The notes under the pieces are model-generated. The model had not been told where the DNA came from. It saw only the letters and a list, made by a program, of their open reading frames with translations, and made no database searches. Source: a virus. Taken from it: a stretch of 64,000 bases of DNA. The stretch is from positions 20,304 to 84,303 of the IMG/VR virus record IMGVR_UViG_3300032046_000014; one strand, 5' to 3'. Both the position numbers and the translations under genes were made by a program. Every line of letters starts with the position of its first letter. Position 1 is the first letter of the stretch. Positions 1 through 64,000 of this stretch are shown piece by piece.

Positions 1-822
1 CAACCATCGATGCACAAAAGGATAGACACCGTAAGTCATTGCTTCGAAGATGGACTGATGATAACCTTCCTGCATACTGTTACTGATGATGATGTCGAGT
101 CCTTTCAAGAATTCTTTGTATCGGTCCGGTTTCATGTAATTATGAAAAATGATAGGATCAGTTGGTAGTCCTAAACTCTGGATTGTCGCTGCAAACTCTT
201 TTATCATGCTGAAATATTCTAGACTTTCTGCTATTCGCCATGTTGAAGGTGTGCTTCGAATATGCAGCTGCCAGTTAGCATCATAGCCACCGCGTTTTGT
301 TTGCTCGAGCAAATCATAAAAGGTCTCGATTGTAGTGTAGATCCGTTTCCGTGGCAGTCCTGTAATAGCAATGAGTCCGATATTATGACCGAAAACTTGT
401 TTCGGCGTTTTTGTAGGTTCAATATCTACACCGATATTTAAGAAATGGACTTGCGCTGGACTTGGAAGATCTTCCCTTTGAAATCGTGAAAACTGAGGCG
501 ACGAGCAGACCAACTGTACCTTTGACCAGTCAATCTCATGCATCCATGCTTCATACACTTCTAACCCGTGAAGCCTAGCGGTGATCCGGCATTCTCGAGC
601 CATTCGAGTGCCCCATACTAGAGGCGGATTGCAGAAGTCAAAAAATGCATAATCAGCCCACTGCATCAGTTCACAAACATTTATCCTGTTGATAGTCTCG
701 TTGGAGCCGAACATTGTTCTTTTGACTGTGCAGTGACGCTGGGCAAGCTCTGCTAATACTGGGGGAAGAAAGGTTTCGTTGTATGCTATAACCGCAACTT
801 TAGAGGAAGCCAAAACTTTCAA
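1..822 (-). CDS. GT-B (GT4-like) glycosyltransferase, 3' end runs off the window
   Basis: Not in the ORF track; manual translation is open from TTG 822 to base 1 and contains ARLHGLEVY, NIGVDI and LDIIISNSMQEGYHQSIFEAM (E-x7-E motif). Confidence 0.85.
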   Translation of the reverse strand, partial: MKVLASSKVAVIAYNETFLPPVLAELAQRHCTVKRTMFGSNETINRINVCELMQWADYAFFDFCNPPLVWGTRMARECRITARLHGLEVYEAWMHEIDWSKVQLVCSSPQFSRFQREDLPSPAQVHFLNIGVDIEPTKTPKQVFGHNIGLIAITGLPRKRIYTTIETFYDLLEQTKRGGYDANWQLHIRSTPSTWRIAESLEYFSMIKEFAATIQSLGLPTDPIIFHNYMKPDRYKEFLKGLDIIISNSMQEGYHQSIFEAMTYGVYPFVHRWL

Positions 823-1031
823 CCGAGCTTTGCCTGCAGATCAGACGTCTTAACGTGAACTGCCATGCCTCTAGTATATTGGCCGGTGATGTTCTCGCTT
901 GAGGAGCTTGTTATTTGCACGTCTTCGCCTTCAGGGCTTTGACCCTTGAGGATCACCGTGTACTTTTCTTTTTCTTCATCTTCAATTTTCTTCTTTACTA
1001 TTACATCCAACTCCAAATCATTCAGCCTCAA
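819..1031 (-). CDS. Small hypothetical protein
   Basis: 70-aa ORF whose stop overlaps the glycosyltransferase start. Confidence 0.6.
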   Translation of the reverse strand: MRLNDLELDVIVKKKIEDEEKEKYTVILKGQSPEGEDVQITSSSSENITGQYTRGMAVHVKTSDLQAKLG

Positions 1032-1073
1032 AACTTATTCAATTATCAACGGAAAGCCTTTATATGACTTGCG

Positions 1074-1394
1074 ATGAGTTCTTCTCTGCGAACCGATATG
1101 ACAGAAATAGACCGAGCCTGCGAACACTGTGGAAAAGTCACGAAGCATACCGTTACGCCTTTCTATATACCTTCAGTAAACCCAACAATTATCAGCTCGT
1201 CAAACAAGAGCATTGATCTTACAGGAAGAAGCGGACCCCCCGTGACTGTAACAAATACTCTGCCGCAGACCATAGAATATAAATGTAAAGAATGCGGCCA
1301 CCTTACAGTTGAGGCTGGCCCAATTCAAAAGCAATCCGGGGATGATGCTTTTTCTGGTTTGAAACGGGGCTCGGACTGGACGGAGCCAAAATAG
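1074..1394 (+). CDS. Zinc-ribbon protein
   Basis: CEHC...CKEC pair. Confidence 0.6.
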   Translation: MSSSLRTDMTEIDRACEHCGKVTKHTVTPFYIPSVNPTIISSSNKSIDLTGRSGPPVTVTNTLPQTIEYKCKECGHLTVEAGPIQKQSGDDAFSGLKRGSDWTEPK

Positions 1395-1449
1395 TTCGGT
1401 AGACCATAAGCCTTAAAATTCCTCATAACCTTTTTGAATAGCAGTTCAT

Positions 1450-1920
1450 GTGAGAAAAATGGACGTCTCAGAAGTCTTATCCTATATCGGTTCTGCCATC
1501 GGTGTCATCGTGGCAATAGCATCTTTTATTGTTGCGCGCGCGCGTGCTTCTGTGACTGACACGAGAGAGCTTGAGCATCGTCTTACACAGCTGGAAACTA
1601 ATCAGTTCACAAAAGAGGATCGCCAATGTCTGCGAGATAATGATTTGAAGATGAAGCTATTCTGGGGAGTCGTTGAAAAAGAGTTTCCTAAGCTATTGAA
1701 GCAGCATCGAACCCCGATGGTTGACAAGCTTCTAACTAAGGCCGCAATGGGACTCGACAAACTCACTCCGAACGAAACTTCAAAATTGATGAAAGCCCTG
1801 GATAACGAATTCAATATAGCTGTATCCCAAAAGAATCCACGTCGGGCTCTTATGATTGCTTTCTACCTTAAAGTTATGGAGTTCAAGAATGGCATCAGAC
1901 TATCAAGAGCCTGTGTGTAA
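1450..1920 (+). CDS. Membrane-anchored protein (N-terminal TM helix plus coiled coil)
   Basis: Hydrophobic SYIGSAIGVIVAIASFIVA followed by ELEHRLTQLE. Confidence 0.6.
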   Translation: MRKMDVSEVLSYIGSAIGVIVAIASFIVARARASVTDTRELEHRLTQLETNQFTKEDRQCLRDNDLKMKLFWGVVEKEFPKLLKQHRTPMVDKLLTKAAMGLDKLTPNETSKLMKALDNEFNIAVSQKNPRRALMIAFYLKVMEFKNGIRLSRACV

Positions 1921-1956
1921 AGGCATTAATAGTTTACTGATATATATTGCAAGAGC

Positions 1957-2391
1957 ATGTCTCTTCTGATCCAAATAGAACTTTATGATGACATGCATGG
2001 CAGTTTGGGAAGACGACATTTCCTAGCTCAGAACAACATAATTCCTGAGCCCAAACAAGTAATTCACGCAGTAAACTACTCCTATCAGACAAACGATACA
2101 ATCATAGAAGTCTATTTGGATCAGCTCTGCAGAGCAGCCGCTTTCCATTATCCGCTTCAGTATATGGGTGTGGTTATTGCAATGCTTACCGAAGATTTGC
2201 TTGCCCAGATAATTCTGGCTGAACTTCAGTTTCCTCATGATGTCACGGGACCCTCAAGTTTTCTGGCAGCCAGCATCGTAGATGATGCTGTAGAATCCAT
2301 TCTTCTCAGACAGAGTTTCAGCAAAAAAATCAGGGAGAAAGCATTGCCACGGGTTCTGGCCCGATACTCTCCTGATGAACGTTTTGTTTGA
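1957..2391 (+). CDS. Hypothetical protein
   Basis: 144-aa ORF, co-oriented with neighbours. Confidence 0.55.
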   Translation: MSLLIQIELYDDMHGSLGRRHFLAQNNIIPEPKQVIHAVNYSYQTNDTIIEVYLDQLCRAAAFHYPLQYMGVVIAMLTEDLLAQIILAELQFPHDVTGPSSFLAASIVDDAVESILLRQSFSKKIREKALPRVLARYSPDERFV

Positions 2392-2452
2392 CGCTGCATC
2401 ATAACCCTTTAAAACACTTACAGATACAGAAGTCAGGGAAGAGGTTGCTAAA

Positions 2453-3379
2453 GTGGATTCAACGCAGAAACTCTATCTTTTCAACGGTGAAACCTACATC
2501 GTGGTTCCCGAGTCAGCATGGCTAGACGAGCTGAAATCAAACCCGCTGGGCCCCACGGCAATCCATGCCCTGGAAGACCCGCTTATTCAGAAAGGCTGGA
2601 CCAAGCTTCTAGGAGTACAGAACCCGAACAATCATGCTTACACGAGCGAATGGTTTTTCGCTGAAACAGGCACACATCTACGGGTCCTGGTTGATGAACA
2701 AGGTCAATTAACCGTTGACGGAGCACCTGTAGGATCGACTACTACAGGTGAAGCAGTGAAAACACTGCAGAAGATCTCTGAAGAGAAAACCGGCAAATGG
2801 ATAACAGCTGTCCAGGAAGTCAAAGATGCAAATGGTACGCCGATTGTTGTGAAAAGAAAAATCTTCATTCCCACTGACAAACTGCGCAAACCACAGATCT
2901 TCGCTCCCGGCAAAGATGCACGTTTGCCGGAACATATAACCAGGATCGGCGCGGAAAAAGGCGGTCCCCATCCTACCATGGATGTTATGACTTCACAGAA
3001 AATGGATGCGATGAACCAGCTTCTCGGCATCTATACGCCTATACTTTTGAAGGAGCAACCGAGCCCCCAAGAAATGTTGCGGCGCTGCAGTTGCATGTTG
3101 GAAATGGCTGAAAAAGAAGAAAATGAAGAAGAACGGCAGCGACTCTGCGAAACAATTGAAAGAGAACTAGCAGCTCTTGAGGCAATGCAGAAGTCTTTGA
3201 AACCAAGCCAACTGAAACCTTTCGTCGGCGACGAAGCAAAAGACAGAGACAAATACCGAAAACTGGCAGACCAAACTGATGATCCGAAAGAAAAGAAAAC
3301 CCTGACGGAGATCAGCCGGCAAGAAGGAGAACACAACGAGAAAATCCGACAGATGATCGCAAGGTCACATGAACAATAG
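2453..3379 (+). CDS. Protein with C-terminal ferritin/rubrerythrin-like helical hairpin
   Basis: DEAKDRDKYRKLADQTDDPKEKKTLTEISRQEGEH (E..Y / ExxH di-iron pattern). Confidence 0.6.
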   Translation: MDSTQKLYLFNGETYIVVPESAWLDELKSNPLGPTAIHALEDPLIQKGWTKLLGVQNPNNHAYTSEWFFAETGTHLRVLVDEQGQLTVDGAPVGSTTTGEAVKTLQKISEEKTGKWITAVQEVKDANGTPIVVKRKIFIPTDKLRKPQIFAPGKDARLPEHITRIGAEKGGPHPTMDVMTSQKMDAMNQLLGIYTPILLKEQPSPQEMLRRCSCMLEMAEKEENEEERQRLCETIERELAALEAMQKSLKPSQLKPFVGDEAKDRDKYRKLADQTDDPKEKKTLTEISRQEGEHNEKIRQMIARSHEQ

Positions 3380-3390
3380 GAGAATGAGAA

Positions 3391-3642
3391 GTGTCAGCTC
3401 AAACTCCCCAAGTTGTCAGAGACTCAGCAGGCATCGTAGGCTATTATGTCATTTTGGAAGTTGTTGTTTCCACGGGCGACACGTTTAAGGTGCAACAGCT
3501 TGCAAGTATCAGCGGAGTCGCAGCTCTCAAAATTGCCGACTGGAGCACAGTCACCTGCACATCTGTAGGTAATGTTGTCACAGTCACTCAGGCGGGACTG
3601 AGCGGTGCAAGGATCGTGGCTGTGGTTGGTGGCCAAAAGTGA
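3391..3642 (+). CDS. Small beta-rich putative virion protein
   Basis: 83 aa, V/T/S-rich, coupled to the next gene. Confidence 0.5.
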   Translation: MSAQTPQVVRDSAGIVGYYVILEVVVSTGDTFKVQQLASISGVAALKIADWSTVTCTSVGNVVTVTQAGLSGARIVAVVGGQK

Positions 3643-4391
3643 CCCTTTTCCCCGGAGCAAAGACTCTTTCTTCAAGCGTCTATCTTAACCCGCATTTCCA
3701 ACAAGAAGCATATCAACCAAAATATTGCACTCTCGAGGACTTCGAAGATTATTATCAAGCAGACGTAACTGCAGATACTGTGCCAACTGTTTCGCAGGCC
3801 CTTAAACTACTACAGATCGGGGAAGCAGAAATCGACTCGCATGAATGGGGAAGATACATTCAGGAAGACGAATACTTAGACGGTCAATATGAAATCCTCA
3901 CCTTCCAATGGCGATACGTCGGCTTCTTCGCCCAAGTCTTTTATCCGCACCACACGAACATTCTACGAGTAATCGACTGCGCTTACAACTCCGGAGGAGT
4001 ACCTTCCAGCGACGCAACCTGGACAAAAGTCACCGAGGGCCCAGCAAACAACAGCAGCTTCGTAGTGCTGAGAAAACCCAAACTGAAAACCCAGGTGGGA
4101 AGTGCACTTCTTTTCTATTCAAACGTACCCTATCCAGGTCCGCTGCGGCTCAGACTCACGTACGAATACGGAATGGACATCGACAAAGCTTTACTGCGTG
4201 AATGGGCCGGCAAAAAAGCAGCCAAAGATGCATTGGAAATGCGTTCCGCAGCAGAACATGTTAACATCAATCTGGATGCGGGGCCATGGGCCGCTCTGTA
4301 CAAGGCATATGGAGACCGACTTAAAGAACTAGCAAATGACTTGTTCCCGAAGAAAGTGCGCAAAATTTGGGTCTATCCAAGCACAATGTAA
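3639..4391 (+). CDS. Putative head-tail adaptor (gp6/gp15-like)
   Basis: YCTLEDF N-terminal motif, EAEID, LTYEYG typical of adaptor proteins. Confidence 0.6.
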   Translation: MTLFPGAKTLSSSVYLNPHFQQEAYQPKYCTLEDFEDYYQADVTADTVPTVSQALKLLQIGEAEIDSHEWGRYIQEDEYLDGQYEILTFQWRYVGFFAQVFYPHHTNILRVIDCAYNSGGVPSSDATWTKVTEGPANNSSFVVLRKPKLKTQVGSALLFYSNVPYPGPLRLRLTYEYGMDIDKALLREWAGKKAAKDALEMRSAAEHVNINLDAGPWAALYKAYGDRLKELANDLFPKKVRKIWVYPSTM

Positions 4392-4441
4392 ACGTCCGCT
4401 AGACCATAACACTAAAAACACAAAACTTCTAAAACAGAACT

Positions 4442-4639
4442 ATGCCAATTCCACAGTTAACATGCCCAAAATGCGACAGCTCTCTCGAACAGGAAATCCG
4501 CGTTTCAAAAATGACCCATATCGTCAAAAATCCGAAGAGATCTACCAAAACCAAACGTGGTTACGTCTATCACTGTCTTCGCTGCAAGACATACTACAAA
4601 CCTGCCATGGCTCTAGTCGAGTGTGTCATAGTCGAATGA
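4442..4639 (+). CDS. Zinc-ribbon protein
   Basis: CPKC...CLRC. Confidence 0.6.
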   Translation: MPIPQLTCPKCDSSLEQEIRVSKMTHIVKNPKRSTKTKRGYVYHCLRCKTYYKPAMALVECVIVE

Positions 4640-5235
4640 CTCTGTCGCCAGCTTTGATGATGCTCATACCGATTCTGATTGTTCTCGTAACAGCATACTT
4701 CTTACATGAACTGTATATCATCATCAGAAAACTCTCGGCTTTCCAGCTTTCTAGCAGTTGGATAAAAATAGGCACCATAATCCTAGCATTCGCCTTGGCT
4801 GCAGTCTCAGGTATGATGGTGTATCAAAGCACTTTTGAAATATTCGCCGCGTCGATGCTGCTTGTCCCTTCACAAGGAACAATAAAAACTGCTGGCCTTG
4901 ACTTTGGAGTATACTGGGACATCACAGGAACTCAGCCCGTGACTTCTGTTGATTGGGGCACATTGAGCCCGGGAGACCACAAAACCGTGACTTTCTGGGT
5001 GAAAAATCAGGCTGCAATCCCGATTTATTGTGGTGCACAGCCGGACAGTGGAACATGGCAGCCTGCAACTGCAAGCAATTATCTTACGTTGAGCTGGACC
5101 TTTGGCACAAAGTCGCTGGGAGTCTCTATGCTTCGACGCATCAACATGACTCTTACCGTGAGCCCGACCATTAAGGACATCACAATTTTCAGTTTCACCA
5201 TAATAGTCAACGCGCAAGAAACTCCTCTCAGCTGA
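4636..5235 (+). CDS. Membrane-anchored beta-sandwich surface protein
   Basis: Likely start ATG 4636; two TM helices, then GVYWD...VDWGTLSPG...VKN...LTLSW. Confidence 0.65.
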   Translation: MTLSPALMMLIPILIVLVTAYFLHELYIIIRKLSAFQLSSSWIKIGTIILAFALAAVSGMMVYQSTFEIFAASMLLVPSQGTIKTAGLDFGVYWDITGTQPVTSVDWGTLSPGDHKTVTFWVKNQAAIPIYCGAQPDSGTWQPATASNYLTLSWTFGTKSLGVSMLRRINMTLTVSPTIKDITIFSFTIIVNAQETPLS

Positions 5236-5276
5236 AACCCCACAAATGTTATTTAGTCCCACAGAAGAAGAATAGT

Positions 5277-5675
5277 TTGACCATTATGCCATCGTTATGG
5301 TTCTGGATAGTCCTATGGCTATGCATTCTAGCAATAGTCATAATTGCTATCTGGTTCGGGAAGCATGTCTCTGTGCCGACGATAACCGTAAACACAAACA
5401 AGGACAGTTACGCCAGGAACGAAGTTGTACAAATCACAGGCACGGTAAAGCAGGGGGCCACCCCCCTTCCAGGAAAGACGGTCAAACTGGCAATCCAAGG
5501 GCCGGGACCTGATGCTTGGTCTTTGCCCGACGCGACCACGGATTCCAACGGCTTATTCAGTACAAGCTGGACCGTCCCCGCTGACGCTGCAAACGGAGAT
5601 TATACCCTGAATGTTTCGTGTTTAGGTTCGTCGGCTAGTAAGACCTTCAGACCGGACCAGATGGCAATCAACTAA
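5277..5675 (+). CDS. Membrane-anchored Ig-like domain protein
   Basis: N-terminal TM helix; TNKDSY..NEVVQITG, TTDSNG.F, GDYTLNV. Confidence 0.65.
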   Translation: MTIMPSLWFWIVLWLCILAIVIIAIWFGKHVSVPTITVNTNKDSYARNEVVQITGTVKQGATPLPGKTVKLAIQGPGPDAWSLPDATTDSNGLFSTSWTVPADAANGDYTLNVSCLGSSASKTFRPDQMAIN

Positions 5676-5719
5676 AGGTATAAACTCCATCGAACAAAAA
5701 AAGAAGGGAGTTACTGAGT

Positions 5720-6013
5720 TTACTCTTCTTCTATGTAGGCTTCGATTTTGGCGAGCAGTTTCAGTATGGATTTCGAGAGCATCATTAGTGTCCCGATGAT
5801 GAGGATGAACACTGTCAGGATGATCCAGTTCACCCATGTCATCATGGTAGCGGTTTCAGCTTGCAGTGCAGGCACTACGACGTATGCTCCGTAGAGAAAG
5901 TTAAGTGCCAAGCCGAAGATCGTCCAGAGCAGTAGAATCAGTGTTTTCAAGCCTTTAGGGATTCCTTTTCCATTTTCTGACAAAATGATCCCTGAAGAAC
6001 CATCGTGTAGCAT
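5720..6013 (-). CDS. Small two-TM membrane protein
   Basis: Two hydrophobic helices. Confidence 0.55.
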   Translation of the reverse strand: MLHDGSSGIILSENGKGIPKGLKTLILLLWTIFGLALNFLYGAYVVVPALQAETATMMTWVNWIILTVFILIIGTLMMLSKSILKLLAKIEAYIEEE

Positions 6014-6137
6014 CTATTTAACTTTTGTTGAGCAACCATAGGGTTTTGCGGGAAAACGAAAAGAGTCTATTATTCCGTTCACTGTTCTGAGAAACGCAAA
6101 ACTTATATCATGAATATACGTTTTATCATTTGGTGAA

Positions 6138-6407
6138 ATGATGCTGCTTAACACAGACCTTGTCCGAGAAGTAGTGAATGAACTTATTAAAGAGGATCGA
6201 GAGTTTCATTCAACCGAATTGGCTGAAGCATTGGGCAAAAGGATTGGTATGGTCATAAAAGTAGATACCGCCAGATACTGGGCGAACAAGTTCACTCTTG
6301 ATGGGTTGCTTGAGAGACGCCCGATCAATAAAAAACTTCGAGTCTACCGCAGAAGAAAAGGCATAGATCTTTCTTCATCATTGACAGTTCAGAAACCATC
6401 TAATTAA
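6138..6407 (+). CDS. Winged-helix DNA-binding protein
   Basis: FHSTELAEAL...TARYWANKFTLDGLLER. Confidence 0.6.
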   Translation: MMLLNTDLVREVVNELIKEDREFHSTELAEALGKRIGMVIKVDTARYWANKFTLDGLLERRPINKKLRVYRRRKGIDLSSSLTVQKPSN

Positions 6408-8617
6408 CTATCAGTGTAACCCTTATATAATCCTTTGACGAAATGCAGAGTTCTTGTTCCACCGCCAACCTTTGCGACATCTACATCTCCATCCCATCCG
6501 TCAAGCCTCGCATCTGGAACAGTGCCGCTGCTGAGATCGGATGCGCTCAAATCAACATTATGCACTGCCCTAGCAGAACTGATTATTTCCGTTCCCTGTA
6601 TCTGCAATGAGCTCGCATTCACTACAGCTGAAGAAGCATCTAACGTCGTGATTATTACAAGCGTATTGAATTTGCCGCTATAACCACGTATGTAAGACCA
6701 TCTATAACTATCATTCCCCAATGCTCTAGCATTATCTGTAAGGGGCAACCAATCAGCATTGACGCCGGCAAGAACTTGAAGCTGATTAAATCTTCCTGTT
6801 TCCGCTCTGATCATCGACCAGCGATAATCATCCTTGCCTAAAGAATAGACATTATCCACACCTGGATAGAGAGACTCGAAAACCTTGCCATAAAGGTAGA
6901 GGTCCATCAGATGAAGTTCTTTCCATCTACGCGGGGGCATTCCCAAATCAAAAGTTTCGTCGCTGTCGGGTATGAAATCATTAGCGGAAGCAATAACGGG
7001 CGCGTTAAGAAGGATTTTGCTGTTCGCAGCGAGAAGAAGTTCGCCGTAGAGCCGTGGATTCTGCAGTGTGAGCAGATTTCCCGTGTACATTAGCACTGTC
7101 TGCGGAGTTTCTTCTGTATCCTTGAAAGCTAGATATCCCGAGTTCTCGAAAGTCAGCACTCCTCTAAACGCCATGTCCATTATGTATAAGCGTCGCCAGT
7201 AGGCGTCCTCACGTCCCAGATCATACATATCGCCTGCCAGAGGCACTATATTATAACAGTCGAATTCTGTTCCCCATTTGGCTTGAAACTCCATTCTTGA
7301 ATCAGTTACATTCCAGAGTTTGAAAGCGTCAATTCCTAATGCGATGACTACGGTTTTTCCGCCGGGAGCCGCGTTTCTCAGTCTGAAAATGTCCGTGGTG
7401 GTTGCTGTTATGTCAACAGTATTCGGTGTTCCACGGCTGTTATCGTCAACAATCAGTCGAGGAATGATTTTCAATCCTCTTGACTGGTCGCTCTGGGCTG
7501 GACTGTCAGCTCTCATGAAGGTGAGATTTTGATTATCAATTAGTTCCGTGTATGGTGGTGGCGGATGGCCTGCGCCAACATCAAAGTCAGCATGGCAGTC
7601 TTGGAGAATGTTGCTTTTGCTTTCTTTTCCTGCTGCTTGATACCAGCTGCTTTCTTTTGTGCCGATCCAGCTGGCATCATGCTCGTCGAAAAGGTCTATT
7701 CCTATGAGGTAATGAGTCCATTCAATGTCTAAGAATCTGTGTTGGCAGTTGTATCCGTGGATTCTGATGAAGAACGCATTGTAGGGTGCTTCGTCATTGC
7801 TTTGATTGCCAACTTTGATGGCTGCATTTGTGGTTTTGGAGATTACAATGTCGTCTCCCCAACACCAGTCACACTGACAGTCAATAGCGGTTGCTATCTG
7901 GTATTCTCCTTCTATTCGAATATTTTTTAATTCTTTAGAATTTCCCTTCAAAGAACTATAGGCCAGATTGATTGCGCTTTCGCTTGCATATCCGGTGAGG
8001 GCTATTACTTTCAGTTGAGCAAAGTCACAGTTGCCAACGCGAATGTGGCCTTTGGCTGAGGTATTCGTGTTTTTGATGGCAATATTTTCTATGTCAACAT
8101 TATTCTTTTTTCCGCTTTCAGTCTTTTCTCTTATTGCATAGTCTGTACCGGTGTAGGTGATGTTCGGTATTATGGTTCCGCCGCCGCCTAGCACAGTATT
8201 GCTCAAGATTAGGATGTTGTCCTTCCATAGAATCGGCGCATTGGTTATAATTGGATCGCGTATGAACAGTATCCCATAGGACATCCGATTGATACAAGCA
8301 TTTGCAACTGCAGCTGCATCTGTTCCATCGATTCCGCCTTCATTGTCTGCTCCTCCAAATTCAAGTCGAAGTGCTTCACCATTTATCCCACAGTAATAAC
8401 CGCCTTCTTCGATGAGTAAATAGGATTCTGCAATCATACTATATGTTGTCATATCCCCGATTTTTCCCACTACTTCAGGCCGGTTGGAGTCAGCATCGCT
8501 GAAAATCAGTGCAAGTTGATCGCCTGGAATGAAGTCTGCTTCGCTCTGAACTCTATAATCCGTGTATGGAGCCGTATTGACCTTGCTGCGATAGACTCTT
8601 ACAGTATAGGTTTTCAT
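6404..8617 (-). CDS. Tail fibre/spike
   Basis: Last gene of the tail operon; beta-helix-like middle; four P..D..(Y/F)xLG....RW repeats. Confidence 0.75.
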   Translation of the reverse strand: MKTYTVRVYRSKVNTAPYTDYRVQSEADFIPGDQLALIFSDADSNRPEVVGKIGDMTTYSMIAESYLLIEEGGYYCGINGEALRLEFGGADNEGGIDGTDAAAVANACINRMSYGILFIRDPIITNAPILWKDNILILSNTVLGGGGTIIPNITYTGTDYAIREKTESGKKNNVDIENIAIKNTNTSAKGHIRVGNCDFAQLKVIALTGYASESAINLAYSSLKGNSKELKNIRIEGEYQIATAIDCQCDWCWGDDIVISKTTNAAIKVGNQSNDEAPYNAFFIRIHGYNCQHRFLDIEWTHYLIGIDLFDEHDASWIGTKESSWYQAAGKESKSNILQDCHADFDVGAGHPPPPYTELIDNQNLTFMRADSPAQSDQSRGLKIIPRLIVDDNSRGTPNTVDITATTTDIFRLRNAAPGGKTVVIALGIDAFKLWNVTDSRMEFQAKWGTEFDCYNIVPLAGDMYDLGREDAYWRRLYIMDMAFRGVLTFENSGYLAFKDTEETPQTVLMYTGNLLTLQNPRLYGELLLAANSKILLNAPVIASANDFIPDSDETFDLGMPPRRWKELHLMDLYLYGKVFESLYPGVDNVYSLGKDDYRWSMIRAETGRFNQLQVLAGVNADWLPLTDNARALGNDSYRWSYIRGYSGKFNTLVIITTLDASSAVVNASSLQIQGTEIISSARAVHNVDLSASDLSSGTVPDARLDGWDGDVDVAKVGGGTRTLHFVKGLYKGYTDS

Positions 8618-10437
8618 GGCAGGACCTCTCCTACCGCCGGGAACATTGCTTTTGAATCCTGCAGACTCTGTGTTCCAGTCTGGCCTTTAGCAATGTCTGT
8701 GAAGACTCCGGACAACAGGTTTGGACTTATTACCTGCGTGAACCTTCTCAACACCAGCTCCTGAATGTACCCATCTGGTCCAAGCTTATCAATGACGCCT
8801 GTTAGAAAGTAGGTGCCAGCAAGACCTGTAATACCATCATCTGTGAAGTTGCAGGCACTACCAGGCAGCAACTCCGGATCCCCGATGACTGTAATTCTAA
8901 TTTCATTCTCGGGATAAAGCAGTTTGAACAATGTCGAATAGGAAAGTACATCACAGTAAATTGGACTTTTCAATGTGCCATCTGTGATTATGGTTTGTTT
9001 TCGCCCATATCTTGCTTGGAAGTTTAGATCAAAACAGGGATTAGTTTGTCCTGAAGGAAATAATGTTGGACTGTTCGTGTCCGCAATAGAATATGCGCCC
9101 TCACCATAAACGGCAACTCTGTTCCGCATCGGAACCCCAGTGACTCTAACTTGCAAGCTTACGATGTCGATGCCCCACTTTTTAACTGCTGGCTTAATAA
9201 TTTCGGTGCTGAGCACGGGTCCCCATGCCAGAGGGAAATCAAAGTTGATGCCTCCTCCCGCTGGATTAATTGTTACCTTACCTGTAACCAAATCTACAGC
9301 TGTAGCTTGAACCATGTCTGCATAAGCCGGAACCATTCCAGGCTTATTGGCACAGATGAATAATGTTTCACCAACCCAACTTGAGAATAATATTGGGTCT
9401 TTAACATAGAGATAAGAATTACCGGCAGTTATGGGCTGCACAACTGCGCTGATGCGAATATGATCCTTCCACATCAATGTTGGAGTACCATAATGCTCGC
9501 CAGAATCCATCCAATAATACATTTTGTAGAGGCTGCTGATTTTCTCTATGGCTTCCAGAATCGTGGAATCATTGAATGGTAAATATGATACCCATGGATT
9601 CCAAGCCCAGTACGCCCAGTTTGGTGAGCCCAGCCCAGCTGTGGATAAACCTGCTCTGGTGCCGATGAGATCTTCCATCATGTCTTGCGGGTACATATCT
9701 ATGTAAGTGCCGTCGAAGTTTGTGCCTTCTGCAAGCTTCGCCATATAGTCGCGGCCTGTCACCCGGACCGTGCTGCCTCCGCCTTTGGTGACTGTATAGT
9801 CTACAGTGTCGATTAGGCCCCATAATCTGATGGTGTTTACGCCGTTATAGCCTATGTATATTTTGACGTTGCGGAAATAGTCAAAGACGGGCTGCTCCCA
9901 TGGGCCAACTAAAGCATTTTGTCCGTCTCGGTTGTCGAAGGTCATGTCAAAGGAAGCAGCTTGGCCGCCGAACTGACGTTCTATATTAAGTTCGATGAGG
10001 CCAACTGGTTCGACATACACGCCTATCTCGTTTGCAACAAGCACCTGCCATGATGGTTTCTGGAAGACTGTTGTGTCTGGAAGAAGTAAAAAGTCAATTC
10101 GGAAAGGAATCTGGCGTTCATAATATTTGATTTGTTCAGCTGAGAATTCCAGTTCCGTGATGACGGCATTTTCGCCCCCGTAATATGTTGGCGTTACAAG
10201 CTTGGCAACTGTGCCGTTTACCCATGCTATTTCCAGTTGGTTCATCACGGTCTCAGCGTCTGTGCCTGAGAGAATTCCTTCTAAACTTACTTTGACAAGG
10301 TGCCGCTGCTTGCTTTCCAGCGTCTGTCCAATTCCAAGAATGTTTTTGCGAGCTACAGACCGCATGTACGTTCTAATCATGCTTTCTGGATTAATAGGAA
10401 AAGTGATACTTCCGAATTTTGTTTGAGTCAAGACCAT
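8614..10437 (-). CDS. Baseplate hub/tail tip protein
   Basis: SFDMTFDN, VKIYIGY, GLID, VTGRD, NRVAVYG, GDPELLPG; position downstream of tape measure. Confidence 0.75.
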   Translation of the reverse strand: MVLTQTKFGSITFPINPESMIRTYMRSVARKNILGIGQTLESKQRHLVKVSLEGILSGTDAETVMNQLEIAWVNGTVAKLVTPTYYGGENAVITELEFSAEQIKYYERQIPFRIDFLLLPDTTVFQKPSWQVLVANEIGVYVEPVGLIELNIERQFGGQAASFDMTFDNRDGQNALVGPWEQPVFDYFRNVKIYIGYNGVNTIRLWGLIDTVDYTVTKGGGSTVRVTGRDYMAKLAEGTNFDGTYIDMYPQDMMEDLIGTRAGLSTAGLGSPNWAYWAWNPWVSYLPFNDSTILEAIEKISSLYKMYYWMDSGEHYGTPTLMWKDHIRISAVVQPITAGNSYLYVKDPILFSSWVGETLFICANKPGMVPAYADMVQATAVDLVTGKVTINPAGGGINFDFPLAWGPVLSTEIIKPAVKKWGIDIVSLQVRVTGVPMRNRVAVYGEGAYSIADTNSPTLFPSGQTNPCFDLNFQARYGRKQTIITDGTLKSPIYCDVLSYSTLFKLLYPENEIRITVIGDPELLPGSACNFTDDGITGLAGTYFLTGVIDKLGPDGYIQELVLRRFTQVISPNLLSGVFTDIAKGQTGTQSLQDSKAMFPAVGEVLP

Positions 10438-10502
10438 TAGGTAATCTCCACCAGCGCGCGCCGCAGTCTTATTCTGGATAGATAACTTACGTCCGTCATG
10501 TT

Positions 10503-11117
10503 TTACACTCCGTAAATGTAAGTATCATCTATATTGCCGCAATAATGGGTTGCGTACGAATAATATCCATAGACTCTTATTCCTACTCTTCCCCCTATCG
10601 TCTTCCAGAGATTAAGAGTATCATAATAATCAAAGAGGGATGTCCAAACAGAGCCATTATAGTATTCTGCTCTTATTACCAGACCAACAGCATCATTCCA
10701 CCAAGTAATTCTTACATTGGTCCAGTTTGAGTCTATAGTATAAAGAGTTTTAACAGTAGTACCAAGTTGAGTTTGAATTCCAGCAACCACTTTGTAACAA
10801 GCGGCTTGTAAGCCATAACCACTAAGATAATTATAAGGAGAAAACTGCACATAATAATAGTTGTTGTCATCTTGGTATCTAAAGACAATATTTATTTGTC
10901 CAGCGCCAGCTTCCTGTCTCCATTGCGTTTCCATTTTACCTTCTTTTACACTCGCTATTGGTACAATACCAATTTTTATTAGGGCAAGCACACTATCAGT
11001 TGTCCACTGCACATGATGATCTTCTCTTAAACTGCTTGGAGAAGAAACATAATGAACACTATCCAATACCCAATTGGTATTACTGAAATCCCAATTACCT
11101 GTTGTCATGTAGTCCAA
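10503..11117 (-). CDS. Lectin/ConA-like putative receptor-binding tail protein
   Basis: FRYQDDNNYY motif, GGRVGI; W/Y-rich; visibly AT-richer than its neighbours. Confidence 0.55.
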   Translation of the reverse strand: MDYMTTGNWDFSNTNWVLDSVHYVSSPSSLREDHHVQWTTDSVLALIKIGIVPIASVKEGKMETQWRQEAGAGQINIVFRYQDDNNYYYVQFSPYNYLSGYGLQAACYKVVAGIQTQLGTTVKTLYTIDSNWTNVRITWWNDAVGLVIRAEYYNGSVWTSLFDYYDTLNLWKTIGGRVGIRVYGYYSYATHYCGNIDDTYIYGV

Positions 11118-11638
11118 GCCTCACTGAATATAACCGCAAATGTTGGTGGATTAAGATAGTTCCAGTCCTCTGAATAGAGGGGCGCGGCAAAGGTTGGAGG
11201 TCCATAGTTCCAAGGTTCATAATACTTGAGAGATGGTGGTGTGGGTTCGCTAATATCGATAGTCACTATTGTAATCGTTATTTCATAGTACACTTGATAT
11301 ATGCTTGGAGGAGAATCACTTCCTATTCCTGCTATATGTTGCGGGGGGATTCCCTTCTTTTCAATTGATACAATGTTTGTGATTCGCACTGTTGCTTCTT
11401 CCTCAAAATCGGGAATATTCAAAACCATCAGAGTCTCAGCATCCCAAGCAGCAAGAAGATCATTCAACGTGTCAACAGTTACTTCTACACCTGTAAGAGT
11501 AACCTCCCTGTTTGTGCGACCCATCCAATGAGCATGGTCCGTGCCGTCTGGAATCTCAACAATGACTATATGTGAGGACATAGTTTTTCGCGGAGCTGGT
11601 CCTGCCAGAAAAGTATGCGCACCCAACGTGACTGTCAT
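11105..11638 (-). CDS. Distal-tail-like protein, copy 2 (C-terminal extension)
   Basis: Near-identical paralog of 11635..12024. Confidence 0.6.
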   Translation of the reverse strand: MTVTLGAHTFLAGPAPRKTMSSHIVIVEIPDGTDHAHWMGRTNREVTLTGVEVTVDTLNDLLAAWDAETLMVLNIPDFEEEATVRITNIVSIEKKGIPPQHIAGIGSDSPPSIYQVYYEITITIVTIDISEPTPPSLKYYEPWNYGPPTFAAPLYSEDWNYLNPPTFAVIFSEAWTT

Positions 11639-12024
11639 GTAGTCTTCACTACTGTAATCGTTATTTCGTAATAAACTTGGTATATGCTTGGCGGAGAATC
11701 GCTGCCGATTCCCATTATGTGCTGTGGTGGAATTCCTTTCTTTTCTACCGATATAATATTTGTAATTCGAACGGTTGCTCCTTCTTCAAAATCGGGAATA
11801 TTTAGAACCAGTGAAGTTTCAGCATTCCAAGCAGTAAGAAGATCGTTCAATGTGTCGATGGTTACTTCTATGCCTGTGAGAGTGATTTCTTTGTTTGTGT
11901 GGCCCATCCAATGAACTCTATCTTCTCCGTCTGGGATCTCGATCATGCCTATGTGCGAAGACATGATTTTTCGTGGAGCCGGCCCGGCAAGAAAAGTATG
12001 CGCACCTAGTGTGACTATAGACAT
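11635..12024 (-). CDS. Distal-tail-like protein, copy 1
   Basis: Immediately after tape measure; EIPDG...MG...EITLTG. Confidence 0.6.
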   Translation of the reverse strand: MSIVTLGAHTFLAGPAPRKIMSSHIGMIEIPDGEDRVHWMGHTNKEITLTGIEVTIDTLNDLLTAWNAETSLVLNIPDFEEGATVRITNIISVEKKGIPPQHIMGIGSDSPPSIYQVYYEITITVVKTT

Positions 12025-13826
12025 TAAGCTCCTCCTGGCACCCTTACTATTTCATTTTGAATATGTCGGCGAAGTCTCAAGGCAACAGTCCGCATGTCTT
12101 CCTCTCTGGCCACCTGTTGCACTTGGATGATAATATCGCCAAAACTGTAATGGTAAGTGATTTGCGATGGCTCAGTTGCACCTCCAAGCTCAGTTCTAGC
12201 TGCAGCATTAAGAATTGCCGCTGACTCGCCTATCTCATTTCCAATTGACATCAAACGGTCAGCTGGAGCCTCAACTCCTACAGGTGTGACTTTCTCGCCT
12301 TTACCAAGCACATAAGGACCCGGTTTGGAAACTTCTTCTATTCCGAATTGACCGCCTGGTAGTTTAAGGCCAGTTGCTGCCTCTATCGCCCGCCTCGAAG
12401 CCTGTTCATCACCACCAACCATTGCTCTAAGACCCGCCGCCGGTGCACCCAGTCCAGTTAGAACTTGGCCTGGCAAAGACTTTTTGAATTCTTCGTAGGC
12501 ATATTGCCCTCCTCCTAGCCACCAATCCCAATAGCTTTGTTTATCAGGGTTCCATCCCGCTTTCTTTGCTGCTTCCTCACGATCTTTTTGCGCCTGACCA
12601 GAAATCTCGGTACTAATACCATAGCCAATTACTGGTGCCATGGCCGCCATCATCCCTGCATAAGGCAACGTTCGAGCTCCAATACTCACTGCAGCTTCAC
12701 CGACTCCTCCTCCTGCAGGTGCAAGACCCCCTAATGTTCCTCCTCCTCCGATCCCGCCTCCGATCCCGCCTGCGAGTCCCCCAAGCCCCCTGCAAGCAGC
12801 AAGACCGCCGCACGCCGCTGACAACAATCCTAGATTTGTAACGAGCATAATTACTTGTCCTGCCATTCCAACAACTTCTAACCCAAAGGCTATTCCTTGA
12901 AGTCTAGCTTCTTGCTCAGCAGCCGCGATTTTTTGCATGTCCGCAACTATGTCTCTGCGAGTGTTTTCAACAGTGTCTTTCCAGTCGCCCGTCAACTTGT
13001 TAAGTTTCTCTTGGTCAGTTGCTGTGTTCTTGAAGTCTTCCTGGATTCCTTTCGTAGCCATGTCAATAACAGAGTTCGCGTTCATTGCGAAAGTTCCAAG
13101 AGGGCCAAACTGTTCTGCGTTCCAGCCAATCTCTTCTCCGAGAGCTCGCCAGTTTGGAATTTGGCCATTCTTAATAGAATTCGTCAGCACGTTCATTATT
13201 GCATTGATTTGTCCTAACGGTACGCCCATTTCTCGAGCTTTTTCTCCCCAGCTTATCAGAGAGCCTTCCCAGTTGGCAACTGCGGCTGCGGCTTCATCGC
13301 TTTGCGGTCCGAATCTGCCAATGGCAATTATAGTGTCGCCTGTAGCGCGTCTCAGGTCATTGAATGCTGTTGGTGCAAGCACAGCAGCTTTGGCCATGTT
13401 CTGAAGTTGAGTTGCTATCTGGAAAGTTATCTGACCAAGATCTTTGTCTACTCTGATGACTTCTCTTTGTTGGGCAGCTTGTCTTTTCAAGGAGTCTAGA
13501 AGTTGACTCTGATATTGGATAAGACGGATTTGCCAAACATTCCACTGCGTATACATGCCGATGACTTGGCGGCCGAGACTGCCGACGGTCATCATGGCAC
13601 TCGCCATCTGGCTCAACGAAACACTAGCGGAGCGTGTGCTGCCTGTTAGAGCGCCTGCGGAACTGCCTGTCTTATTCAATGTTCCCTGAAATGCGAATAG
13701 GTTCTGATTTGTTCCTTCCTTAACAACGTTGAATTGTTGAAGGGACTGCTGTGCTTTCAAAAAGTTTGAACTGAAATTACTTGTGTCAGCTACCAGAGTA
13801 TAGCCAAGTTGAGGCCCTGCAGACAA
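12024..13826 (-). CDS. Tail tape measure protein
   Basis: N-terminal LVADTSNF, helical A/Q/G-rich, follows chaperone and gp10-like gene. Confidence 0.85.
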   Translation of the reverse strand: MSAGPQLGYTLVADTSNFSSNFLKAQQSLQQFNVVKEGTNQNLFAFQGTLNKTGSSAGALTGSTRSASVSLSQMASAMMTVGSLGRQVIGMYTQWNVWQIRLIQYQSQLLDSLKRQAAQQREVIRVDKDLGQITFQIATQLQNMAKAAVLAPTAFNDLRRATGDTIIAIGRFGPQSDEAAAAVANWEGSLISWGEKAREMGVPLGQINAIMNVLTNSIKNGQIPNWRALGEEIGWNAEQFGPLGTFAMNANSVIDMATKGIQEDFKNTATDQEKLNKLTGDWKDTVENTRRDIVADMQKIAAAEQEARLQGIAFGLEVVGMAGQVIMLVTNLGLLSAACGGLAACRGLGGLAGGIGGGIGGGGTLGGLAPAGGGVGEAAVSIGARTLPYAGMMAAMAPVIGYGISTEISGQAQKDREEAAKKAGWNPDKQSYWDWWLGGGQYAYEEFKKSLPGQVLTGLGAPAAGLRAMVGGDEQASRRAIEAATGLKLPGGQFGIEEVSKPGPYVLGKGEKVTPVGVEAPADRLMSIGNEIGESAAILNAAARTELGGATEPSQITYHYSFGDIIIQVQQVAREEDMRTVALRLRRHIQNEIVRVPGGA

Positions 13827-13829
13827 TTA

Positions 13830-14228
13830 TTATCCTCCTGCCAATTCATTCAGACGTGCGGTAATGTATTCTGGTATTTTTGGTCTGACAGTTTCTACCG
13901 CATTAGTGAGAAAGAGTTTCGGAGGTACACTTGTTCCTGCTCGAGTTGTCCAGCCGAACTCTTGAAAAAAAGGATATCCAAGAACATTGCTACCGACTTG
14001 AACTTTTACAATGTTTCCTTCAATGGACTGGTCTAGCATTTGAAGGCTATTGATCAATGTGCCTGTTCTTGACTTCAGGACTGCCATAGCATTTGTCCTT
14101 GCTAAAGACACAATCTCATTAGCCCCATCCCGCATACCTGCTAGTACGACTTCAAGCACTTTTGCTCTCATGCCCTGTAATTTTCTGAGAGCTTCAGGCA
14201 TTCCTATCTCTATGATTCTGGCACTCAT
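13830..14228 (-). CDS. HK97 gp10-like tail completion protein
   Basis: RTGTLINS, YPFFQEFG, PPKLFLTNA. Confidence 0.8.
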   Translation of the reverse strand: MSARIIEIGMPEALRKLQGMRAKVLEVVLAGMRDGANEIVSLARTNAMAVLKSRTGTLINSLQMLDQSIEGNIVKVQVGSNVLGYPFFQEFGWTTRAGTSVPPKLFLTNAVETVRPKIPEYITARLNELAGG

Positions 14229-14988
14229 GTTGGTGGCGCCTTTTGAAATATCATTCCTTCCGGAAGCAGACTTATGCCCTTCTGCTGTCCCCGTCTCGAT
14301 TTTGCAGCTGCCATATGCAGTTGCACCTTTAATATAGTCTTCAGTAATTCAGCGTCCACAGCGTCCATCGCCTCAACCTGGGCTGGCGTGAATCCGTAGG
14401 CGGTGGCAAACTGATGTTTTTCAATTGCTTCTTTTGCGAGCGTATCGTCGCCGCAGAGACTTATGTTGTTGGAGTAGATCGCTGCCGCGAGACGCTGAAT
14501 GGTGCTAAAGGGGGCGAGTTCCATGCCAGAATTTGAGTGTATAGTATATCCAGGATTGCTCCGTCCAATGTTGTTTTATCAAGGTCTTCTTTGGTTTTCA
14601 GTGGTTCAGGACTTTTGACTGCGCATGTGGTGATGGCAAAATCCATGACGTCAGAAGTAACTTTGACGCCTGAAGATTGTCCTTCACCTGTTTGAGTAAA
14701 TGTGCCTGTCAGCCTGTAAAATTCCTGTCTTTCTCGGTATGTCCAGCGTCTTATCTTGAATGTGTTGCTTTCAGTTGGTTTGATTTTGTGGGTACAAAGT
14801 ATAGGAGTCGGAGTCTTGTGTTCTGGGTCTTCTGTGTCAAGCATTCCTATTTTTGTGTTACAGACGATTTCTGCTTTGCCCCGGCTTTCGATGATGCCAT
14901 TTGTTAGTCTATCGACATGTAGTGTGTTGCATTCGGGACATATTTCGATGAGTATGTCTTTTGTTTTTGTGGAGCTTTCTTCGCTCAT
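14225..14988 (-). CDS. Tail assembly chaperone G (14461..14988) and GT via -1 frameshift into 14225..14524
   Basis: Overlapping ORFs between tube and tape measure with an in-frame slippery heptamer C CCT TTA. Confidence 0.8.
14506..14512 (-). other. -1 ribosomal frameshift slippery site CCCUUUA
   Basis: X XXY YYZ in the G frame; -1 frame reads FSTIQRLAA. Confidence 0.8.
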
Positions 14989-15006
14989 GCCTGTCTTGGT
15001 CTCCGT

Positions 15007-15919
15007 TTAAGTGAGAGATGCTGAGAGTGCTGTGAATGCCCAGCGTTCCAGTGCTACTTCTGTGGGTCGAATGGTGAAGCTATCGAGTCTGTGGAATTTG
15101 CATTTTGTCAGTGTCAGTATGGATGACGGTGAACTGTTCAAGGTCCAGGCAATAGTACGATCTGTATAATCTACTAGATCAGTGTAGCGGTTTTGGCTAA
15201 TCCAGATGAGAGTCATTGTGCCTGTGATGGCTCGTTGTTTTGGCGGAATGAATTCTGCTTGGCCGCTTCCCATCACGTAGATTACTTCTGGGTTGCGTTC
15301 TATTGTCACGGTGATTTCTGTGCATGGAACACCTGGACCGCCTACTGTTACTGGGTTGAGGCCGCCGCTTGTGAAGATCCATGGAGGTGTTGCAACATCA
15401 CCTGCCCAGCTGCCCGTGCCTACTGGATCTGCTGTGCTTGGCTTCGGGATTTCTCGGCATACGATTTCGCCTCTGAGTCTGATTGCTTCGTTCGGTCTTC
15501 CTGTCAAGGTAAGAGTTCTTGGTCTACAACCATTGAGCTTGTAATAGTAGACTGTGCCTGCTGCTCCGCCCATTTTGATGCCGAAGGCTAAGCTTAGACT
15601 TTTGTCAATGCTGCCAGCTCCTCCGCCCTGTGGATTGATGAAGTATTTGGCCCAAGTGCTTCCTTGCATGAAATGTTCAAGCGTGAACTCATATGATTCT
15701 TGTCCTTTCAATAGATACGCAGGATCTTCGCTTCCGAGCTGTCGAACTATGATCGGCGGTATGTCTGCTCTGGGATCCCAGCTTTCTGACGGACCTATCC
15801 AGCTGAGATCAGGATTTGTGGGGAACACTCCAAAGGTGACTTCTTCAACATATTGTGGGTGCTTATAGACGAAACCAGCCGCCGCTTGGCGGGGTTGTGA
15901 AGCTCGGTGGTGAGCTCAT
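15007..15919 (-). CDS. Major tail tube protein (5' end apparently frameshifted)
   Basis: QYVEEVTFG..P..P.L.WIG N-terminal motif lies upstream of the tracked start; the ATG at 15919 with an RBS is out of frame by 1 nt. Confidence 0.75.
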
Positions 15920-15960
15920 TTCTTTTTCATCTCCTTTTTTCATTCTTTTTTGTTGTACGC

Positions 15961-16488
15961 TTAGCGGTTAACCTGGATTCCGCCTACTATGGCATTACGG
16001 AATTCGCGCGCCCGGACCGGAAGTATCGAGTGAAGTATGGGGAAGCCTGCTCTTGACGCTGCAGCAGAAGATTTCTGAGAACGCAAAATATCATCATCAA
16101 TGGCGAAGTATTGGTCAGCGCAGATTTCATTTTCGAAGTAGACCCATTGGATGTCTTCAACAGTGGTTTGGTACAGGTGTAGTATTCGTCTGACTTCCTG
16201 CAGCATATATTTACGATTGTTCTTGGCTTGCGCCAGAGCGTCTTTTTCTGTGGTTCGCGGCCGCACCCAGACGTGTACGTGTGCGAGATGATCAAGTTGT
16301 AGCCATTCTGCCGTTAACACTTTAGGAGTGTCGCCGATGGTGACTACTTCTATGCTTGGGTACTTGCGTGACGGAGCCGTTTCACCGGTGTTAAAATCAA
16401 CATGTTTCTTGTCCAAGTTCCCATGGAGCCGCCAATTGTCATATAGCTTTTGGCGTATTGCCTCGGGAACGTCTGTTGTGAATACCAT
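15961..16488 (-). CDS. Putative tail terminator/neck protein
   Basis: First gene of the tail operon; YPSIEV, HVHVWV, EVRRIL. Confidence 0.6.
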   Translation of the reverse strand: MVFTTDVPEAIRQKLYDNWRLHGNLDKKHVDFNTGETAPSRKYPSIEVVTIGDTPKVLTAEWLQLDHLAHVHVWVRPRTTEKDALAQAKNNRKYMLQEVRRILHLYQTTVEDIQWVYFENEICADQYFAIDDDILRSQKSSAAASRAGFPILHSILPVRAREFRNAIVGGIQVNR

Positions 16489-16596
16489 TGTCTTTGCCTT
16501 CCATCACGCTACACGCGGTATAGGATCGGGTTGGGCTTTGCGCAACGTTGTCTATTTTGAGGTTAGCCGCTGCGCGCCTGGACAGCTGTTTGACCC

Positions 16597-16625
16597 ACTA
16601 TATTTTTAAGCGTTCTGTTATAACG
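16597..16625 (-). promoter_or_regulatory. Late-promoter-like motif copy 1 (CGTTATAACAGAACGCTTAAAAATATAGT)
   Basis: 26/29 identical to 28196..28224; upstream of the tail operon; contains a TATA-like element. Confidence 0.7.
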
Positions 16626-16694
16626 AAAGGAATAATGTAATACTAGAAATTAGTTCTATACATCTTTTTATATAAGCGTGGAGGAATGGAAAGG

Positions 16695-16781
16695 GTAGGT
16701 GGTTGGCTTCAAGGTGCCGGGTTCTTCCTCTCCTTTCTCCCGGGAATGCGCATAGAAATTTTCCATCGAGCCACCACCTAC
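16695..16781 (+). ncRNA. Candidate small structured RNA
   Basis: Ends pair (GTAGGTGGTTGGCTT / GAGCCACCACCTAC); TTTATATA about 20-25 nt upstream. Confidence 0.4.
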
Positions 16782-16922
16782 AAAATCTTAAAATAATTAG
16801 ACGCGCGCGCTAACGCCAAAAGGGACGCAAATATTGCTCTTTTTTAGAAAACTAATGTCCGATATTTAGAAAATTAGAGTAGAGAATTTTTAGGTAAACA
16901 GGACAAGAGAAGATAGACTTCT

Positions 16923-17204
16923 ATGCGGATCACAGTAACTAATCGAGAAGCAGCGGCTTTCATCAAGCTCAGACAGCTCGGATATCCAGTTCACCTAATC
17001 GCAAAAGCTTTTGGAAGAAGCACGAGTGTTGTGCAGCGTCGATTCCGTTTCAACGAGTTTATCCATGCAATCCGGAAAGTTGACTTAAGAAAATTGCCAG
17101 CGCGTATTCGCAGGCTCGCAGCAGCCAGACAATGGACAGCGCTCATGAAGTTTTTGCCCGCTTGGGAAAACTGGATTCTGGGCCCTGGAGGAAAGCCGCC
17201 CTAA
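16923..17204 (+). CDS. HTH DNA-binding protein
   Basis: LRQLGYPVHLIAKAFGRSTSVVQR. Confidence 0.75.
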   Translation: MRITVTNREAAAFIKLRQLGYPVHLIAKAFGRSTSVVQRRFRFNEFIHAIRKVDLRKLPARIRRLAAARQWTALMKFLPAWENWILGPGGKPP

Positions 17205-17302
17205 CCTTCACGTCAAACCTTCAGTCTAACGTTTAATGTTAAGGGTAAAGCTTAAAGTATAACCTTAAAGTTTAAGTTTAAAGGATAATCTTAAAGTAAA
17301 AG
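17203..17302. repeat. AT-rich array with about 6-nt periodicity (TTAAAG/AACCTT)
   Basis: Degenerate tandem hexamers seen directly. Confidence 0.6.
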
Positions 17303-17589
17303 AATCAAGATGCCCGCGCTGCAACACCTCAGAATTTTCTCATAGAAAATCTTTTATCTACATAACGCCAAGGCTTCTCTCAGCACGGCGTGATGAGCTG
17401 CTCCTACAGCAACCCAAAAAGGGAAGCTTGAGAGTAAGACGCTTGCAGAGAACGGGTGATGGAAATCTTGGTAATGCTAACGTTGCCCAAGTGCTGTAAG
17501 GTGCTCACCAGGTCTACACGTGGTCCTTTAGACCAGCATGACGCATGTGACCATAACGGTCACGCGCGCTTGTCAGTCGCACGTGCAAA

Positions 17590-18462
17590 TTGGAGATATC
17601 GAGAGTGCCTATACAAACAATCGAAGAACTGAAAGCAAAGTTTCCCAAAGAAGAAGTAAGTCCGTATGGTCCTTGCCTCATTATCCCTGGAACTGAGTTT
17701 GATCCAGACTCGGAAGATCCTCTTGAAGAACAAGGATATAGAATAATCAACATGTCTTTTAAAGGAAAGATGGTTACTCTCGTGAAGCTTACAAAAAAAG
17801 AACAGACCCCAGATGTTCATGAACCGCCTGTGGAAAAAGCCAAAAACGATTCTGTTAAACGTGGACGAGGCCAGAAAATGACAACGGGATTTTGCCGATG
17901 GACTGCCGATGATCAAGCAAAGTTGCTTCGGCTTTGGGATGAAACGCCAGGTATAGCTGCAGAAAAAACTGCAGCTCTAACGGCTCAGTTTCCAAACCGC
18001 ACCGCAAAAGCTCTTGATCTACAGCATCTTAAGCTCTTGCACAAGACCGGTCAAAAGTCAAAGAAATCGAAACATTGGGCTGAGCTTCCTGTTCCACCAA
18101 TATCCAAACGTGGCTATACTTCTGGTGAAGAAATAGAAAAAAATGAAGTGGATGGCAAAGAAGAAAAGAAAGAAGCTCCAGAGATCATGGACACGATCTT
18201 AGACAGCGTCAAATCTCTAGCAGAGGCAATAGACAAGCTTGCTGTGTTGATGGCTGAAGACCATCTCCTACATGAAAAATTAAGCTGCCAAGTGATAATG
18301 CACGGTCTGGAAATCAGCGAAGTTGAAGAAGAATTCCAGATCCCACTATCGCTCAAGTTGCTTCTCAAGAATGCTCTTCTCAGCAATGACGGAATACACT
18401 GCGCTGTTTTTAAAGCGAGAACTAATAAGTTTCTTGAAGCTGTCCGTCCAGTGGAAATGTAG
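17590..18462 (+). CDS. Protein with Myb/SANT-like helical domain
   Basis: RWTADDQAKLLRLW...FPNRTAKAL. Confidence 0.55.
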   Translation: MEISRVPIQTIEELKAKFPKEEVSPYGPCLIIPGTEFDPDSEDPLEEQGYRIINMSFKGKMVTLVKLTKKEQTPDVHEPPVEKAKNDSVKRGRGQKMTTGFCRWTADDQAKLLRLWDETPGIAAEKTAALTAQFPNRTAKALDLQHLKLLHKTGQKSKKSKHWAELPVPPISKRGYTSGEEIEKNEVDGKEEKKEAPEIMDTILDSVKSLAEAIDKLAVLMAEDHLLHEKLSCQVIMHGLEISEVEEEFQIPLSLKLLLKNALLSNDGIHCAVFKARTNKFLEAVRPVEM

Positions 18463-18476
18463 GGGTGGGGTCTAAC

Positions 18477-18611
18477 ATGGATTGTCCTAGATGTGGAAGT
18501 CTATGGATATCTGACAAGGCTATCGTTATGCGGATAACTAAGAGCATCGCTGCCCAGAAGATTGATGGTCAACGGTATAAATGCTTGAACTGTGGAACTG
18601 AATTTTCTTGA
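18477..18611 (+). CDS. Small zinc-ribbon protein (44 aa)
   Basis: Manual translation MDCPRCGS...YKCLNCGTEFS. Confidence 0.65.
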   Translation: MDCPRCGSLWISDKAIVMRITKSIAAQKIDGQRYKCLNCGTEFS

Positions 18612-18847
18612 ATCCTAAGACTAAGAAAAAGAAGAAGAAGAAAAAACCCTCGACATACGTCGTGCAACCTCATCATATCACTTATGATCCTGAATGGGTA
18701 GTTCCTATGTTCAAGGGTGAACACTTCAGTATCACGAAGATGCTGAGACGCAAACGGGTCAGTTTCGGTTTTCTCGAGGCGCTGATGGATTTCATCGAGA
18801 AACATAAAGGGCAGGCAGAAGCCCTACAACTGCCGCCTAAGAAATAA
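18608..18847 (+). CDS. Small basic hypothetical protein
   Basis: 79 aa, HHITYDPE motif. Confidence 0.5.
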   Translation: MNPKTKKKKKKKKPSTYVVQPHHITYDPEWVVPMFKGEHFSITKMLRRKRVSFGFLEALMDFIEKHKGQAEALQLPPKK

Positions 18848-20492
18848 TTACGTTAGGAGCCAGTTTCCAGCGATTGCGATCCGTATGCTTCATGCCAAGC
18901 ACATCAGCTTCTACAAGTTCTACGAGAGTTCCAGTCACAGCTTGAGACGTGTTAGGTCCCAATGCCAATTCGTCAAGTCTACTCTGCACTTCATTTAGGG
19001 CTTTCCAAGTCTTAAAGAAATCTTCCTTTACAAGTCGAAGAACTTTGCCCTTCACAGTGTCGCTTGGAACCTTCGGCAATTCCCTCTTGATCTCTTCCAG
19101 TTCAACCACGGTGACAATAGGTTGAAGTCCTAAAGTGGTATGCACCGGTGTATCTACCGATGTAGGTACTGGTGTAGGCGCGAATTCAATGAGAGCCTTA
19201 TTTAAAGCATCAAAGGCCGCAACTTTCCTTACAACTTCCTTGGGCAACGGGCGCTCTTCTGTTTCAGCATCTGCTCGCCCTCGAGAATAACCATTCAAAT
19301 CAGCTTCAACGACAGCCTTTTGCAATTCATCTTTCGAAACATAGTCCTGCAGAACTTTTCGAAGTTTCTCTTCTACCATCCGATTACTTAGATGTTCAAG
19401 TTGACGAGCGAATTCTTTCTCACATTCTTCACGCTTTCGTTTTTCTTCTTCATACATTTCCTTGTACATTTCATCATTCACTTCCATGTTTGGTTTCAGA
19501 TAAGCTTCCTTCACCTGTAATGGTGTCATGATTCCTCGGGCCACGGCCTCCCCGACATTCTCCGGTACACCTGTAGGCAACACGTAAACTTTCTTGACCA
19601 TGTTACCGATGGCCGCGTAGAAATGGCCCAGGGGCAATGTTTGTATTTCTTCAGCAGGCACCTTCACACCCAACAGCTGTTTGAGAATGCGTTCTATTTC
19701 ATGGGCTTCTTTCATACGTCCCATGAGCCAGTTGTCGACCTGCCGCAGCGGAGTCTTGTCGATTCCCCCGATGTCTTGGCTGTCCAGCCATAGATAATTG
19801 CCCAATGCAGCGCCTTTGCGAATGAACTGCTGTGCAACCCATTTCACCGGCGTCATTCTGCCCTGGGGAATCATTTCCCAAGCTTCAGGAATTATGATGA
19901 TCACATGATCCAGCTTTGCAAAAACATGCTCGATCGTGCTGGCTATCACGAGCTGCTGCGTCTCGAGACGCATGTCCTTTAAGTCCATAACGTTGACACC
20001 GTCTTTCAAGTCAAGATTCACGGTGAAGGTCCACTTGGCCAATTCAGGAATTACGATGTCCAGGTACTCGTCGAGACGTTCGTAGACGGCGCGCATGAAC
20101 CCGCTTTTCTCAGTCTTTGCCAATTCACGAGATACAAGCTGAATTTCCTTCAGGTCTTTTCGTCCACGACAAACCTTCATGATCGCAGAACGCATGCCCG
20201 GCTCATACTTTACCTTCTCACCAAGGGCCACATTCACAAGACTTTCGACATACTGCCAGTCAGAACGGGGCTTATAATAGGGCATTAAAAAATTGAATTT
20301 GGTAAAGCCACCTTCACCACGCTTGGTGATGAATGCGATGGCCCTGAGTTTTGAACGACTGATGAATCCTTCTATGCCGGTGGTTTTCCCTGAGAGCGCG
20401 CTCATGCCGAAGATGGCAAGATGATGAAGAGACATGTAGACAGGCAGGCCCGAGCCGATCTCATAGCCGACAAGAACCTGATCAACTGTCAT
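18837..20492 (-). CDS. HerA/FtsK-like P-loop ATPase with coiled coil and C-terminal winged helix
   Basis: HLAIFGMSALSGKTT, IIIPEAW, RKG, DSQ. Confidence 0.75.
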   Translation of the reverse strand: MTVDQVLVGYEIGSGLPVYMSLHHLAIFGMSALSGKTTGIEGFISRSKLRAIAFITKRGEGGFTKFNFLMPYYKPRSDWQYVESLVNVALGEKVKYEPGMRSAIMKVCRGRKDLKEIQLVSRELAKTEKSGFMRAVYERLDEYLDIVIPELAKWTFTVNLDLKDGVNVMDLKDMRLETQQLVIASTIEHVFAKLDHVIIIIPEAWEMIPQGRMTPVKWVAQQFIRKGAALGNYLWLDSQDIGGIDKTPLRQVDNWLMGRMKEAHEIERILKQLLGVKVPAEEIQTLPLGHFYAAIGNMVKKVYVLPTGVPENVGEAVARGIMTPLQVKEAYLKPNMEVNDEMYKEMYEEEKRKREECEKEFARQLEHLSNRMVEEKLRKVLQDYVSKDELQKAVVEADLNGYSRGRADAETEERPLPKEVVRKVAAFDALNKALIEFAPTPVPTSVDTPVHTTLGLQPIVTVVELEEIKRELPKVPSDTVKGKVLRLVKEDFFKTWKALNEVQSRLDELALGPNTSQAVTGTLVELVEADVLGMKHTDRNRWKLAPNVIIS

Positions 20493-20770
20493 TCAGTTTC
20501 CTCTTCTTCTTCTCTTTTCTTGCGGTAATGCTTTTTAAATGCAATCTGTATTCTGTCTCCACAGACGATGCCATAAAGTTCCCAGAGATCTTTGGGCAAG
20601 AACAAACACATGCCTGTGCCTCGAGCAGAAACTGGCAATGTAACAACTTCATCAAGCTTCGCAAGAAGATCCCATTCACTTGTACTGAATCTTCGTTCGA
20701 ATGGTGGGGCTTTCTTCCTTTTTCTAAATCCTCCCCGAAGTTCCCCTCGAACTTCCATGTCTTTTGCCAT
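20489..20770 (-). CDS. AbrB/MazE-like DNA-binding protein
   Basis: GTGMCLFLPKDLWELYGIVCGDRI. Confidence 0.7.
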   Translation of the reverse strand: MAKDMEVRGELRGGFRKRKKAPPFERRFSTSEWDLLAKLDEVVTLPVSARGTGMCLFLPKDLWELYGIVCGDRIQIAFKKHYRKKREEEEETE

Positions 20771-20981
20771 TACATTTCACAACCATAATCCCGATTAATA
20801 ATCATATCTTCAACAACTGATGATGCTATTAATTAGACTAGAATATACACTGAACGAAGTTTCACATCGCACATCTACACTAACCATTGAAAAGACTCCA
20901 TTCATGTCGTCCTCAGCATGTTCTCTGTCTGACAATACATAAAAATCTTACGTAGTATTGAACAATGCTACACTAATCGGG

Positions 20982-21290
20982 TCAAACTGGTCTGCCCCTT
21001 AACCATTTTTGATTAGTGCTCAAAGTAACAGCGTACCCAGCCAAGATAACAGTACCCTCACGCAGACAAGCTGACTTCAAATCCAAATCGTCTGAAGAAC
21101 TTTTCCATACGGAGCCATCATCGTTTCTATGCCAATGTTTCGTCCGTCCTTCACATACCTGCAGGTGTAGCTGATAATCGTAACTGCTCATCAAAAAACA
21201 GGGACAGTAATGGCATTTTCTGCCCCATCCAAGATAGAATATTGTGCCTTCAGGCGCATCATCATGATGAATGACAGATGAAAAACTCAA
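20982..21290 (-). CDS. Zinc-finger hypothetical protein
   Basis: CHYC...H...C. Confidence 0.5.
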   Translation of the reverse strand: MSFSSVIHHDDAPEGTIFYLGWGRKCHYCPCFLMSSYDYQLHLQVCEGRTKHWHRNDDGSVWKSSSDDLDLKSACLREGTVILAGYAVTLSTNQKWLRGRPV

Positions 21291-21544
21291 GCGGGTATCG
21301 CCGTAGCCTTTTTTGCTGCGAAGTCAGCTTTTTCTTGTGCTAGTTGGGCCATTGTTTGGTATGCTTTTGCTTGTCCCGAGTAGTAGCCTGCGCTTACGAA
21401 GCCCATGCCAGAGAGAAGCATTAGAAAAATCGTGTAGATATCACTCCATGGAGCAACGTGAGCAAGAGCCAGCTCAACACATGCGGCGATAATCGCTATT
21501 GCTGTGACGGCCATAAGTATTCTATCGATTGGAATATCTGCCAA
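21287..21544 (-). CDS. Two-TM membrane protein (holin-like)
   Basis: Two TM helices and a charged tail; downstream of the protease. Confidence 0.5.
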   Translation of the reverse strand: MADIPIDRILMAVTAIAIIAACVELALAHVAPWSDIYTIFLMLLSGMGFVSAGYYSGQAKAYQTMAQLAQEKADFAAKKATAIPA

Positions 21545-21576
21545 AACATTTTCACCTCCTCCAATACAGCAAACTG

Positions 21577-22584
21577 TTACCAGATGATTTCAAGGTTTGC
21601 GTCTGTTTCTATGAAGTCGTAGTGGCAGAAGATCGTGTGGGTGTCGCTGCCTGCGAATAGGAGCCCCGCGAATTTCTTGTCCGTTTGGGTGATGATGGCG
21701 CTGCTGCTGTCGCCGCCTGCGCTGAATCCTGTTTTCTGGATGAGGCCACAGGGGCCGAATATGGCTGCTCCGCTTGAATAGCCAACTTCACCGTACCAAG
21801 CGTCGTCGATGAGCAGGCCGTCAGTTGTAAAACAAGTTGTGCGACCGGACTTCATTACCATCTCGCCAACTTTGCCCCGGCGTTTGCCCGTGATTGCACC
21901 TATGCCAATGATCTCGAGAAGGATATCCGATGGATCGACTGAGACGACACCGACGTCCACGCGGTTAAGCGGCTTCTTCGTGCCGAACAAGCATCTGCGT
22001 GCAAACTTTATAGGCACAAATCTTTTAAGAATGCCCAGAAAACTTGGCAAGCCATCGTATGGTGAAGGTTGCATGTAAGAGGCTCCGAAGGGCAATCGGT
22101 TTTCATTGGCAGTACAGTGATTGTTAGCTATGATTACAAGTTTGCCGTCTACTTTGTCTTTGGCAAACCAGCCGAGCGTACATGCAGTGCCTCCATTATA
22201 GATTGCTGAGCAGCCGGCGGATGCTGGCCGTTGCTTGGCCTTCTTAGCCGCTTCCAGTGCCATCTTACCAGGGTCTCCCTCTTCTTTCTTAATTCGACCT
22301 TGTGAATCAAGCTTAACAGGTTTTGGCCATGGTGGTGCTGTTGGGCGATGCATCTCCACAACATCAGTCTCCACACTTTCTTGGTCATTCAGTTTGAGGG
22401 ATAGCGGAATCAGCTGCTTTGGTTTCAGTTTCTGAGTGTCTATCTTTTGAATTACATAGACTCTGAAGACTCGTGTTCCTGGAACTTCTTTTCCGTCCTG
22501 TATTCTCGGTCGCAGTTCACCGCTGTAGCCGATGACGTTGGGTAGATGCTGAACTTGTTTCCAGAGTTTCGTCATATCGGTCAT
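21577..22584 (-). CDS. Trypsin-like serine protease with N-terminal prodomain
   Basis: CTLG, NNHC, DVG, KSGRTT, GGDSSS, GLLFAG. Confidence 0.85.
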   Translation of the reverse strand: MTDMTKLWKQVQHLPNVIGYSGELRPRIQDGKEVPGTRVFRVYVIQKIDTQKLKPKQLIPLSLKLNDQESVETDVVEMHRPTAPPWPKPVKLDSQGRIKKEEGDPGKMALEAAKKAKQRPASAGCSAIYNGGTACTLGWFAKDKVDGKLVIIANNHCTANENRLPFGASYMQPSPYDGLPSFLGILKRFVPIKFARRCLFGTKKPLNRVDVGVVSVDPSDILLEIIGIGAITGKRRGKVGEMVMKSGRTTCFTTDGLLIDDAWYGEVGYSSGAAIFGPCGLIQKTGFSAGGDSSSAIITQTDKKFAGLLFAGSDTHTIFCHYDFIETDANLEIIW

Positions 22585-22629
22585 GTTTTGATTCTTCCTT
22601 TCAGCCTAAAAGTTTTCTCATTTAGCACT

Positions 22630-22833
22630 TTATTCATTGACTTCCCTAGCGAGAATTCTTGGAGTTTCAGGCAGAAAATGGTACGTGAAATCATTGCCAT
22701 CAATCGTTAGTCTCCAGCGAGTTCGCCGTTTGATCTCTCTTTCCTTGGCCGGTTTCTTCGGGACCAGAATGTAGAGACTGGCGTTGATTTCTTTTGTGTC
22801 GCCTACTGCCACTGTTTTTCCATTATTACTCAT
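22630..22833 (-). CDS. AbrB-like DNA-binding protein
   Basis: SLYILVPKKPAKEREI. Confidence 0.55.
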   Translation of the reverse strand: MSNNGKTVAVGDTKEINASLYILVPKKPAKEREIKRRTRWRLTIDGNDFTYHFLPETPRILAREVNE

Positions 22834-22915
22834 GAGCTTTCACCGAAATCTCAATACAAAACACGTATATATCTTTTGGCAGAACGCGCGCGGCACGCTA
22901 AAAATAAAGAGAAAA

Positions 22916-23872
22916 TTAGCCGCCTGTCCGACTTTTCAGGGCTGCCCAAGCGCGACTGTTGCTACTGGGAGTCTTGTTCTTTGCTTGAACTCTGACTTTT
23001 TCAAATTCTCCGGTGAATGATGCTATGGTGCCCATGTTGTCAGGGTCGCTGACTGTGATATCAACGTCGACCTGGTTCGGTATCCCTACCCATACGTTCG
23101 GACGGTCTCTGGTGGCTGCTTGGATTCTGTAGGTTATGTCGTTAGGGGCTCCTGCAGCAATTGCTATGCTGTGACTGAAATAGCCAATCACATCCTGCTC
23201 CATGATCGTCGCGTAATTGTCAGTTGTTGGACGTGATGCTGGGCTACATGACTTCTGGATGACGAAGTTGTTGATGCGCTCCACCGTGTACGTCGGTGCT
23301 GTGATCCAAAAGCTACATGAAAGATTCGCATTTTGGGTGATGCCAAATTTGCAGCTGAGATTTGCAAATCGGGCAACTCCGAATTTAATGCTTAAATTCT
23401 TAGAGCTGCTCTTCCGAACAGTGATGCTTGAGCTCAGTGCTTTGGTTGCCGATTTTCGAATGGTGAGGCTTGAAGATAGGGCCTTAGTGCCTGCTCCTCG
23501 AACAGTAATATTCGAATGCAACGGTGTACTGGCTGACCTTTGGATCGTAAAACTGGATGAAAGGATTTTTGAGCTCCTCTTCTGAATGGTGATGCTGGAA
23601 GAAAGGGACTTGATCCCTTGGCTTGTGAAGCTACATGAAAGATCTGCTGAATCAGCATTTCTGATGGTGATACTATTGCTGAGAGCTTTCATGGATGTTT
23701 TCCGAAGTGTGATGCTTGAAGAAAGAGATATGACTGCTTGGCTTGTGAAGCTGCTTGAAACATTTGCTGAACCAATATTCCGAACGGTAATGCTGCTGCT
23801 CAGGTTTTTCAGAGAAGCTTTCCGTATTGTGAAACTGATGGATTCTCCGTCTACAGAGTCATATTCTACCAT
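22916..23872 (-). CDS. Ser-rich repeat virion protein (fibre-like)
   Basis: About 13 repeats of LSSS(I/F)T(I/V)R spaced 12-14 aa. Confidence 0.65.
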   Translation of the reverse strand: MVEYDSVDGESISFTIRKASLKNLSSSITVRNIGSANVSSSFTSQAVISLSSSITLRKTSMKALSNSITIRNADSADLSCSFTSQGIKSLSSSITIQKRSSKILSSSFTIQRSASTPLHSNITVRGAGTKALSSSLTIRKSATKALSSSITVRKSSSKNLSIKFGVARFANLSCKFGITQNANLSCSFWITAPTYTVERINNFVIQKSCSPASRPTTDNYATIMEQDVIGYFSHSIAIAAGAPNDITYRIQAATRDRPNVWVGIPNQVDVDITVSDPDNMGTIASFTGEFEKVRVQAKNKTPSSNSRAWAALKSRTGG

Positions 23873-23953
23873 TTGTTCAGCCTCGATTTTTCCATAGCTC
23901 GGAATGTCTGCCCGAAAAAAACTTGGGAAAGGTAGTGACCTCTAATTGGAACA

Positions 23954-24208
23954 CTAATCCTTTGGCTTTTCAGGCCAAACAGGTCTATCATTCACTACCT
24001 TAAAGGGTACATCGCTTTGTGGTTGGACTGGAGAATTGCCGTAACACAGCACGACTGCGCCGGGCGGTAGCATCGGATTTTTGGCTGGTTCGATTCCTGG
24101 TTCGCCGAAAGCTTTCCGTTCGCCTTTGGGCAATGGTTTCATGCCGATTGTTTTGGTCGGATTTCCGAAGAACAGTCTCTTCATGTTTGATTCTGCCATG
24201 TTATTCAC
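23954..24208 (-). CDS. Pro-rich hypothetical protein
   Basis: Coupled to head decoration genes. Confidence 0.5.
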   Translation of the reverse strand: MNNMAESNMKRLFFGNPTKTIGMKPLPKGERKAFGEPGIEPAKNPMLPPGAVVLCYGNSPVQPQSDVPFKVVNDRPVWPEKPKD

Positions 24209-24539
24209 CGACCACTACGAATGGGATTTCAAGCGCGCTGACATCAACTTTGTCTGAAACTTGAGAGTTAACGTCCGAGTACATCTTCAGCTTTTTGTTT
24301 GCATGATCATACAGATTGTAGTAGGTTCCTGTGTTGTCTAGTTGGCAGATGAGTCGATAGTTTTCCAGCGGAAAATATTTTGTGAGTGCTGCTAGGTTGC
24401 AGAGGATACCGCCTGTCTTGTAGTATTTCGGTTTGAATATTCCTCGGATGAGCGTTTGTGATCGTCCGGTGGTTCGCTCTGTGATTTCACATTCGAACGC
24501 TGCATCGTCTAGGGTGGTGACTGGTATGCCGCCTGCCAC
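24201..24539 (-). CDS. Putative head decoration protein 2
   Basis: Paralog of 24587..24934 (YDH.NKKLK.Y, VGE end). Confidence 0.6.
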   Translation of the reverse strand: MAGGIPVTTLDDAAFECEITERTTGRSQTLIRGIFKPKYYKTGGILCNLAALTKYFPLENYRLICQLDNTGTYYNLYDHANKKLKMYSDVNSQVSDKVDVSALEIPFVVVGE

Positions 24540-24586
24540 TGAAAATGAGCTGCTTATGGCTTTTGATGCGTCAGTCGCCGTTTAAG

Positions 24587-24934
24587 TCACTCTCCGACAG
24601 CTATGAAGCCGAAGATTCCGTTCACAGACTGGTCGCCGGTTGCTTCCGCACCTAATCCAGTGTAGACTTTGAGTTTCTTGTTCGTGTGATCGTAGACGCC
24701 AAGTCGGTTGCCCGTGTTGGACAACGGGTTCAGGATAACGCGGTACTTGACGGTTTGGTCAAAGCCGGAGCGTGGAAAATAGTTGGCAAGATTGCAAAGA
24801 TCGCCGTTGCTTGCATATGAAGCTGAAGCTTTGATGGTGCCTCTGATGATCCTTTGGCCTCTCTGTTGGGCTCTTCCACCGGATACTTCTGATACGAAAG
24901 CAGTTGTATCCAGTGTTACCATGCAAGTTCCCAT
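24587..24934 (-). CDS. Putative head decoration protein 1
   Basis: Directly after the capsid gene; paralogous pair. Confidence 0.6.
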   Translation of the reverse strand: MGTCMVTLDTTAFVSEVSGGRAQQRGQRIIRGTIKASASYASNGDLCNLANYFPRSGFDQTVKYRVILNPLSNTGNRLGVYDHTNKKLKVYTGLGAEATGDQSVNGIFGFIAVGE

Positions 24935-24943
24935 GCTAATCGA

Positions 24944-26158
24944 CTACTCCTTCAAGTCTCTTATTTTGCCTTGGACATTGAAACGAGTGCAGATTATGTC
25001 TCCCATGGTCCTGTACAGGCCCTTGTCTCCGATGAAGTTGATTGCGAATGGGTTGCCGGTGCTGATGCCTGCCTCGAAGTATTGTGTTGGTTTTGCGACT
25101 TTGAAGAGCAAGTAGTCTGTGTCTAGGAAGTAGAGTCTGCTGAGTCCAGCTGGCGTTGCGCTTGGTTGGTCTTGCAGGTTGTTCTTGGTCGGAAGTATGG
25201 GTACTCCGTTGTAGGTTGCAACGATGAATCCGGCTGCGATGCCTTCAATTCCTCTGACTCCGCCGTAGGTTGGGACAACAGTCTTGTATTCGACGAATCT
25301 CTGTTGCGCCTGGAGCAGTCTCTGGACTGCTTTGAGTGTGTCGTATCCGGTTTGGATTATCTTGGGGGTTCCGCCTGCCTTCCAGATCTGTCGGAATATA
25401 TCGTCCAAAAGGTCTAGTGTGAGGCTTCTCAGGCTGCCTTTGGTTGCGTGGTAGCTGATGATGGCGTCTGCCCAGCTGTAGTTTGTGGCGTCTGACCTGT
25501 CTATTGTGGTTCCGTTCACGTACACGTCGTTGCTGACTACGTCTGGTGTGGTGGAGCCATCGGCCATGAAGCAGGTTCCATCTGATTCAACTTTTGCTGA
25601 AACAAGTCTGTCAATTGTTTGGATGTCATTGCCTTCTTGGACTGCTGTAGAGGCAACTCCTTCAGCGTTGAGCATGATGTTGATGTGTTCTGCGTGGTGC
25701 AGGCCCATGTATTCTCTCATCTGGCGCATGACATCGCCGAGTGAGTCGTCGATTCCACCCAAGTATTGTATCATTTCAGCTACGTTGAACGTGTGGCCCA
25801 CGATTTTTGGTTTGCTGTAGAGCTGTTTCCATGTTGGCTTTGTCGTGTCTGGCAATGCAGATCCTTCAGCAAGCCCGCCTGGAGCTACTGTGTATGACCC
25901 AACGGGTGGCACTGGAGCTCTTGCGGTTAGGACACGGAAGCCACTGTGGTCCCATACTGCTTTGGGCAGAAAAGCAAAAGTGTTGGCTTCAAGGTTGAGT
26001 TGTGACCATACTTTAGCGCCGTAGATTGGATTATAGATTCCGCCTTGCGTGGTTAGGATTGGTGCGTCTGCCTTCATTACGTCGGCTACGCCGAGACCGT
26101 AGTAGTATCGTTCCATATCTTCGAGGGTTTTGATTTCAAATATGCTTCTTCCTGACAT
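24944..26158 (-). CDS. Major capsid protein (HK97 fold)
   Basis: YGAKVWSQLN, ATYNGVPI, YRTMGDIIC..FNVQGKIRDLK; follows protease/scaffold. Confidence 0.92.
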   Translation of the reverse strand: MSGRSIFEIKTLEDMERYYYGLGVADVMKADAPILTTQGGIYNPIYGAKVWSQLNLEANTFAFLPKAVWDHSGFRVLTARAPVPPVGSYTVAPGGLAEGSALPDTTKPTWKQLYSKPKIVGHTFNVAEMIQYLGGIDDSLGDVMRQMREYMGLHHAEHINIMLNAEGVASTAVQEGNDIQTIDRLVSAKVESDGTCFMADGSTTPDVVSNDVYVNGTTIDRSDATNYSWADAIISYHATKGSLRSLTLDLLDDIFRQIWKAGGTPKIIQTGYDTLKAVQRLLQAQQRFVEYKTVVPTYGGVRGIEGIAAGFIVATYNGVPILPTKNNLQDQPSATPAGLSRLYFLDTDYLLFKVAKPTQYFEAGISTGNPFAINFIGDKGLYRTMGDIICTRFNVQGKIRDLKE

Positions 26159-26160
26159 GC

Positions 26161-28167
26161 TTATGCACTCTCCCGTAAGCGCGCTGCGCGCTGTTGATCA
26201 CTCATGTCATGGACTTTAGTCCATGGCAGCTCATGCAATGTCTGCAAGGTCAATGGTTGGCCGGGTGCAGCTGCACCTGGAGTTCCGGGCGTTTCCGGTG
26301 CGTTGTCGCCTGTGAATGCAGACTTTCTAACTGTTGCGCTTTGGCTCTTCAGAATATCAGCGGTTTTCTTGGCGATGCCATCAACATCGACGGCAGTGGC
26401 GCTCTTCTGTAAGGTTGCTACTGCTTTCGTTAGTTCAGCAACGGCTTTTCCGATGTCTGCGATTCTTTGAGAATCGCTCTTTTTGCGATGTTCCTCAATG
26501 TATCGTTTCAAGCCTGGAGGCATTTTGCCTTTTGCTTCAAGTCCCTCGAGAGTGGAGATGACTTCTGGGTCGTTGAGCATTTTCTCGTCTTCAGGAGGAT
26601 ATGGTAATTTGGTTTTGTCCTTGCCAGCAGCATCCTTAGCATCCTCGTCTTCTTCGTCCTCTTCCTCTCCTGGTTTCGCAGCAGCCTTTGCGGCGCCTTC
26701 TTTCTCGCCTGGCGGTGGATATTTGCCTGCCTTACAGCCAGCATCTTTGACTGCACCTTCCTTCGCTGCACCCTCTTTCTCGGGTTTCTCTTCATCCTCT
26801 GGTTTTGCAGCTTCTTTCTCTGGCTTTTCCTCTTCACCTGGCTTTACTTCAGCTTTGACTGCTCCCTCTTTTCCTTCAGAGGGCAGCATTGCTTCGAGCT
26901 CCTTGATTTTGGAGCGCATGGTCGCTATGTTCGGTCCCGTTGCAGAAGTTCCTGTTACTCCGCCTGTGTTTGGTCCTGTTCCAGTTCCTACGATTCCTGG
27001 TGTTCCAATTGTTTTTTCTACTTTGTCGGACATTTTTGAGTCCTCAGTGGTTGATGTTCGACCTTCTATGTTTTTAAGTGTTATGTTTGACTGAGCGCTA
27101 GACGGTTCGCCTGACTGTGACGTTTCTGCCTTTATCATGTCAACCCTACCGAGACTATCGCAAGGCACGAGTGCAAGATCAAATAGGGGCCTATAAGCAT
27201 CATGAGGCCCTCCTTCGTCGCCGAAGATGAATTCAAGTTTGTCCCAGAGCTCATTAGGCAATGCTTTGAGGATTCGTGTCTCAATATGTCTCCGCATAGG
27301 ATTGTCAGTATCCATTTTTATGAGCAAGTCAAAGTCGTTGCCTTCTCCTTTCTCCACACTGCTTCCGACTTGGCACACGAATTCTTTGCGGATGATGAGG
27401 CTTTTGCCCATGAGGTTCGGCAGAAAAGACAGCTCCTTCACGAGTTTCTCGCTGTTCTTCAGTTCTGCGCTTTTCTGCAGGAACATTTCTTCCGTGATGA
27501 GCCCATGGTCCAAGTAACTTTTGAGAACCTGGAACCCGCTCTCCGTGTTCTTGCCACGCTTGCAAACCGTAATCTCGTAAAGTTCAAGATCATCAATCTT
27601 CCAGAACGCGCCCGAACGTGCCTGCGCTACAAGAGTTTTTCCGCCGAGAGCCCGTCCGCCAATGCTGAAAGCGTTAAGTTCGCCCTTGTTAGCCATTTCC
27701 CAGACTTTGTCAGCGATTTCTATATCATCGCGTAATTCAGCGACCACATAGAGGCCCTTATCGTCGACGTGGCTCCAGTATTTCTTGCCTTCTGAATCTT
27801 CAACGGTTTCTTTGAGAAGGATTTTGCCGATGGTAATGTTGCTGTGTTCCAGGTTGATGTTAGCGTATTTTTCGCCGGCTGCCTTCATTCTGTCCCATGC
27901 TTTCTGCAAGGCGGGGATGGTGACAAGTTCGTTTTGTTTGTCGATAACTTCGACACTGGCGTAACCGTGGATGATTCTGCGTTTGCCGTCTTTCAGAAGT
28001 AATCCTGCGGCTGGAATATCGAATCGTATGTAGGCGGGGACGGGGGAGTCAACAAGCTCTTTCAGCAGAAGTTCGGTGATGGGATGTTCAAGGACCTGGC
28101 GTGCCATTGGGTCTCCGGCTAATGCGCTTTTCTCAAGCTCAGCCAAAAGTGTTGCAGCATTTGGCAT
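26161..28167 (-). CDS. Prohead protease fused to a nucleotidyltransferase-like domain and a scaffold
   Basis: GYASVEVIDKQNE, H, FSIGG, EITVC; GSSVEKGEGNDFDLLI; E/K-rich C-terminus. Confidence 0.88.
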   Translation of the reverse strand: MPNAATLLAELEKSALAGDPMARQVLEHPITELLLKELVDSPVPAYIRFDIPAAGLLLKDGKRRIIHGYASVEVIDKQNELVTIPALQKAWDRMKAAGEKYANINLEHSNITIGKILLKETVEDSEGKKYWSHVDDKGLYVVAELRDDIEIADKVWEMANKGELNAFSIGGRALGGKTLVAQARSGAFWKIDDLELYEITVCKRGKNTESGFQVLKSYLDHGLITEEMFLQKSAELKNSEKLVKELSFLPNLMGKSLIIRKEFVCQVGSSVEKGEGNDFDLLIKMDTDNPMRRHIETRILKALPNELWDKLEFIFGDEGGPHDAYRPLFDLALVPCDSLGRVDMIKAETSQSGEPSSAQSNITLKNIEGRTSTTEDSKMSDKVEKTIGTPGIVGTGTGPNTGGVTGTSATGPNIATMRSKIKELEAMLPSEGKEGAVKAEVKPGEEEKPEKEAAKPEDEEKPEKEGAAKEGAVKDAGCKAGKYPPPGEKEGAAKAAAKPGEEEDEEDEDAKDAAGKDKTKLPYPPEDEKMLNDPEVISTLEGLEAKGKMPPGLKRYIEEHRKKSDSQRIADIGKAVAELTKAVATLQKSATAVDVDGIAKKTADILKSQSATVRKSAFTGDNAPETPGTPGAAAPGQPLTLQTLHELPWTKVHDMSDQQRAARLRESA

Positions 28168-28195
28168 AATACATACCTGTTCTAGCGTGCAGTTG

Positions 28196-28224
28196 ACTAT
28201 ATTTTTAACTGTTCTGTTGTAACG
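28196..28224 (-). promoter_or_regulatory. Late-promoter-like motif copy 2 (CGTTACAACAGAACAGTTAAAAATATAGT)
   Basis: 26/29 identical to 16597..16625; about 30 nt upstream of the protease ATG. Confidence 0.7.
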
Positions 28225-28267
28225 GCAACACTTTTTAGTCTCGCATTACCACTACAACAAGATAATC

Positions 28268-28678
28268 ATGAAAGATGTTATCGGCATATTAGTTTGCAAC
28301 AGCCAGAAAGTGCTTGACCATAAATTGAAGGATGGTAAAAAGAGCGAACATTGCTATTGTTTTTGGAACATGACTCGTTTTCCTCGACGAATTCTCCAGC
28401 GCGTATTTCCTGAATCTATAGGTGCAGTTTCTGAAGCAGCAAAAGCGCCTGGCTTCGGATGGTATGCTGAAGATGATATAGGGGTTCCAGAGGATTTTGA
28501 GGTTCACCTTTACTTCGCAGTGAAGGGGCAAGTGCTGGGCTATTTTGTTTGTAAGGCAATGGGAGAACGGCATAGAACGCAGGAATTAAGATTTCACAGT
28601 GAATCATGGACTCCGATAAAACCAGTAACTATCAAGCCGAGCCAGGGATTCCGATACTTCAAGCATGACTTAGACTAG
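28268..28678 (+). CDS. Hypothetical protein, possibly PUA/ASCH-like
   Basis: LYFAVKGQVLGYF...PSQGFRY. Confidence 0.5.
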   Translation: MKDVIGILVCNSQKVLDHKLKDGKKSEHCYCFWNMTRFPRRILQRVFPESIGAVSEAAKAPGFGWYAEDDIGVPEDFEVHLYFAVKGQVLGYFVCKAMGERHRTQELRFHSESWTPIKPVTIKPSQGFRYFKHDLD

Positions 28679-28707
28679 CGCGCATTTAATGGTTATAACA
28701 GCAAAGG

Positions 28708-29238
28708 GTGAAAAATACGGAACGTAAACTGAAATATCACTTGTTCCCTGAGCAAATCGTAAACTATGTTTGGCAAGGAAAGCAGTGTTCAGTACAAGGT
28801 ATTCATAAAGCCCTAGATATGGAATATGATAAAGAACACAAAACTTGGCTCAGATTTGAACAAAAACCTGACGACAGAGGATACTTCTGGTGGGAGGAAG
28901 CTGATCTTATTGCGATAGTTAAAGGGCAGAGATCATTCTCATGTGACATTTGCCGAAAAACATTTTCGCCAAAGAGAGTAGGCTTTCTTTCTTCCCAAAG
29001 GATAGTCGAACCTGCTTACTATGTTGGGTTACTCGATATGGAGGGTTGTACTCCTCCACCTTGGGGATACACTACTAAAATCTGCTTAGACTGCGCTTCG
29101 GAAATCTTCAAGGATGCCATAGTTTACAAGTGTGATCCAGATTCGGACTGGTGGTGCGGATGGCATTCAGAAGCACCGAAAATAGATAGACCAAAAATCA
29201 AGCTGATAGACGAATTATTCCCTTTTCTTTGCGGTTAA
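28708..29238 (+). CDS. Cys/Trp-rich hypothetical protein
   Basis: CDIC...CLDC. Confidence 0.55.
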   Translation: MKNTERKLKYHLFPEQIVNYVWQGKQCSVQGIHKALDMEYDKEHKTWLRFEQKPDDRGYFWWEEADLIAIVKGQRSFSCDICRKTFSPKRVGFLSSQRIVEPAYYVGLLDMEGCTPPPWGYTTKICLDCASEIFKDAIVYKCDPDSDWWCGWHSEAPKIDRPKIKLIDELFPFLCG

Positions 29239-29289
29239 CTTAGTTTGTGCGAAAAGGATGAAAAGAATAGCGCGCGTATGAGGTATATT

Positions 29290-29577
29290 TCAATTCCGCA
29301 GAGATAGGAGCTGCTGGCGCACCGCCTTATTCCATCTGAGCTGCATAACGGCTCTGATGCTGATTTTCTGCATCTTAGAATTGCCACAGATAGGACATTT
29401 GTTTCCCCGACCAGTTTTATGGAAAAGAAATGGTATGGCATGACCCTTTTTTGAACTGTCCTCACAAGTACAGCATTTATAGACTGACAGTTTGTCTTGC
29501 ATTCGCCGACCTAGAAACTCCGTGGTTTTCGGCGTTTCCCTCTCCATTCCTAAAAACTTCTTCAAACTCATCTTCAT
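29290..29577 (-). CDS. Zinc-ribbon protein
   Basis: CCTC...CPICG; coupled to the polyprotein stop. Confidence 0.55.
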   Translation of the reverse strand: MKMSLKKFLGMERETPKTTEFLGRRMQDKLSVYKCCTCEDSSKKGHAIPFLFHKTGRGNKCPICGNSKMQKISIRAVMQLRWNKAVRQQLLSLRN

Positions 29578-32500
29578 CCCTCTATCGGCTTCTTTTCTTC
29601 TCCTGGGCTTTGGACCGGGGCTTCAGTCTCTCCCGCAAGTCTATAGTGGCCATCATCTTCATGTTTAATTGGGTCCATGGGTTGCTGATCGGATGGTCGA
29701 AAGGCAAGCCATCTAGGGCTGCCAGACGCAAGCTTAAGGAGCCGGAAGATCCATCTGCCCCGGAGGAGTTTTCCATAGAAGAAGTATTCGTGGAGATTGT
29801 TTCTTTGGACCCCGTACTTGAACGTGCCTTCTTCCAAAATCTCATAGAAACCACACCTGTTTGTTTCAGCTGCAGATCCTTCTCCGCCGAGAAGCACTGG
29901 TTTACGTAGGCCCTGGACGTCTAGCCAGCCTCTAGGAAACTTTTTGCTGCTCTGTTTAGGAATGGCCGGTTTGGCCGTGGTCATGCCCTTAATGCTGCCG
30001 CTGAAGAATCTCTGAGTTTTCTCCCAAGGATATGTGAGGAAAGTCCAGCCGATCATGCTTTTCGCGTCGCCTGTGTCCTGGCGAGTTTCCCAATGTTCAC
30101 GAAAACCGCCCACGCCCTTCCTTATTTCTTCAGGTTCAGAGTCTCCGAATTCGATGTCTGGCTCTTCAGACTTTGCTAAGTCAGGTTTCAATTGTTCCCA
30201 GACGTAACGTTCAGCCGAGCTTGGGTCTCTTGGTGCAGAAATGGCGTCTCCGGGCGGATTGCCGCCTGCGCTGCTAGGCGGAGAACCTGTGATCTTGATA
30301 TCGCCGGCAGTGTCTGGTTCTATTCTTTTCTCCTTGTTGATCTTGGGTCCATATGGAAAATGATGATGGACGATGAATGTGAAAGCTTTTCCATGCAGCC
30401 ATTCGGCCCCCTTGTAAAACTGGGCGGGATATGGATTGCCTTCCTTGGTCTCGGGCAGCTGAGGTTCAGCAGCTTTTTTCAGTCCTCCAGGCAATACGAA
30501 ACCATCATGTGCAGCGAGCACTGGCTTGTCATATTCTGCTTCCAACGCAATCTTTGACAAAGCTTCCGGCATATCCTCTTGCTTCACGCCCAAGTGTCCA
30601 ACATGGGTAATTATCACTTGGGGCACACCGTTTTTCTTCGCCTGTTTCAGACTATTCAAGATGCTTTGATGCCCATAATCTTCACCATCTTGCTCTCGAA
30701 CGATGTCTCGAGTGAGGCTTGCGCCGTCTATGATCCAGGTTTCCACACCGCCAAGCCACTTGTCACTTATTTCTAGGCAGTCGGGACTATAGAGTACGAT
30801 GCCGTTGATGCGGATGGCGAACGTTTGAACCTTCAAGCTGTGTTTAACTGGGAGCCAGCGGACCTTCACGTTTCCGATTCTGATGGCGTTATAGCTGCTG
30901 TAGAAGTGAAGTTCTCGATGACTCAGTTTCTCAGCGTATTCAGGACGCTGCTCACGTATGTCACGCCATATAGAACGGTGCATGTATATGGGCACGTCTT
31001 CAGACAGAAATTCCAGGCCGTCTATATGGTCCGGATGTGCATGAGTGACGCAGACTGCATCAAGGCGTGTTTGAACCTTCTCCGCGAGCTCCTTGCTTCC
31101 GCAGTCAAGCAGAACGTTCGTACCGCTGTTTTCGAATATGGCGCTTGCATTCAACCTTTTATCGGTGCGACACTGCTCATCATCGCAGTCTTTGCGCGGA
31201 AAAGTTTTCTCTCCGCTTGTACCGAGGAACCGGAGATTCCAGGTTGCAAGCTCAACCGCGTCGGCTGCTGCTCCCCGGCTCGGAGTCCATGTTACAGGAC
31301 CTTGCCGAGTTGATTCTTCGGGCGGCATCTGTTTTTCCGTCGGGTTAACGGGCGGCTTTTCAGACGAAAGAGGCTTTCCCGTTTTCGGGTCTGCTCTATG
31401 GCCAGTCCACGGCGGCCATAACTGTTTCTGCAGAGTGTCTATGCGTTCTTTCAGTTTTTCAGGGTCAGTTGCTGAGGCTCTCACGGTGGCGACCCAACCG
31501 TCTGCTTCTTCATCGACAGAGATTTTGTAGTTGCTGATGCCGATGCTTTCAAACAGGTTTTCTACTTGAGCTTTCCATTGTTGGGCTTTCGCGTATCCTT
31601 CGGGCCCTTTGAAGAAAACATGAGATGTCAATGATGTCTCGTCAGCGCGCATATACTGTAACGGTGTGATTTCATGGAAAGTATTGTCTGCAGGGTCGGG
31701 AACTCTTTCGCCGCCGCCCATTCCAGGAACGCCTATGACCCCACCGGGAGCATAAGTAAATCCGCCATTTGCTTTCGTCAGCTCTTCCTTTTCTAATGGT
31801 GTGTTATGGTTCATTCCGCGTTTTTCAATTTCTCTGGCGATGGCATCGTGAAGAGCTTTGACCGTTGGCTTATCATGCACTAGAGGTTTGCCGCTTTGCA
31901 GTGTGCTCCACCAAGCATGTGTGATTCTGTGATCATCGAGAAGGACGCGGTCATCAATCTTGGCCGGATCATACGTGTCTACGTCCTTGATTTTTGTTAT
32001 GCCAGCTGAACCTTCTGGACCCGTAGAATCTGCGCTGGGCTCGGGCTTCGTTGTCGTAGTCATGATGCCCTGGTCAAGTCTGCCCGGTTCAAACTGCTGT
32101 GAACCGCTGTCAGGATCAGATGCAAACTGTTTCTGAACTTTCTCATCATGCTGTTGAGAATGTTCTTTCCAGTGGACAGGAACTTCACCATCTGTGACTT
32201 TGTAGACTTTGCAAATGTCCTTCTCATGCGTGTAAGCAGCATCGTATTCGGGATCTTCTTTTTCCCAGGGACCGCCGGGCTCTTGTTTCCATTCTTCGAA
32301 GTCTTTGTCGCAGAACCAAGCGCGGCCCATTCCTTCAGCATAGAGTACGTCGACTGTCGGAGGGTCTTCGCAGCGCATGCATTTTTGGCGATTAGCCCTT
32401 TTTTCTATGTAGTCAGAGGCTTTCTTGAACTGGGTGATTTCTTCAGGTGTAGGAAGCGATCGTCCTGGACTAATCGGCGCCAGCATATGCAGATATCCTG

Positions 32501-34643
32501 CTACGTCATCGGCTTTCTGAAGGGTTTGACTGGCCAATTCTTCAGCTGTATCCAAACCGTCTGGCACATTCTTTTCAGGCTGGTACATGGGAACAGCATT
32601 CTGGTATGTGTAGTCGTAACTGTTGTTTTTGACGATTTCCAAGCAGCGAACTCGGAGGATATCCCCCTCAGCTGCTTCTACGCCTGAGACGTGCGTGTGG
32701 CCCATGATAAGCCATTTCTTGCCTTTCATTTCTGCAATACGGTTTGCCGGCAGAGTCTTCGCCTGCGCGTCATTGATGGGGCCTATTGCGCCGAGATAGC
32801 GCCAGCCTTCCTGTTTGCGTTCTTTCTTGACGACGAGGACGTCGATTTCTTTCTGCTTCTTCCATTTTGCCCATCCGAAATTGATGATTCGCTTAGTATT
32901 CCATTGGCTTTGTGCGTCGAAGAGCATGGCGCCTTCGCTGCCCTTCAGGTTGCCCATGCGTTCAGCTGCTTCTGCGGTTTTACTTGGCGGTACAACGGTA
33001 AACTGTTCAGGTTTTATGATGGGCAGATGCACGGTTCCTTTGAATTCTTTTCTGAGCAGTTTCAGTCTGTCTATCATGGGCATGTCCGCGAGGCTTTTTC
33101 CGTCTAACTCGATGATGTCGAAGATCCATATTCGGAGGTTGCGGCCTTCCTCTACCGGGGCCTCCCCATTCAAGTATCCGATTGCTAATGTCCGGTGCAT
33201 CGGCTGACTGTCCGAATACATCATCGCTTGTCCATGGAGGATGAATGATTCGTGGGGCCAATTTTTCAACTCCTCAATAATATGGGGAACACGACTTGTC
33301 TTGTCAAGTCCCCTGCCACTCCAAACTTTTTCTTTGCTCAGCATCATGTCCATGCCGTCAAACTTCTGCTGAACAAGAACATTGGCAAACCTTCTGAGAA
33401 GGGATGGAAGCTTCTTGACGTCATAGTACCGGGTGGCAGGCTTGTTTGCTTTCGGCAATGATGCCTTCGCTATAAGCTGGCCGTCCTCGACAATGAGGTC
33501 GCTTTTGCCGATTTGCTCTGGAGAATGAACGGTTCTGACGGCTTCCTGGTAAGTGGTGGGGTGCATTTCGACTGCTGTTTCTCCGCCGGGCCCTGCAGAT
33601 TCGGGAGTTTGTTTTTCTTCGCTGAACATTTCAGCAGCAGCATGGGCTACTCCGACAACATCTCTCCAGTTGTCGCAGAAGTTCACTCCTAAATCGTCAA
33701 TGTACATGTCGGCAACGGGCTTGCCTAGTATGAGCTCATCATAAGAAATTCCGTTCTTGTCGAGCCATCCTGCAGTGAGCTCATAGTACCGGGGATCTCG
33801 AGCGGTGTAAATGACGATGTTTGCCAGGTCATTAAGGTCTTTCATGCTTTCCTGCGCGAGAGTTTTCGGTTTTGCTTGTGTATAGCATTCTGGAATCGGC
33901 AGGTTAGTGTCGGTGTCGGCTATTGTGCCATCCAGGTCGACGGCGATTGTGAGGTCTTGAGTGTCGCTTTTCCATTCAGGCGTCGGGAAAAAGACTTGTA
34001 CTCCTCGCTGGTACTTGTAGGATTGTGGAGTTTTGAAGCGGTTGAGAATCTTGAGAGTGTAGGCGTAGAGCATGTTGGCGTCGGGCCACCATCGGGTTCG
34101 CTCTTTGTCGCTGATCTTGTGCTGGGGCTGGAGCTTCTTGAACTGCTCGAGCGTAATGGGCTCGATGTCCGTGAATTTGAGAACTCCATAGACATATTCA
34201 TCGTCGGCCCAGTAGAGCGGTTTGTTGAGCATGCCGCTGTAATTGCGGCATTTTACAGTGAGACTTTTTTCGCCGTTCCAGATCATACGTGCATGGGGCG
34301 GGGCAAGATAAACGCTTTTGGCGTTTATTTGTGAAACTGTGCTCTTGAGACTTTGAACAGTGCTTTTGCCCACGGTCACGCCGTCTAGGTCATCGTAAGT
34401 TTTATGGATGAAACCGCGTCTGTCCATTTCTGCTTGGAGCAACCAGTGATAATCAACCAGATCCTCTATCGACCAGCCTGGCACCGCGTCTGGCACATCT
34501 TTTTTTCTGCACCAGAGCGCGTGACATAAGGCATGGTCAAACAGCAACTGTTGATCAACAAGTTCTCCAGGAACCGACATGGCAGTTAGGCTCTCCGGCT
34601 TAAATCCTCCTTGTTTACCCGCTGTTTCGTAGGGTCTACCCAT
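29574..34643 (-). CDS. Multidomain nucleic-acid repair polyprotein (ASCH; HAD phosphatase; ATP-dependent ligase; Zn finger; MBL hydrolase; LigD-like phosphoesterase)
   Basis: PHARMIWNGEK; IAVDLDGT/YTAR/KP.ADMYIDD; QKFDG/WIFDII/EGAM/WAKWK; THAHPDHIDG/GHQS/THVGH; FIVHHH..HWETR..EEGTF..FYGKLLRGRW. Confidence 0.85.
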   Translation of the reverse strand: MGRPYETAGKQGGFKPESLTAMSVPGELVDQQLLFDHALCHALWCRKKDVPDAVPGWSIEDLVDYHWLLQAEMDRRGFIHKTYDDLDGVTVGKSTVQSLKSTVSQINAKSVYLAPPHARMIWNGEKSLTVKCRNYSGMLNKPLYWADDEYVYGVLKFTDIEPITLEQFKKLQPQHKISDKERTRWWPDANMLYAYTLKILNRFKTPQSYKYQRGVQVFFPTPEWKSDTQDLTIAVDLDGTIADTDTNLPIPECYTQAKPKTLAQESMKDLNDLANIVIYTARDPRYYELTAGWLDKNGISYDELILGKPVADMYIDDLGVNFCDNWRDVVGVAHAAAEMFSEEKQTPESAGPGGETAVEMHPTTYQEAVRTVHSPEQIGKSDLIVEDGQLIAKASLPKANKPATRYYDVKKLPSLLRRFANVLVQQKFDGMDMMLSKEKVWSGRGLDKTSRVPHIIEELKNWPHESFILHGQAMMYSDSQPMHRTLAIGYLNGEAPVEEGRNLRIWIFDIIELDGKSLADMPMIDRLKLLRKEFKGTVHLPIIKPEQFTVVPPSKTAEAAERMGNLKGSEGAMLFDAQSQWNTKRIINFGWAKWKKQKEIDVLVVKKERKQEGWRYLGAIGPINDAQAKTLPANRIAEMKGKKWLIMGHTHVSGVEAAEGDILRVRCLEIVKNNSYDYTYQNAVPMYQPEKNVPDGLDTAEELASQTLQKADDVAGYLHMLAPISPGRSLPTPEEITQFKKASDYIEKRANRQKCMRCEDPPTVDVLYAEGMGRAWFCDKDFEEWKQEPGGPWEKEDPEYDAAYTHEKDICKVYKVTDGEVPVHWKEHSQQHDEKVQKQFASDPDSGSQQFEPGRLDQGIMTTTTKPEPSADSTGPEGSAGITKIKDVDTYDPAKIDDRVLLDDHRITHAWWSTLQSGKPLVHDKPTVKALHDAIAREIEKRGMNHNTPLEKEELTKANGGFTYAPGGVIGVPGMGGGERVPDPADNTFHEITPLQYMRADETSLTSHVFFKGPEGYAKAQQWKAQVENLFESIGISNYKISVDEEADGWVATVRASATDPEKLKERIDTLQKQLWPPWTGHRADPKTGKPLSSEKPPVNPTEKQMPPEESTRQGPVTWTPSRGAAADAVELATWNLRFLGTSGEKTFPRKDCDDEQCRTDKRLNASAIFENSGTNVLLDCGSKELAEKVQTRLDAVCVTHAHPDHIDGLEFLSEDVPIYMHRSIWRDIREQRPEYAEKLSHRELHFYSSYNAIRIGNVKVRWLPVKHSLKVQTFAIRINGIVLYSPDCLEISDKWLGGVETWIIDGASLTRDIVREQDGEDYGHQSILNSLKQAKKNGVPQVIITHVGHLGVKQEDMPEALSKIALEAEYDKPVLAAHDGFVLPGGLKKAAEPQLPETKEGNPYPAQFYKGAEWLHGKAFTFIVHHHFPYGPKINKEKRIEPDTAGDIKITGSPPSSAGGNPPGDAISAPRDPSSAERYVWEQLKPDLAKSEEPDIEFGDSEPEEIRKGVGGFREHWETRQDTGDAKSMIGWTFLTYPWEKTQRFFSGSIKGMTTAKPAIPKQSSKKFPRGWLDVQGLRKPVLLGGEGSAAETNRCGFYEILEEGTFKYGVQRNNLHEYFFYGKLLRGRWIFRLLKLASGSPRWLAFRPSDQQPMDPIKHEDDGHYRLAGETEAPVQSPGEEKKPIEG

Positions 34644-36568
34644 CTTTTCTTCTTCGGGATTGAAGCGGTCGGGTTCAGGATGCCCGGTGTTGCAGTGGTG
34701 ACGGGAGAGTCTTCTTTAGCAAGGATCGGTTCCGTTGTTGTTTCTTGCAGTTTTGGGTTAACGAAGCTTGTTTTCTGGGGGCCATGATACCATTGTTCTT
34801 TATCTTTCCAGAAGGCGCCGCAGAAATCTTCAGGGTCTTTCACCCAGCCTTTAACCCGGACCTTGCAGGCTTCCATGAAAGGATCTATAGAGGAACTTGA
34901 CTTCGAAAGCAATATTAGATCATCTATCATGGATTTGTTGTAGTTTTCAGCTTGTTGCCCCGCAGGTTTCGGCGCGAAGCGTCCGGTTCTTTCTCGAATT
35001 TCGCCGGTGGCTTCAGATTCGATGCCAATTTTCTCGGGCGGTGATGGCGTACTCTTTTTACCTTGTTCTGTAAGTTCTCCTTCTCCAGAAACTTCCAGTT
35101 CCCCTCTTTCGTTGAGGCGAACATCAAAACCTGCTTTCAGCCAAGTGAAGGCAGTGTTTGCTTTGATTTGGCCAATCTCGGTGAGCCGCAGTTCATCTCG
35201 AAGTTCCAGCGTGTTAAACCTGAATTTCCAGTCTGTAATGTTGAAGGCTGGAAACACACGGTTGTTCATTATGTCCTCGCGGTTCTTGTGATGCTCGCGT
35301 ATGGCACGGTCTTGGACTGTGACCTGCATCATAGGTGTGGTGCCTGCTTTGCCTGATTCTATGTCGCCTGTGAAGACTGGCTGGGCCGAGTACACGGCGC
35401 CGCAGGCTGCTCTCCAGAACTTGTAGAATTCGATGCTTTGCATGCGTTTGAAGTCTTCCATGACTCGAGTGACTTTGATGGGGTCTTTGCTAGCTATCAT
35501 CATAGTGCGGACTTTCTTGCTTGTCCGGAATCTGCGGAGCACGGGGTCGTAGACTCGTTTGCGCAAGGCTTCCTGCTCAAACTGATCCATGATCTCGTTG
35601 ACTTCTTCCTGTTCGTGGCCTGGAAAATTGACGATGCTGCCCAGTTTTCCTTCAGTATAGAGTTCTATGTTGAAGTCATCCATTGCCTGTATGCTGAGCA
35701 GGATTTTCCAGAGGCAGATGATTCTGCTTTCACCATACAAATTCGGTACCCAGCGGTCACTGCTGCCGTGGATAACTTCGTCTTTGGTGAATCTTGCTTT
35801 GACAGCTCCGCCCACACGCTGCACGTATGCTGTTTTCTGCAATGGTTTGCCGCAGACTAGACAGGTAACTGTTGGAGGCGCATAGACAAAATCTGGTTTC
35901 CAGCATTCTGGACAGAAAAGCTGGTTAGGATCTCCGATGTGGCCTTTATCATCGGCAACAACACGGAAGTATCGCGGGTCTTCCACGTTAAGTTCAGCCG
36001 GGATCTTGAGTAGTTCACTGGCTTTCTCGGGTTCGGGGTTGATCACATACTTGTAGCTGATAGTCATGAAATAGTTGTCCAAGCTCAGGTCATACATCAG
36101 CGTGCTCTTCAAGAGTTCATAGAAGGTGTTTTCCTCATTTGGTTTCGTCAGCAGTTCCAGGGCTCTTTGCTCCTGTTCCGTGTCAGGAGGCACGAGTGAT
36201 TCTTTGTCCTTTGGACATTTGTTGTCAGGCGGCGGATCCTTGAATTCCTTCTTGCATTTTGGACATTTGCCGATGAAAGCAGGTTCTAAACGCCAGCCGG
36301 GACTCATGGTTTCACGGATGATTGTGCCGAAAACATTCTTCAAAACCCAGTGAGTGCGCGCGATCAGCATGAGCTCTTCGAAGTTGTAGATAGGCTCACG
36401 TATCTTGTAGCTAGGTTCCCATATGTATTCCGGAATTACTGTACGGTCAGCTTTGCGGATTTCCTTTTCAAACTCGGTCAACGGCGCAGTTGCCTTGACC
36501 ATTACTTCGGCTTTTTCAACAATGTTTTCCCATGGCATTATTTTTTGCTCCTTTTGATGTTGCTGCAT
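34586..36568 (-). CDS. Portal protein with zinc-binding insertions
   Basis: Position after terminase; KPNEENTFYELL, DEVIH, YGESRI; CPKC/CPKD and CPEC/CLVC insertions. Confidence 0.85.
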   Translation of the reverse strand: MQQHQKEQKIMPWENIVEKAEVMVKATAPLTEFEKEIRKADRTVIPEYIWEPSYKIREPIYNFEELMLIARTHWVLKNVFGTIIRETMSPGWRLEPAFIGKCPKCKKEFKDPPPDNKCPKDKESLVPPDTEQEQRALELLTKPNEENTFYELLKSTLMYDLSLDNYFMTISYKYVINPEPEKASELLKIPAELNVEDPRYFRVVADDKGHIGDPNQLFCPECWKPDFVYAPPTVTCLVCGKPLQKTAYVQRVGGAVKARFTKDEVIHGSSDRWVPNLYGESRIICLWKILLSIQAMDDFNIELYTEGKLGSIVNFPGHEQEEVNEIMDQFEQEALRKRVYDPVLRRFRTSKKVRTMMIASKDPIKVTRVMEDFKRMQSIEFYKFWRAACGAVYSAQPVFTGDIESGKAGTTPMMQVTVQDRAIREHHKNREDIMNNRVFPAFNITDWKFRFNTLELRDELRLTEIGQIKANTAFTWLKAGFDVRLNERGELEVSGEGELTEQGKKSTPSPPEKIGIESEATGEIRERTGRFAPKPAGQQAENYNKSMIDDLILLSKSSSSIDPFMEACKVRVKGWVKDPEDFCGAFWKDKEQWYHGPQKTSFVNPKLQETTTEPILAKEDSPVTTATPGILNPTASIPKKKRWVDPTKQRVNKEDLSRRA

Positions 36569-36635
36569 GTAACGCAGCCTAACCCGTATTCACTGCATTT
36601 TCTGCAGAGGTCACGGTTAATCACCTGGCGTTTCA

Positions 36636-36824
36636 TCATGGTTCCTTCTTTTCCCTTACTATGCGAACTTCCTGAAGCTTGATTGTCTTGGTAATATCGA
36701 CGCCGTTGACAAGTATGTGAAGTTCCTTTATGTTGCAGTCTAAAGTCATGCCGAGCGCTTTCACTTCACTGTCATTGGCGCCGGGAACGCTTGGAGCTTT
36801 AGCTTTGAAAAGTTCTTCTTCCAA
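36636..36824 (-). CDS. Small hypothetical protein
   Basis: RBS AGGTGA upstream; in the packaging operon. Confidence 0.5.
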   Translation of the reverse strand: MEEELFKAKAPSVPGANDSEVKALGMTLDCNIKELHILVNGVDITKTIKLQEVRIVREKKEP

Positions 36825-36835
36825 TCGTCATCACC

Positions 36836-37174
36836 TCATGTTTTGAATGCTTCCTGGATGGCCAGCATCATCCGCTCGTTCGCTGCTTGCTGGCGAGAAT
36901 CCAGCCCTGTTGGTTTCCTGTTGACGACATGGACCGTTCCGCAGGCTGGACATTTTTTTTCCCATTCACCACCGATGTCTTTAACGGCGACCTTAAGCAG
37001 ACAACCGCAGCTTCCGCAACGGAATCGGACAGTTCTACCTTGTTGGACGAATGGGTTCAAACCTCTTGTAGGCTCTACAGCCTTACGGTATCGAAGGTCT
37101 TTTCCTGCTGGTTTTCGGTCAAAACTCATGCTTTCGTCTCCAAAGCTTTTTTGAGGCCAAATGGCGTGAGCCAA
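36836..37174 (-). CDS. Zinc-ribbon protein
   Basis: CGSCG...CPACG. Confidence 0.6.
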   Translation of the reverse strand: MAHAIWPQKSFGDESMSFDRKPAGKDLRYRKAVEPTRGLNPFVQQGRTVRFRCGSCGCLLKVAVKDIGGEWEKKCPACGTVHVVNRKPTGLDSRQQAANERMMLAIQEAFKT

Positions 37175-37338
37175 ATTACTTTACGGCCGAACTCATCGAC
37201 GCCTGTTTTGCAATAGCCATTCGCTTCCAAGCTTGTTAGAACTTTGGCAGAGCCTGGATCTCGAAGATTCTGCAGCCAGTTTTGCAGTTTATCCTTTCGG
37301 GTTTGTTTCAGTCCACTACTCATACTCTCAATCTCCAT
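37126..37338 (-). CDS. Small winged-helix-like protein
   Basis: LTSLEANGYC...WLTPFG. Confidence 0.45.
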   Translation of the reverse strand: MEIESMSSGLKQTRKDKLQNWLQNLRDPGSAKVLTSLEANGYCKTGVDEFGRKVIWLTPFGLKKALETKA

Positions 37339-37973
37339 GTACAGAACCAGGCAAGGTTGCTGTTGTCAGCAGTAACGCCGTCGAAAGAATCTATCAATAT
37401 GTAGTTACTGTTGAGGAGCTGGCGAAATTCTTTCCGACCCATCGTTAAAACGTGACTTGCAGTCCAGCCCTTCCAATCTTGCCCTTCTTCATTAATTGGG
37501 ATTTGGAAGGCTAGGTACTTCACTCTGGCTTCTGCCACATAATTCATGAGGTACATCACTTCCTCATCGTTGAAGTGTTCCAGCGTTTCTGAAGCTATGA
37601 GTAGGTCGTACTTTTGCAGGGGAACTCGTTCCACCCATAGGGGCAGGGTTAAAACGTGTTCTCTGTAGGTCTGGGGCAAGCCCTGCATTGGATTGTGCTG
37701 GATAATTTCAATGTTAAGCCACGACTTGCATCCTACGCTGCAGCTTACGGCTTGGGCAAGTTCGCCTTGGTAGCCGCCGATTTCCACGATGTCCAGCAGA
37801 GGCTTCTTCAATTCTTCACTGGCGGTTCGAACAGCGTTGCAGAAGAATTCCTGTCTGAAATGCAGTTGTTCAGGAAATATGTGGTACCAAGTCAGGTTCA
37901 GCATTTTCAAATCGTTGAAGCTGAGGCTACTGTATTGCTGACGGTACTCTTCGAAGTTTCGAGGCAACGTCAT
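37320..37973 (-). CDS. Class I SAM-dependent methyltransferase
   Basis: IVEIGGYQGELA, YDLLIASETLEH. Confidence 0.8.
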   Translation of the reverse strand: MTLPRNFEEYRQQYSSLSFNDLKMLNLTWYHIFPEQLHFRQEFFCNAVRTASEELKKPLLDIVEIGGYQGELAQAVSCSVGCKSWLNIEIIQHNPMQGLPQTYREHVLTLPLWVERVPLQKYDLLIASETLEHFNDEEVMYLMNYVAEARVKYLAFQIPINEEGQDWKGWTASHVLTMGRKEFRQLLNSNYILIDSFDGVTADNSNLAWFCTWRLRV

Positions 37974-38239
37974 CGTTCCAGACTCCTGACAGCCAATTTC
38001 ACAGACAGCCTGTTTTTGTCAAACATGATTTTATATATGATTCCGTTGCTCGAATTCCAGTTTGCGTCAATAATCTTGCCTATTTTCAGGCCCGCATCAT
38101 CAAGAATGGGCTTTCCAGTCATGGACAAGGCGAATTCTTCAAGTTCTTTCTGCATCATCTTATGCGCAATCAAAAGTCTACACTCCTGATAGCCAATTTC
38201 ACAGGCGGCTTCAATATGCTTCGCAGCATGAGCCCACAA
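37970..38239 (-). CDS. Small hypothetical protein, possibly PRC-barrel-like (true start probably near 38160)
   Basis: MTGKPILDDAGLKIGKI. Confidence 0.4.
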   Translation of the reverse strand: MWAHAAKHIEAACEIGYQECRLLIAHKMMQKELEEFALSMTGKPILDDAGLKIGKIIDANWNSSNGIIYKIMFDKNRLSVKLAVRSLER

Positions 38240-39666
38240 CTCTTGGGATAGTCATCATGCTTATCGTAGCCTTCCGGCGCGGCCAAATGCAGCATGTTGC
38301 CCTTCCAGAGCATGTTCAGGTCTAGGAATTCTCTGATAAACCTGTCTCGTTGGCGACGCTGGCGTCTGGCAATTGCTTCATTGATACTGGGAAAATCTAT
38401 GAGTTTCTTTCTGAAGCAGTTAAGCATGAGTTTGCTTGTGATGTCTTCTTCGCGTATCTCGTTTGTTCGGATGCCCTGGATGTCCAGGCGAGCTCCGCCG
38501 CCGGGCAGATTACGCCATTCTTTGCGGAAGTAATCCAGCACAGGATCTCCGACGCCGGCACTGTCTATGCAGATCTGCCGCGCGCCCAGTTCCAGGCATC
38601 GTTGAGCTACATGCTGGCTTTGCACTGGATAGTCTGTGCCTTCAAACTCCATCCATTCCAGAATATGGGCCATGTCACCTTCACCATAGCCGAAGGTGAT
38701 GACGCTGCGGTCGCTTTGTTTTGCCACATCCCAGCCAGCATAAATGTTGAACACTGGCTTTCCATCAACCATCGGTACTACGAGAGGCTGTTTCCTGCTC
38801 ATGTCCTGCAACGTTTCCAGTGTGGTGAATTTGTCAATGCCTAAAGCCCATTGCAGCTCGTACTGAGTTCGGAACCCGATGCTTTCCGGACCCAGTCTTT
38901 CACGTTCATTCTCCACGAATAGAGCGTATCGTTTGTTCCATCGGCTTGCTTCGTGGCAGTCGACACGTGTAATATTGCTGCGGTCTTCCCGTTTGGTACA
39001 GGCATCATAGAAGTAGCTGTTGATAACCACGTTTTTCGGTGTGCCATCCAAGATGCGCGCTCCACCTACAGCAGCGCTCATGGGGAATACTTCCTGCGTC
39101 ATCTTCAACGGGTCCACATCTTCGCTTTGTTCGATGACAATGAGGTTCAATGTTTCGCTGGTTACATTGCTTTTTTCTCCTATGCTTAGGCAGCGGATGC
39201 GGGCATCAACGTTTTCAGCAATGTTCCGTATAACGAAAAGTTCGCTATATACTGAATCTCCGGTTATTAGTCTAAGGCCAAGCATATCGAGTAACAGTTT
39301 GATCCGCATATATCTGCGTCTGAGACGTTCCTTTACAACCAGGATTGACTGGCTTGCAGCAGGAGCGAACACGCCAATGCGCACGTGCTGCTTCAAAATT
39401 TTCGTGAAGAAGATGCTGAGCGTGAGGAAGCTTATGCATACCGCCTCTGTTTTGCCACTTTGCCGGCACTGCAGTATGAAGAGTTCTTCTCCTTTCGCGT
39501 TCAAAGTCACACGCATGATGTCATCGCTAACCCTCGTCTCATAAGGGTAAAGTCCTTCTGGCAAGTCTTCTTTGAGAGCGGCGACGATGATCTTTCGTAA
39601 TGCACGACAAATATCCAAGGAACTATGACCGTTATTACTGGTTAGAAGTTCCTGGAGTTGATTCAT
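38170..39666 (-). CDS. terL: Terminase large subunit
   Basis: CRQSGKT Walker A, GWDVAKQSD, IDSAGVG, HDD. Confidence 0.93.
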   Translation of the reverse strand: MNQLQELLTSNNGHSSLDICRALRKIIVAALKEDLPEGLYPYETRVSDDIMRVTLNAKGEELFILQCRQSGKTEAVCISFLTLSIFFTKILKQHVRIGVFAPAASQSILVVKERLRRRYMRIKLLLDMLGLRLITGDSVYSELFVIRNIAENVDARIRCLSIGEKSNVTSETLNLIVIEQSEDVDPLKMTQEVFPMSAAVGGARILDGTPKNVVINSYFYDACTKREDRSNITRVDCHEASRWNKRYALFVENERERLGPESIGFRTQYELQWALGIDKFTTLETLQDMSRKQPLVVPMVDGKPVFNIYAGWDVAKQSDRSVITFGYGEGDMAHILEWMEFEGTDYPVQSQHVAQRCLELGARQICIDSAGVGDPVLDYFRKEWRNLPGGGARLDIQGIRTNEIREEDITSKLMLNCFRKKLIDFPSINEAIARRQRRQRDRFIREFLDLNMLWKGNMLHLAAPEGYDKHDDYPKSCGLMLRSILKPPVKLAIRSVDF

Positions 39667-40204
39667 TTTCCTTCTGCTCGTTCTGACCCATTACTCTTTC
39701 AAGCAGTTCTCTGAGAGCTTCATCGCTCATGCCCTTCGAAACATCGCCACTGCTTATTCGTGCCCGTAGGCCCAAGTCCATTTCTATTCCAAGTATACTC
39801 TTCAAGATATCTCCGAGAGTGGCTACGCCCTTATCGACAATGCCGCTCATCGTGTTTTTGTCTTCTTCCAGCTTCAAGCCTATGCTCAAACGCTTCATCT
39901 GTAACTGAACAAGCTTATACAATTCTAGCAGCGCATCAATCTTCTCTTTCGCGCCGAGCACTGCTTTAGCATAATGCGTGTCTTTTAGAGCAGTTATGAC
40001 TCCTAAAACATTTCTGCGATAATCACTGACGCAGTGGGTGCCAATATTCTTGTGCCTCTCCTGTTTCAGCCAGCCGCTGATCTGCACTGAACTCTGGCCA
40101 TTAACAATCTTTTGTTCAATTTCGTCTCGCAAGTCAGGGTTGAGATACTCGATTTTGCTCTTCTTCTGCAGCCTTTTCTTTTTCTCTGTAACCTGTTCAG
40201 TCAC
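39635..40204 (-). CDS. terS: Terminase small subunit (Mu gp27/DUF3486-like N-terminus)
   Basis: SKIEYLNPDLRDEIEQKIVNG.S..QISGWL; overlaps the terL start. Confidence 0.7.
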   Translation of the reverse strand: MTEQVTEKKKRLQKKSKIEYLNPDLRDEIEQKIVNGQSSVQISGWLKQERHKNIGTHCVSDYRRNVLGVITALKDTHYAKAVLGAKEKIDALLELYKLVQLQMKRLSIGLKLEEDKNTMSGIVDKGVATLGDILKSILGIEMDLGLRARISSGDVSKGMSDEALRELLERVMGQNEQKENESTPGTSNQ

Positions 40205-40312
40205 TCAGAAATCGCCTACACCTGTACTAATCGAGTTTTCAGTGTTAAAACGTTTACGCTCAACCAAACAGCAGAGAACACGTTAGAACCGAAAAGTTTA
40301 CGCAGCTGACGA

Positions 40313-40408
40313 CATGCCGGCATAGGGCTCCTGCAATCTTATGGGGAAGGGTCCCTTCGGAGAGAGACAGTGTCTCCCCAGACCGCGCGGAGCCCCTAGC
40401 CGAGCATG
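40313..40408. ncRNA. Long branched hairpin upstream of terS
   Basis: CATG/CATG, CGGC/GCCG, GGGCTCC/GGAGCCC, GGGGA/TCCCC nested stems. Confidence 0.45.
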
Positions 40409-40658
40409 GCGCTGTTCTTTGTTGGTGGTTGATGCGCGGTTGTGAACGCGCAAAGTATACTAGATCAGGGAAAATATAAAAGAGTTTCGTAAATAGCAAG
40501 GAATAAAAGGCAGAGAGAAAATAGGATTCGGCTTGAGGGGACTGCTGTTGGGTGCAAGCACTTTTCTCTTCTCCTTTCAGATGTCAGAATTGAAATCCTT
40601 GTTCGGCAGCAGCAGGTCCCCGGCAATATCATAATGAAAAGGGAGTTGTTCTTCCAAA

Positions 40659-41039
40659 TTGGCTTTTCGAGAGCGCATGCATCCGACTGTGAGCAATGCT
40701 GAATGGGACGTGAGAATCGACCTTACTCTTCTGCGAGATCGTCTTGAGAAAGCAAGCGTGCACATGGAATACCAAAAGCAGATTGTGTTGGATGCAACAA
40801 CCATGGATGCCTACGCTGAACTTTCTAACGGGGAGAAACACTGCTTCCTCCTAGATGGACCTGTACACTTGAAAAGCGAGAAGGTCAAGTTACGCGATGA
40901 GTATGTGGAGCAAGTGCTGCAGAAAAGACACTACAAGATCCACCGATATCCTTACGTACCGCCACTGAGCAAAGAGAAACTTGCGGAGATCGAGGCAGAC
41001 ATCCTTAAGGCTTTAGGGGTCAAGATGAAGAATGAATGA
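40659..41039 (+). CDS. DUF559/Vsr-like endonuclease domain protein
   Basis: LDGPVH...RDEYVEQVLQKRHYKIHRY. Confidence 0.6.
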   Translation: MAFRERMHPTVSNAEWDVRIDLTLLRDRLEKASVHMEYQKQIVLDATTMDAYAELSNGEKHCFLLDGPVHLKSEKVKLRDEYVEQVLQKRHYKIHRYPYVPPLSKEKLAEIEADILKALGVKMKNE

Positions 41040-41180
41040 AGAAAAATTAAGAGAACTTCGATTGAGAACAGGCAGACAATGGGCCTGGTACTTCTATCAA
41101 GAACTTGGTTATCGAATAACTGAAGATTTTGAGCAGGAAGAATCGCTGAAGAAAGCAATAGCCAAAATCCTAGATGGGAC

Positions 41181-42071
41181 ATGTTGAATGTTATGAGTGT
41201 TTGGCTAACCGTATCGCCGGAGGATCCGTACCTACAAACAATCGCTGTAGAATTCACTAATTATTGTAATCTGCAGTGTGACCCTTGTTATGGACAAAAT
41301 CCGAGACTCTATAAGGCCAGATCTAAAGGTTACATGACACTTGAAAATTTCCGCGTTTTGCTGGAACAATTAAAGAGGCTGCCAAGACTGAGAATTCTGA
41401 ACCTCAGCTACAATGGCGAATCATTGCTGCATCCGCAGTTTGAACTGATGGCTCAAGAGGCAAGGGCAGTTCTGCCTAACATGATGATAGGGATTGTTAC
41501 AAACGCAACTTTGATTACACGGTCGAAAGCTTTTGCCATTCTTAAGAACTGCAGCAGTATAATTGTCAGCATGCACCATGGCCCTAAGCTTGATGAAGCC
41601 TTAGACGGCCTCGAGACCCTTTCAACTATCAATCAGCAGGCCAAGAACCCGCGCAGCCTATTCGTTAACGTGATGGCTGACGAGTTCAAACATCATGAAA
41701 TCATAGCGTTGGCTGATCGAGTGAAGGAAAGGAAGATTGTTGTGCAGTTTAGGCGAGGGTGGCCGATGACGGAAGACTTGAAAAGGCCAATGCAACATCC
41801 GCAAACTACTACCACATGGACAGATGTTCCCGCGCCTTTTCACTCAGACAAATTCTGTCTGGCGCCCTTCTATTACACGGCGGTCCTCTGGAACGGCGAC
41901 ACGTTGCCGTGCTGTCACATATTAAACGGCGGCGACTTCAGTTTAGGCAACGTCTTCAACACCAGCCTTCTTGACGTTTGGAACGGCCAAGCCTATGGAA
42001 GACTACGGAACGAAAACTACGAGTCATCATGTCCTTGCGTTGCATGTGAAGTTCGTGAGCTTCCGGTTTAG
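41181..42071 (+). CDS. Radical SAM enzyme with SPASM/twitch domain
   Basis: CNLQCDPC, GESLLHP, TNAT, C...GDTLPCC...LGNV...WNG...C..C. Confidence 0.92.
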   Translation: MLNVMSVWLTVSPEDPYLQTIAVEFTNYCNLQCDPCYGQNPRLYKARSKGYMTLENFRVLLEQLKRLPRLRILNLSYNGESLLHPQFELMAQEARAVLPNMMIGIVTNATLITRSKAFAILKNCSSIIVSMHHGPKLDEALDGLETLSTINQQAKNPRSLFVNVMADEFKHHEIIALADRVKERKIVVQFRRGWPMTEDLKRPMQHPQTTTTWTDVPAPFHSDKFCLAPFYYTAVLWNGDTLPCCHILNGGDFSLGNVFNTSLLDVWNGQAYGRLRNENYESSCPCVACEVRELPV

Positions 42072-42076
42072 CGCTC

Positions 42077-42196
42077 ATCGTATCACACATCATATTGCTT
42101 ATCATATCGCAAATCGTATCACACATCATATTGCTTATCATATCGCAAATCATATAGTGTACTATATGGCGTAGGATATGGCGTAGGATAAGGTGT
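42077..42196. repeat. 12-bp periodic tandem array (ATCRTAT...) including an exact 36-bp duplication
   Basis: atcgtatcacac atcatattgctt atcatatcgcaa x2, then four degenerate units. Confidence 0.85.
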
Positions 42197-42618
42197 ATCG
42201 TATGCGAGAGGAACTGGAAAAGTTTCATGGGGAAAGACGCCGCTTCCAAGGAGAATTCATACGTTACGGCCAGAAAAGAGGATGGAAACATCCTCTCACT
42301 ACAATAGTTCTCAGAAACGTCATCGACGTCAAGACCGGCAGAATAGTCACGGACCATCTGTGGTTTACGCAGGGCAAGCAGTTCGAACGGCTTTATCTTG
42401 AACCGGGGGACATAGTAAGTTTTACGGCTCGAGTGACAAAGTATCTGAAAGGCTACCAGGGACGAAGAGACGAATATGATGACCGGCCTCCCGTAGAAAT
42501 TGATTGTCGCCTCAGTTACCCAGCCAAACTTGAGAAGAAAACTACTGAAACTGCACATAATAGTACAGTACAAAATGGGACCCGAACAACAGTTCTTACG
42601 CGCTGGACAAGCCCATAA
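42193..42618 (+). CDS. Conserved phage-type hypothetical protein (OB-fold-like)
   Basis: MREEL...F.RYG.K...TDHLWF...GD.V.F.ARV..Y.KGY. Confidence 0.6.
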   Translation: MYRMREELEKFHGERRRFQGEFIRYGQKRGWKHPLTTIVLRNVIDVKTGRIVTDHLWFTQGKQFERLYLEPGDIVSFTARVTKYLKGYQGRRDEYDDRPPVEIDCRLSYPAKLEKKTTETAHNSTVQNGTRTTVLTRWTSP

Positions 42619-42628
42619 AATATAAAAG
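42615..42628 (+). promoter_or_regulatory. TATA box for the 42653 RNA
   Basis: AAAATATAAAAG ending about 25 nt before the paired 5' end. Confidence 0.55.
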
Positions 42629-42652
42629 AAAGCTGAGAATACATACTTCTGA

Positions 42653-42872
42653 GGCTGGTGTCCTTTAGCAGACTAGGCCAAGGCAGCTTCGTTCAAGCTG
42701 CTACGTTCCCGCTCCTAGGCGGGAACTAAGAACCTGCGGCGAAGGAGGTTCAAAGCACCGAGTTTTACGGTGCTAAAAGACCATTTGATCAGGTCTTGTA
42801 AGGCGCTCGGCACCCGAAGACGAAATCGGCTTCATAACCGAGGGTCGTCAGGGAGTCCCAGAGAGCCAGCCA
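42653..42872 (+). ncRNA. Candidate 220-nt structured ncRNA
   Basis: GGCTGGT/GCCAGCC-A closing stem; hairpins GCAGC/GCTGC, GTTCCCGC/GCGGGAAC, AGCACCG/CGGTGCT, AGACC/GGTCT, TCGG/CCGA. Confidence 0.65.
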
Positions 42873-42873
42873 G

Positions 42874-42921
42874 TTAGGTACCCAAAATTCGCTTTAGGCA
42901 CCTAATCAGAGTTTAGGTACC
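42874..42921. repeat. Three TTAGGYACC direct repeats
   Basis: At 42874, 42894 and 42913. Confidence 0.6.
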
Positions 42922-43014
42922 GAACTGGTGTGTCTGGAGAAGGTATGAAGCTTAAGGGCTACAGCCTCCCTGACTGAACTGAATTGAACTGCCATTGACA
43001 CAACAATGCCATAA

Positions 43015-43139
43015 ACAGGGGTGGTGTAGTCAGGCTATCGCGCTGGGTCCATAAGGCTATGGTCTGGCAAGCCCAGAGATCAGAGGTTCAAAAATGCATA
43101 AGAAAAGCTTATGTGTTGAAAGTCCTCTCCCCTGTACCA
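43015..43139 (+). tRNA. tRNA-iMet(CAT) with two BHB introns (37/38: 43054-43070; 59/60: 43093-43122), CCA encoded
   Basis: A1-U72 pair, GGG/CCC anticodon stem, T-loop TTCAAAT after splicing. Confidence 0.9.
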
Positions 43140-43141
43140 CT

Positions 43142-43188
43142 ATTTCATTAAATTGAATTTGCTTATAAGTAGTTCAATTTTATGAAAT
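43142..43188. terminator. AT-rich inverted repeat between convergent tRNA transcripts
   Basis: ATTTCAT-T-AAATTGAA ... TTCAATTT-T-ATGAAAT. Confidence 0.55.
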
Positions 43189-43262
43189 GGCGGTCTGTGC
43201 GGGAGTTGAACCCGCCTCAGTCGAGTGACAGTCGACCATCCGCACCGGCGGACTTACAAACC
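43188..43262 (-). tRNA. tRNA-Asp(GTC), CCA encoded
   Basis: Cloverleaf; GTCGA-CTGTCAC-TCGAC anticodon arm. Confidence 0.9.
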
Positions 43263-43268
43263 TTGATG

Positions 43269-43339
43269 TGCACCCGCCGGGATTTGAACCCGGCCGTCAG
43301 CGTGGAAAGCTGAGATCCTAGCCACTGGACCACGAGTGC
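43269..43339 (-). tRNA. tRNA-Gly(TCC)
   Basis: Cloverleaf; TCAGC-TTTCCAC-GCTGA; GGTTCAAATCC. Confidence 0.9.
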
Positions 43340-43351
43340 GATGATCCTGTT

Positions 43352-43513
43352 TGGTGCAGAGGACCGGATTTGAACCGGCGCGTCCGCCTTGCGGAAAGAG
43401 GTTTCTCACAGGCTGAACAGTCGTTCCTAACCGTCCTTAGCTTCGAGCTTACGACTTGAGCTTCGAGCTGGGTCTTAAGCCTCTCGCTTTCAGCCATGCT
43501 TGGCTACCCCTGC
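43352..43513 (-). tRNA. tRNA-Leu(TAA) with a 71-nt 37/38 intron (43403-43473), CCA encoded
   Basis: Long variable arm TCCGC/GCGGA; central BHB helix CTTA/TGAG. Confidence 0.88.
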
Positions 43514-43541
43514 ATTAACGGATGGTACTGATAGATCGTAC

Positions 43542-43617
43542 TGGTGGAAGCTGTGGGATTCGAACCCACGGCCTACTGCTTGCAAAGCAGCTGCTCATTC
43601 CGCTGAGCTAAGCCCCC
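43542..43617 (-). tRNA. tRNA-Ala(TGC), CCA encoded
   Basis: Cloverleaf with G3:U70. Confidence 0.92.
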
Positions 43618-43629
43618 AACAAAACGGTT

Positions 43630-43764
43630 CAAGGGTCAAAACAACGTGGATGCAACACCGCTTTACTGGGCGGCCTGCGCTTCAGCGGGATCTTTTTGTT
43701 CGTACTGTGGTCTACTCAGGCGGCTATGACCGCCTCCTAAGAAGTTAGGCAACTTAGACCCTTG
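43630..43764 (-). ncRNA. Candidate 135-nt structured RNA heading the tRNA operon
   Basis: CAAGGGTC/GACCCTTG closing stem; hairpins CCTAA/TTAGG, AGGCGG/CCGCCT, CCGC/GCGG. Confidence 0.55.
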
Positions 43765-43848
43765 CACGAAACACATTGTCATCCACGCTGCCATTTAGAG
43801 TGTGCAGACATTTATTTAAATATGATGTTTCACACAAGGATTGATGGA

Positions 43849-44584
43849 ATGAATCCTCAAGAATTTGTCAAAGAATACAGTATCAGAAGCATTGCATGCT
43901 GCTTCAGTGGCGGCAAAGATAGTCTCGTGGCCACGCATCTGATGATGACCGCGCTTGGAGACAGATATGACATTGATAAGCACGTGGTCTACGCTGATAC
44001 CGGCTGTATGTTGCCTATTACAGAACCTTTCGTGGTCGACATTTGCAAAAGGTTCGGTTGGCCTTTGACGATTGTTCGCGGCTACTTCTTCGAGAAAGCC
44101 CATTAAGAATGGCATGCCCCGGATGAAGCATCGCTGGTGCTGCCATACCTGCAAAGTGGGCCCCATGCAAGAATATGTAAAAACTCTCAAGCCCCAACGT
44201 GCAGAGGTTCTCGGCCTAAGACGAGAGGAATCAGTGGCCAGGAGCAAGCTGCCGCAGATCCTCTATAAGAAAAGAGTGCCCTCATGGGGTTATTGTCCGC
44301 TCATAACATGGACAGGAAAGGAAGTGGCCAGTTACCTGAGAAGAAACGACTTGCCAGTGCCGCCTAACTATCGACTTGGTTTGAAAGAACCGTGTATGTG
44401 CGGTGTCTTCTCAACCAAGAAGCAGATGCTTATTCTCAAGGCGCAGTTTCCGGAGCTCTTCGACAAGTTCATACAGCTGGAGAAACAGTTCAGAAGCGGC
44501 GGCGCCTGCTTCTACTTCCACGACAAACCAGTGCGCGCCGGGGACCTAGCGAAACAGAAAACGCTTGGAGAACCTTTAAGTTGA
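43849..44584 (+). pseudogene. PAPS-reductase-family (PP-loop) protein split by a 1-nt frameshift near 44100
   Basis: SGGKDS and DTG in one frame; RWCC..CK, GLRREES.AR, PLITWT in the +1 frame. Confidence 0.8.
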
Positions 44585-45015
44585 TACTTTACCACGGAAC
44601 AGGAGCTCGAAGAAAGCAGAGCATCAAACGGCGAGGGCTCTTGCCGAAGCCCAGCTCATTCGTTTTTGCTTCGCCTATACGGTTGATCGGCGTTGTTTTT
44701 GCAGCTGCCAGGTCAGAACTCGAGGACGACTTCGGGCTTCTAGTGTCTTTTGAGGCAGAGGAGAAGTGGAAAGAAGATCCTCTGTTCCCTTTGAGTGTTC
44801 GTTCCAGAAAGTCTGTGAAGCCTGAGAAGATCATAGCGATGAAGATTGTTAAGCCGGATGAAGAGCTTAAAGGCAATGAGTTTCTCTGGAAACTGGTGAA
44901 GTCAATCAGGCTTCCAACAGGCCAGCTTGAACTGCCAAACGTTACTACTCGAGCGCAGTTTGTGGATGCAGTCCGAAGCTCGGACTCAAAGGCCTCATCG
45001 GTCTTCTCGTCCTAA
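44581..45015 (+). CDS. ADP-ribosyltransferase-fold protein (Tpt1/KptA-like signature)
   Basis: LYHGT......SI...GL.P, VFAS; likely TTG start at 44581. Confidence 0.6.
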   Translation: MILYHGTGARRKQSIKRRGLLPKPSSFVFASPIRLIGVVFAAARSELEDDFGLLVSFEAEEKWKEDPLFPLSVRSRKSVKPEKIIAMKIVKPDEELKGNEFLWKLVKSIRLPTGQLELPNVTTRAQFVDAVRSSDSKASSVFSS

Positions 45016-45340
45016 CATTCTGCCTGAATGCCAGGCTCGCCCCGGTGCAATCATAGAATTCTGCAGAACAACATTTAAACATTTTCTATGTTGTCACTGT
45101 CTGGACAGACCACATCAACGTTGTAGGCGGCTGGGCAGATTCTTCTTCGACTGCAGCCGTCGCACCTGGTTTTTCTGTTTTCCGCAGTTTCTTCCCAGGA
45201 ATCATTCATGCTAATCCATCGTTTCTTTTCTTAAATCTTCTTCTCCGCTCTGAAATTAGAAAGATAGCTACAATAATAATAATCGGTGCTAAGTAATACA
45301 GAACGTCAATCATTCTTTCATCTAAACACTCTGGACTCTT

Positions 45341-45748
45341 CTATTCCTTTTTGAGATGTTGGCGTATCGATAGGGCATGCAAGAATTGTTCTAGGCAATC
45401 AATATGAAATCCGTTTGGTTCTAAAGAAGGCTTTTTCCCGTGTGATACTGCTGTCAAACCACAGAACAAGCATTCACGCTTATCCTTTTGGCTCTGGTCG
45501 TCTCGATAAAACATATCAAGCTTTGGAATCAAGGCGGCTTCCGGCAGATCCGGGAACTCTGCGCTCTCAAGAATAACCTGCAACACATTCGAAACCTGTC
45601 CGGACATGTACTGAACACGAACTACCCTCGCATCCACCGGTATATTCGTCTCAATCGACAGCCGCAATGGCAGCTCCTCTTCTGGAAGGTGGCCCTTAAG
45701 CACACCGCCCAACCATTCTACGCCCACTTCAACATACATCAACCTCAT
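45341..45748 (-). CDS. Hypothetical protein
   Basis: IPVDARVVRV, LESAEFP, C-terminal CxxC/HxxC. Confidence 0.55.
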   Translation of the reverse strand: MRLMYVEVGVEWLGGVLKGHLPEEELPLRLSIETNIPVDARVVRVQYMSGQVSNVLQVILESAEFPDLPEAALIPKLDMFYRDDQSQKDKRECLFCGLTAVSHGKKPSLEPNGFHIDCLEQFLHALSIRQHLKKE

Positions 45749-45754
45749 ATTTTC

Positions 45755-46336
45755 TCAGCTCCAATCGGACCGTATTTTCTGTTGTTGGATAAATTCTTTC
45801 CTGCCTTCTACACTACCGTTATATTGGACCCTTGCATAGTCGAGAAACATATGAAAAGCTTTGAGCACTTCATTTTCCAATACTTCAGAATCAAAGATTT
45901 TGGAAGGCGCTAATCTGTAGACGAACGTTTGAGTGTTTTCCTTCGACATTAAAGTGATGACCACGTCGTCTTGAAGGAGATATTTGCGCGCCCAAGACTC
46001 AAGCAATAATGCATTAGGAATCCTCCGCAGTCCCTTCAAGTCTGCTTCAGCAGCGGAGAAGCCAAGCCAGAAAGCTACATCCCTAAACTTGTTTCCCAAC
46101 ACAACATTCTCACTCATAGGCCGCTTCGCAAGATCCTCCACTGTTAACCTGTCAATATCAGCCGCAAGATAATACACAACCTTCCCCCAGCGCGCCAAAA
46201 AATTCTGCTGATCCGCAGTCAACACTTTCAACCATTCACGGTCAGAAATCGCCGGCCCTTCAGCTGGCCCCTTACAGAGATTCATCAACTGCCGAAGTTT
46301 TCTGCGAAGAATCTTGAAACAATCCTGGCCTATCAT
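45755..46336 (-). CDS. Hypothetical protein
   Basis: 193-aa ORF transcribed away from the first skew element. Confidence 0.55.
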   Translation of the reverse strand: MIGQDCFKILRRKLRQLMNLCKGPAEGPAISDREWLKVLTADQQNFLARWGKVVYYLAADIDRLTVEDLAKRPMSENVVLGNKFRDVAFWLGFSAAEADLKGLRRIPNALLLESWARKYLLQDDVVITLMSKENTQTFVYRLAPSKIFDSEVLENEVLKAFHMFLDYARVQYNGSVEGRKEFIQQQKIRSDWS

Positions 46337-46389
46337 ACGTCAGGTTCCTCAACACCGAAAACTCTTAAGATTCCACAGAATTATAAACT

Positions 46390-46945
46390 TTTCCCACAAC
46401 ACCAAAACTAAACAGCACAAACAACACAAACAGCACACACCACACATAAACACAATATCATAAAGTCACAAAAGACACAGAGCAGCAAAAATAGAAGAAG
46501 CAACAAAAGACCCTCCGGCACCGCGTCAACGCCGTACACAAAATACACGCCGTCCACAACATCAACACCGTACACAAAACTTGTTACCCACCCCATCACC
46601 TACTAACCGCCCCTTCACCCGCCTACCCATCCTACACCATCACCTACCAAACTCTCCAACACCACCCCAACAGTCCAAAAACAGAACCCACCAACCCACA
46701 AACACAATCCCCCCCACAACATAGCGGGTGGTTTAATTGTTTATTCAATTATTTGTCATTTTGGTTGGTTTGTTGGTTGGTTTGTTTTAGTGTTAACTGT
46801 TGGTTGGTTTTTCTGTTTGGTTCGGTGTTATGGTTGGTTCGGTTCGGGTCTCTTGTTTGGTCACTGCAGAAAATCGTTAGGCTTTTTCTGGAACGGTTTT
46901 CTGTGTATCGTTATGGTGAGTTTAATTGTTTATTATCCTTTTTTG
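46390..46945. other. AC-rich to GT-rich compositional switch element 1 (centre about 46722); candidate origin
   Basis: About 330 nt strongly depleted of G/T, then strongly G/T-rich; coincides with the gene-strand switch. Confidence 0.6.
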
Positions 46946-46959
46946 CGAAAAGTATATAT
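46946..46959 (+). promoter_or_regulatory. BRE-TATA promoter of the rightward early operon
   Basis: CGAAAAGTATATAT. Confidence 0.65.
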
Positions 46960-47022
46960 TCTTCCGTGTGTACCATAGTAGTGTAAAAGAAAAGCACAAC
47001 ACGGAAAAAAGGTGAGAAAAAA

Positions 47023-47118
47023 ATGACAGTAAAAAACTTCATCATTGGAACGCTTCTCATAAGCACAATGGCAGCGATAACCTACTATTTCACCTTTATG
47101 TATAGGTGGTTCGCATGA
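47023..47118 (+). CDS. 31-aa single-TM peptide
   Basis: AGGTGA RBS; MTVKNFIIGTLLISTMAAITYYFTFMYRWFA; ATGA overlap with the next gene. Confidence 0.55.
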   Translation: MTVKNFIIGTLLISTMAAITYYFTFMYRWFA

Positions 47119-47642
47119 ACAGCGATTACCTAAGCGTCAACAAGACAACTGGAAAACCACACTATACATACGGACAGAGCCAACAATGCCATGAACGGGA
47201 GCACGGACTGTTCTTTCATCCGAGAACGGGAGAAAAGATAGTTTGCCTAAGCGAAGCCAACATACGATATAAGACGATCTGGAAGCCAAAAGCGGAACGC
47301 ATGATCGTCAACGGTGACACGGTGATCAAGGTTCCAAGCACCGACAAGGTCAACGGCACAATACCGCAAACAGCTTATCACCGAATAGTAAACGCGATAA
47401 CGGAAACACCAGTCAAGGTATGTAAGACGGGAGACGGTCACACGTTCCTAGAGAATCCCGCAGCATGGCAGCTTAAAGCGGTCAACACTAAGAAGCACTT
47501 TTACGGAGAACGCAAGCATGGATACGCAAGCAAGGCAATAATCGAGGCACACCAACAACCAAGATGGAGACCGCCAGAAAAAGAAGCACCTCATAAGCTG
47601 AGGATAAGCAGCAGCGGTAAACTCAAGCTCTGCAGAATCTAA
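47115..47642 (+). CDS. Basic hypothetical protein
   Basis: ATG 47115 after a GGTGG RBS. Confidence 0.6.
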   Translation: MNSDYLSVNKTTGKPHYTYGQSQQCHEREHGLFFHPRTGEKIVCLSEANIRYKTIWKPKAERMIVNGDTVIKVPSTDKVNGTIPQTAYHRIVNAITETPVKVCKTGDGHTFLENPAAWQLKAVNTKKHFYGERKHGYASKAIIEAHQQPRWRPPEKEAPHKLRISSSGKLKLCRI

Positions 47643-47966
47643 GCGCAGAGTTGGCAAGCGGAACCTAAAAGGTTCATTCCGCAAGCCTCGAGCACTGGGA
47701 ACCTTTGAGAAGCCTAAGTTTCCCTTGGCGAGAAAATCCGCTGAGAAGCCATAGCTTTTCAATCCTAGTTATTCCCTTCGGAGAATAGCTACATACGCAA
47801 GCTCTTTGCGTACGACGGACTGACCCGTAGTGGAATGAAAGTCCGAATCCACGAAATTTTAGTAGTGGATCAAAAAGGGAGAAAATAATAAAGCCCAAGC
47901 CCATGGGCACACATCCAATTAATGACAAAGTTTTCATTAATCCGCAAAGCTCGACAACTTTGCGCT
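47642..47966 (+). ncRNA. Candidate large (325 nt) multi-hairpin ncRNA
   Basis: 12-bp closing helix AGCGCAGAGTTG/CAACTTTGCGCT, inner TCGAGC/GCTCGA, at least eight hairpins. Confidence 0.75.
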
Positions 47967-48043
47967 AAGGTGAAAACTTAAACAAAGATATTATACGATG
48001 AGGTCGCCAGTAGCGCGGCGACTGAGCTAAGCTCCTAACATTC

Positions 48044-48108
48044 TTTTTTCTATTCTCCCTAGCAAGGGATTGACAATGACCGTGAAACTCGGTCGAAAAT
48101 AGAAAAGG
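48044..48108 (+). ncRNA. Type III hammerhead ribozyme, U3-A8 variant; predicted cut after C48055
   Basis: Stem III TTTTCTAT/ATAGAAAA, UUC site, stem I TCCCT/AGGGA, core TTGACAA+T, stem II GACCG/CGGTC, GAAA. Confidence 0.8.
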
Positions 48109-48224
48109 ATGGTGATATAAAGAATGTTAAGCGGAAACCAAGCTCGAAAACTTCGCCTTAGAATACTCGGCGAAGACCAGTACAAGATCCTCATGCAACT
48201 GCATGGACGGAAGGTGAAGACGCA

Positions 48225-48467
48225 ATGAGAATACCAGTAGGCAATAGTTGTTCATGGCTTCCAGCTGAAGCGCTCGCAAAGATCACGAAGCTGCAGCTGT
48301 ACCGTGAAAGATGCATGAACTGGAACGTCAAAGCCTTCATGCCTAAGCAGGAAGCGGCGTTGGTAAGAGTTCCTATGACAGCGAAGCCACAGGAAACATT
48401 AGCGAGCCTGTTTGAACGATTGCAGATTCTCACAGACAAGATGGATGAAGGGCTGCAAAAATGTTGA
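48225..48467 (+). CDS. Hypothetical protein
   Basis: AGGTGA RBS. Confidence 0.55.
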   Translation: MRIPVGNSCSWLPAEALAKITKLQLYRERCMNWNVKAFMPKQEAALVRVPMTAKPQETLASLFERLQILTDKMDEGLQKC

Positions 48468-48868
48468 ATGCAAACCAAGAACTTGCTCGGAACATAGCGC
48501 ACTTACAGGAAGTCTACAATAGCGATTGCGCTTTCTGCAATCGGTACGGTGACTGCCACCCATGTCCCGACCCGGATCTCCTGCAGAAACGAGCCGACGA
48601 ATGGGCAGCAGAATATGTCCTCACCGACATCGTACCATTACTGTTGAAGCAAATCCAAGAGCTCCAGTTTAAAGCTGGCCTCACAGGCAAGACCAAGCTA
48701 GTGCATGTCACAGTGTACATGGATGAAGAAGGCAACATAGTTCTCGGCGGCTACGGATGGCAAGAATTCTACAACTATGAACAGGTTCAGACTCAACGCT
48801 GGCGAGATCTTGAAGCTGAACGGATAAGACGTGCAGTCGAACCCTTGCCAATGCTGGTCGGACCCTAA
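48461..48868 (+). CDS. Hypothetical protein with Cys cluster
   Basis: CAFC....C.PC. Confidence 0.6.
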   Translation: MLNANQELARNIAHLQEVYNSDCAFCNRYGDCHPCPDPDLLQKRADEWAAEYVLTDIVPLLLKQIQELQFKAGLTGKTKLVHVTVYMDEEGNIVLGGYGWQEFYNYEQVQTQRWRDLEAERIRRAVEPLPMLVGP

Positions 48869-48881
48869 CCCTTCCTTTTGT

Positions 48882-48954
48882 GGACCGTAAGTTGAGCAGC
48901 CTCCACGACGGCGCGGTCTGGAACAGGATTATTCACCTGTACTAAGTGCTCAGC
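48882..48954 (+). ncRNA. HDV-like self-cleaving ribozyme 1; predicted cut 5' of G48882
   Basis: P1 GGACCGT/GCGGTCT with G1.U; P2 GTTGAGCA/TGCTCAGC; P3 GCC/GGC; L3 TCCACGAC; P1.1 CC/GG; P4 ACAGG/CCTGT; J4/2 ACTAAG (catalytic C48942). Confidence 0.92.
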
Positions 48955-48987
48955 AGATTACCTGCAGGTGCAGGAGGTGAAACAAAG

Positions 48988-49821
48988 ATGATGAAAAAGC
49001 AAGTTGCGATACTTCTGGTTGCTGCATTGGCAACTGTACTTGTAGCTTCAGCCATAGTCAGCGCATGTGATCCTCCCAGATGTCCACCGGGTCCTCAAGG
49101 ACCAATTGGACCAGCAGGTCCTAAAGGTGACAAAGGAGATGTAGGAGCAACTGGCCCAACAGGACCTCAAGGTGCAACAGGAGCAACAGGACCAGAAGGT
49201 GCAATAGGACCAATGGGTTCTCAAGGACCCAGAGGAATAAGAGGACCGCAAGGTGAAACAGGATCTCAAGGGCTAACAGGACAGGCTGGAATCAACGGAA
49301 CCGATGGAGTTAACGGAACTGACGGAGTCAACGGAACAGATGGAACTGACGGAAAAGACGGTTCCACTTGGTATAATGGAAACGGCACAGCAACTTCAGA
49401 CTTAGGCAAGGATGGAGACTACTACCTACAAACAACAAACGGTGACATCCTCTACAAGATAGAAGGAACTTGGACTTTCCTGATGAACATCAAAGGCTCC
49501 GATGGAAGCAATGGACTCAACGGACTCGATGGACTCAACGGACAAGACGGCATCGATGGGAAAGACGGAATTGATGGTCTCAATGGAACAGATGGAGAGG
49601 ATGGTAAAGATGGACTTGACGGTCTTAACGGACAAGATGGACTCGATGGAGAAGATGGATTCAACGGACAAGACGGCAATGATGGAACAGACGGAATGTC
49701 TGCACAATCTTCAAGCGGATGCGATTGCAAACTATTGATTCTAATGCTCTTCCTGACCATGATAGCAATCTGGATAATCGCAATCAAAATGCTAAGGTGC
49801 AAGTGCAAGCAGCCCAACTAA
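48988..49821 (+). CDS. Collagen-like surface protein (signal peptide, Gly-X-Y repeats, C-terminal TM anchor)
   Basis: GGAGGTGA RBS; two Gly-X-Y blocks; several NGT sequons. Confidence 0.88.
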   Translation: MMKKQVAILLVAALATVLVASAIVSACDPPRCPPGPQGPIGPAGPKGDKGDVGATGPTGPQGATGATGPEGAIGPMGSQGPRGIRGPQGETGSQGLTGQAGINGTDGVNGTDGVNGTDGTDGKDGSTWYNGNGTATSDLGKDGDYYLQTTNGDILYKIEGTWTFLMNIKGSDGSNGLNGLDGLNGQDGIDGKDGIDGLNGTDGEDGKDGLDGLNGQDGLDGEDGFNGQDGNDGTDGMSAQSSSGCDCKLLILMLFLTMIAIWIIAIKMLRCKCKQPN

Positions 49822-49843
49822 AACCAACAGACTCTTTCTTTGT

Positions 49844-49901
49844 GAGTTGCAAGCTGAGACGCCTCCACGTGGCGCAACTTGGAATACGCGAAGAGCTCAG
49901 C
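49844..49901 (+). ncRNA. Minimal (P4-less) HDV-like ribozyme 2; predicted cut 5' of G49844
   Basis: P1 GAGTTGC/GCAACTT with G1.U; P2 GCTGAG/CTCAGC; P3 GCC/GGC; L3 TCCACGT; GG; J4/2 CGAA. Confidence 0.85.
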
Positions 49902-49928
49902 AAAACGATTGGAGTGTGAAAAAAGAAA

Positions 49929-50105
49929 ATGACTGTAGTATTCTTGGTGCAACGACTGGTCCACGGCAGATGGCAAAGCATCGGAGCTGTCTTCTGCAGG
50001 TACGACCGCAAGGCAGCACTACACCGCGCGCATGAAAACCCAATCATGCATGAACTACTGGCTGGCCACTGTGAAGACGTAGAGTTTTTGAGGTGGCTAC
50101 TGTGA
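49929..50105 (+). CDS. 58-aa hypothetical protein
   Basis: GGAGTGTGA RBS; manual translation MTVVFLVQRL... Confidence 0.5.
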   Translation: MTVVFLVQRLVHGRWQSIGAVFCRYDRKAALHRAHENPIMHELLAGHCEDVEFLRWLL

Positions 50106-50287
50106 AGACACTGAAGATCCCGACGCTTGTGAAGATCATGGGCGGCTGGGTTATGATCCAGCTCGGCAGCTTCCAATGGTGCAGCATAGGCGATCCACTC
50201 GGCGGAATCCTAGCCGTGACAGTCGGTCTCTCCCTGTTTCTTTGGGGACTATCAAACATAACCAACAATTGTGAGGTGATAGAATGA
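50093..50287 (+). CDS. Small membrane protein
   Basis: Two hydrophobic segments. Confidence 0.5.
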   Translation: MATVKTLKIPTLVKIMGGWVMIQLGSFQWCSIGDPLGGILAVTVGLSLFLWGLSNITNNCEVIE

Positions 50288-50640
50288 CAAGTATAACCGT
50301 AGAGGTTAAGGAAGAAGTCTGGCATGATCCCATCGAAGACGCGGAACTCGTGATACTGAGATTCAAGAATCCAGAAGAGCTAATGATGGCAGCGCATGAA
50401 GGCGTCACCGACATCGGCCTCTGGAAGAAGAAGGCCGGGATCGCGGTGCCGCTCCACGTGCAGAACCTCGTGGAATACCTGATGCAAAGACGCGAGATCA
50501 TAACTGCAAAAGCAGTCACAAATCTTCTCTGCCATTCACTGACAGTCCTACCGATCCTGGAAGGCATACAAGAAGCTCTCGACCTCGAATACTGTGAAGC
50601 GGAAGACAAGCTGCACCTGCAAGGAGGCGAACAAGTATGA
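50284..50640 (+). CDS. Hypothetical protein
   Basis: GAGGTGA RBS. Confidence 0.6.
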   Translation: MTSITVEVKEEVWHDPIEDAELVILRFKNPEELMMAAHEGVTDIGLWKKKAGIAVPLHVQNLVEYLMQRREIITAKAVTNLLCHSLTVLPILEGIQEALDLEYCEAEDKLHLQGGEQV

Positions 50641-50786
50641 AGCCGGAACTCACAGAACTCAGCCGCATAATCTGCAAACCCTGCAAAGCCTCGGACTACG
50701 AAGACTGCGCTCACTGCAGAATCCACGTACTCGTCAACAAGCTAGACTGCTGAGAGCAAGAAGCCGGCCGTTCAAAGGTCGGCAAT

Positions 50787-50847
50787 CCAAGCGTAATCGC
50801 TTGGCAGCAGGAAACCGCTGAGCCCAAATTGAAGGGCTGAAAAAGAG
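50787..50847 (+). ncRNA. Three-hairpin RNA motif, copy A
   Basis: Homologous to 57551..57611 with compensatory changes. Confidence 0.7.
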
Positions 50848-51007
50848 GCCAATGATCTTTTGGAGTGTGAAAGAAAGATGGAAAAGAAATCTACACGTTT
50901 GTGCGACCAGATACAAATGGTCAAGTCGTACACCATCAAAGAACCAGACGGCGGCAAAACAGTCGTCTATGTTAGTAGTCAACCGTGGAGAGAGAGGTGA
51001 GTGAAAG

Positions 51008-52675
51008 TTGACATGGCTAGATAAGTCAATCATAGAACGGCTCTGCCAAAGAAGCTGCGGCTTCATCTTCCAGACAGAAGACAAAGTGCGAATTGAACAG
51101 CTGATCAACTCGGCAAGACAATGCAACCTAAGCAAAGCCTTCAAGGCAAACTACGCAAGCATCCTCGAATACAATATCCTCCGCAGAGAACTTAAAGAAC
51201 TCAAGCCGACCAGCGAAACCATACTCGCGCCGGAACCTGGCAAGTCATACTTGCAGATCATAGACGAACGACTACACCAAACAGCCTCGCGTACAGACCA
51301 GCCGCAAGGCGCTCTCGTCATAATCCACTGGGTCCTAACCAAAGCCCACGCTGACAACATAGCGGACATGCTTGCCAGCTGGAGCCAAGACAAGACAATG
51401 TACAAGACCACGAGCACAGTATTCGTGTTCACGAGCGACGAAGGATTATTCAGCGAAACAGTCAGACGCCTATGCTACACAACTGAGATCGAGCCAGGCT
51501 CAGACGCAGAGTACCGGGACGTTCTCGATACACTTGCAGCTAAGATGAAGCCAGCCTTGAAGCTCAACGTCACAGAACAGTTTGTGCAAGCGCCAAGAGG
51601 ATTAACATTGCATCAGACGGAAACAGCAGCCTTGAAAGGAATCTACACGAACCCGGAAAGGCAGTTGTCACTGCCGCCGTTCACTGACCTCAAGATACAG
51701 ATACTGCGTTCAAGCGGCCTAGAATTCATAACGCCGAGCTTCGGCTATGAAGCAATAGGCGGCTTCGAAAGTATCAAGCAAGAATTCGCTGACTTCGTAG
51801 TGGCGCCATTGCAAGACCCGGCGAAAGCATTGTACTATGGCCTCGGCAGCCCAAGAGGAATCATCGAGTATGGACCTCCAGGCGTCGGCAAAACAGTGTT
51901 CGCCATAGCCACAGCCAAGGCGTTAGAACTGCCAATGGTAAAGCTTACACCTGCAGACCTGTACCGCAGCCTCGTAGGCGAATCAGAATCCCGAGTGAAA
52001 CACTTGACGGAACTCATTGAAAGCCTCTCGCCAATCGTAGTGTTCATAGACGAAGTAGACCAGCTGTTCATCGCAAGAAACCAAGTTATGATGACGGACT
52101 CAGGAGTCAACAGACGCATACTCAACGGCTTGCTTGACTGGCTAGGCCAACCAAGCAGACGAAGCTTCGTTATCGGAGCAACCAACTGCATAGAACAGAT
52201 GGACGAAGCAGCAACCCGGGCAGGAAGGTTCGACGAGATCCTCTTCATCCCGTACCCGAACCGCAAAGCCAGAGAAGACATCTTCAAGATACAATGCACT
52301 ATGACGCACAAGATACCGGTAGCCAAAGAACTCAGCTACAAAGAGCTCGCAGCAGAAAGCCAGTTGCTAAGCGGCGCAGAAATTGAGAAGTGGTGCATAC
52401 TCGCATCACGAGCAGCAATGCGTCACGGCGACAAATACGTCACTCAAGACCACTTCAAAGACACGGTAAGCCAGATAGTTATTGACCCGAAGAAACGCTG
52501 GGATGATCTGCAGGTGCAGGTGAAACGTCTTAGGACGATGAGCAACGTGAACGTACCCTTGTTGGAAGAGAGCCTGCAAGAATTCTATGATTCAGAGAAA
52601 GAAGTAGGCGATGAAAGAACAAGTAGTTTCCTGAAGATAATAGGTGAAAATGGAACGGAGGGAACAGCACTATGA
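51008..52675 (+). CDS. AAA+ ATPase (Ycf46-like: degenerate N-terminal and intact C-terminal AAA domain)
   Basis: GPPGVGKT, VFIDEVD, GATN, RAGRFD. Confidence 0.9.
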   Translation: MTWLDKSIIERLCQRSCGFIFQTEDKVRIEQLINSARQCNLSKAFKANYASILEYNILRRELKELKPTSETILAPEPGKSYLQIIDERLHQTASRTDQPQGALVIIHWVLTKAHADNIADMLASWSQDKTMYKTTSTVFVFTSDEGLFSETVRRLCYTTEIEPGSDAEYRDVLDTLAAKMKPALKLNVTEQFVQAPRGLTLHQTETAALKGIYTNPERQLSLPPFTDLKIQILRSSGLEFITPSFGYEAIGGFESIKQEFADFVVAPLQDPAKALYYGLGSPRGIIEYGPPGVGKTVFAIATAKALELPMVKLTPADLYRSLVGESESRVKHLTELIESLSPIVVFIDEVDQLFIARNQVMMTDSGVNRRILNGLLDWLGQPSRRSFVIGATNCIEQMDEAATRAGRFDEILFIPYPNRKAREDIFKIQCTMTHKIPVAKELSYKELAAESQLLSGAEIEKWCILASRAAMRHGDKYVTQDHFKDTVSQIVIDPKKRWDDLQVQVKRLRTMSNVNVPLLEESLQEFYDSEKEVGDERTSSFLKIIGENGTEGTAL

Positions 52676-53067
52676 GTCACACAACAGTCTACCTAACCAA
52701 ACTCGGCAACCTTAACCCGCAAATGCTCAAGGCAGCAGTTGAATACTTCGCCAAGATGCTTGGAGCCACCGTCTTCCATGGCACGATCCACAATGAATAC
52801 GATGACGAGACCAGACAGATAATCGTCGGATTCAAAACCGACGACCTGCCCCATGGCATAGGCTTCAACTTGGACCACGCCGGCAACCTCGTAATCGTCG
52901 GCGACCCATACGACCAAGCGGAAGCATACCAAAAATTCATTGACATGGCCACCAGCGGCCAGATCACCAACGCCTATCAGATCGCAATGAACGCGCAAGA
53001 GAACAATGAAACAGTAGATTCAAGAGTCGAAGGCGACAGCATCATAATGGAAGTGAACCCACAATGA
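52672..53067 (+). CDS. DUF1257/Ycf35-like protein
   Basis: MSH.T..T.L, IGF, GDPY, AY; follows the AAA gene. Confidence 0.6.
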   Translation: MSHTTVYLTKLGNLNPQMLKAAVEYFAKMLGATVFHGTIHNEYDDETRQIIVGFKTDDLPHGIGFNLDHAGNLVIVGDPYDQAEAYQKFIDMATSGQITNAYQIAMNAQENNETVDSRVEGDSIIMEVNPQ

Positions 53068-53246
53068 AAACCACAATAGTTCTCACGAAGGACGGAAAGA
53101 TCCATACGGACGCTGAAGGCTTCAACGGACCACAATGCATGATAGAGATCCAGAAGTTGCTCGCCGGTTTGGTCACGCAAGAAGTAGACACGAAACGGAA
53201 GAATGAGTATTATGCAAACGAAACAGAAGCTTCAACTGGTGCTTAG
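53064..53246 (+). CDS. DUF2997-like protein
   Basis: KDGKI..DAEGFNGPQC...K.EYY. Confidence 0.7.
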   Translation: MKTTIVLTKDGKIHTDAEGFNGPQCMIEIQKLLAGLVTQEVDTKRKNEYYANETEASTGA

Positions 53247-53381
53247 AAGCAACGCGATAGTTCCTGTTGGTTACATCGATGACCAAGAGGAACACCGCGT
53301 AGACGAGCTCCTAAAGAACATAGAAGTCACAGGCAAAACACAAGTGCCTTGTGGCTAAAACAGGTATGGAGTGTGAAAAGA

Positions 53382-54521
53382 ATGACAGATGAACAGCCTA
53401 AACTGCCAGACATAAACGTTCCAACATTGCCCTTGCCAGTCGACAGCAACCGTGTTGACCAGTTCCTAGCACACTTGCCACCGCCAGAACACACCGAATT
53501 CGAATTACTCTGTATGAAACGGCCAGTCATGCTGCAGGGCATACTGTTCGACATGCACTTCCACGGCGACGACCTCTTGAAAACGCAGGCGCCGGGACTC
53601 GGCGAAGACGTCTTCAACCAACTGAAGAATCATCTTGAAGACCAGATGATAGTCCTAGACCGCAAGTATGCACACAGAGAAACAAGCGGAGCCGCAAGCT
53701 GGGAAGCATACGGCAGCCGCAGCAAAGAACAGGAAGACGGCACTGACAGAACTCGCAGCATAAAAATCAGAGTGTTCCCGCGCAGCTTCTATAACAAGTT
53801 AGCCAGCTTCAAAGACCGCTTGGTCACAGAGCGACTGAGCAAATGCATAATGATTGAAAGCTACAAGAGCGGCAGATACAAGGAATGCATATACATTCTG
53901 CCCTATGAAAGCGCGCCCAGCATGGTAGCGCTCATAGAGGCGGTCAACCGGGAAATCGACATGTTCAACAAGGAAGTACAAGAGTACCTCGGCAGCCAAG
54001 ACTACCAGAACGTACGCGGAGTGCTTGAACGGTTCCACATGGAACATTTAGTAGACAAGAAATCCTTTATGATTCCGCATGTTGAGTACAGACTGATCCC
54101 GCTTGCATTGAATCCGAACGTAGTCATGGACATGGTTAAAACTAAGGAAGGCACATTGAACGAGAAACTGCAGCAAGAGTATGAATCAGGAAGACAACTG
54201 CTTCAAGAGAGCTTGGAACGTCAAAGCCAAGAGCTTGTTACAGCTGCATTAGCAAAGCTGAAGAAGGAAATCGACGCCAACGTGACACAAATAGTCATGA
54301 AGATGAAGACTGACCCTGACCGTGTGAAGGCTGACTTGGACAACATCAGACGAAAGGCAGACATGATCGGGCTTGAAGCATTAGCAGACAGCGTCATCAA
54401 CCCATTGAAACTGCTCATCGACACGCCAGACAGAGTCGAAGAACTATTCGGAGTCTCAGTGCTCGGCACGTTGCCTGAAGCAGTTGACGAAAGAATCAAA
54501 GCCCTGCTCAAAAGCCTCTAA
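53382..54521 (+). CDS. Helical hypothetical protein (possibly DUF3150-like)
   Basis: Context after the AAA/DUF1257/DUF2997 genes; YILP motif, coiled coil. Confidence 0.5.
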   Translation: MTDEQPKLPDINVPTLPLPVDSNRVDQFLAHLPPPEHTEFELLCMKRPVMLQGILFDMHFHGDDLLKTQAPGLGEDVFNQLKNHLEDQMIVLDRKYAHRETSGAASWEAYGSRSKEQEDGTDRTRSIKIRVFPRSFYNKLASFKDRLVTERLSKCIMIESYKSGRYKECIYILPYESAPSMVALIEAVNREIDMFNKEVQEYLGSQDYQNVRGVLERFHMEHLVDKKSFMIPHVEYRLIPLALNPNVVMDMVKTKEGTLNEKLQQEYESGRQLLQESLERQSQELVTAALAKLKKEIDANVTQIVMKMKTDPDRVKADLDNIRRKADMIGLEALADSVINPLKLLIDTPDRVEELFGVSVLGTLPEAVDERIKALLKSL

Positions 54522-54538
54522 CCTACAGGTGAAGCGAA

Positions 54539-54736
54539 GTGAACAAGAAACAGTTCAAGAAAGCGATTAGAAGCCTGCCTCTTGGAGCACAGCAGACAAT
54601 GGCAAGAGCGCTCTCAGGTGAAGAAAGTTACCTAGTGAGAGTATGCACTTGCGGTTGCAAGTACGTGAGCCGAGACTACGGCTTCCATTATGAGCCCTTG
54701 GAGAGATGCCAGAAACATCTGAGCAAAGGGAGGTGA
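54539..54736 (+). CDS. Small Cys-rich protein
   Basis: CTCGC...CQKH; CTACAGGTGA RBS. Confidence 0.55.
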   Translation: MNKKQFKKAIRSLPLGAQQTMARALSGEESYLVRVCTCGCKYVSRDYGFHYEPLERCQKHLSKGR

Positions 54737-54744
54737 GATAAAGA

Positions 54745-55143
54745 ATGTCAGCGCAACAGAGCTACTATGCAGAACAGTTCCACGTGAGAAGTGAGACGCG
54801 GAACAAATGCAACAGGTGTAGAAACAAGTTTCCCAACGCTCAAGACAGCTGCCCTAAATGCGGAAGTACCGACGTCGCTCCGCTCGAACACACCGTCAGT
54901 CTCAGACATGATGGCGGATGGGAATGCGGATGCGAAAGCTGGATCTTCGGACGCAAACGACATTCGTCAGGCTGGGGATGCAAACACATAGAAGAAGTCC
55001 GCGCAAGTTATGATGCTGCAGCTGTAGCCGCAAACCGTAGAGCAGGGCAACGCACCGTCATCCGAACCGCCGAGAGCACAATCGAACTCGCCGAAGACCC
55101 CGATGGTCGCATCAAAGGCTTCCTCGACAAACTCGACAAGTAG
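54745..55143 (+). CDS. SWIM zinc-finger protein with zinc ribbon
   Basis: CNRC/CPKC; CGC...CKH. Confidence 0.75.
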   Translation: MSAQQSYYAEQFHVRSETRNKCNRCRNKFPNAQDSCPKCGSTDVAPLEHTVSLRHDGGWECGCESWIFGRKRHSSGWGCKHIEEVRASYDAAAVAANRRAGQRTVIRTAESTIELAEDPDGRIKGFLDKLDK

Positions 55144-55251
55144 GCTTCCTGCAATTCCGAGGGACTGTATGCTGGTCGTTTCATCCTAGCAGAGTCTGCA
55201 GTGCCGCCAAAGTCGGTCTAGCGAGCCCTGATGACGAGCAGAGAGAAGCCT
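55143..55251 (+). ncRNA. Candidate intergenic structured RNA
   Basis: GGCTTC/GAAGCC and CTGC/GCAG closing stems; internal GACT/AGTC and TGCTGG/CTAGCA. Confidence 0.45.
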
Positions 55252-55379
55252 GCTTCCCAATTTCATACACCTGTATTTTCCTTCAGAATTCTTAAGCCCC
55301 ACACGCCTGTGGGGAGGCTGGACATCCTGCCACGGGAACGGTGGCGAAACAGCCAATAAATGGAGTGTGAAAAGAAAGC

Positions 55380-55574
55380 ATGAAAACTTTTGGAAAGAAG
55401 CCTGAGTCCTCCGCCCGCGCCCACGTCGTTGTCAGATGGTGGGAAGCTGGCAAGCTCAGGTACTTGACCGTTGGCACGGTGTATGCTGCACCTGCAGAAG
55501 TCGCCAAGTATCTTGAAGAGAAGCTTGCTGAACACTGGGGAAGCGGGGTGAACCACACCCCTACAGGTGCATGA
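55380..55574 (+). CDS. Hypothetical protein
   Basis: GGAGTGTGA RBS. Confidence 0.55.
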   Translation: MKTFGKKPESSARAHVVVRWWEAGKLRYLTVGTVYAAPAEVAKYLEEKLAEHWGSGVNHTPTGA

Positions 55575-55704
55575 CCTTGGCGACCCATTGTGACTGGTGC
55601 GGCAATGAGATTGAAGGAACTCCCATCAGAGCCTACGAAAAACGGGATGGCTGCTGCCTTGAACTTTCACGAAGCCCCATCAAAGGCGGCAAACCAATAG
55701 TCCT

Positions 55705-56046
55705 ATGCAGGAGGTGCGCAGAATGAAAAACCCGCAGCTTAAAATCTGGAACCTAAAAGCAGTTGAAACCGCACTGCGAAACAGAAGAAACAGCTCAACC
55801 GCCTACACCATAAGACAAGTGCTAGACCTCCTCTCCTCCAACTGGGACACCGCCATGACCCCTGAAGAGATACAGCTAAAGTTTGCTGAAGCACTCAACA
55901 ATGCAACAGACGAACTAGCCGAAGCACTCGCAGACTTCGACGCTTGCATTTCTCCAGACGAAGAAGCGTACGAGGCAATGCGAAGACACGTTGAAGAAGC
56001 ACAGAAGCATTTGCTGCCGCTCCTACAGGTGAAGAATCATGCCTGA
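55705..56046 (+). CDS. Hypothetical helical protein (true start probably 55723)
   Basis: GGAGGTG RBS. Confidence 0.55.
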   Translation: MQEVRRMKNPQLKIWNLKAVETALRNRRNSSTAYTIRQVLDLLSSNWDTAMTPEEIQLKFAEALNNATDELAEALADFDACISPDEEAYEAMRRHVEEAQKHLLPLLQVKNHA

Positions 56047-56167
56047 ACAATCCTGCCTAACCTGCAAACACAGGGGCGACTGTGAAGACACGGCTGAAAC
56101 GACAACCCACTGCATAGACTACGAACCTGACTACGAACCTGCAACAACAAACTACAGGTGAATCAGC

Positions 56168-56455
56168 ATGAGCGAAGAAGCCGTCAAGTTCAAGCCGCTT
56201 GAAGGCTACGTCTACTATCCTGAAGGCACACCTCGACAGGTAATCAGCGTTCTCCAACATGCCCGCGCCGAACACACGCGACTCCACCTCTGCTACGGCG
56301 ACCCAGCTACAGGTGAAGACTGGAACGAAATCTACGATTGCACGGGCATCATCGGCCGCACCACGGGCCCAGAGCCCATTCCCATCCTCCTCTACAACAA
56401 GCGCAGCCTCGGCGGAACAGCAGTCCTCACCAAAAACATCATCAAAATCACATGA
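56168..56455 (+). CDS. Conserved phage-type hypothetical protein
   Basis: YGDP.TG.DW.E...G.IGRTTG...IPILL...SLGG. Confidence 0.65.
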   Translation: MSEEAVKFKPLEGYVYYPEGTPRQVISVLQHARAEHTRLHLCYGDPATGEDWNEIYDCTGIIGRTTGPEPIPILLYNKRSLGGTAVLTKNIIKIT

Positions 56456-57250
56456 AACAAGGTACACCTACACTCGAACTCACAAAGAATCCCAAGGGGC
56501 ACATGGCAGGCCAACACACTCCACCTGCCAAGCCCCACAACCCAGAACAGTCGCCAACCATCCCTACCTACACCTGCACCAACAAACTCACCATCAAACA
56601 CTCACCATCCCTCACAACCACGCATGGGGTTTTGTGTTTAGTTTTTGTTGTTGTGTTGTGGTTGTGTTGGTTTTGTTGGTTGTTCTTGTAGGGGTTGTTC
56701 TTGTTGGGAAGGGTTGTGGTTTTGGTTGGTTGGTGTGTGTTGGTTTGTTTGTTGTTGTTTGTTTGGTGTTTTTCTTCTTGTTTGGGCGTAATGTTTATAG
56801 TTTTGTGTGTGGTGTTGTTCTTGTGGATGGTGTTTGATTGAAGCCGTTGATTTTTAGTGAGGAAGATTTTCGTCTTCGTCTTGTGGATGGGCATGAGGAG
56901 TATGATGTGTGTGAGGATAGGCGTATGTTGCATGTGGAGTTTTCTGGGGAGAAGAGTTTTTGGAAGATTGAGAAGGTTGTGGTGTTGGAGCAGAGCTTCA
57001 CGGTTATGCTTTCACGGGTGAAGAGGGAAGAGGAGAAGGGAAGGGATGGATAGTGCTCGTAGGCTTGAGTTGCTTTGTGTTGTTGTTGTTTGTTTGGAGC
57101 GTAGGTGTAGTCCGAATGTGGTTTTGGAGAGGCTGCTTGGGTTGCAGGTGAAGGGAGAAGAGCTTGTGGAGGTTGCCGCTGCGGCTTCGGCTTTGCTGTT
57201 TGACCAGTTGGAAGTGGAGTATGGTGGCAGGTGGGCGGCGGAGGCGCGGG
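56455..57250. other. AC-rich to GT-rich compositional switch element 2 (centre about 56622)
   Basis: Same architecture as element 1; GT bias decays through the downstream genes. Confidence 0.6.
56838..57053 (+). CDS. Hypothetical protein with GT-shifted codon usage
   Basis: Normal amino-acid composition; chained overlap with the next genes. Confidence 0.45.
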   Translation: MKPLIFSEEDFRLRLVDGHEEYDVCEDRRMLHVEFSGEKSFWKIEKVVVLEQSFTVMLSRVKREEEKGRDG

Positions 57251-57297
57251 AACGGGCAAGAGCGTTAGTTGCAGGTGTAGGAAGTGAACAGGGATGA
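57046..57297 (+). CDS. Hypothetical protein with GT-shifted codon usage
   Basis: Overlapping start/stop chain. Confidence 0.45.
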   Translation: MDSARRLELLCVVVVCLERRCSPNVVLERLLGLQVKGEELVEVAAAASALLFDQLEVEYGGRWAAEARERARALVAGVGSEQG

Positions 57298-57560
57298 TGC
57301 AGGATAGGCCAGTTGACGAGCGTTTGAAGGAGATGTTGGATAGGGTAGAAGCGGCGGCGAAGAGACTTAGAAAATGGAAGCGGAGAAACATTGTAAGGGG
57401 ATGGCATCCGACTAAAGAGAAGTGCAGCGAATGCAGCAGGCCGCTCCCGTACAACAATGATAGGAAACGAAGCCTTTGTAACCCGTGCAGCGCAAGAAGA
57501 CAAAGCCGCTTGAACAGGCAGAAGCACCTGCAACAAAAGGAGAGAGAAAACCAAGCGTAA
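57294..57560 (+). CDS. Basic zinc-finger protein
   Basis: CSEC...CNPC. Confidence 0.6.
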   Translation: MMQDRPVDERLKEMLDRVEAAAKRLRKWKRRNIVRGWHPTKEKCSECSRPLPYNNDRKRSLCNPCSARRQSRLNRQKHLQQKERENQA

Positions 57561-57611
57561 CTCGTTTGGCAGCAACGGAGCCGCTGGGCACAAGTGAGTG
57601 CCGAAAAAGAG
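57551..57611 (+). ncRNA. Three-hairpin RNA motif, copy B
   Basis: Homologous to 50787..50847. Confidence 0.7.
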
Positions 57612-57643
57612 CTCCCTCTAAAAATGTGAGGTGCAACGAAAAA

Positions 57644-58519
57644 ATGAAGTTAAGGTACGGCGAATTTGAAGCCGAAGTTTCAAAAGACCTTTTAGACGTG
57701 AACAAACTGGGTGATCAGCCAGTAATAATTGAACTGGTCAAAAACCACGCGGAAATCTGCAGCAAATGCCCACAGCACGTTGACTGCAAACAGTTTCCAT
57801 GGTGCAGCCAGATACAGGTGAAAGAGTGGCAAGTGCCCCTGTACCCTAACGGCGTAGCCCCTGATGAGCATGGCAAGCCTAAGACGGTGTGGCGTAAGGG
57901 CGACATCTGCACGTGCCACAGCAACGCGCGCGTAGTCATCGCAGACGGCAAACCACGTGAAGTGTTTGCTGAAGACGTGCAAGGCTACGAAGTCCTGCCC
58001 GACGGCAACGGCGGAGTACGCTTAGAAGTTAGGGTGCCCTTCATGGAAAGCACAAGCACACTGGACATCGGCGACTCTGACCTATATCCTGCAGGTGTAG
58101 CAACCAATTTTCTGCAGGAAAAGAACTATGAACTGTACGCGAAGCCCATCAAGAAACAGGCGGACAGCATCCGCAACGAACGCCGATTCTACGAGCTGGT
58201 TAAGAAGCTGTTCGAGAAGCATGTGGTCGTTGTGAAGACGGGGTTCGTGTTCAAAAGCGGAGTCTACGTCAGCTGGGCAGTAGTGCTGGAGCCAATCATC
58301 TTTGAGGACGGCAGCTATGACCTTCACATGTTCACCACCAAATGCAATTTGGTGTGGCAGCATCGACGGCCAGTTCCGCCCGAAGCAACTGCACCTGCAG
58401 AAGCATCAACAGTCAACAACCTGAAGGCGCTGAGCAGCTTCTTGGAACACGCTAAAACCGCGAAGGCCACCACGCCAATCGCGGCTTCTCCGCCACTCCA
58501 ACTCCAACAGAACCAGTAA
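57644..58519 (+). CDS. Divergent Ku-like DNA end-binding protein with Cys-rich insertion
   Basis: LRYGEFEAEV, EDVQGYE, EKNYELY, RFYELVKKL, GFVFKSG..AVVLEP, LHMFT parallel the prokaryotic Ku core. Confidence 0.55.
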   Translation: MKLRYGEFEAEVSKDLLDVNKLGDQPVIIELVKNHAEICSKCPQHVDCKQFPWCSQIQVKEWQVPLYPNGVAPDEHGKPKTVWRKGDICTCHSNARVVIADGKPREVFAEDVQGYEVLPDGNGGVRLEVRVPFMESTSTLDIGDSDLYPAGVATNFLQEKNYELYAKPIKKQADSIRNERRFYELVKKLFEKHVVVVKTGFVFKSGVYVSWAVVLEPIIFEDGSYDLHMFTTKCNLVWQHRRPVPPEATAPAEASTVNNLKALSSFLEHAKTAKATTPIAASPPLQLQQNQ

Positions 58520-58543
58520 CCCCAAGGCTACAGGTGAAAGAAG

Positions 58544-58765
58544 ATGGTGACTAAAGCAGTGAAGATAGTGACCGAATGGGTTGACGGCGGAGTAATCGCG
58601 GACGCACTTGCCGAGAACCTGAAGATACGCGGCGTACCCGCCTCCGTCAACAACATGAAAGGCTTATGGCTGGCCACCTTAGAAAGCCTACCCAGAATGT
58701 TCGACGATGTTCCCGACGAAAGAATCATCAGGGAAGCCCAGAAGCTACAGGTGAAGAAGCCATGA
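58544..58765 (+). CDS. Hypothetical protein
   Basis: CTACAGGTGA RBS. Confidence 0.55.
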   Translation: MVTKAVKIVTEWVDGGVIADALAENLKIRGVPASVNNMKGLWLATLESLPRMFDDVPDERIIREAQKLQVKKP

Positions 58766-59142
58766 TCATCTACGTTGTAACCCACGTCAGCGCAGGAATC
58801 CATCAGGGAATTCACGCCTTCAGCAAGAAGAAAGACGCAGACGCTTACGAGAAGTATCTCTGCCAACAAAACAGTGTACCCTATGAAGCCGCAGCCCGCG
58901 ACCAATACTACGAAGAGAACGAAGTTGACGACGATATTATCCAGTGGACAGTGGAAGTAGACCAGCTCCTACAGGACAGCATGCCCCACCTCAAAACCAA
59001 AGTAAAGAAGACTGGCACAACGATCGAGGTCATTGACTACGGCGAAAATTTTGTTCCCCGCTACTGGTCAAAACCAAACCGACAAGGAGTAAGCCATGGA
59101 TACCAGCCTGACAAGCTGGAACTACAGGTGAAGAACCCATGA
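58762..59142 (+). CDS. Hypothetical protein
   Basis: CTACAGGTGA RBS before ATG 58762. Confidence 0.55.
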   Translation: MIIYVVTHVSAGIHQGIHAFSKKKDADAYEKYLCQQNSVPYEAAARDQYYEENEVDDDIIQWTVEVDQLLQDSMPHLKTKVKKTGTTIEVIDYGENFVPRYWSKPNRQGVSHGYQPDKLELQVKNP

Positions 59143-59597
59143 CAACCGTTGAAGCTCTCATCAAACGGCTCCAAGAAGACTACAAGCCAACAACAATGTT
59201 GGCTGTGGCCATGTGGGGAATAGAGGATGTGCAAAGCCGCGCCAAAGAACGGCGCATCTACCTGTCGAAAGCAGCAGCCCAAAACATCATCGACTACATC
59301 GACAATGAGCAAGATGCGACACAGGGCATCAACTGGGACACGCTGGACTGTGCAACGGACAAGTATCTTGACGACCATCCACAGGTGCAGTACGTCTGCC
59401 CCGACTGCAGTTGGACAGTGAAAAGCAGAGCTCGCCGAATCAGGTGCAGCCATTGCGGCAGCCTCAACCTTGAACGCAAACTAGAGGACGGCAGACTCAT
59501 CAAGGCAGACGCGGACGAGAACACGCCTGAAGGACAGAAGCTCATTCATAAGGACGGAGAACCAACCTTTTGGCAGAAGGAAGGAAGTAAACAATGA
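59139..59597 (+). CDS. Hypothetical protein with zinc ribbon
   Basis: W.IEDV...GINWDT; CPDC/CSHC. Confidence 0.6.
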   Translation: MTTVEALIKRLQEDYKPTTMLAVAMWGIEDVQSRAKERRIYLSKAAAQNIIDYIDNEQDATQGINWDTLDCATDKYLDDHPQVQYVCPDCSWTVKSRARRIRCSHCGSLNLERKLEDGRLIKADADENTPEGQKLIHKDGEPTFWQKEGSKQ

Positions 59598-60004
59598 CAA
59601 GTCTCGCAAGACAGTTTGAAGAATGGATGGTTAACGAACGCAGCATGGACAAGGACGAAATAACGGCCGTGTGGTTCAGACAACACGAAGGCTGCTATCC
59701 CGAAGGCTATCTCAAAGACGAAATAAGCATCAACATCATCGACAAATTCTATTACCCAATAGACTTTCTGCTGGAACTGGTTGAACGACAAATCCCAAAC
59801 CTACACCTGAAAACACGAGTCAACGTCATGCCCAGTCTGGAAGACACCACCTACGCAGTGGCCTACGTCATAGACGGACAAGTGCTCTTGGAGGAACAGG
59901 CCAAATGCTGGGGCTTCAAATTCTCGAACCGAAGAGAGTTTACCCAGTGGGCTAAGACGACACTGAAGTATATGCTGAAGGCAGCCACAGGTGAAGCGTC
60001 ATGA
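59594..60004 (+). CDS. Hypothetical protein
   Basis: 136-aa ORF in the operon chain. Confidence 0.55.
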   Translation: MTSLARQFEEWMVNERSMDKDEITAVWFRQHEGCYPEGYLKDEISINIIDKFYYPIDFLLELVERQIPNLHLKTRVNVMPSLEDTTYAVAYVIDGQVLLEEQAKCWGFKFSNRREFTQWAKTTLKYMLKAATGEAS

Positions 60005-60216
60005 AAGAGAAGCGCAAAGTCCTCGGCTCAGACCTTATCCTCAAAGCAAACTGGACAGAGGAAGCAACACCCCAGCTTGAGAGCGTAAGCCTCCAGCCGA
60101 ACAGCATCAAACCCGCAGACATTCCAGAAGTAATTGACATCCTGCAAAGCATCTACCGCGACTACACAGTGCAAGTTGGAACCAAGGCACGCAGAACTAC
60201 AGGTGAAGCGCCATGA
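60001..60216 (+). CDS. Hypothetical protein
   Basis: CCACAGGTGA RBS. Confidence 0.5.
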   Translation: MKEKRKVLGSDLILKANWTEEATPQLESVSLQPNSIKPADIPEVIDILQSIYRDYTVQVGTKARRTTGEAP

Positions 60217-60382
60217 GCGTGCACACCGAAGAAGAACTGAAGGCAATGCCGAAGCATCCGAAGATAAAGGCAGTCAAGAAGGCTCTGGACAACCTAGTCG
60301 GACAGAAGATTTCTTACCCGATTATTCTTGAGATACAGCATGAAGTAGACGCTCTCTCGAAGAAACTGGAGAAGCTGGGCTA

Positions 60383-60577
60383 TTGATGAAATACAATTTC
60401 CCACCTGAAAAAGAATCGATCAACATGACTGAAGCAAGAAAAATACCGCATGAAGTAAGACGAATAGAGGAACATATCGAGTACATACGTTCTGAAATAG
60501 AAATGTATGAACGGTGTGTACTTGAACCGCGCACTTCAAACGCGCGCGTAAAGCGGAGGAATCCTGATGACGTTTGA
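60383..60577 (+). CDS. Small coiled-coil protein
   Basis: 64-aa ORF in the operon chain. Confidence 0.45.
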   Translation: MMKYNFPPEKESINMTEARKIPHEVRRIEEHIEYIRSEIEMYERCVLEPRTSNARVKRRNPDDV

Positions 60578-60730
60578 AGTAGCAATGTATGCGAAGCGGC
60601 CTTCAGGCCACAAGATCCTGATCGTCCGCGCCGAGTTCTCATGTGAAGGCGAAGCAGCCATCAAGAAAGAGTTCGGAGCTCTCATTCAGAAGTATGCAGC
60701 TGTAGCCACAATCAAGAGGGGACTTGCAAC

Positions 60731-61702
60731 ATGACAAGCAAAGAGAACGTGATGCTCGGCATCGACGGTTCACTCACGGATCTGCACTCTCATCCTGACA
60801 TGTACTGGCAAGCTAAGTGGGACGGGTATCGCGGCAAACTCGTATTCCAAAATGGCCACGTCAGCGTACTCAATAGAAACGGCAGCGATGAATGGACGCC
60901 GCGACTGCCAGACGTCGTTGAAGGATTGCAGCAGTTCGCAACTGCTACAGGTGCAGCAAGATTCACCCTCGACGCAGAACTCGTCGTTTTCCAAGAGGGC
61001 CACAGCAGCCTCAGCGCCATAGCGAGCAGATGCAAAACTCAGAACCTACAGATGATACAGCTGAAACTACGCAGACTCTACCCAGTGGACGTCATGCTCT
61101 TCGACATCATCGAATGGGACGACCAGCGCCTCGAGAGCGACCCGCTCATGAACAGGCACAACCTCCTAACATCACTCTACAGCACATACAGCAAAGCAGT
61201 TGCAGGCCAGCCTAAACATGTTCAGCTTACCCCGAACTATCTTGATGTGGACACGGCGTGGAACGAGTGGGTTGTCAAGCGGCATGAAGAAGGACTCATG
61301 GCCAAAGATCCTATGAGTCCATACGTGTATGAGCGGAGCTCCAGCTGGCTTAAGGTCAAGATACGGGACAGCGGCACCTTTCATGTGGTCGGCTACACGG
61401 CGGGCGATGGGAACCGCAGCGACACGTTCGGCGCTTTGATTCTGGCTGACGATGTAGGTGTATGCAGAGGACGATGCGGCGGAGGCTTCAGCTGGGCAGC
61501 ACAGGACAGCACCGCACGCCAGATCCTCCAAGCGTTACGGCAGGCGCCGGTAATCAACCCGCCATTCTCAGAAGCCGAGGTTGGATTGCCCTACACTGCT
61601 GTCGACACGAAGATGCAGGTGAAGGTAGCTTTCCTGAAAACGTTCAATGGGTCCAGCAAGCTTCGAAGCCCACAACTAATAGACTGGTGGATACCACAAT
61701 GA
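60731..61702 (+). CDS. lig: Minimal ATP-dependent DNA ligase (LigD/LigC-like)
   Basis: KWDGYR, LDAELV, FDII, EGLMAK, WLKVK, FGALIL. Confidence 0.92.
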   Translation: MTSKENVMLGIDGSLTDLHSHPDMYWQAKWDGYRGKLVFQNGHVSVLNRNGSDEWTPRLPDVVEGLQQFATATGAARFTLDAELVVFQEGHSSLSAIASRCKTQNLQMIQLKLRRLYPVDVMLFDIIEWDDQRLESDPLMNRHNLLTSLYSTYSKAVAGQPKHVQLTPNYLDVDTAWNEWVVKRHEEGLMAKDPMSPYVYERSSSWLKVKIRDSGTFHVVGYTAGDGNRSDTFGALILADDVGVCRGRCGGGFSWAAQDSTARQILQALRQAPVINPPFSEAEVGLPYTAVDTKMQVKVAFLKTFNGSSKLRSPQLIDWWIPQ

Positions 61703-62070
61703 GCGACCCGCTAACACTGCAGGAATGTAACAAGCTGGAGGCTTGGCTTGAAACAATCAAGCCTGAAGATGCAGCTGTAGCCAGGGACATATGGAACATG
61801 TTTGCAGCATTGATGGATGGACAGACGATGTCTGCCGAATACGCTGCCCCCTTATTGAAAAGAACGAAGGGACTTCTCACGCGCATGGGCGACACCGTTA
61901 CCGCGAAGTATGTTGAATGGGTGAGACTGAAAGAAGGCGATGCTCAAGCGTCCGAATGGGACAACATCCGCAACCTCCTTCACCTGATCTTTGAACCCAA
62001 GAGCGGCGGCGGCTGGAGCTGGGCCGAAATCAGACGCGGCAAATATAAAGACAATCGGGGGCGAGTTTGA
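61699..62070 (+). CDS. Hypothetical protein
   Basis: ATG 61699 overlaps the ligase stop. Confidence 0.55.
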   Translation: MSDPLTLQECNKLEAWLETIKPEDAAVARDIWNMFAALMDGQTMSAEYAAPLLKRTKGLLTRMGDTVTAKYVEWVRLKEGDAQASEWDNIRNLLHLIFEPKSGGGWSWAEIRRGKYKDNRGRV

Positions 62071-62255
62071 TGGGAAAATGGGCAAACAAGATCGTGACCA
62101 AACGACACCCAAAGTACGGCTGGCCAACAGAACATCATTGGGCATGCTCAAAATGCGGCAAAGAATACGAAGACCAATCTGACGCGATGAACTGCTGCGG
62201 CAAAGAAAAAGGGTTGCCGTGGCTGGAAAGAAGCGAACATGATGGAGGCATATAA
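62067..62255 (+). CDS. Small zinc-finger protein
   Basis: CSKCG...CC. Confidence 0.55.
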   Translation: MMGKWANKIVTKRHPKYGWPTEHHWACSKCGKEYEDQSDAMNCCGKEKGLPWLERSEHDGGI

Positions 62256-63209
62256 ATGGTAAGCCGCATACTTGATCCGCACCTATTGACCATGGATGTA
62301 CCAACAGACCTTCTCTACACGCCACTTGAAACGGAAGACAAAATCATCCTAGACCTGGGAGACGTCGAAGGCGACACATCCCCCGCTGCACCTGTACCAC
62401 TGCTCATCTTGGATGTGCCCTGCGGAGCCGGTGGAATCAGCCTCGGAATGAAGGAAGCTTTCTGCCGCACTGAACCCAGAATGGATGATTGGCATGAACT
62501 TCGACGCAGGACACGGCCGAAATATGATGAGACAAAAGCAACTTTCATCGGCGTTGACTTTGACCGAAACTGCTGCCAAACATATCAGATTAACAGAGTT
62601 GGTCAAGCGATAAGAGCAGACATGGCGCACCTGCCATTCAGGGACGGGATAGTGTTTGACTTCATCGTCGGCGGCCCACCATGCCAAGGCTTCAGCACAA
62701 TCAACACAAAAGCCCGAACGAAGAAAAGGGCGGACTCCACTTATGAAGATCCGCGTAATAATCTCAGCTATATCTTCGCTGATATAGTTAAGATATATCA
62801 GCCTGCCTACTTCATGTTTGAAAACGTGCCTGGCATACGAAGCTGGGACAAGGGCGAAATCTTCAAGCACCTGCACTGGCTCTTCCACAAGGCAGGATAC
62901 CATTATGAATGGCGCCTCACAAACTACGTGCACTACGGCATCCCACAGTCGAGAAACCGCGTCATAATTCTCGGCTGGATGCCGGGAATGCCACGATGGA
63001 TTTTTCCAGAGCCCACAAACTACTGTCCAACATGGAAAGAGAAGGGCTACTGTATGGAATGCGGCGGCTACATGATCAGAGATCTAGTCCGCAACTACAC
63101 TCGGAACCATCCGAAGCAGACGCGGCAGACCCAACTGCCCAATTTTGCAGGTACAGCTGCAGGTGTATCACAGTCTTACCCATTATCAAAAGGTAAGCAG
63201 GGGAGGTGA
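62256..63209 (+). CDS. DNA cytosine-C5 methyltransferase (motifs IX-X not evident)
   Basis: PCGAGG, GGPPCQGFS, FENV, PQSRNRV. Confidence 0.85.
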   Translation: MVSRILDPHLLTMDVPTDLLYTPLETEDKIILDLGDVEGDTSPAAPVPLLILDVPCGAGGISLGMKEAFCRTEPRMDDWHELRRRTRPKYDETKATFIGVDFDRNCCQTYQINRVGQAIRADMAHLPFRDGIVFDFIVGGPPCQGFSTINTKARTKKRADSTYEDPRNNLSYIFADIVKIYQPAYFMFENVPGIRSWDKGEIFKHLHWLFHKAGYHYEWRLTNYVHYGIPQSRNRVIILGWMPGMPRWIFPEPTNYCPTWKEKGYCMECGGYMIRDLVRNYTRNHPKQTRQTQLPNFAGTAAGVSQSYPLSKGKQGR

Positions 63210-63216
63210 AAAGAAT

Positions 63217-64000
63217 ATGGAAAAATCTAAGAAAGTAAAGAAGAGCAAGAAACAAGGAATATCACTCAGCAAAAGATCAATAGCAGCTCTGGTCATCGCC
63301 TGTCTTGGCATGGCATTCTTGGGCAGCTACATTTTTGCAGCTGTATTTCTGCCAGTCGGTATTGTCCAGCCGCTTTCAGGCGGAGGCAGAATCATCGTGC
63401 CAGCAATCCTCGACGTCTATCCGACACAGATAGAATGGGGCAGAATCAAACTGGACCAACCGCTTACCGCAAGCGACAGCCAAACGATACAGGTGAAGAA
63501 CAAGGGCCTCGTTCCATTACGGCTTCAAGCATTCGCAGTTGACAACACCGTAACTCCAGACTGGCTCCAGCAAGACTATTACTATCTGCTCGCCTGGACC
63601 GCAGACGGCTTCGTTCTCGGCGCACATGAAACAATCAACTCAACGTTCAAACTGCTGCTCAGAGGCTACGACATACAAGACTACATGATAAGCCACAACA
63701 TGACTTCACAGCAGGGAATCGGCGAATTCGACTTCAGCTTCGACATCAAAATGGATGCGGCCACACCGCAAAGCAACAGCACCCTCGTACAATACTGCAG
63801 CAACCTAGACTATGACGCTGCCCTACTCATAGCGGACAACCAGAGTCTGCCATTGATCAGAGGACTAAACAAAGTGTTCGGAATCAAAGATCCCGCAGTC
63901 TACGACCCATTATATGACACGAACAACATCATAGCATTAGGCGGCTGGATTACCAACCCCTACGTTGCCTATTATTTCACGGAGTACCATGTTGAGAACG
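63217..64000 (+). CDS. Membrane-anchored surface protein, runs off the window
   Basis: Not in the track; GGAGGTGA RBS; basic N-terminus plus TM helix; IEWG..VKNKG..LLAW like 4636..5235. Confidence 0.7.
   Translation, partial: MEKSKKVKKSKKQGISLSKRSIAALVIACLGMAFLGSYIFAAVFLPVGIVQPLSGGGRIIVPAILDVYPTQIEWGRIKLDQPLTASDSQTIQVKNKGLVPLRLQAFAVDNTVTPDWLQQDYYYLLAWTADGFVLGAHETINSTFKLLLRGYDIQDYMISHNMTSQQGIGEFDFSFDIKMDAATPQSNSTLVQYCSNLDYDAALLIADNQSLPLIRGLNKVFGIKDPAVYDPLYDTNNIIALGGWITNPYVAYYFTEYHVEN

Follow-up and report, generated by a model that had tools for sequence, protein, structure and literature searches.

Genes and features at the locus

The window analysed here, a stretch of 64,000 nucleotides, corresponds to bases 20304 to 84303 of an 84,303-base IMG/VR record. 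All sizeable ORFs between about 47 kb and 64 kb lie on the plus strand, so that one long transcript would fit this part of the genome. It includes a collagen-like ORF (48988 to 49821, plus strand, 277 amino acids from its ATG), which is bracketed by two HDV-like ribozyme candidates, Rz1 upstream and Rz2 downstream. The predicted protein matches collagen-like and tail-fibre PHROGs, and PF01391 is present in its protein matches. All matches found in our protein search were driven by the collagen repeats, and the C-terminal 50 residues gave none.

Rz2 (49844 to 49901, plus strand) is located in a spacer of 107 nt, in sense orientation to the genes on both sides. It starts 22 nt past the stop codon of the collagen-like ORF and ends 27 nt before the ATG of the next ORF (49929 to 50105, plus strand, 58 amino acids), which is preceded by GGAG. 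In the only close relative that we found, referred to as L003/L010 below, the DNA of this small ORF is 95% identical; its product has no relative in either of the protein collections searched. Rz1 sits in a matching slot, with a stop codon 13 nt upstream and the collagen-like ATG 33 nt downstream. For the 135-residue protein encoded upstream of Rz1, a search among 1.8 billion representative sequences returned only the protein itself and its two halves in L003.

Directly 5' of the predicted Rz2 cleavage point there is a pyrimidine-rich leader, CUCUUUCUUUGU (49832 to 49843, plus strand), which resembles the leaders of Rz1 and of the L003 ribozyme. The motif CUUU(U)GU|G is found at the predicted cuts of both Rz1 and Rz2. 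When IMG/VR was scanned with the pattern of the downstream leader, L003/L010 was the only match. According to ARAGORN and Rfam, tRNAs in the window are confined to positions 43191 to 43617, and the sequence upstream of the Rz2 cut is the 3' end of the collagen-like ORF.

DNA of the locus is present in sediment and groundwater metagenomes, and no RNA run was listed as containing the Rz2 locus. A groundwater contig is about 94% identical over 48953 to 50071, and a sediment contig of 438 nt matches 49839 to 49882 only. Other HDV-like ribozymes, and no Rz2 orthologue, were recovered by a pattern scan of metagenomes.

Further upstream, at 48044 to 48108, a putative variant hammerhead ribozyme (UUGACAA in place of CUGAUGA) had been pointed out in a preliminary description of this DNA. 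The sequence shows its three-stem layout and the GAAA; no Rfam match was obtained at E-values up to 5.

Structural elements of Rz2

The R1 covariance model described below, the Rfam alignment and a structure descriptor all point to a putative minimal, P4-less HDV-like (theta-type) ribozyme of 58 nt. Cleavage is predicted between U49843 and G49844. The 5' strand of P1, GAGUUGC (49844 to 49850), forms seven of seven possible pairs with GCAACUU (49874 to 49880), beginning with the wobble pair G49844.U49880. After the AA of J1/2, which separates the 5' strands of P1 and P2, the segment 49853 to 49860 consists of GCUGAG (49853-58) and AC. Its first six nucleotides form six Watson-Crick pairs with 49896 to 49901, within the 3' strand of P2 (G followed by CUCAGC, 49895 to 49901). 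P3 (GCC at 49861-63, GGC at 49871-73) encloses L3 (UCCACGU, 49864-70) and matches the invariant core of the 28 members of alignment A3 (see below). C49865 and C49866 of L3 can pair with G49881 and G49882 as P1.1, the GG following directly after the 3' strand of P1 (49874 to 49882 together, also in the R1 alignment).

In place of P4 there is a linker of 6 nt, AAUACG (49883 to 49888), a length that is the commonest in the family (as in GUAAUG and AUAACG) and among published forms. J4/2 reads CGAAGA (49889 to 49894) and provides the candidate catalytic cytosine C49889, followed by GAA; in the alignments, it falls on the GCUAA of RF02682 and of R1. We take A49891 and A49892 to be equivalent to A77 and A78 of HDV. 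The residues essential for the HDV ribozyme each have a presumed counterpart in Rz2, namely the G1.U wobble, U20, C21/C22, C24 and G25 of L3, C75, and A77/A78.

The features that define an HDV-like ribozyme are thus found in Rz2, namely a 7-bp P1 with G1.U, P3 with L3 and P1.1, the P2 pseudoknot, and a cytosine with two adenines in J4/2. The feature that defines the theta type, a short linker (here 6 nt) replacing the P4 domain, is found as well. Each element named in the preliminary description could be located in the sequence, including the reduction of P4 to a short linker (the AAUACG between P1.1 and C49889) and C49889 as the catalytic candidate, which the alignments to the GCUAA of RF02682 and R1 bear out.

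One detail had escaped the preliminary description, namely an interruption of P2 beside P3, together with a J4/2 of 6 nt. If A49859 is bulged, C49860 and G49895 can form a seventh P2 pair, and J4/2 has 6 nt. Reading J4/2 as CGAAG instead leaves a P2 of 7 nt that carries two mismatches beside P3. In either case the stacking of P2 on P3 would be broken, by the bulge or by the mismatches, while the P2 pseudoknot itself is present with 6 bp. Judged from the sequence, the P2 and J4/2 junction of Rz2 is somewhat unusual.

Rz1, a full-size paralogue

Rz1 (48882 to 48954, plus strand) is a full-size HDV-like ribozyme with a P4 hairpin, matched by RF00094 with 22.3 bits and, in its core, by R1 with 21.8 bits (E-value 7e-4). 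It has an 8-bp P2, a 5-bp P4 hairpin, CUAAG as J4/2, and GGACCGU/GCGGUCU as P1. In the 64-kb window there are exactly two copies of the core GCCTCCACG..GGC, at 48899 (Rz1) and 49861 (Rz2), compared to an average of 0.01 in shuffled sequences. It is this core that the preliminary description had recognized as common to both copies.

The P1 helices are different in sequence. Between Rz2 and Rz1, 9 of the 14 P1 bases are unlike; four of the seven pairs are altered on both sides and one on one side, and pairing is kept in all of them. The covariation of P1 proposed in the preliminary description therefore holds, with four double-changed pairs and intact pairing throughout. Since the P1 pairs have changed relative to Rz1 and are nevertheless still paired, selection appears to act on the Rz2 fold, which is not what one would see in a decaying duplicate. 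By sequence comparison, Rz2 is a paralogue of Rz1 with a covarying P1.

Database models, shuffled genomes and relatives in other viruses

With Rfam, positions 49844 to 49900 align end to end with the HDV-F-prausnitzii family (RF02682). The score of 21.5 bits falls short of the gathering score of 44, and Rz2 does not reach the gathering score of an HDV family. At the gathering threshold, the whole 64-kb window yields four tRNAs and nothing else; we saw no model of the P4-less form in Rfam. A loose descriptor that specifies only the structure of a minimal HDV-like ribozyme had 3 matches in the 84-kb genome, versus a mean of 0.53 in 60 dinucleotide shuffles. With UCC required at the start of the loop, Rz2 was the only match in the 84-kb genome, and the 60 dinucleotide shuffles had none. 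When folded by minimum free energy as a nested structure, the 58 nt are no more stable than shuffled sequences (z-score 0.19), a value that is uninformative here because the method cannot model pseudoknots.

We scanned IMG/VR with a collecting pattern composed of the Rz2 core, GG and C[G/U]AA, and obtained 77 matching stretches. In 65 of them the upstream heptamer forms at least 6 of 7 pairs with the 3' strand of P1, and in 53 a perfect P1 is combined with a P2 of 5 bp or more; overall, about 55 minimal ribozymes had both helices paired. ARAGORN places a tRNA 3' end 0-3 nt from G1 in 23 of these 53 family members, which identifies the IMG/VR set as the published theta family (see below); in fact, the supplementary lists of PMC10879173 include the same sequences. 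Protein-coding neighbors are also frequent. An ORF ends within 80 nt upstream in 19 of 46 family members, and an ORF starts within 80 nt downstream in 20 of 46.

Alignment A3 was made from 28 of these minimal ribozymes, all of other viral contigs and many of them adjoining a tRNA 3' end, with Rz2 left out. Covariation in P1 and P2 is strong, with 13 double-changed pairs and 95.5% of cells paired, versus 64% in shuffled and 32-47% in slid alignments. As P1 pairing was a criterion for the selection of A3, the variety of its pairs counts as evidence and their completeness does not. The covariance model R1 was built from A3, independently of the window, with P1 and P3 as structure. It scores positions 49844 to 49900 with 41.8 bits (E-value 3e-9, model positions 1-56 of 56), the top match in the window and in the 84-kb genome. 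The runner-up in the genome is the core of Rz1, and the best unrelated match has 10.8 bits. The 41.8 bits are circular as far as the invariant core is concerned, since the training set was collected with the core pattern of Rz2 itself; G1, P1 pairing, the spacings, the linker length, and the GC-AA of J4/2 contribute to the score independently of the collecting pattern. The likeness to minimal theta ribozymes that the preliminary description had seen is thus recovered by a model trained without Rz2.

Rz2 departs from the family in some respects. At linker positions 2 and 3 it has AU, versus UA in 28 of 28 and about 27 of 28 A3 members, respectively; many other linkers exist in the wider published theta set. 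A J4/2 starting with CGAA is also present in family members L140 and L146, and GCGAAU is found in the full-size relatives L059, L068 and L080. Some tRNA-adjoining family members, for example L106 and L117, likewise have small internal loops between P2 and P3. We read the departures of Rz2 at the P2/P3 junction, in J4/2 and in the linker as probably tolerable. It is mainly because of these departures in P2, J4/2 and linker that our confidence in Rz2 activity is good rather than high.

A pattern scan of prokaryotic genomes gave about nine true minimal ribozymes among the matches listed, all on contigs of bacterial metagenome-assembled genomes (MAGs). None of the archaeal-genome matches among those listed had a paired P1. 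One contig of an Erysipelotrichaceae MAG (L189, 6552 bases) carries three theta-type ribozymes in 2.5 kb that differ from one another in P1 and P2. The GCC-UCCACG-GGC core was also seen in full-size HDV-like ribozymes, which have a P4 hairpin, on other viral and metagenome contigs (IMGVR_UViG_3300043395_003072, or L021, as well as L051, L073, L081, L084, L090, L059, L068 and L080). One group of these has GCGAAU as J4/2.

Comparison with known ribozymes

Theta ribozymes have been described as minimal HDV-like ribozymes of Caudoviricetes (Kienbeck et al. 2024, Nat Commun 15:1559, PMC10879173). Rz2 resembles them in the absence of P4, in the 7-bp P1 starting from G, in the GG of P1.1, in the 6-nt linker, and in the J4/2 cytosine followed by NAA. 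Its P3 and L3 (GCC, U, CC, ACGU, GGC) have the commonest published theta form, and one published theta ribozyme (supplementary file 6, entry 16) has the same P1, GAGTTGC/GCAACTT. The virus carrying Rz2 is, like theirs, a tailed dsDNA virus. Four theta ribozymes were found to cleave in vitro, and loss of P4 is normal in active ones (PMC10879173).

Rz2 differs from the theta layout in two points, as a contiguous P2 of about 6-7 bp against P3 and a J4/2 of 4-5 nt are found there and not in Rz2. Comparison by eye with the delimited sequences of supplementary file 6 suggests that Rz2 would probably be missed by the published RNArobo descriptor. Nor does it belong to the tRNA-associated theta subgroup, in which the cut is at most 5 nt from a tRNA 3' end. 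That Rz2 follows a protein gene and not a tRNA was stated correctly in the preliminary description; the novelty implied there goes too far, as 526 of 1281 published theta occurrences (about 41%) do not adjoin a tRNA. These lie in non-coding DNA, 96% of them in sense orientation to the nearest ORF (PMC10879173). Both the class of Rz2 and its placement away from tRNAs are thus already published. A role has been proposed only for theta copies that trim phage tRNAs, and that of the non-tRNA copies was left open (PMC10879173). The published set is about 99% from Caudoviricetes, with predicted Bacteroidota or Bacillota hosts, and more than 80% comes from the gut (PMC10879173). The Rz2 virus, in contrast, comes from sediment or groundwater, probably has an archaeal host, and carries Rz2 paired with a full-size HDV-like ribozyme across the same gene. 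What is new in the case of Rz2 is the likely archaeal host, together with a close relative from which precisely one ribozyme-to-ribozyme unit is missing.

Other known ribozymes are similar in part. drz-Mtgn-1 and other minimal HDV-like ribozymes from metagenomes likewise have the HDV double pseudoknot with a short linker for P4. The type was described without genomic context, as far as the citing paper conveys (Riccitelli et al. 2014, as cited in PMC10879173), and the likeness to Rz2 is one of description only. RF02682, the Faecalibacterium prausnitzii ribozyme upstream of glmM and best Rfam match of Rz2, has the same order of P1, P3, L3 and J4/2. Both precede a protein-coding gene, and P4 is present only in the RF02682 ribozyme. 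The 5' HDV-like ribozymes of R2, L1Tc and RTE retrotransposons free a downstream coding RNA and stay on it as a 5' leader, as we propose for Rz2 (PMC6765202). They are, however, eukaryotic, full size and tied to reverse transcriptases (PMC6765202), none of which was seen in the Rz2 virus. Hammerhead and twister ribozymes located between the genes of bacterial and phage operons are likewise proposed to cut polycistronic RNA into pieces that differ in stability or translation efficiency (PMC6765202). These belong to other ribozyme classes, and the role is proposed rather than proven there (PMC6765202). A full-text literature search found no paper linking HDV-like ribozymes with archaeal viruses, and blastn of the 58-nt Rz2 against annotated phages found nothing relevant.

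A relative without the ribozyme-to-ribozyme unit

The close relative, IMGVR_UViG_3300035179_000773 (L003/L010), has 86-95% DNA identity to the window on both sides of a gap. L003 lacks window positions 48942 to 49890, which is one ribozyme-to-ribozyme unit, and both breakpoints are inside ribozymes. Its single ribozyme combines the body of Rz1 (P1, 5' strand of P2, P3, P4) with J4/2 and the 3' strand of P2 from Rz2, and a G-to-A change turns a U.G pair of P2 into U-A. L003 thus retains a well-formed HDV-like ribozyme in the corresponding position, ahead of the ORF that follows Rz2 in the window. The comparison suggests that a crossover within the ribozymes added or removed the collagen-like gene; as only two genomes were compared, the event may have gone in either direction. 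As a variant, we considered a circular cassette integrating into a resident ribozyme. We rejected it, since the P2 of the hypothetical cassette ribozyme would be no better than that of Rz2, and nothing is gained over a deletion in the L003 lineage.

Three further differences or similarities between the two viruses were observed. The segment 49891 to 50027, which includes the start of the 58-residue ORF, has 95% DNA identity to L003 versus 86-90% in the flanks, which may reflect a conserved RNA or a recent exchange. L003 has an insert of about 150 nt at its positions 4186-4337 (relative to window position 48645) that splits the gene for the 135-residue protein into ORFs of 121 and 72 amino acids, with which it introduces a stop codon as well as a new start (GAGAGGUG-ATG); it matched no RNA family. 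Finally, L010 is without the array of four tRNAs. Its alignment with the window extends to 43189 and resumes at 43814, with about 12 bases between, so that the stretch 43190 to 43813 with the tRNA array appears to be a second cassette-like presence/absence difference.

Host of the virus

Among 50,697 phage records, the major capsid protein matched only haloarchaeal tailed viruses (31% identity, E-value 9e-40) and a Methanofastidiosa virus. The closest match of an AAA ATPase is a protein of Acidianus tailed spindle virus. For the large terminase, the best matches (24-25% identity) are from Streptomyces and Bacillus phages.

The four tRNAs identified by Rfam form an array at 43191-43617 on the minus strand. 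One of them (43355-43513, minus strand), probably Leu-UAA, was found by Rfam and overlooked by ARAGORN. It has the anticodon loop CUUAAGA, a long variable arm, and an insert of 74 nt in the anticodon loop. UGAG, the 3' end of the insert, could form a helix with CUUA, flanked by 3-nt bulges (AGA and AAA), an arrangement that resembles the bulge-helix-bulge splice motif of archaea. With 74 nt, the insert is too short for a group I intron. We propose an archaeal host because the capsid protein and the intron-bearing tRNA point there; judged from these genes, it is probable that this tailed virus infects archaea.

Proposed function and alternative explanations

We consider it likely that positions 49844 to 49901, between the collagen-like gene and the next ORF, are a genuine minimal, P4-less, theta-type HDV-like self-cleaving ribozyme. 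From its fold, its family membership, its intergenic sense position and its relationship to Rz1, we infer that Rz2 is co-transcribed with its neighbors, that it cleaves itself in vivo, and that this has an effect on expression. As the polycistronic RNA emerges, Rz2 would fold co-transcriptionally into a nested double pseudoknot, and with C49889 as the general acid the chain would be cut between U49843 and G49844. The collagen-like message would then carry a 2',3'-cyclic phosphate at its 3' end, 22 nt past the stop codon, and the message downstream would start with a 5'-OH and the compact Rz2 fold, 10 nt before the Shine-Dalgarno-like GGAG. If Rz1 cuts as well, the two cuts together would release the collagen-like cistron as a monocistronic RNA of 962 nt, whose stability and translation would be uncoupled from those of its neighbors.

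Rz2 could also be a decaying or inactive copy that arose by duplication of, or recombination with, a ribozyme of the Rz1 type, and that, if maintained at all, would persist as a recombination scar or act as a structured 5' leader. The loss of P4, the interruption of P2 beside P3 and the longer J4/2 would fit such a history, as would a linker that is off the family consensus at two near-invariant positions and the fact that L003 manages with one ribozyme at the locus. However, active theta ribozymes normally lack P4 as well (PMC10879173), and internal loops between P2 and P3 are also seen in the tRNA-adjoining L106 and L117. Moreover, the positions of the catalytic core are all intact in Rz2, and a fully paired P1 in which 9 of 14 bases are unlike Rz1 is not expected from simple decay. 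We regard an inactive copy as unlikely. Outright chance resemblance in a spacer, or sequence that is merely part of a small overlapping ORF (49719-49919 or 49847-50035), would agree with a nested fold no better than shuffles and with the short ORFs that cover the stretch. The pseudoknot is beyond the reach of the minimum-free-energy method, though, and chance would have to account for a pattern with 0 matches in shuffled genomes, an R1 E-value of 3e-9, and a core identical to that of dozens of tRNA-adjoining ribozymes. The overlapping ORFs would encode 62-66 amino acids, have no known relatives, and are out of frame over the collagen-like gene. It is extremely improbable that Rz2 is to be explained in this way.

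The indel in L003 invites explanations at the level of DNA. Rz1 and Rz2 might mainly mark the borders of a swappable cassette, with recombination in the cores inserting or deleting the collagen-like gene, and cleavage being secondary. L003, 86-95% identical on both sides and without 48942-49890, has its breakpoints inside the ribozymes and a hybrid of Rz1 and Rz2 as its single ribozyme, in line with this idea. Two genomes nevertheless represent a single event in either direction, and ordinary homologous recombination between any two repeats would look alike. A border function also leaves the covarying P1 and the intact catalytic core unexplained, and we think it quite improbable that it is the main one. 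In addition to cleavage, the two ribozymes might form a gene-sized module, with the cores as crossover points in the DNA and the 962-nt RNA circularized or re-ligated via RtcB, the archaeal tRNA-splicing ligase that joins 5'-OH and 2',3'-cyclic phosphate ends. Support for this suggestion, which we regard as improbable, comes solely from the one indel whose two ends fall within ribozymes.

Taking Rz2 as a genuine self-cleaving ribozyme, the locus is a clean example of a full-size and a minimal ribozyme bracketing one gene, and it adds a natural presence/absence polymorphism, with both breakpoints falling within ribozymes. Provided that the cuts are real, it would offer a simple system for studying how ribozyme processing sets the ends and the stability of messages. 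An archaeal host would make the case more interesting, as the cut ends (2',3'-cyclic phosphate and 5'-OH) would be substrates of RtcB.

Elsewhere in the window, an ORF of 323 amino acids (60731-61702) has an ATP-dependent ligase adenylation domain (PF01068, E-value 1.5e-24). It may act on DNA or on RNA, a distinction of interest because ribozyme-cut ends need a ligase for rejoining.

Follow-up and report, generated by a model that had tools for sequence, protein, structure and literature searches.

In operons of a methanogen, processing sites in 5'UTRs or intergenic regions, located upstream of ribosome-binding sites and close to them, raise stability and translation; these sites carry a uridine signature (PMC5499594). 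In bacterial operons, intergenic stem-loops set the stability of segments (PMC4423207, PMC10311766). Selective RNA processing and stabilisation (SRPS) in operons is recognised by a stable stem-loop in a gap between co-transcribed genes, a mapped endonucleolytic processing site and flanking segments that differ in half-life. The element described here resembles the stem-loops of SRPS operons and the methanogen sites in several respects: stable hairpins occupy a non-coding gap between co-directional genes of an operon, a ribosome-binding site follows shortly after them, and a single-stranded stretch lies exposed next to them. Unlike the generic hairpins of SRPS operons, the element, known here from its sequence, is defined by that sequence, has discrete limits, has been copied and ends in an unvarying purine tail; unlike the methanogen sites, it has no U in its tail.

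The class I intergenic repeats of halovirus HF2 (56-58 bp) carry a BRE, a TATA box and a start site, and are experimentally proven promoters which are conserved in place among related viruses (PMC8707807). The HF2 repeats and the present element are alike in length (about 58-61 nt), in lying in intergenic gaps of the early-middle part of an archaeal (here probably archaeal) tailed virus genome and in keeping their place among related viruses. They differ in what is conserved: in HF2 and its relatives it is the sequence, centred on TATA with BRE and start site (PMC8707807); in the present element it is the pairing, and a conserved A/T box is absent.

Self-cleaving ribozymes of phage and virus operons occupy, like the element, a non-coding gap that stops about 30 nt ahead of a start codon. 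A hammerhead core consists of CUGANGA ... GAAA around stem II in a three-way junction, and an HDV-like core of a nested double pseudoknot formed by interleaved strands of P1 and P2 that enclose P3. In contrast to these ribozymes, the element is without catalytic core, junction or nested pseudoknot, and its loops are unconserved. In the phages lambda and HK022, the nut and put RNAs are found close to early promoters, and their target is the bacterial RNA polymerase, on which they act in cis to suppress terminators downstream; put RNA comprises two hairpins and is present twice, with compensatory differences. We know of no archaeal precedent for antitermination RNA of the nut/put type. Both cases involve small hairpin RNAs of early operons, of which each genome has two copies that differ by compensatory changes; the present copies, however, lie about 4 and 10.6 kb into a transcription unit, and one relative has a single copy. 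The likeness considered here is one of position.

The window analysed was a 64-kb stretch of a virus record of 84 kb. The virus is uncultured and probably a tailed archaeal virus; assignment to archaeal viruses is plausible on the basis of an intron-bearing tRNA and TATA-type promoters. Four tRNA genes (43191-43617), with one intron-bearing tRNA, were detected with the Rfam tRNA model, and clear TATA-type promoters with strong TTTATTTAAATAT and GTATATAT boxes are located at 43811 and 46953. Comparison with GenBank phages gave neither a DNA match nor a protein match. On present evidence, the element is a narrowly distributed candidate cis-regulatory hairpin motif, represented by about five metagenomic sequences, and not a new catalytic RNA.

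Position, fold and gene context of the two copies

Two 61-nt copies are located on the + strand. Copy A (50787-50847) consists of the hairpins H1 (50787-50804; 7 bp, loop UAAU), H2 (50805-50820; 4 bp) and H3 (50821-50838; 5 bp), followed by the single-stranded tail GAAAAAGAG (50839-50847). Copy B (57551-57611) is composed of H1 (57551-57569; 7 bp, loop UAACU), H2 (57570-57586), H3 (57587-57602) and the identical 9-nt tail (57603-57611). The coordinates and the three hairpins described in the earlier note were confirmed by the sequence and by RNAfold, which predicted exactly three abutting hairpins for both 61-mers (A, -24.8 kcal/mol, z = -5.0; B, -20.9 kcal/mol, z = -2.0). Identical residues were found in 49 of 63 alignment columns, and the sequences flanking A and B are unrelated to each other. 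The exact 10-mer CCAAGCGTAA has no sites besides the two copies, and in both it is followed collinearly by the 9-mers TTGGCAGCA and GAAAAAGAG. The repeat is not a chance occurrence.

Of the 16 pairs in the stems, 13 are the same in A and B and none is broken. As the earlier note had it, two pairs of H3 carry changes in both arms (A-U to G-C, C-G to A-U) and one pair of H1 a change in a single arm (G-C to G.U); all five stem differences preserve pairing. The three indels between the copies (1, 1 and 2 nt) are all situated in loops, which rules out coding for the element. H2 is only 4 bp long, is invariant between A and B, and was displaced in some near-optimal folds of copy B with flanks. An additional 7-bp hairpin on the + strand, H0 (50763-50783), lies 3 nt upstream of copy A and was present in the minimum free energy fold and in all near-optimal folds. 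Its sequence is not common to copy B; together with H0, copy A forms a four-hairpin string, as in the elements of related viruses. The five wobble pairs all read G.U, and never A.C, on the + strand; since this was the strand on which the structures had been drawn, the count carries a partial bias. The + strand folded better than the opposite strand in three of four elements (A, B and those of the lineages L028 and L033 described below). Both observations show a preference for the + strand.

Several more complex structures were considered and rejected. A cloverleaf closing stem was predicted for copy A with short flanks, disappeared with longer flanks and was absent in B; the tRNA model found no tRNA-like cloverleaf at the element and detected only the genes at 43191-43617. 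A 3-bp kissing pair between loops L1 and L3 was at chance level by rough estimate. Copy A contains CUGA, H3 and GAAA, and lacks NGA and a three-way junction; since the A of CUGA is half of a covarying pair and is replaced by G in copy B, this is not a hammerhead core. An HDV-like fold was rejected by inspection, the three hairpins being local, with arms 4-9 nt apart and no interleaved complementarity common to A and B.

The copies occupy two of the few non-coding gaps of at least 20 nt in a co-directional, mostly overlapping gene string, an operon of 17 kb. The few non-coding gaps of this operon combine self-cleaving ribozymes, a hairpin array and the repeated hairpin-string leader. Upstream of copy A, an ORF of 38 aa with a CxxC...CxxC pattern (50637-50753, + strand) is the counterpart of the C-terminal zinc-ribbon part of an ORF that directly abuts the AAA gene in the relatives L027 and L028. 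Copy A is followed on the + strand by a 30-nt leader (50848-50877) with the ribosome-binding motif GGAGTG (50862-50867), and then directly by a 40-codon ORF (50878-51000; ATG at 50878) whose stop falls within GAGGTGA, the AAA gene's ribosome-binding site. This gene (51008-52675, + strand) encodes an AAA+ ATPase of 555 aa (Pfam AAA and AAA_lid_3) and is the second cistron after copy A. At copy B, the TAA stop (57558-57560) of an 88-aa basic zinc-ribbon ORF (57294-57560, + strand) is located in the H1 loop. A 32-nt leader (57612-57643, + strand) with the motif GAGGTG (57628-57633) separates copy B from its candidate target, a 291-aa gene (57644-58519, + strand), homologs of which are found in other virus lineages with a hairpin-string element or a conserved leader in the same place.

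The spacing of about 30 nt before a start codon reported earlier holds from the end of the tail to the ATG (30 nt for A, 32 nt for B), but the ATG after copy A opens the 40-codon ORF and the AAA gene begins at 51008. The label 'Ku-like' given to the gene after copy B found no support: profile and sequence searches of Pfam, PHROGs and PDB with the 291-aa protein gave no matches, and a single-protein search returned only the identical sequences of its own population. The AlphaFold model of this protein, calculated from five sequences, had a mean pLDDT of 45 and was too poor for a fold search.

Related viruses and searches for further copies

In a relative from a groundwater run (X7, about 92% identical), positions 50825 (C) and 50834 (G) are deleted; the comparison with X7 inside the element covers these two deletions. 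As they lie on opposite arms of H3, one whole base pair has been removed. Homologs of the 291-aa gene were found in three further metagenomic virus lineages, two of which (L028 and L033) carry in the same place, before the orthologous gene, an equivalent element: a four-hairpin string of 93-95 nt ending in GACAAAGAG. This tail differs from that of A and B by one base and ends 29 nt (L028) or 26 nt (L033) before the ATG, and a ribosome-binding motif precedes the ATG after the tail in all four elements. Between L028 and L033, six double and one single compensatory changes were counted, with one of 30 pairs broken; the flanking genes are only 70% identical at the nucleotide level and the upstream DNA is unrelated. 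The six double changes and the paired deletion in X7 further strengthen the view, put forward in the earlier note, of a repeated, structured, non-coding element before genes. Judged by these comparisons, the pairing is under selection and the element is real, structure-conserved and non-coding, with only about five distinct sequences in all.

The core and loop of H1 match between copy B and L028 (AAGNGUAACUC..UUG), with one compensatory pair. The overall correspondence of hairpins between A/B and L028/L033 is ambiguous. MAFFT paired the hairpins differently from our own alignment, and for this reason no joint four-sequence model was made. Loops are not conserved across lineages; the single-stranded tail alone is kept. 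In the fourth lineage, a different, invariant leader, possibly pseudoknotted, precedes the 291-aa homolog. A related 84-kb virus has one copy of the element and none before its AAA gene; copy A is accordingly assigned to an inserted segment of about 250 nt, which also comprises the 40-codon ORF and which two relatives lack. The idea that A and B are direct repeats flanking a mobile segment was rejected, as the order from the AAA gene to the 291-aa gene is the same in L028 without copy A.

The covariance model of A and B that had been suggested as a check gave 88 bits for either copy, against a maximum of 12.6 bits elsewhere in the 84-kb record, but did not recover L028 and L033; neither model finds the other lineage. 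Weak candidates for a third copy at 35722-35771 (12.5 bits) and at 28294-28344 (12.1 bits, inside a coding frame) were rejected. A pattern of H1 plus the start of H2 matched 21 loci in IMG/VR, all by chance and with the rest of the motif absent. H2 plus tail gave no match in IMG/VR and one chance coding match in a Clostridia MAG, and the L028-type pattern matched only its own contig in IMG/VR and gave 10 chance matches in GTDB (at most 20 bits with R2). 'CAAGC', considered as a possible signal where structured gaps begin on their 5' side, was not enriched (8 sites in 2.2 kb of non-coding versus 38 in 14.8 kb of coding DNA). At threshold, Rfam 15 detected only the four tRNAs in the whole window. 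At E <= 10, the 251-nt stretches at A and B gave nothing but chance matches far below threshold, scoring 12 (MS2), 16 (AniS) and 14 bits (mir-589), and the relatives' loci yielded weak snoRNA matches elsewhere only. By these searches the element matches no Rfam family, and the motif is new, of an ordinary kind.

Candidate function and alternative explanations

A processing signal or cis-regulator, one of the candidate roles named in the earlier note, is the likeliest of the readings considered. We favour, at somewhat short of an even chance, a cis-acting structured mRNA leader that would control processing, stability or translation. Transcription, function at the RNA level and every step of the mechanism given here are what we infer from the sequence; among the public sequencing runs listed as containing this virus, none is an RNA run. 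The element would be part of a long + strand messenger RNA, in which three hairpins (four with H0) would stack end to end and the purine tail GA(A/C)AAAGAG would always remain single-stranded, 26-32 nt before the start codon and with the ribosome-binding site in between. It would act in cis on the downstream cistron by a mechanism akin to SRPS; a stable stem-loop in a gap of a co-directional, overlapping gene string was found here. The exposed tail may be recognised by a host or viral endoribonuclease or binding protein, while the hairpin stack would block exonucleases and cap the 3' end of the upstream segment or, if cleavage occurred 5' of H1, the 5' end of the downstream segment instead. 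The element would also uncouple the downstream ribosome-binding site from upstream translation. Tail recognition, hairpin block and uncoupling together would allow the two target genes to be expressed at their own level in a tightly overlapped operon. Copy B would represent the ancestral slot, and copy A a 61-nt unit that was copied with the 40-codon ORF to a position before the AAA ATPase gene, bringing that gene under the same control.

Runs of T5 are an archaeal termination signal. They are nearly absent from 50086-56641 and 56958-63000 and present at 56642-56957 and at 63001; this scarcity fits read-through transcription. Post-transcriptional control in archaeal viruses is, to our knowledge, almost unexplored, and the operon would offer a compact natural system in which to study the division and tuning of long messages in archaeal viruses. 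Being short and sharply bounded, with clear compensatory variants, the element is suited to a reporter design in which stems are disrupted and restored.

A promoter or operator repeat at the DNA level, like the class I repeats of HF2, is unlikely. The purine tail would then be a BRE, an A/T-rich box after it the TATA box of a near-leaderless transcript, and the hairpins would either be sites for a regulator or form the 3' terminus of the transcript before them. The HF2 repeats of similar length are proven, place-conserved promoters (PMC8707807). The tail is followed by TTTACATG in L028 and CATAATAT in L033, with the ATG 26-29 nt after the tail, which is roughly right for a leaderless start; a 17-kb operon likely needs internal promoters, and T5 runs occur 600-900 nt upstream of each copy. 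However, the sequences after the tail in A (GCCAATGA) and B (CTCCCTCT) are not TATA-like, unlike the boxes of the clear promoters, and no canonical TATA box was found near either copy. A and B share no conserved A/T-rich box within the element or downstream of it, and AAAGAG followed by TTTAWAW within 12 nt has no site in the window; the HF2 arrangement of a conserved TATA about 26 nt before the start with a BRE just 5' was not seen. All four elements have a ribosome-binding motif between the putative TATA and the ATG, and a leaderless start would leave it unused. Compensatory changes and the paired deletion keep the fold and not the sequence, whereas protein-binding palindromes evolve otherwise.

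It is also rather unlikely that the hairpin string and the invariant GA(A/C)AAAGAG tail form the recognition module of an undescribed RNA-processing or polymerase-modifying system of archaeal tailed viruses, i.e. a protein-dependent counterpart of the ribozymes found between genes of this operon or an archaeal analogue of nut/put, portable enough for a copy to have reached a second gene.

A trans-acting small RNA of about 60-95 nt, cut from the operon RNA or made apart from it, is improbable. Its tail would serve as seed for a host or viral target or as decoy for an RNA-binding protein of the host. Conservation is indeed highest in a single-stranded 9-mer beside stabilising hairpins, as in many small regulatory RNAs, the boundaries are sharp, the element was copied as a unit, and ribozymes in neighbouring operon gaps could release such RNAs. 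Against this, the reverse complement of the tail is absent from both strands of the 64-kb window, no promoter or terminator of the element's own is visible, and a role in cis is indicated by the distance to the next start codon, which is fixed in all four sequences.

An RNA acting on the transcribing RNA polymerase, as nut and put do, and conferring resistance to termination over the following kilobases is very unlikely. The occurrence of two small structured copies within a single long unit of early transcription would agree with it, as would the stretch of about 5.5-6 kb without T5 after each copy, which ends in T5 runs. The single copy in the related 84-kb virus speaks against it, and the constant spacing to the start codon would be unexplained.

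It is equally improbable that the element functions as a hairpin of single-stranded or extruded DNA, for example as a priming, nicking or recombination site, tied to a composition switch. Both copy B and the L028 element have such a switch, from AC-rich to GT-rich, about 800-900 nt before them; this conserved position suggests that the neighbourhood may hold a replication feature. Compensatory changes would fit any folded nucleic acid, and copy A is located at the edge of an insertion. However, no composition switch is present near copy A, the wobble pairs are all G.T on one strand and thus weak in DNA, and the copies bound no mobile segment, as noted for L028.

Least probable is the new self-cleaving ribozyme proposed in the earlier note, placed in the type of slot held by the operon's hammerhead and HDV-like ribozymes: the tail is invariant, but the element is a plain string of local hairpins without multi-helix junction or conserved pseudoknot, no Rfam ribozyme model matched even at E <= 10, the unconserved loops argue against it, the only complementarity between loops, the 3 bp of L1 with L3, is at chance level by the rough estimate given above, and nothing suggests that the element cuts itself. 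The slot of copy A is equivalent in that its downstream leader, TGGAGTGTGAAA, is the same as that after a minimal HDV-like ribozyme at 49844-49901; this leader (repeat family D9) follows three operon gaps other than that of copy A.

Sequence and fold of the two copies

The element was examined as two 61-nt copies on the + strand, copy A (50787-50847) and copy B (57551-57611), whose sequences and coordinates were as claimed in the earlier note. On alignment, 49 of 63 columns were identical, and the flanks were unrelated on either side. The predicted fold of each 61-mer was three hairpins set end to end (H1, H2 and H3, 5' to 3'; stems of 7, 4 and 5 bp), followed by unpaired GAAAAAGAG, a 9-nt purine tail of the same sequence in both copies. 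The compensatory changes described earlier were also recovered, with two pairs of H3 altered on both sides and one G-C pair of H1 changed to G.U. Across this structure 13 of the 16 pairs were unchanged and none was broken; sliding of the 3' partners by 1-3 columns reduced pairing to 25-41%. The remaining differences were loop substitutions and three loop indels (1, 1 and 2 nt), because of which the repeat has no common reading frame and is non-coding. A covariance model of both copies (R1) scored 88 bits at each of them and did not exceed 12.6 bits over the rest of the record. A candidate third copy from this search (28294-28344) was rejected, as it lies inside a coding frame.

The source virus record (84,303 bases, with the window as its bases 20304-84303) had a CheckV completeness estimate of 78%, and the window contained four tRNA genes, of which one had an insertion of 74 nt. 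The public runs holding the virus were sediment metagenomes; a diverged relative was present in a groundwater run. Contigs of four DNA runs were compared with window positions 50000-58600. One contig of the groundwater run, 2,005 bases long, spanned 50058-52062 at about 92% identity, with 8 gaps and 162 substituted bases. Its copy A had exactly two deletions, both of single bases, at 50825 (last C of the 5' arm of H3) and 50834 (first G of its 3' arm). Since these positions are paired, one whole base pair of H3 was removed from both sides.

Equivalent elements in related viruses and origin of copy A

A word-indexed database search with the 291-aa protein encoded after copy B (57644-58519) retrieved its own near-identical population only. 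For the AAA protein (51008-52675, the second cistron after copy A), the N-terminal half yielded four relatives with 49-59% identity. Through their alignment two loci were reached in IMG/VR; L028, one of the pair, belongs to a virus of 84,165 bases. L028 encodes a 287-aa homolog of the 291-aa protein (41% identity, E = 2e-66), located about 7.6 kb after the start of the AAA match, compared with about 6.6 kb in the window. A full HMMER search for 291-aa homologs added two further clusters, and one scan of metagenomes returned eight loci belonging to three lineages.

Elements were located upstream of the 291-aa homolog in L028 (95 nt, 17532-17626) and in the related loci L033/L034 (93 nt). Both consist of four hairpins, namely an extra 5' hairpin H0 (8 bp), H1 (4-5 bp), H2 (6 bp) and a composite H3, and continue into GACAAAGAG, with the ATG 29 nt (L028) or 26 nt (L033/L034) later. 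Between the L028 and L033 lineages the downstream proteins were 63% identical and their genes 70% at the nucleotide level, whereas the upstream 110 nt were unrelated. Among 30 pairs of the two elements, six were altered on both sides, one on one side, and one was broken; slid controls gave 0-1 double changes. H0, a GACAU spacer and the tail were invariant. Copy B and L028 had the H1 loop UAACU and most H1 stem bases in common, and one pair was exchanged, C-G to A-U.

Given what stands upstream of the 291-aa homologs, the elements of the window, L028 and L033 can be regarded as position-equivalent and probably homologous. Their hairpin-by-hairpin match is uncertain, because MAFFT pairs the hairpins differently and neither R1 nor the model of the L028-type element (R2) finds the element of the other lineage.

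A fourth lineage (L030-L032, L036 and L037) carries a nearly constant leader of roughly 100 nt beside a strongly diverged upstream ORF. This leader has a different fold, its CAAAGAG leads directly into a GGTGA ribosome-binding site, and no covariation was found among its sequences. Two interleaved stems, GUCGC/GCGAC and GGCUCAU/AUGAGCC, occur in L030 (1075-1171) and likewise in L031, L032, L036 and L037; they suggest an H-type pseudoknot.

The L028 virus has one copy of the element, and in L027 and L028 an ORF with a C-terminal zinc ribbon runs straight into the AAA gene. The window's counterpart of this ORF, 38 aa long, is separated from the AAA gene by copy A and a 40-codon ORF, an insertion of about 250 nt which was present in the groundwater relative as well. 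From the single copy in L028 and the AAA gene without insertion in both loci, the slot before the 291-aa gene is best read as ancestral, with the 61-nt unit copied later in front of the AAA gene. Copies A and B do not bound a mobile segment, since L028 has the AAA-to-291-aa order without copy A.

Gene context, proposed function and alternatives

The + strand carries a gene string from about 47 kb up to the end of the window. Most of its genes overlap by 4 nt or meet at the ribosome-binding motif CTACAGGTGAA, and gaps of at least 20 nt are few. Copy A lies in the non-coding gap 50754-50877 and copy B in 57561-57643. Other + strand gaps of at least 20 nt were 47643-48224, 48869-48987, 49822-49928, 53247-53381 and 55144-55379, and 56456-57045 formed an odd gap region. 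Copy A is followed by 30 nt with GGAGTG and then by the 40-codon ORF, whose stop falls within GAGGTGA, the ribosome-binding site of the AAA+ ATPase gene (51008; Pfam AAA, 9e-28). Copy B is followed by 32 nt with GAGGTG and the 291-aa gene, for which family searches gave no assignment; the ORF before copy B has its TAA stop in the H1 loop of that copy.

Non-Watson-Crick pairs in four elements were G.U on the + strand in five of five cases and A.C in none, a count to which the drawing of the structures on the + strand lent some bias, and the + strand folded better than the - strand in three of the four. This partly biased count, together with the co-directional genes, favours action as sense RNA. 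An Rfam search of the window, the surroundings of copies A and B and the loci of the relatives gave no family match for the element. The element is real, selected and uncatalogued, and was copied within the virus. A small clade of uncultivated viruses keeps elements of this kind before a single gene family. As a motif it is new; its class, that of cis-regulatory hairpin leaders, is ordinary, and its function is putative.

Most likely, the element would be a structured leader that acts in cis within an operon transcript made by read-through. An archaeal termination signal, the T5 run, was nearly absent from the + strand at 50086-56641 and 56958-63000 and clustered at 44.6-46.9 kb and 56.6-57.0 kb; the near-absence fits long transcripts. 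The proposed roles are modelled on bacterial operons, which have stem-loop stabilisers, and on methanogen operons, in which processing sites lie just upstream of ribosome-binding sites (PMC5499594). By analogy, the exposed tail would serve as recognition or cleavage site, and the hairpin stack would form a barrier to exonuclease and insulate downstream from upstream translation. We infer each step of this mechanism, the outcome of which would be an expression level of their own for the two served genes.

The reading as a promoter retains some weight because TATA-like boxes directly follow the tail in L028 and L033. The HF2 intergenic repeats are proven promoters and are built around a TATA box (PMC8707807), whereas no A/T box is conserved between copies A and B, while the virus's own promoters stand out. 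Its strong TATA-type boxes lie at 43811 and, directly after a T6 run, at 46953. A double-stranded protein-binding palindrome is hard to reconcile with the compensatory changes and the paired deletion. The new ribozyme proposed in the earlier note is unlikely: across lineages the loops vary and the tail alone is kept, the opposite of a catalytic core. A hammerhead was rejected, as CUGA before H3 in copy A is CUGG in copy B because that base covaries; an HDV-like ribozyme was rejected since every helix is local, and a tRNA-like element was likewise rejected.

Neighbouring features

Small ORFs with a CxxC...CxxC zinc ribbon lie directly upstream of both copies (50637-50753 and 57294-57560) and upstream of the L028 element (17150-17335). 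Of these, the 88-aa ORF (57294-57560) shows a basic tail and, among the PHROGs, a weak 'endonuclease' match (E = 0.005). These small proteins are candidate partners of the element. Four cistrons after non-coding gaps (49910, 50861, 53367 and 55361) have the leader TGGAGTGTGAAA(A)GAA..ATG in common, one of them after a minimal HDV-like ribozyme and one after copy A; overlapping gene junctions use CTACAGGTGAA and not this leader.

Within 43800-64000, + strand T5 runs were strongly avoided inside gene strings. At about 56625 (region 56460-57350) the + strand switches abruptly from A/C-only to G/T-rich sequence, with GC skew changing from -0.39 to +0.68 and AT skew down to -0.66; four T5 runs lie beside it at 56642-56957. 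The switch is about 900 nt upstream of copy B, and L028 has one of the same polarity (L028 16600-17000) about 800 nt before its own element, which makes the switch a conserved feature of the module. It may serve as an origin, act as a cluster of terminators or form a long AC/GT hairpin.

The hairpin array at 47642-47966 has AAGC between successive hairpins; the related pentamer CAAGC was not enriched in the non-coding gaps of the operon overall. A further gap, before a gene with the TGGAGTGTGAAA leader, is also structured (55290-55360), with a 7-bp hairpin CCCCACA/UGUGGGG followed by a stem enclosing the hairpin GCCAC-GGGAACG-GUGGC. The loop and stem core of the latter are nearly those of H2 in the L033 element (UCCACA-GGGAACG-UGUGGA), and the structure possibly belongs to the same hairpin module in diverged form. 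A very strong fold was predicted for 53246-53385 (-45 kcal/mol, z = -4.7), with two long hairpins directly before a 379/390-aa gene; this stretch overlaps a doubtful 51-codon ORF.

What the first reader, a model, noticed from the sequence alone, without database searches (positions are those of the whole stretch)
56455..57250. Second AC-to-GT switch inside an operon, overriding codon usage
Same polarity as the first element, and the centres share ATCCC(C/T)C..ACAAC followed by a G-run. Genes just downstream use G/T-ending codons while the rest of the operon is A/C-rich, fading over about 600 nt. This suggests a point-source, strand-specific mutational gradient (origin, nick or persistent ssDNA bubble) rather than selection on protein.
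Basis: partly seen in the sequence, partly recalled or inferred. Interest (0 to 1): 0.7.

Follow-up and report, generated by a model that had tools for sequence, protein, structure and literature searches.

The report
AC-to-GT skew switch recoding neighbouring genes
In an uncultured, probably archaeal, tailed virus a 380-base non-coding element flips from almost only A/C to almost only G/T, and the G/T bias continues for about 800 bases into real genes, which are forced onto G/T-ending codons. A distant relative has the same element at the same place, so it looks like the footprint of DNA synthesis or repair that repeatedly starts there.

Summary
E2 (56456-56837) is non-coding: an A/C arm with G+T 0.20, then a G/T arm with G+T 0.94-0.96, switching at about 56625.

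Third-codon G+T is 0.85 in the next two genes, against a baseline of 0.36 (p=3e-37). It falls to baseline inside the third gene. A sigmoid with midpoint 680 nt fits better than a step (delta AIC 7).

The first skewed gene is real. It has 39-44% identical homologues that start with the same MKPL(I/L)F, and most of their shared threonines are replaced in the window's copy.

E1 (46725) mirrors the pattern leftward. A relative with 51% terminase identity has two syntenic switches 9.7 kb apart, and three more relatives have the E1 one. No reverse switch of similar strength exists.

The arms drift at the neutral rate but keep their composition; only the centre is conserved. There is no hairpin, Rfam family, ORB/AT-rich origin or long duplicate. 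The motif shared by E1 and E2 is not beyond a composition-matched chance level.

Best reading (0.42): a conserved start site for outward DNA synthesis or unwinding, leaving a C-to-T and A-to-G footprint. It also marks a strain-variable junction at 56452.

It resembles GRINS, which are published but unexplained, but is single-copy. The scan already reported its partner E1.

The parts
56039..56455 (+). Two small genes upstream of E2 (56039-56161 and 56168-56455) with an extra A/C shift at third codon positions
   Evidence: Third-position G+T is 31/137 = 0.23 against a baseline of 0.358, p=0.0012. The bins nearest E2 read 0.07-0.2.
56452..56453 (.). Strain-variable junction at the left edge of E2, which creates the TGA stop of gene 56168-56455
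   Evidence: Contigs of runs X2, X4 and X5 stop matching at 56451/56452. The block contig runs on for 113 nt as ACCACCAAAGGC..., in frame with the ORF. E2-bearing contigs have 74-85 unlike nt before 56451. Depth drops about two-fold here.
56456..56620 (.). A/C arm of E2, non-coding
   Evidence: G+T 0.20-0.30. A 6-nt TACACC insertion behind 56462 is present in all four runs. As single-stranded DNA it is weakly structured: -6.9 kcal per 100 nt against -10.8 +/- 2.8 for controls.
56607..56629 (.). Centre of E2 (ATCCCTCACAACCACGCATGGGG); the switch point is at about 56625
   Evidence: Highest AC->GT switch score in the window, 61 of 80. The pattern matches only E1 and E2 but is not beyond a composition-matched chance level.
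56626..56837 (.). G/T arm of E2: non-coding, degenerate (GTT)n/(TTGG)n-like
   Evidence: G+T 0.86-0.96. TRF finds low-grade 3-15 nt periodicities. Single-strand folding energy is 0.0 kcal. No Rfam family matches.
56790..56801 (+). TATA-like box AATGTTTATAGT about 40 nt before the first skewed gene (inferred promoter)
   Evidence: The same 12-mer lies before the first leftward gene in strain L003, and a 2-mismatch copy lies at 46380-46391 (-) before gene 45755-46336. Promoter function was not tested.
56838..57053 (+). 71-aa gene recoded to G/T-ending codons
   Evidence: G+T by codon position is 0.61/0.56/0.90. A+C counts by position are 28/32/7, chi-square p=0.0003. Homologues P0019 (44%) and P0021 (39%) align over the full length from the same MKPL(I/L)F start, and most of their shared Thr residues are replaced here.
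57046..57297 (+). 83-aa ORF, also G/T-recoded; no homologue found
   Evidence: G+T by codon position is 0.70/0.61/0.81. Only its own cluster was found, in 5 contigs. Periodicity is weaker (p=0.053), so coding is probable but not proven.
57294..57560 (+). 88-aa zinc-ribbon-like gene inside which the skew decays to baseline
   Evidence: Third-position G+T is 0.77 in the first 30 codons (p=8e-6) and 0.42 in the rest (not significant).
46340..46930 (.). Partner element E1 (A/C arm, centre at about 46725, G/T arm) at the divergence point of the genome
   Evidence: Switch score 59 of 80. The centre, from -60 to +40, differs only about 5-7% between W and L003, while the arm differs 28%.
45341..46336 (-). 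Two leftward genes next to E1 with mirror-image G/T recoding on their coding strand
   Evidence: Coding-strand third-position G+T falls from 0.8-0.93 to 0.36 in gene 45755-46336, then again from 0.67-0.87 to 0.33 in gene 45341-45748. L003 lacks the first gene, and there the second gene's homologue abuts E1 and shows the gradient.

Best explanation
E2 is one of a conserved pair of non-coding, DNA-level cis elements of this virus family.

Proposed mechanism: at its centre, DNA synthesis or unwinding repeatedly starts and runs outward in both directions. This could be origin firing, a D-loop or R-loop, or recombination/repair synthesis from a nick or break. On each side, the strand that runs 5'->3' away from the centre accumulates C->T and A->G changes. 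That would happen either because this strand is the displaced, long-lived single strand, which favours deamination of C and A, or because it is the nascent strand laid down by a low-fidelity enzyme that favours G.T mispairs.

Consequences: neutral sites saturate at about 95% G+T. The arms therefore become A/C-only on the left and G/T-only on the right. Where the affected tract is long, as to the right of E2, the pressure overrides codon choice and partly the amino-acid content of real genes.

Shown: the skew, its polarity, the gradient, the reality of one recoded gene, conservation of position, and neutral drift of the arm sequence with conserved composition.

Inferred: that DNA synthesis or single-stranded DNA occurs there, and the mutational chemistry.
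For: 1. Only the origin-type polarity occurs. There are 7 AC->GT switches (score 45-63 of 80) in W, L003, G001, L004 and L006, and no GT->AC switch beyond -33.
2. Position is conserved.
3. There is no drop at the non-coding/coding border. The arm has G+T 0.86-0.96 and the first 45 codons have third-position G+T 0.93-1.0. The decay is sigmoid and ends inside a gene.
4. All codon positions and the amino-acid content shift. Amino acids with G/T-only codons make up 40.7% against 28.1%; those with A/C-only codons 11.2% against 29.0%; Thr 0.7% against 5.8%. Thr residues shared by both homologues are mostly replaced in W.
5. Both transitions are involved: T/(T+C)=0.92 and G/(G+A)=0.82 at third positions, against 0.27 and 0.44.
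6. The arm sequence drifts at the neutral rate (28% against 23.5%) yet stays G/T-rich in both strains, while the centre is conserved.
7. The same gradient appears leftward from E1 in W and in L003.
8. The skew spans DNA both upstream and downstream of the inferred promoters, so it is not confined to one transcript.
Against: - No replication initiator, primase or polymerase was recognised near either element.
- There is no AT-rich unwinding region or ORB-type repeats.
- The long coding gradient is absent in G001 and L006, where the arms are 100-250 nt.
- E1-left shows two successive waves rather than one monotonic decline.
- The strong gradients all lie downstream of one type of TATA-like box, which also fits a transcription-linked cause.
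- No polymorphism data were available to read the mutation spectrum: the E2 contigs differ by only 1-4 bases.
- No RNA or replication data exist.
Confidence: 0.42

Rival explanations
1. GRINS-like recombination linker. The arms are selected, or kept by biased gene conversion, as structure-free, low-complexity and recombination-prone DNA that marks module borders. The skew spreads into neighbouring genes through conversion tracts. Replication need not start there.
For: - Skews meet the GRINS thresholds and are strongest at third positions: mean |GC| 0.51, mean |TA| 0.36, r=0.77, against 0.09, 0.27 and r=0.02 elsewhere (definition in PMC8256042).
- Contigs break, and depth changes about two-fold, exactly at the E1 centre and the E2 left edge.
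- A run X4 contig joins an L003-like left flank to a W-like block.
- The genes flanking both elements are strain-specific.
- The arms are unstructured as single strands.
Against: - No duplicate of more than 500 bp at more than 80% identity exists.
- E1 and E2 share no more than chance allows.
- A conversion donor with G/T-only codons is not known.
- The fixed polarity is not predicted: GRINS show both signs.
- The mechanism of GRINS itself is unknown, so this reading names a class rather than a cause.
Confidence: 0.25
2. Transcription-linked asymmetry. A strong promoter (AATGTTTATAGT) at the outer end of the G/T arm drives heavy transcription. R-loops or pausing then expose the non-template strand of the first 400-800 nt, which deaminates.
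For: - The strong coding gradients (E2-right, E1-left in W, E1-left in L003) each start about 40-60 nt after this box.
- The non-template strand there is G-rich and C-poor (G 0.42-0.52, C 0.10 or less), the composition known to favour R-loops (own knowledge).
- The early promoter to the right of E1 has a different box and no gradient behind it.
Against: - The purest G/T and A/C DNA lies between the centre and the boxes, upstream of those promoters.
- The upstream + strand operon reads into E2's A/C arm with the opposite skew.
- Genome-wide, coding strands are A/C-rich at third positions (0.36), the opposite of a general transcription effect.
- Promoters and transcript starts are untested, and no RNA run was listed.
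Confidence: 0.17
3. Imported cassette. E2 and the two or three following genes were acquired from a donor with unusual composition, so the skew is inherited rather than made in place.
For: - The left border at 56452 is abrupt and strain-variable.
- The 71-aa and 83-aa genes have no counterpart in G001.
- A step model at 57252 is only 7 AIC units worse than the sigmoid.
Against: - An E2 element is already present at the same place in G001.
- The composition decays gradually inside a gene.
- No genome with 90% G/T third positions is known as a donor (own knowledge).
- The same gradient occurs next to E1 in two strains.
Confidence: 0.08
4. Terminal-repeat boundary. The 9.8-kb block between E1 and E2 is a long direct terminal repeat or a second copy, and the elements are where ends are cut and the repeat is duplicated by nick-primed synthesis.
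For: - The block is at about 2x the depth of both flanks in X2, X4 and X5, although the left-flank variants differ between runs.
- The block holds what the earlier scan reports on this genome call its early genes.
- Spacing is conserved at 9.7-9.9 kb.
Against: - Unlike sequence follows 56452 and precedes 56451 in the contigs, which a plain terminal repeat would not give.
- The samples may come from one campaign, so the constant ratio is weak evidence.
- Repeat duplication predicts inward synthesis only, and so does not explain the outer arms.
Confidence: 0.07

Closest known systems
[quoted passage not shown] 2021, PMC8256042)
   Same: - Intense, positively correlated GC and TA skews.
- Abrupt sign change within 1 kb.
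- Strongest at third codon positions, with a shift toward Gly/Val/Cys/Trp and away from Pro/Thr/His/Gln.
- Linked to recombination borders.
- Cause unknown.
   Different: - Single copy, with no duplicate of more than 500 bp at more than 80% identity.
- The core is non-coding.
- One fixed polarity around a conserved centre.
- Conserved syntenic position in a virus family, probably archaeal, rather than in bacterial PKS genes.
Strand asymmetry of vertebrate mitochondrial DNA around the control region / D-loop (own knowledge)
   Same: - C->T and A->G bias on the strand that stays single-stranded.
- Strength graded with exposure.
- Strong enough to dominate synonymous sites and amino-acid content.
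   Different: - There the effect is genome-wide and tied to a mapped origin.
- Here it is confined to about 0.2-0.8 kb on each side of a point, and no replication data exist.
GC/keto-skew switch at bacterial and archaeal chromosomal origins; archaeal oriC with ORB boxes (PMC4010727)
   Same: Same polarity: A/C-rich to G/T-rich on the top strand.
   Different: - About ten times stronger and strictly local.
- No AT-rich unwinding element.
- No ORB repeats.
- No adjacent initiator gene.
GC skew and R-loops downstream of CpG-island promoters, and R-loop-primed origins of phage T4 that are also recombination hot spots (own knowledge)
   Same: - A G-rich non-template strand for several hundred bases after a promoter.
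- The skew flips at a bidirectional centre.
- Start sites and recombination hot spots coincide.
   Different: - The purest skew lies upstream of the inferred promoters.
- T is enriched as much as G.
- Nothing here was measured at the RNA level.

Membership tests
GRINS | Region longer than 500 bp with mean absolute GC and TA skew above 0.15 (150-nt windows, step 30) | tested here: met
   Over 56170-57450 (1.28 kb), mean |GC| is 0.51 and mean |TA| is 0.36. For E1 (45900-46930) the values are 0.42 and 0.32.
GRINS | GC and TA skews correlated, unlike the surrounding DNA | tested here: met
   Pearson r is 0.77 (E2) and 0.87 (E1), against 0.02 and 0.10 in the rest of the operon.
GRINS | Duplicated: more than 80% identity to another region of the same locus | tested here: not met
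   E1 and E2 share only words of 12 nt or less, as expected from composition (P=0.32). The own-genome search found only a 34-nt, 83% match.
GRINS | Skew strongest at third codon positions, with a matching amino-acid shift | tested here: met
   G+T by codon position is 0.61/0.56/0.90 and 0.70/0.61/0.81. Amino acids with G/T-only codons are 40.7% against 28.1%.
Archaeal oriC-type origin | AT-rich unwinding element | tested here: not met
   The centre window 56600-56649 has G+C 0.44, against 0.49 for 56001-57000. There is no AT-rich tract between the arms.
Archaeal oriC-type origin | Repeated ORB or mini-ORB boxes in inverted orientation around the unwinding element | tested here: not met
   Inverted repeats are only 70-84% complementary, as expected for an A/C arm set against a G/T arm. 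There is no excess pairing across the centre (z -0.2 to -1.35).
Archaeal oriC-type origin | Adjacent initiator gene (Orc1/Cdc6 or Rep) | tested here: inconclusive
   Pfam and PHROGs name no initiator among 35 flanking and distal proteins (30 scanned with Pfam, 10 with PHROGs, 5 of them with both). Many have no family at all, and the record is about 78% complete.
Replication origin in general | Leading-strand (G/T) skew pointing away from the site on both sides | tested here: met
   All 7 switches in 5 records are AC->GT.
Replication origin in general | DNA synthesis actually initiates there | not testable with these tools
   Only assembled contigs of metagenomes were available, and their depth is one figure per contig.
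Hairpin, cruciform or telomere-resolution site | The two arms pair with each other beyond what composition allows | tested here: not met
   DNA folding against arm-preserving shuffles gives z -0.25 (60-nt arms) and -2.2 (150-nt arms) for E2. The other six elements range from +0.7 to -3.6.
Known structured RNA | Match to an Rfam family | tested here: not met
   No match with E up to 1 in 56000-58000 on either strand.

The most novel reading that the evidence does not exclude
E1 and E2 are site-anchored, strand-asymmetric mutator zones. A conserved centre recruits a start of DNA synthesis (origin, D-loop or repair) whose outward strand is driven to G/T. This may be self-reinforcing, because a G-rich, unstructured displaced strand stabilises the open state. 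The process rewrites codons and proteins of whatever gene lies beside it. If so, this small virus family shows, with a defined centre and polarity, the still unknown cause of GRINS-type skew, which the scan has also noted in other archaea and archaeal viruses.
Probability: 0.3. Interest if true: 0.8.

Novelty: new variant of a known kind. Interest (0 to 1): 0.64.

Why it matters
Local composition pressure strong enough to push real genes to about 90% G/T-ending codons, and to strip threonine from a conserved protein, is rare. Its only published counterpart, GRINS, has no known mechanism.

Here the phenomenon comes in a compact form:
- a point centre;
- one polarity;
- a measurable decay length of about 680 nt;
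- two copies per genome at conserved positions;
- strain variants that differ in which gene sits next to the centre.

That makes the cause testable, by asking whether replication starts, R-loops, repair synthesis or strand exposure occur at a defined site. It also links extreme skew to exchange of gene modules between virus strains.

For annotation, G/T-only and A/C-only tracts are stop-free in the sense direction and generate spurious long ORFs, for example 56259-56837.

Tried and rejected
Searches for related DNA that found nothing:
- Relatives of four flanking proteins in IMG/VR.
- The 291-aa protein in metagenome contigs.
- The alternative junction 30-mer in viral and metagenome contigs.
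- The shared G/T-arm motif in IMG/VR.
- The 71-aa family in IMG/VR.
- The terminase profile and a centre motif in GTDB genomes.
- Megablast against cultured phages.

Consequences and limits:
The test of orthologues lacking the element was therefore done at the protein level only.
- No RNA holder was listed among the sequencing runs.
- Cultured relatives have only about 25% identical terminases. Comparing annotated genes at the two ends of the phage BRock record showed no long terminal repeat (the end sequences were not aligned), so nothing could be inferred about the type of genome ends.

Readings rejected:
- Hairpin or cruciform.
- Known RNA family.
- Iterons marked by the residual C and A bases: their contexts match the background.
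- Excised circle or rearrangement: the loose-end sequences are absent from the genome and its relatives.
- Canonical G-quadruplex runs, judged by eye only.
- Assembly artefact.

Other dead ends:
- Literature searches for AC/GT switch elements in archaeal viruses found nothing.
- My first codon count for the 291-aa gene was out of frame. It was corrected to start at 57644.

Full report
**Context**

The window is bases 20304-84303 of an 84.3-kb IMG/VR virus record, linear and about 78% complete. It encodes a portal, an SU10-type capsid protein, a prohead protease and a terminase on the - strand. It also carries a long + strand operon of small genes, an ATP-dependent ligase and a C5 methylase. 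Earlier notes of this scan call the virus probably archaeal; I did not test the host. No cultured relative is closer than 25% in the terminase.

**The observation**

The whole record has just two places where 100-nt windows pass 80% A+C or 80% G+T. These are E1 around 46725 and E2 around 56625, and both run from A/C to G/T.

E2 fills the gap between the stop of gene 56168-56455 and the TTG start of gene 56838-57053. Its left arm (56456-56620) has G+T 0.20-0.30 and its right arm (56626-56837) 0.86-0.96.

The bias does not stop at the gene start. Third-codon G+T is 0.90 and 0.81 in the next two ORFs, against 0.358 in 16 other + strand genes (133/156, p=3e-37). Almost every amino acid changes to its G/T-ending codon.

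In 15-codon bins the value stays at 0.93-1.0 to 57113 and falls to 0.8-0.87 and then 0.67. Inside the third gene it runs 0.87, 0.67, 0.53, 0.40, 0.33. A logistic curve (midpoint 679 nt from the centre, width 94 nt) fits better than a step (AIC 1036.3 against 1043.4) or an exponential (1047.6). The dips at gene ends coincide with the purine-rich ribosome-binding sites of the next gene.

Upstream, the last 137 codons before E2 are shifted the other way (0.23, p=0.001).

**Are the skewed ORFs genes?**

G/T-only DNA has no stop codons, so open frames there mean little. ORF 56259-56837, which spans both arms, is surely spurious.

In 56838-57053, however, the remaining A and C sit at codon positions 1 and 2 (28/32/7, p=0.0003). 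A full-library HMMER search found two 73-74-aa proteins, 44% and 39% identical. They align end to end and begin with the same MKPL(I/L)F. This also confirms the TTG start.

Those homologues are rich in Lys, Glu and Thr. Of the threonines shared by both homologues, all but one (T58 of the window's protein) are Arg, Asp, Met or Leu in the window's copy. Overall the two skewed ORFs hold 0.7% Thr against 5.8% elsewhere, and 40.7% against 28.1% amino acids with G/T-only codons. The pressure therefore acts on a real, older protein and reaches the protein level.

The 83-aa ORF has no homologue and weaker periodicity, so it is probably a gene but this is unproven.

**Not an artefact, but a junction**

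Six sediment metagenome runs hold the stretch. Laid contigs of four of them carry 56451-59500 with 1-4 differences, plus a TACACC insertion behind 56462.

In X2, X4 and X5 the contigs stop matching at 56451/56452. The contig that carries the block 47066-56452 (2 differences in 9.4 kb) continues for 113 nt as ACCACCAAAGGC..., in frame with the upstream ORF. The E2 contigs have 74-85 unlike bases in front. On the left, pieces end at 46696/46716, which is the E1 centre.

Depth of the block is about twice that of both flanks in three runs: 38.5 against 19.0 and 18.5; 23.8 against 11; 20.6 against 10.8 and 11.9. So the elements border a unit that is either shared by different genomes or present twice per genome. 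I could not tell which, and none of the listed pieces bridges the window's own junction.

**Relatives**

Single-protein searches found nothing. A profile of 15 terminases found five IMG/VR contigs. I fetched one 84-kb record whole (G001, terminase 51% identical).

G001 has exactly two AC->GT switches, at 20922 and 30635. They are 9.7 kb apart, against 9.9 kb in W, and lie in the same gene order. L006 (46%), L004 (52%) and L003 (99%) each have the E1 switch within a few kb of the terminase. No record has a reverse switch of comparable strength.

In G001, L006 and L004 the arms are 100-250 nt and non-coding, and the neighbouring genes are not recoded.

L003 lacks gene 45755-46336 and 225 nt of the A/C arm. 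There the next gene abuts E1 and shows the gradient (0.8-0.87 down to 0.2-0.5). In W both leftward genes show a wave, so the second wave may be a relic of a former position next to the centre.

Between W and L003 the G/T arm of E1 differs at 28 of 100 sites. That is about the neutral rate (23.5% at third codon positions), yet both copies stay G/T-rich. The centre, from -60 to +40, differs only about 5-7%.

In G001, L004 and L006 the centres share G(G/C)CACT followed by GTTTGGGG/TGTGTG.

**What it is not**

- The arms do not pair beyond what composition allows.
- No Rfam family matches.
- There is no AT-rich unwinding region, no ORB-type repeats and no recognisable initiator nearby (PMC4010727 for the definition).
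- The residual C and A bases in the arms have ordinary contexts, so there are no iterons.
- The motifs shared by E1 and E2 are unique in the window but not beyond composition-matched chance.
- Taken alone, each arm is almost free of single-strand structure (0.0 to -6.9 kcal per 100 nt against -10.8 for controls). This follows directly from the composition.

**Mechanism**

The facts to explain are these:
- one polarity;
- a conserved centre and position;
- arms that drift neutrally but keep their composition;
- continuity from non-coding DNA into synonymous sites;
- both C->T-type and A->G-type bias;
- a sigmoid end inside a gene;
- coincidence with recombination borders.

The reading that covers most of them is a site where DNA synthesis or unwinding repeatedly starts outward. 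The outward 5'->3' strand would be either the displaced single strand, where C and A deaminate, as proposed for the mitochondrial heavy strand. Or it would be the nascent strand made by a low-fidelity enzyme that favours G.T mispairs, an idea raised for GRINS. Both give G/T enrichment with the observed polarity. A distribution of tract lengths gives the plateau and the sigmoid.

Resection at a break in the centre would expose the opposite strands and predicts the reverse polarity. Repair synthesis primed from such a break predicts the observed one.

A transcription-linked cause remains possible. The strong coding gradients all start just after the box AATGTTTATAGT or a near copy of it. However, the purest arms lie upstream of those boxes, and the virus's coding strands are otherwise A/C-rich. 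An imported cassette is unlikely, given the conserved position and the gradual end. All steps about DNA synthesis, strand exposure and promoters are inference.

**Comparison and novelty**

The skew meets the quantitative GRINS criteria: length, |GC| 0.51, |TA| 0.36, r=0.77, and a third-position maximum. It fails the defining duplication. It differs in having a non-coding core, a centre, a single polarity and a conserved place in a virus genome.

I therefore file it as a new variant of a known but unexplained kind, not as a member. The scan reported the partner E1 before and reached a similar reading. It also holds unchecked notes of same-direction flips in an Asgard archaeon and a halovirus.

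Noticed in passing
window 46716-56452: The 9.8-kb block between the E1 centre and the E2 left edge has about twice the contig depth of both flanks in runs X2, X4 and X5, although the left-flank variants differ between runs. This could mean a long terminal repeat, a second copy, or a block shared by several strains.
   Followed up: partly
window 56462: A 6-nt insertion (TACACC, one more unit of a short repeat in the A/C arm) is present in all four laid runs but not in the window. The arms change length by slippage.
   Followed up: no
window 56020-57300 and L010 10130-11510: Most gene starts read in these two stretches are preceded by the extended motif (T)ACAGGTGAA about 6 nt before the start codon, in this virus and in the distant relative G001. 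This is an unusually long and uniform ribosome-binding signal.
   Followed up: no
L010 10430-10525 (G001 30430-30525): Three tandem copies of a unit of about 44 nt (CATCAATTCAGCCTTAGTAAGCCTTACCATACAG) lie just before the A/C arm of the relative's E2.
   Followed up: no
L006 5974-6501 (-): A 175-aa gene beside the relative's E1 has third-position G+T of only 0.07-0.13 over about 90 codons, an extreme A/C recoding. On the + strand the pattern is therefore G/T, then A/C, then G/T, and the skew can alternate as in GRINS.
   Followed up: partly
L006 7000-7050: A G/C-rich dyad (GGGGCCCCCCCGAGGCGCCTGCAGCTGCAG ... GGGGTACCCCCCCC) closes the G/T arm of that relative's element.
   Followed up: no
window 56259-56837 and 56568-56933: Long ORFs (192 and 121 aa) run through the stop-free A/C and G/T arms. 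They are by-products of the composition and would be false gene calls.
   Followed up: yes
protein P0020 (1922 aa): A 1922-aa protein in the representative library matches the 71-aa protein in five separate stretches, so the small protein is also a repeated domain of a giant protein elsewhere.
   Followed up: no
protein cluster of P0018: A 478-aa amidophosphoribosyltransferase-like protein (P0022) is listed in the same 90% cluster as the 56-aa fragment of the 71-aa protein. This looks like a clustering error.
   Followed up: no
window 46731-46745 and 46920-46934: An exact 15-nt repeat GTTTAATTGTTTATT occurs twice in E1's right arm, 189 nt apart. G001 has TTTTTGTTTATTGG twice in the same arm. 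These may be early promoters or binding sites.
   Followed up: no
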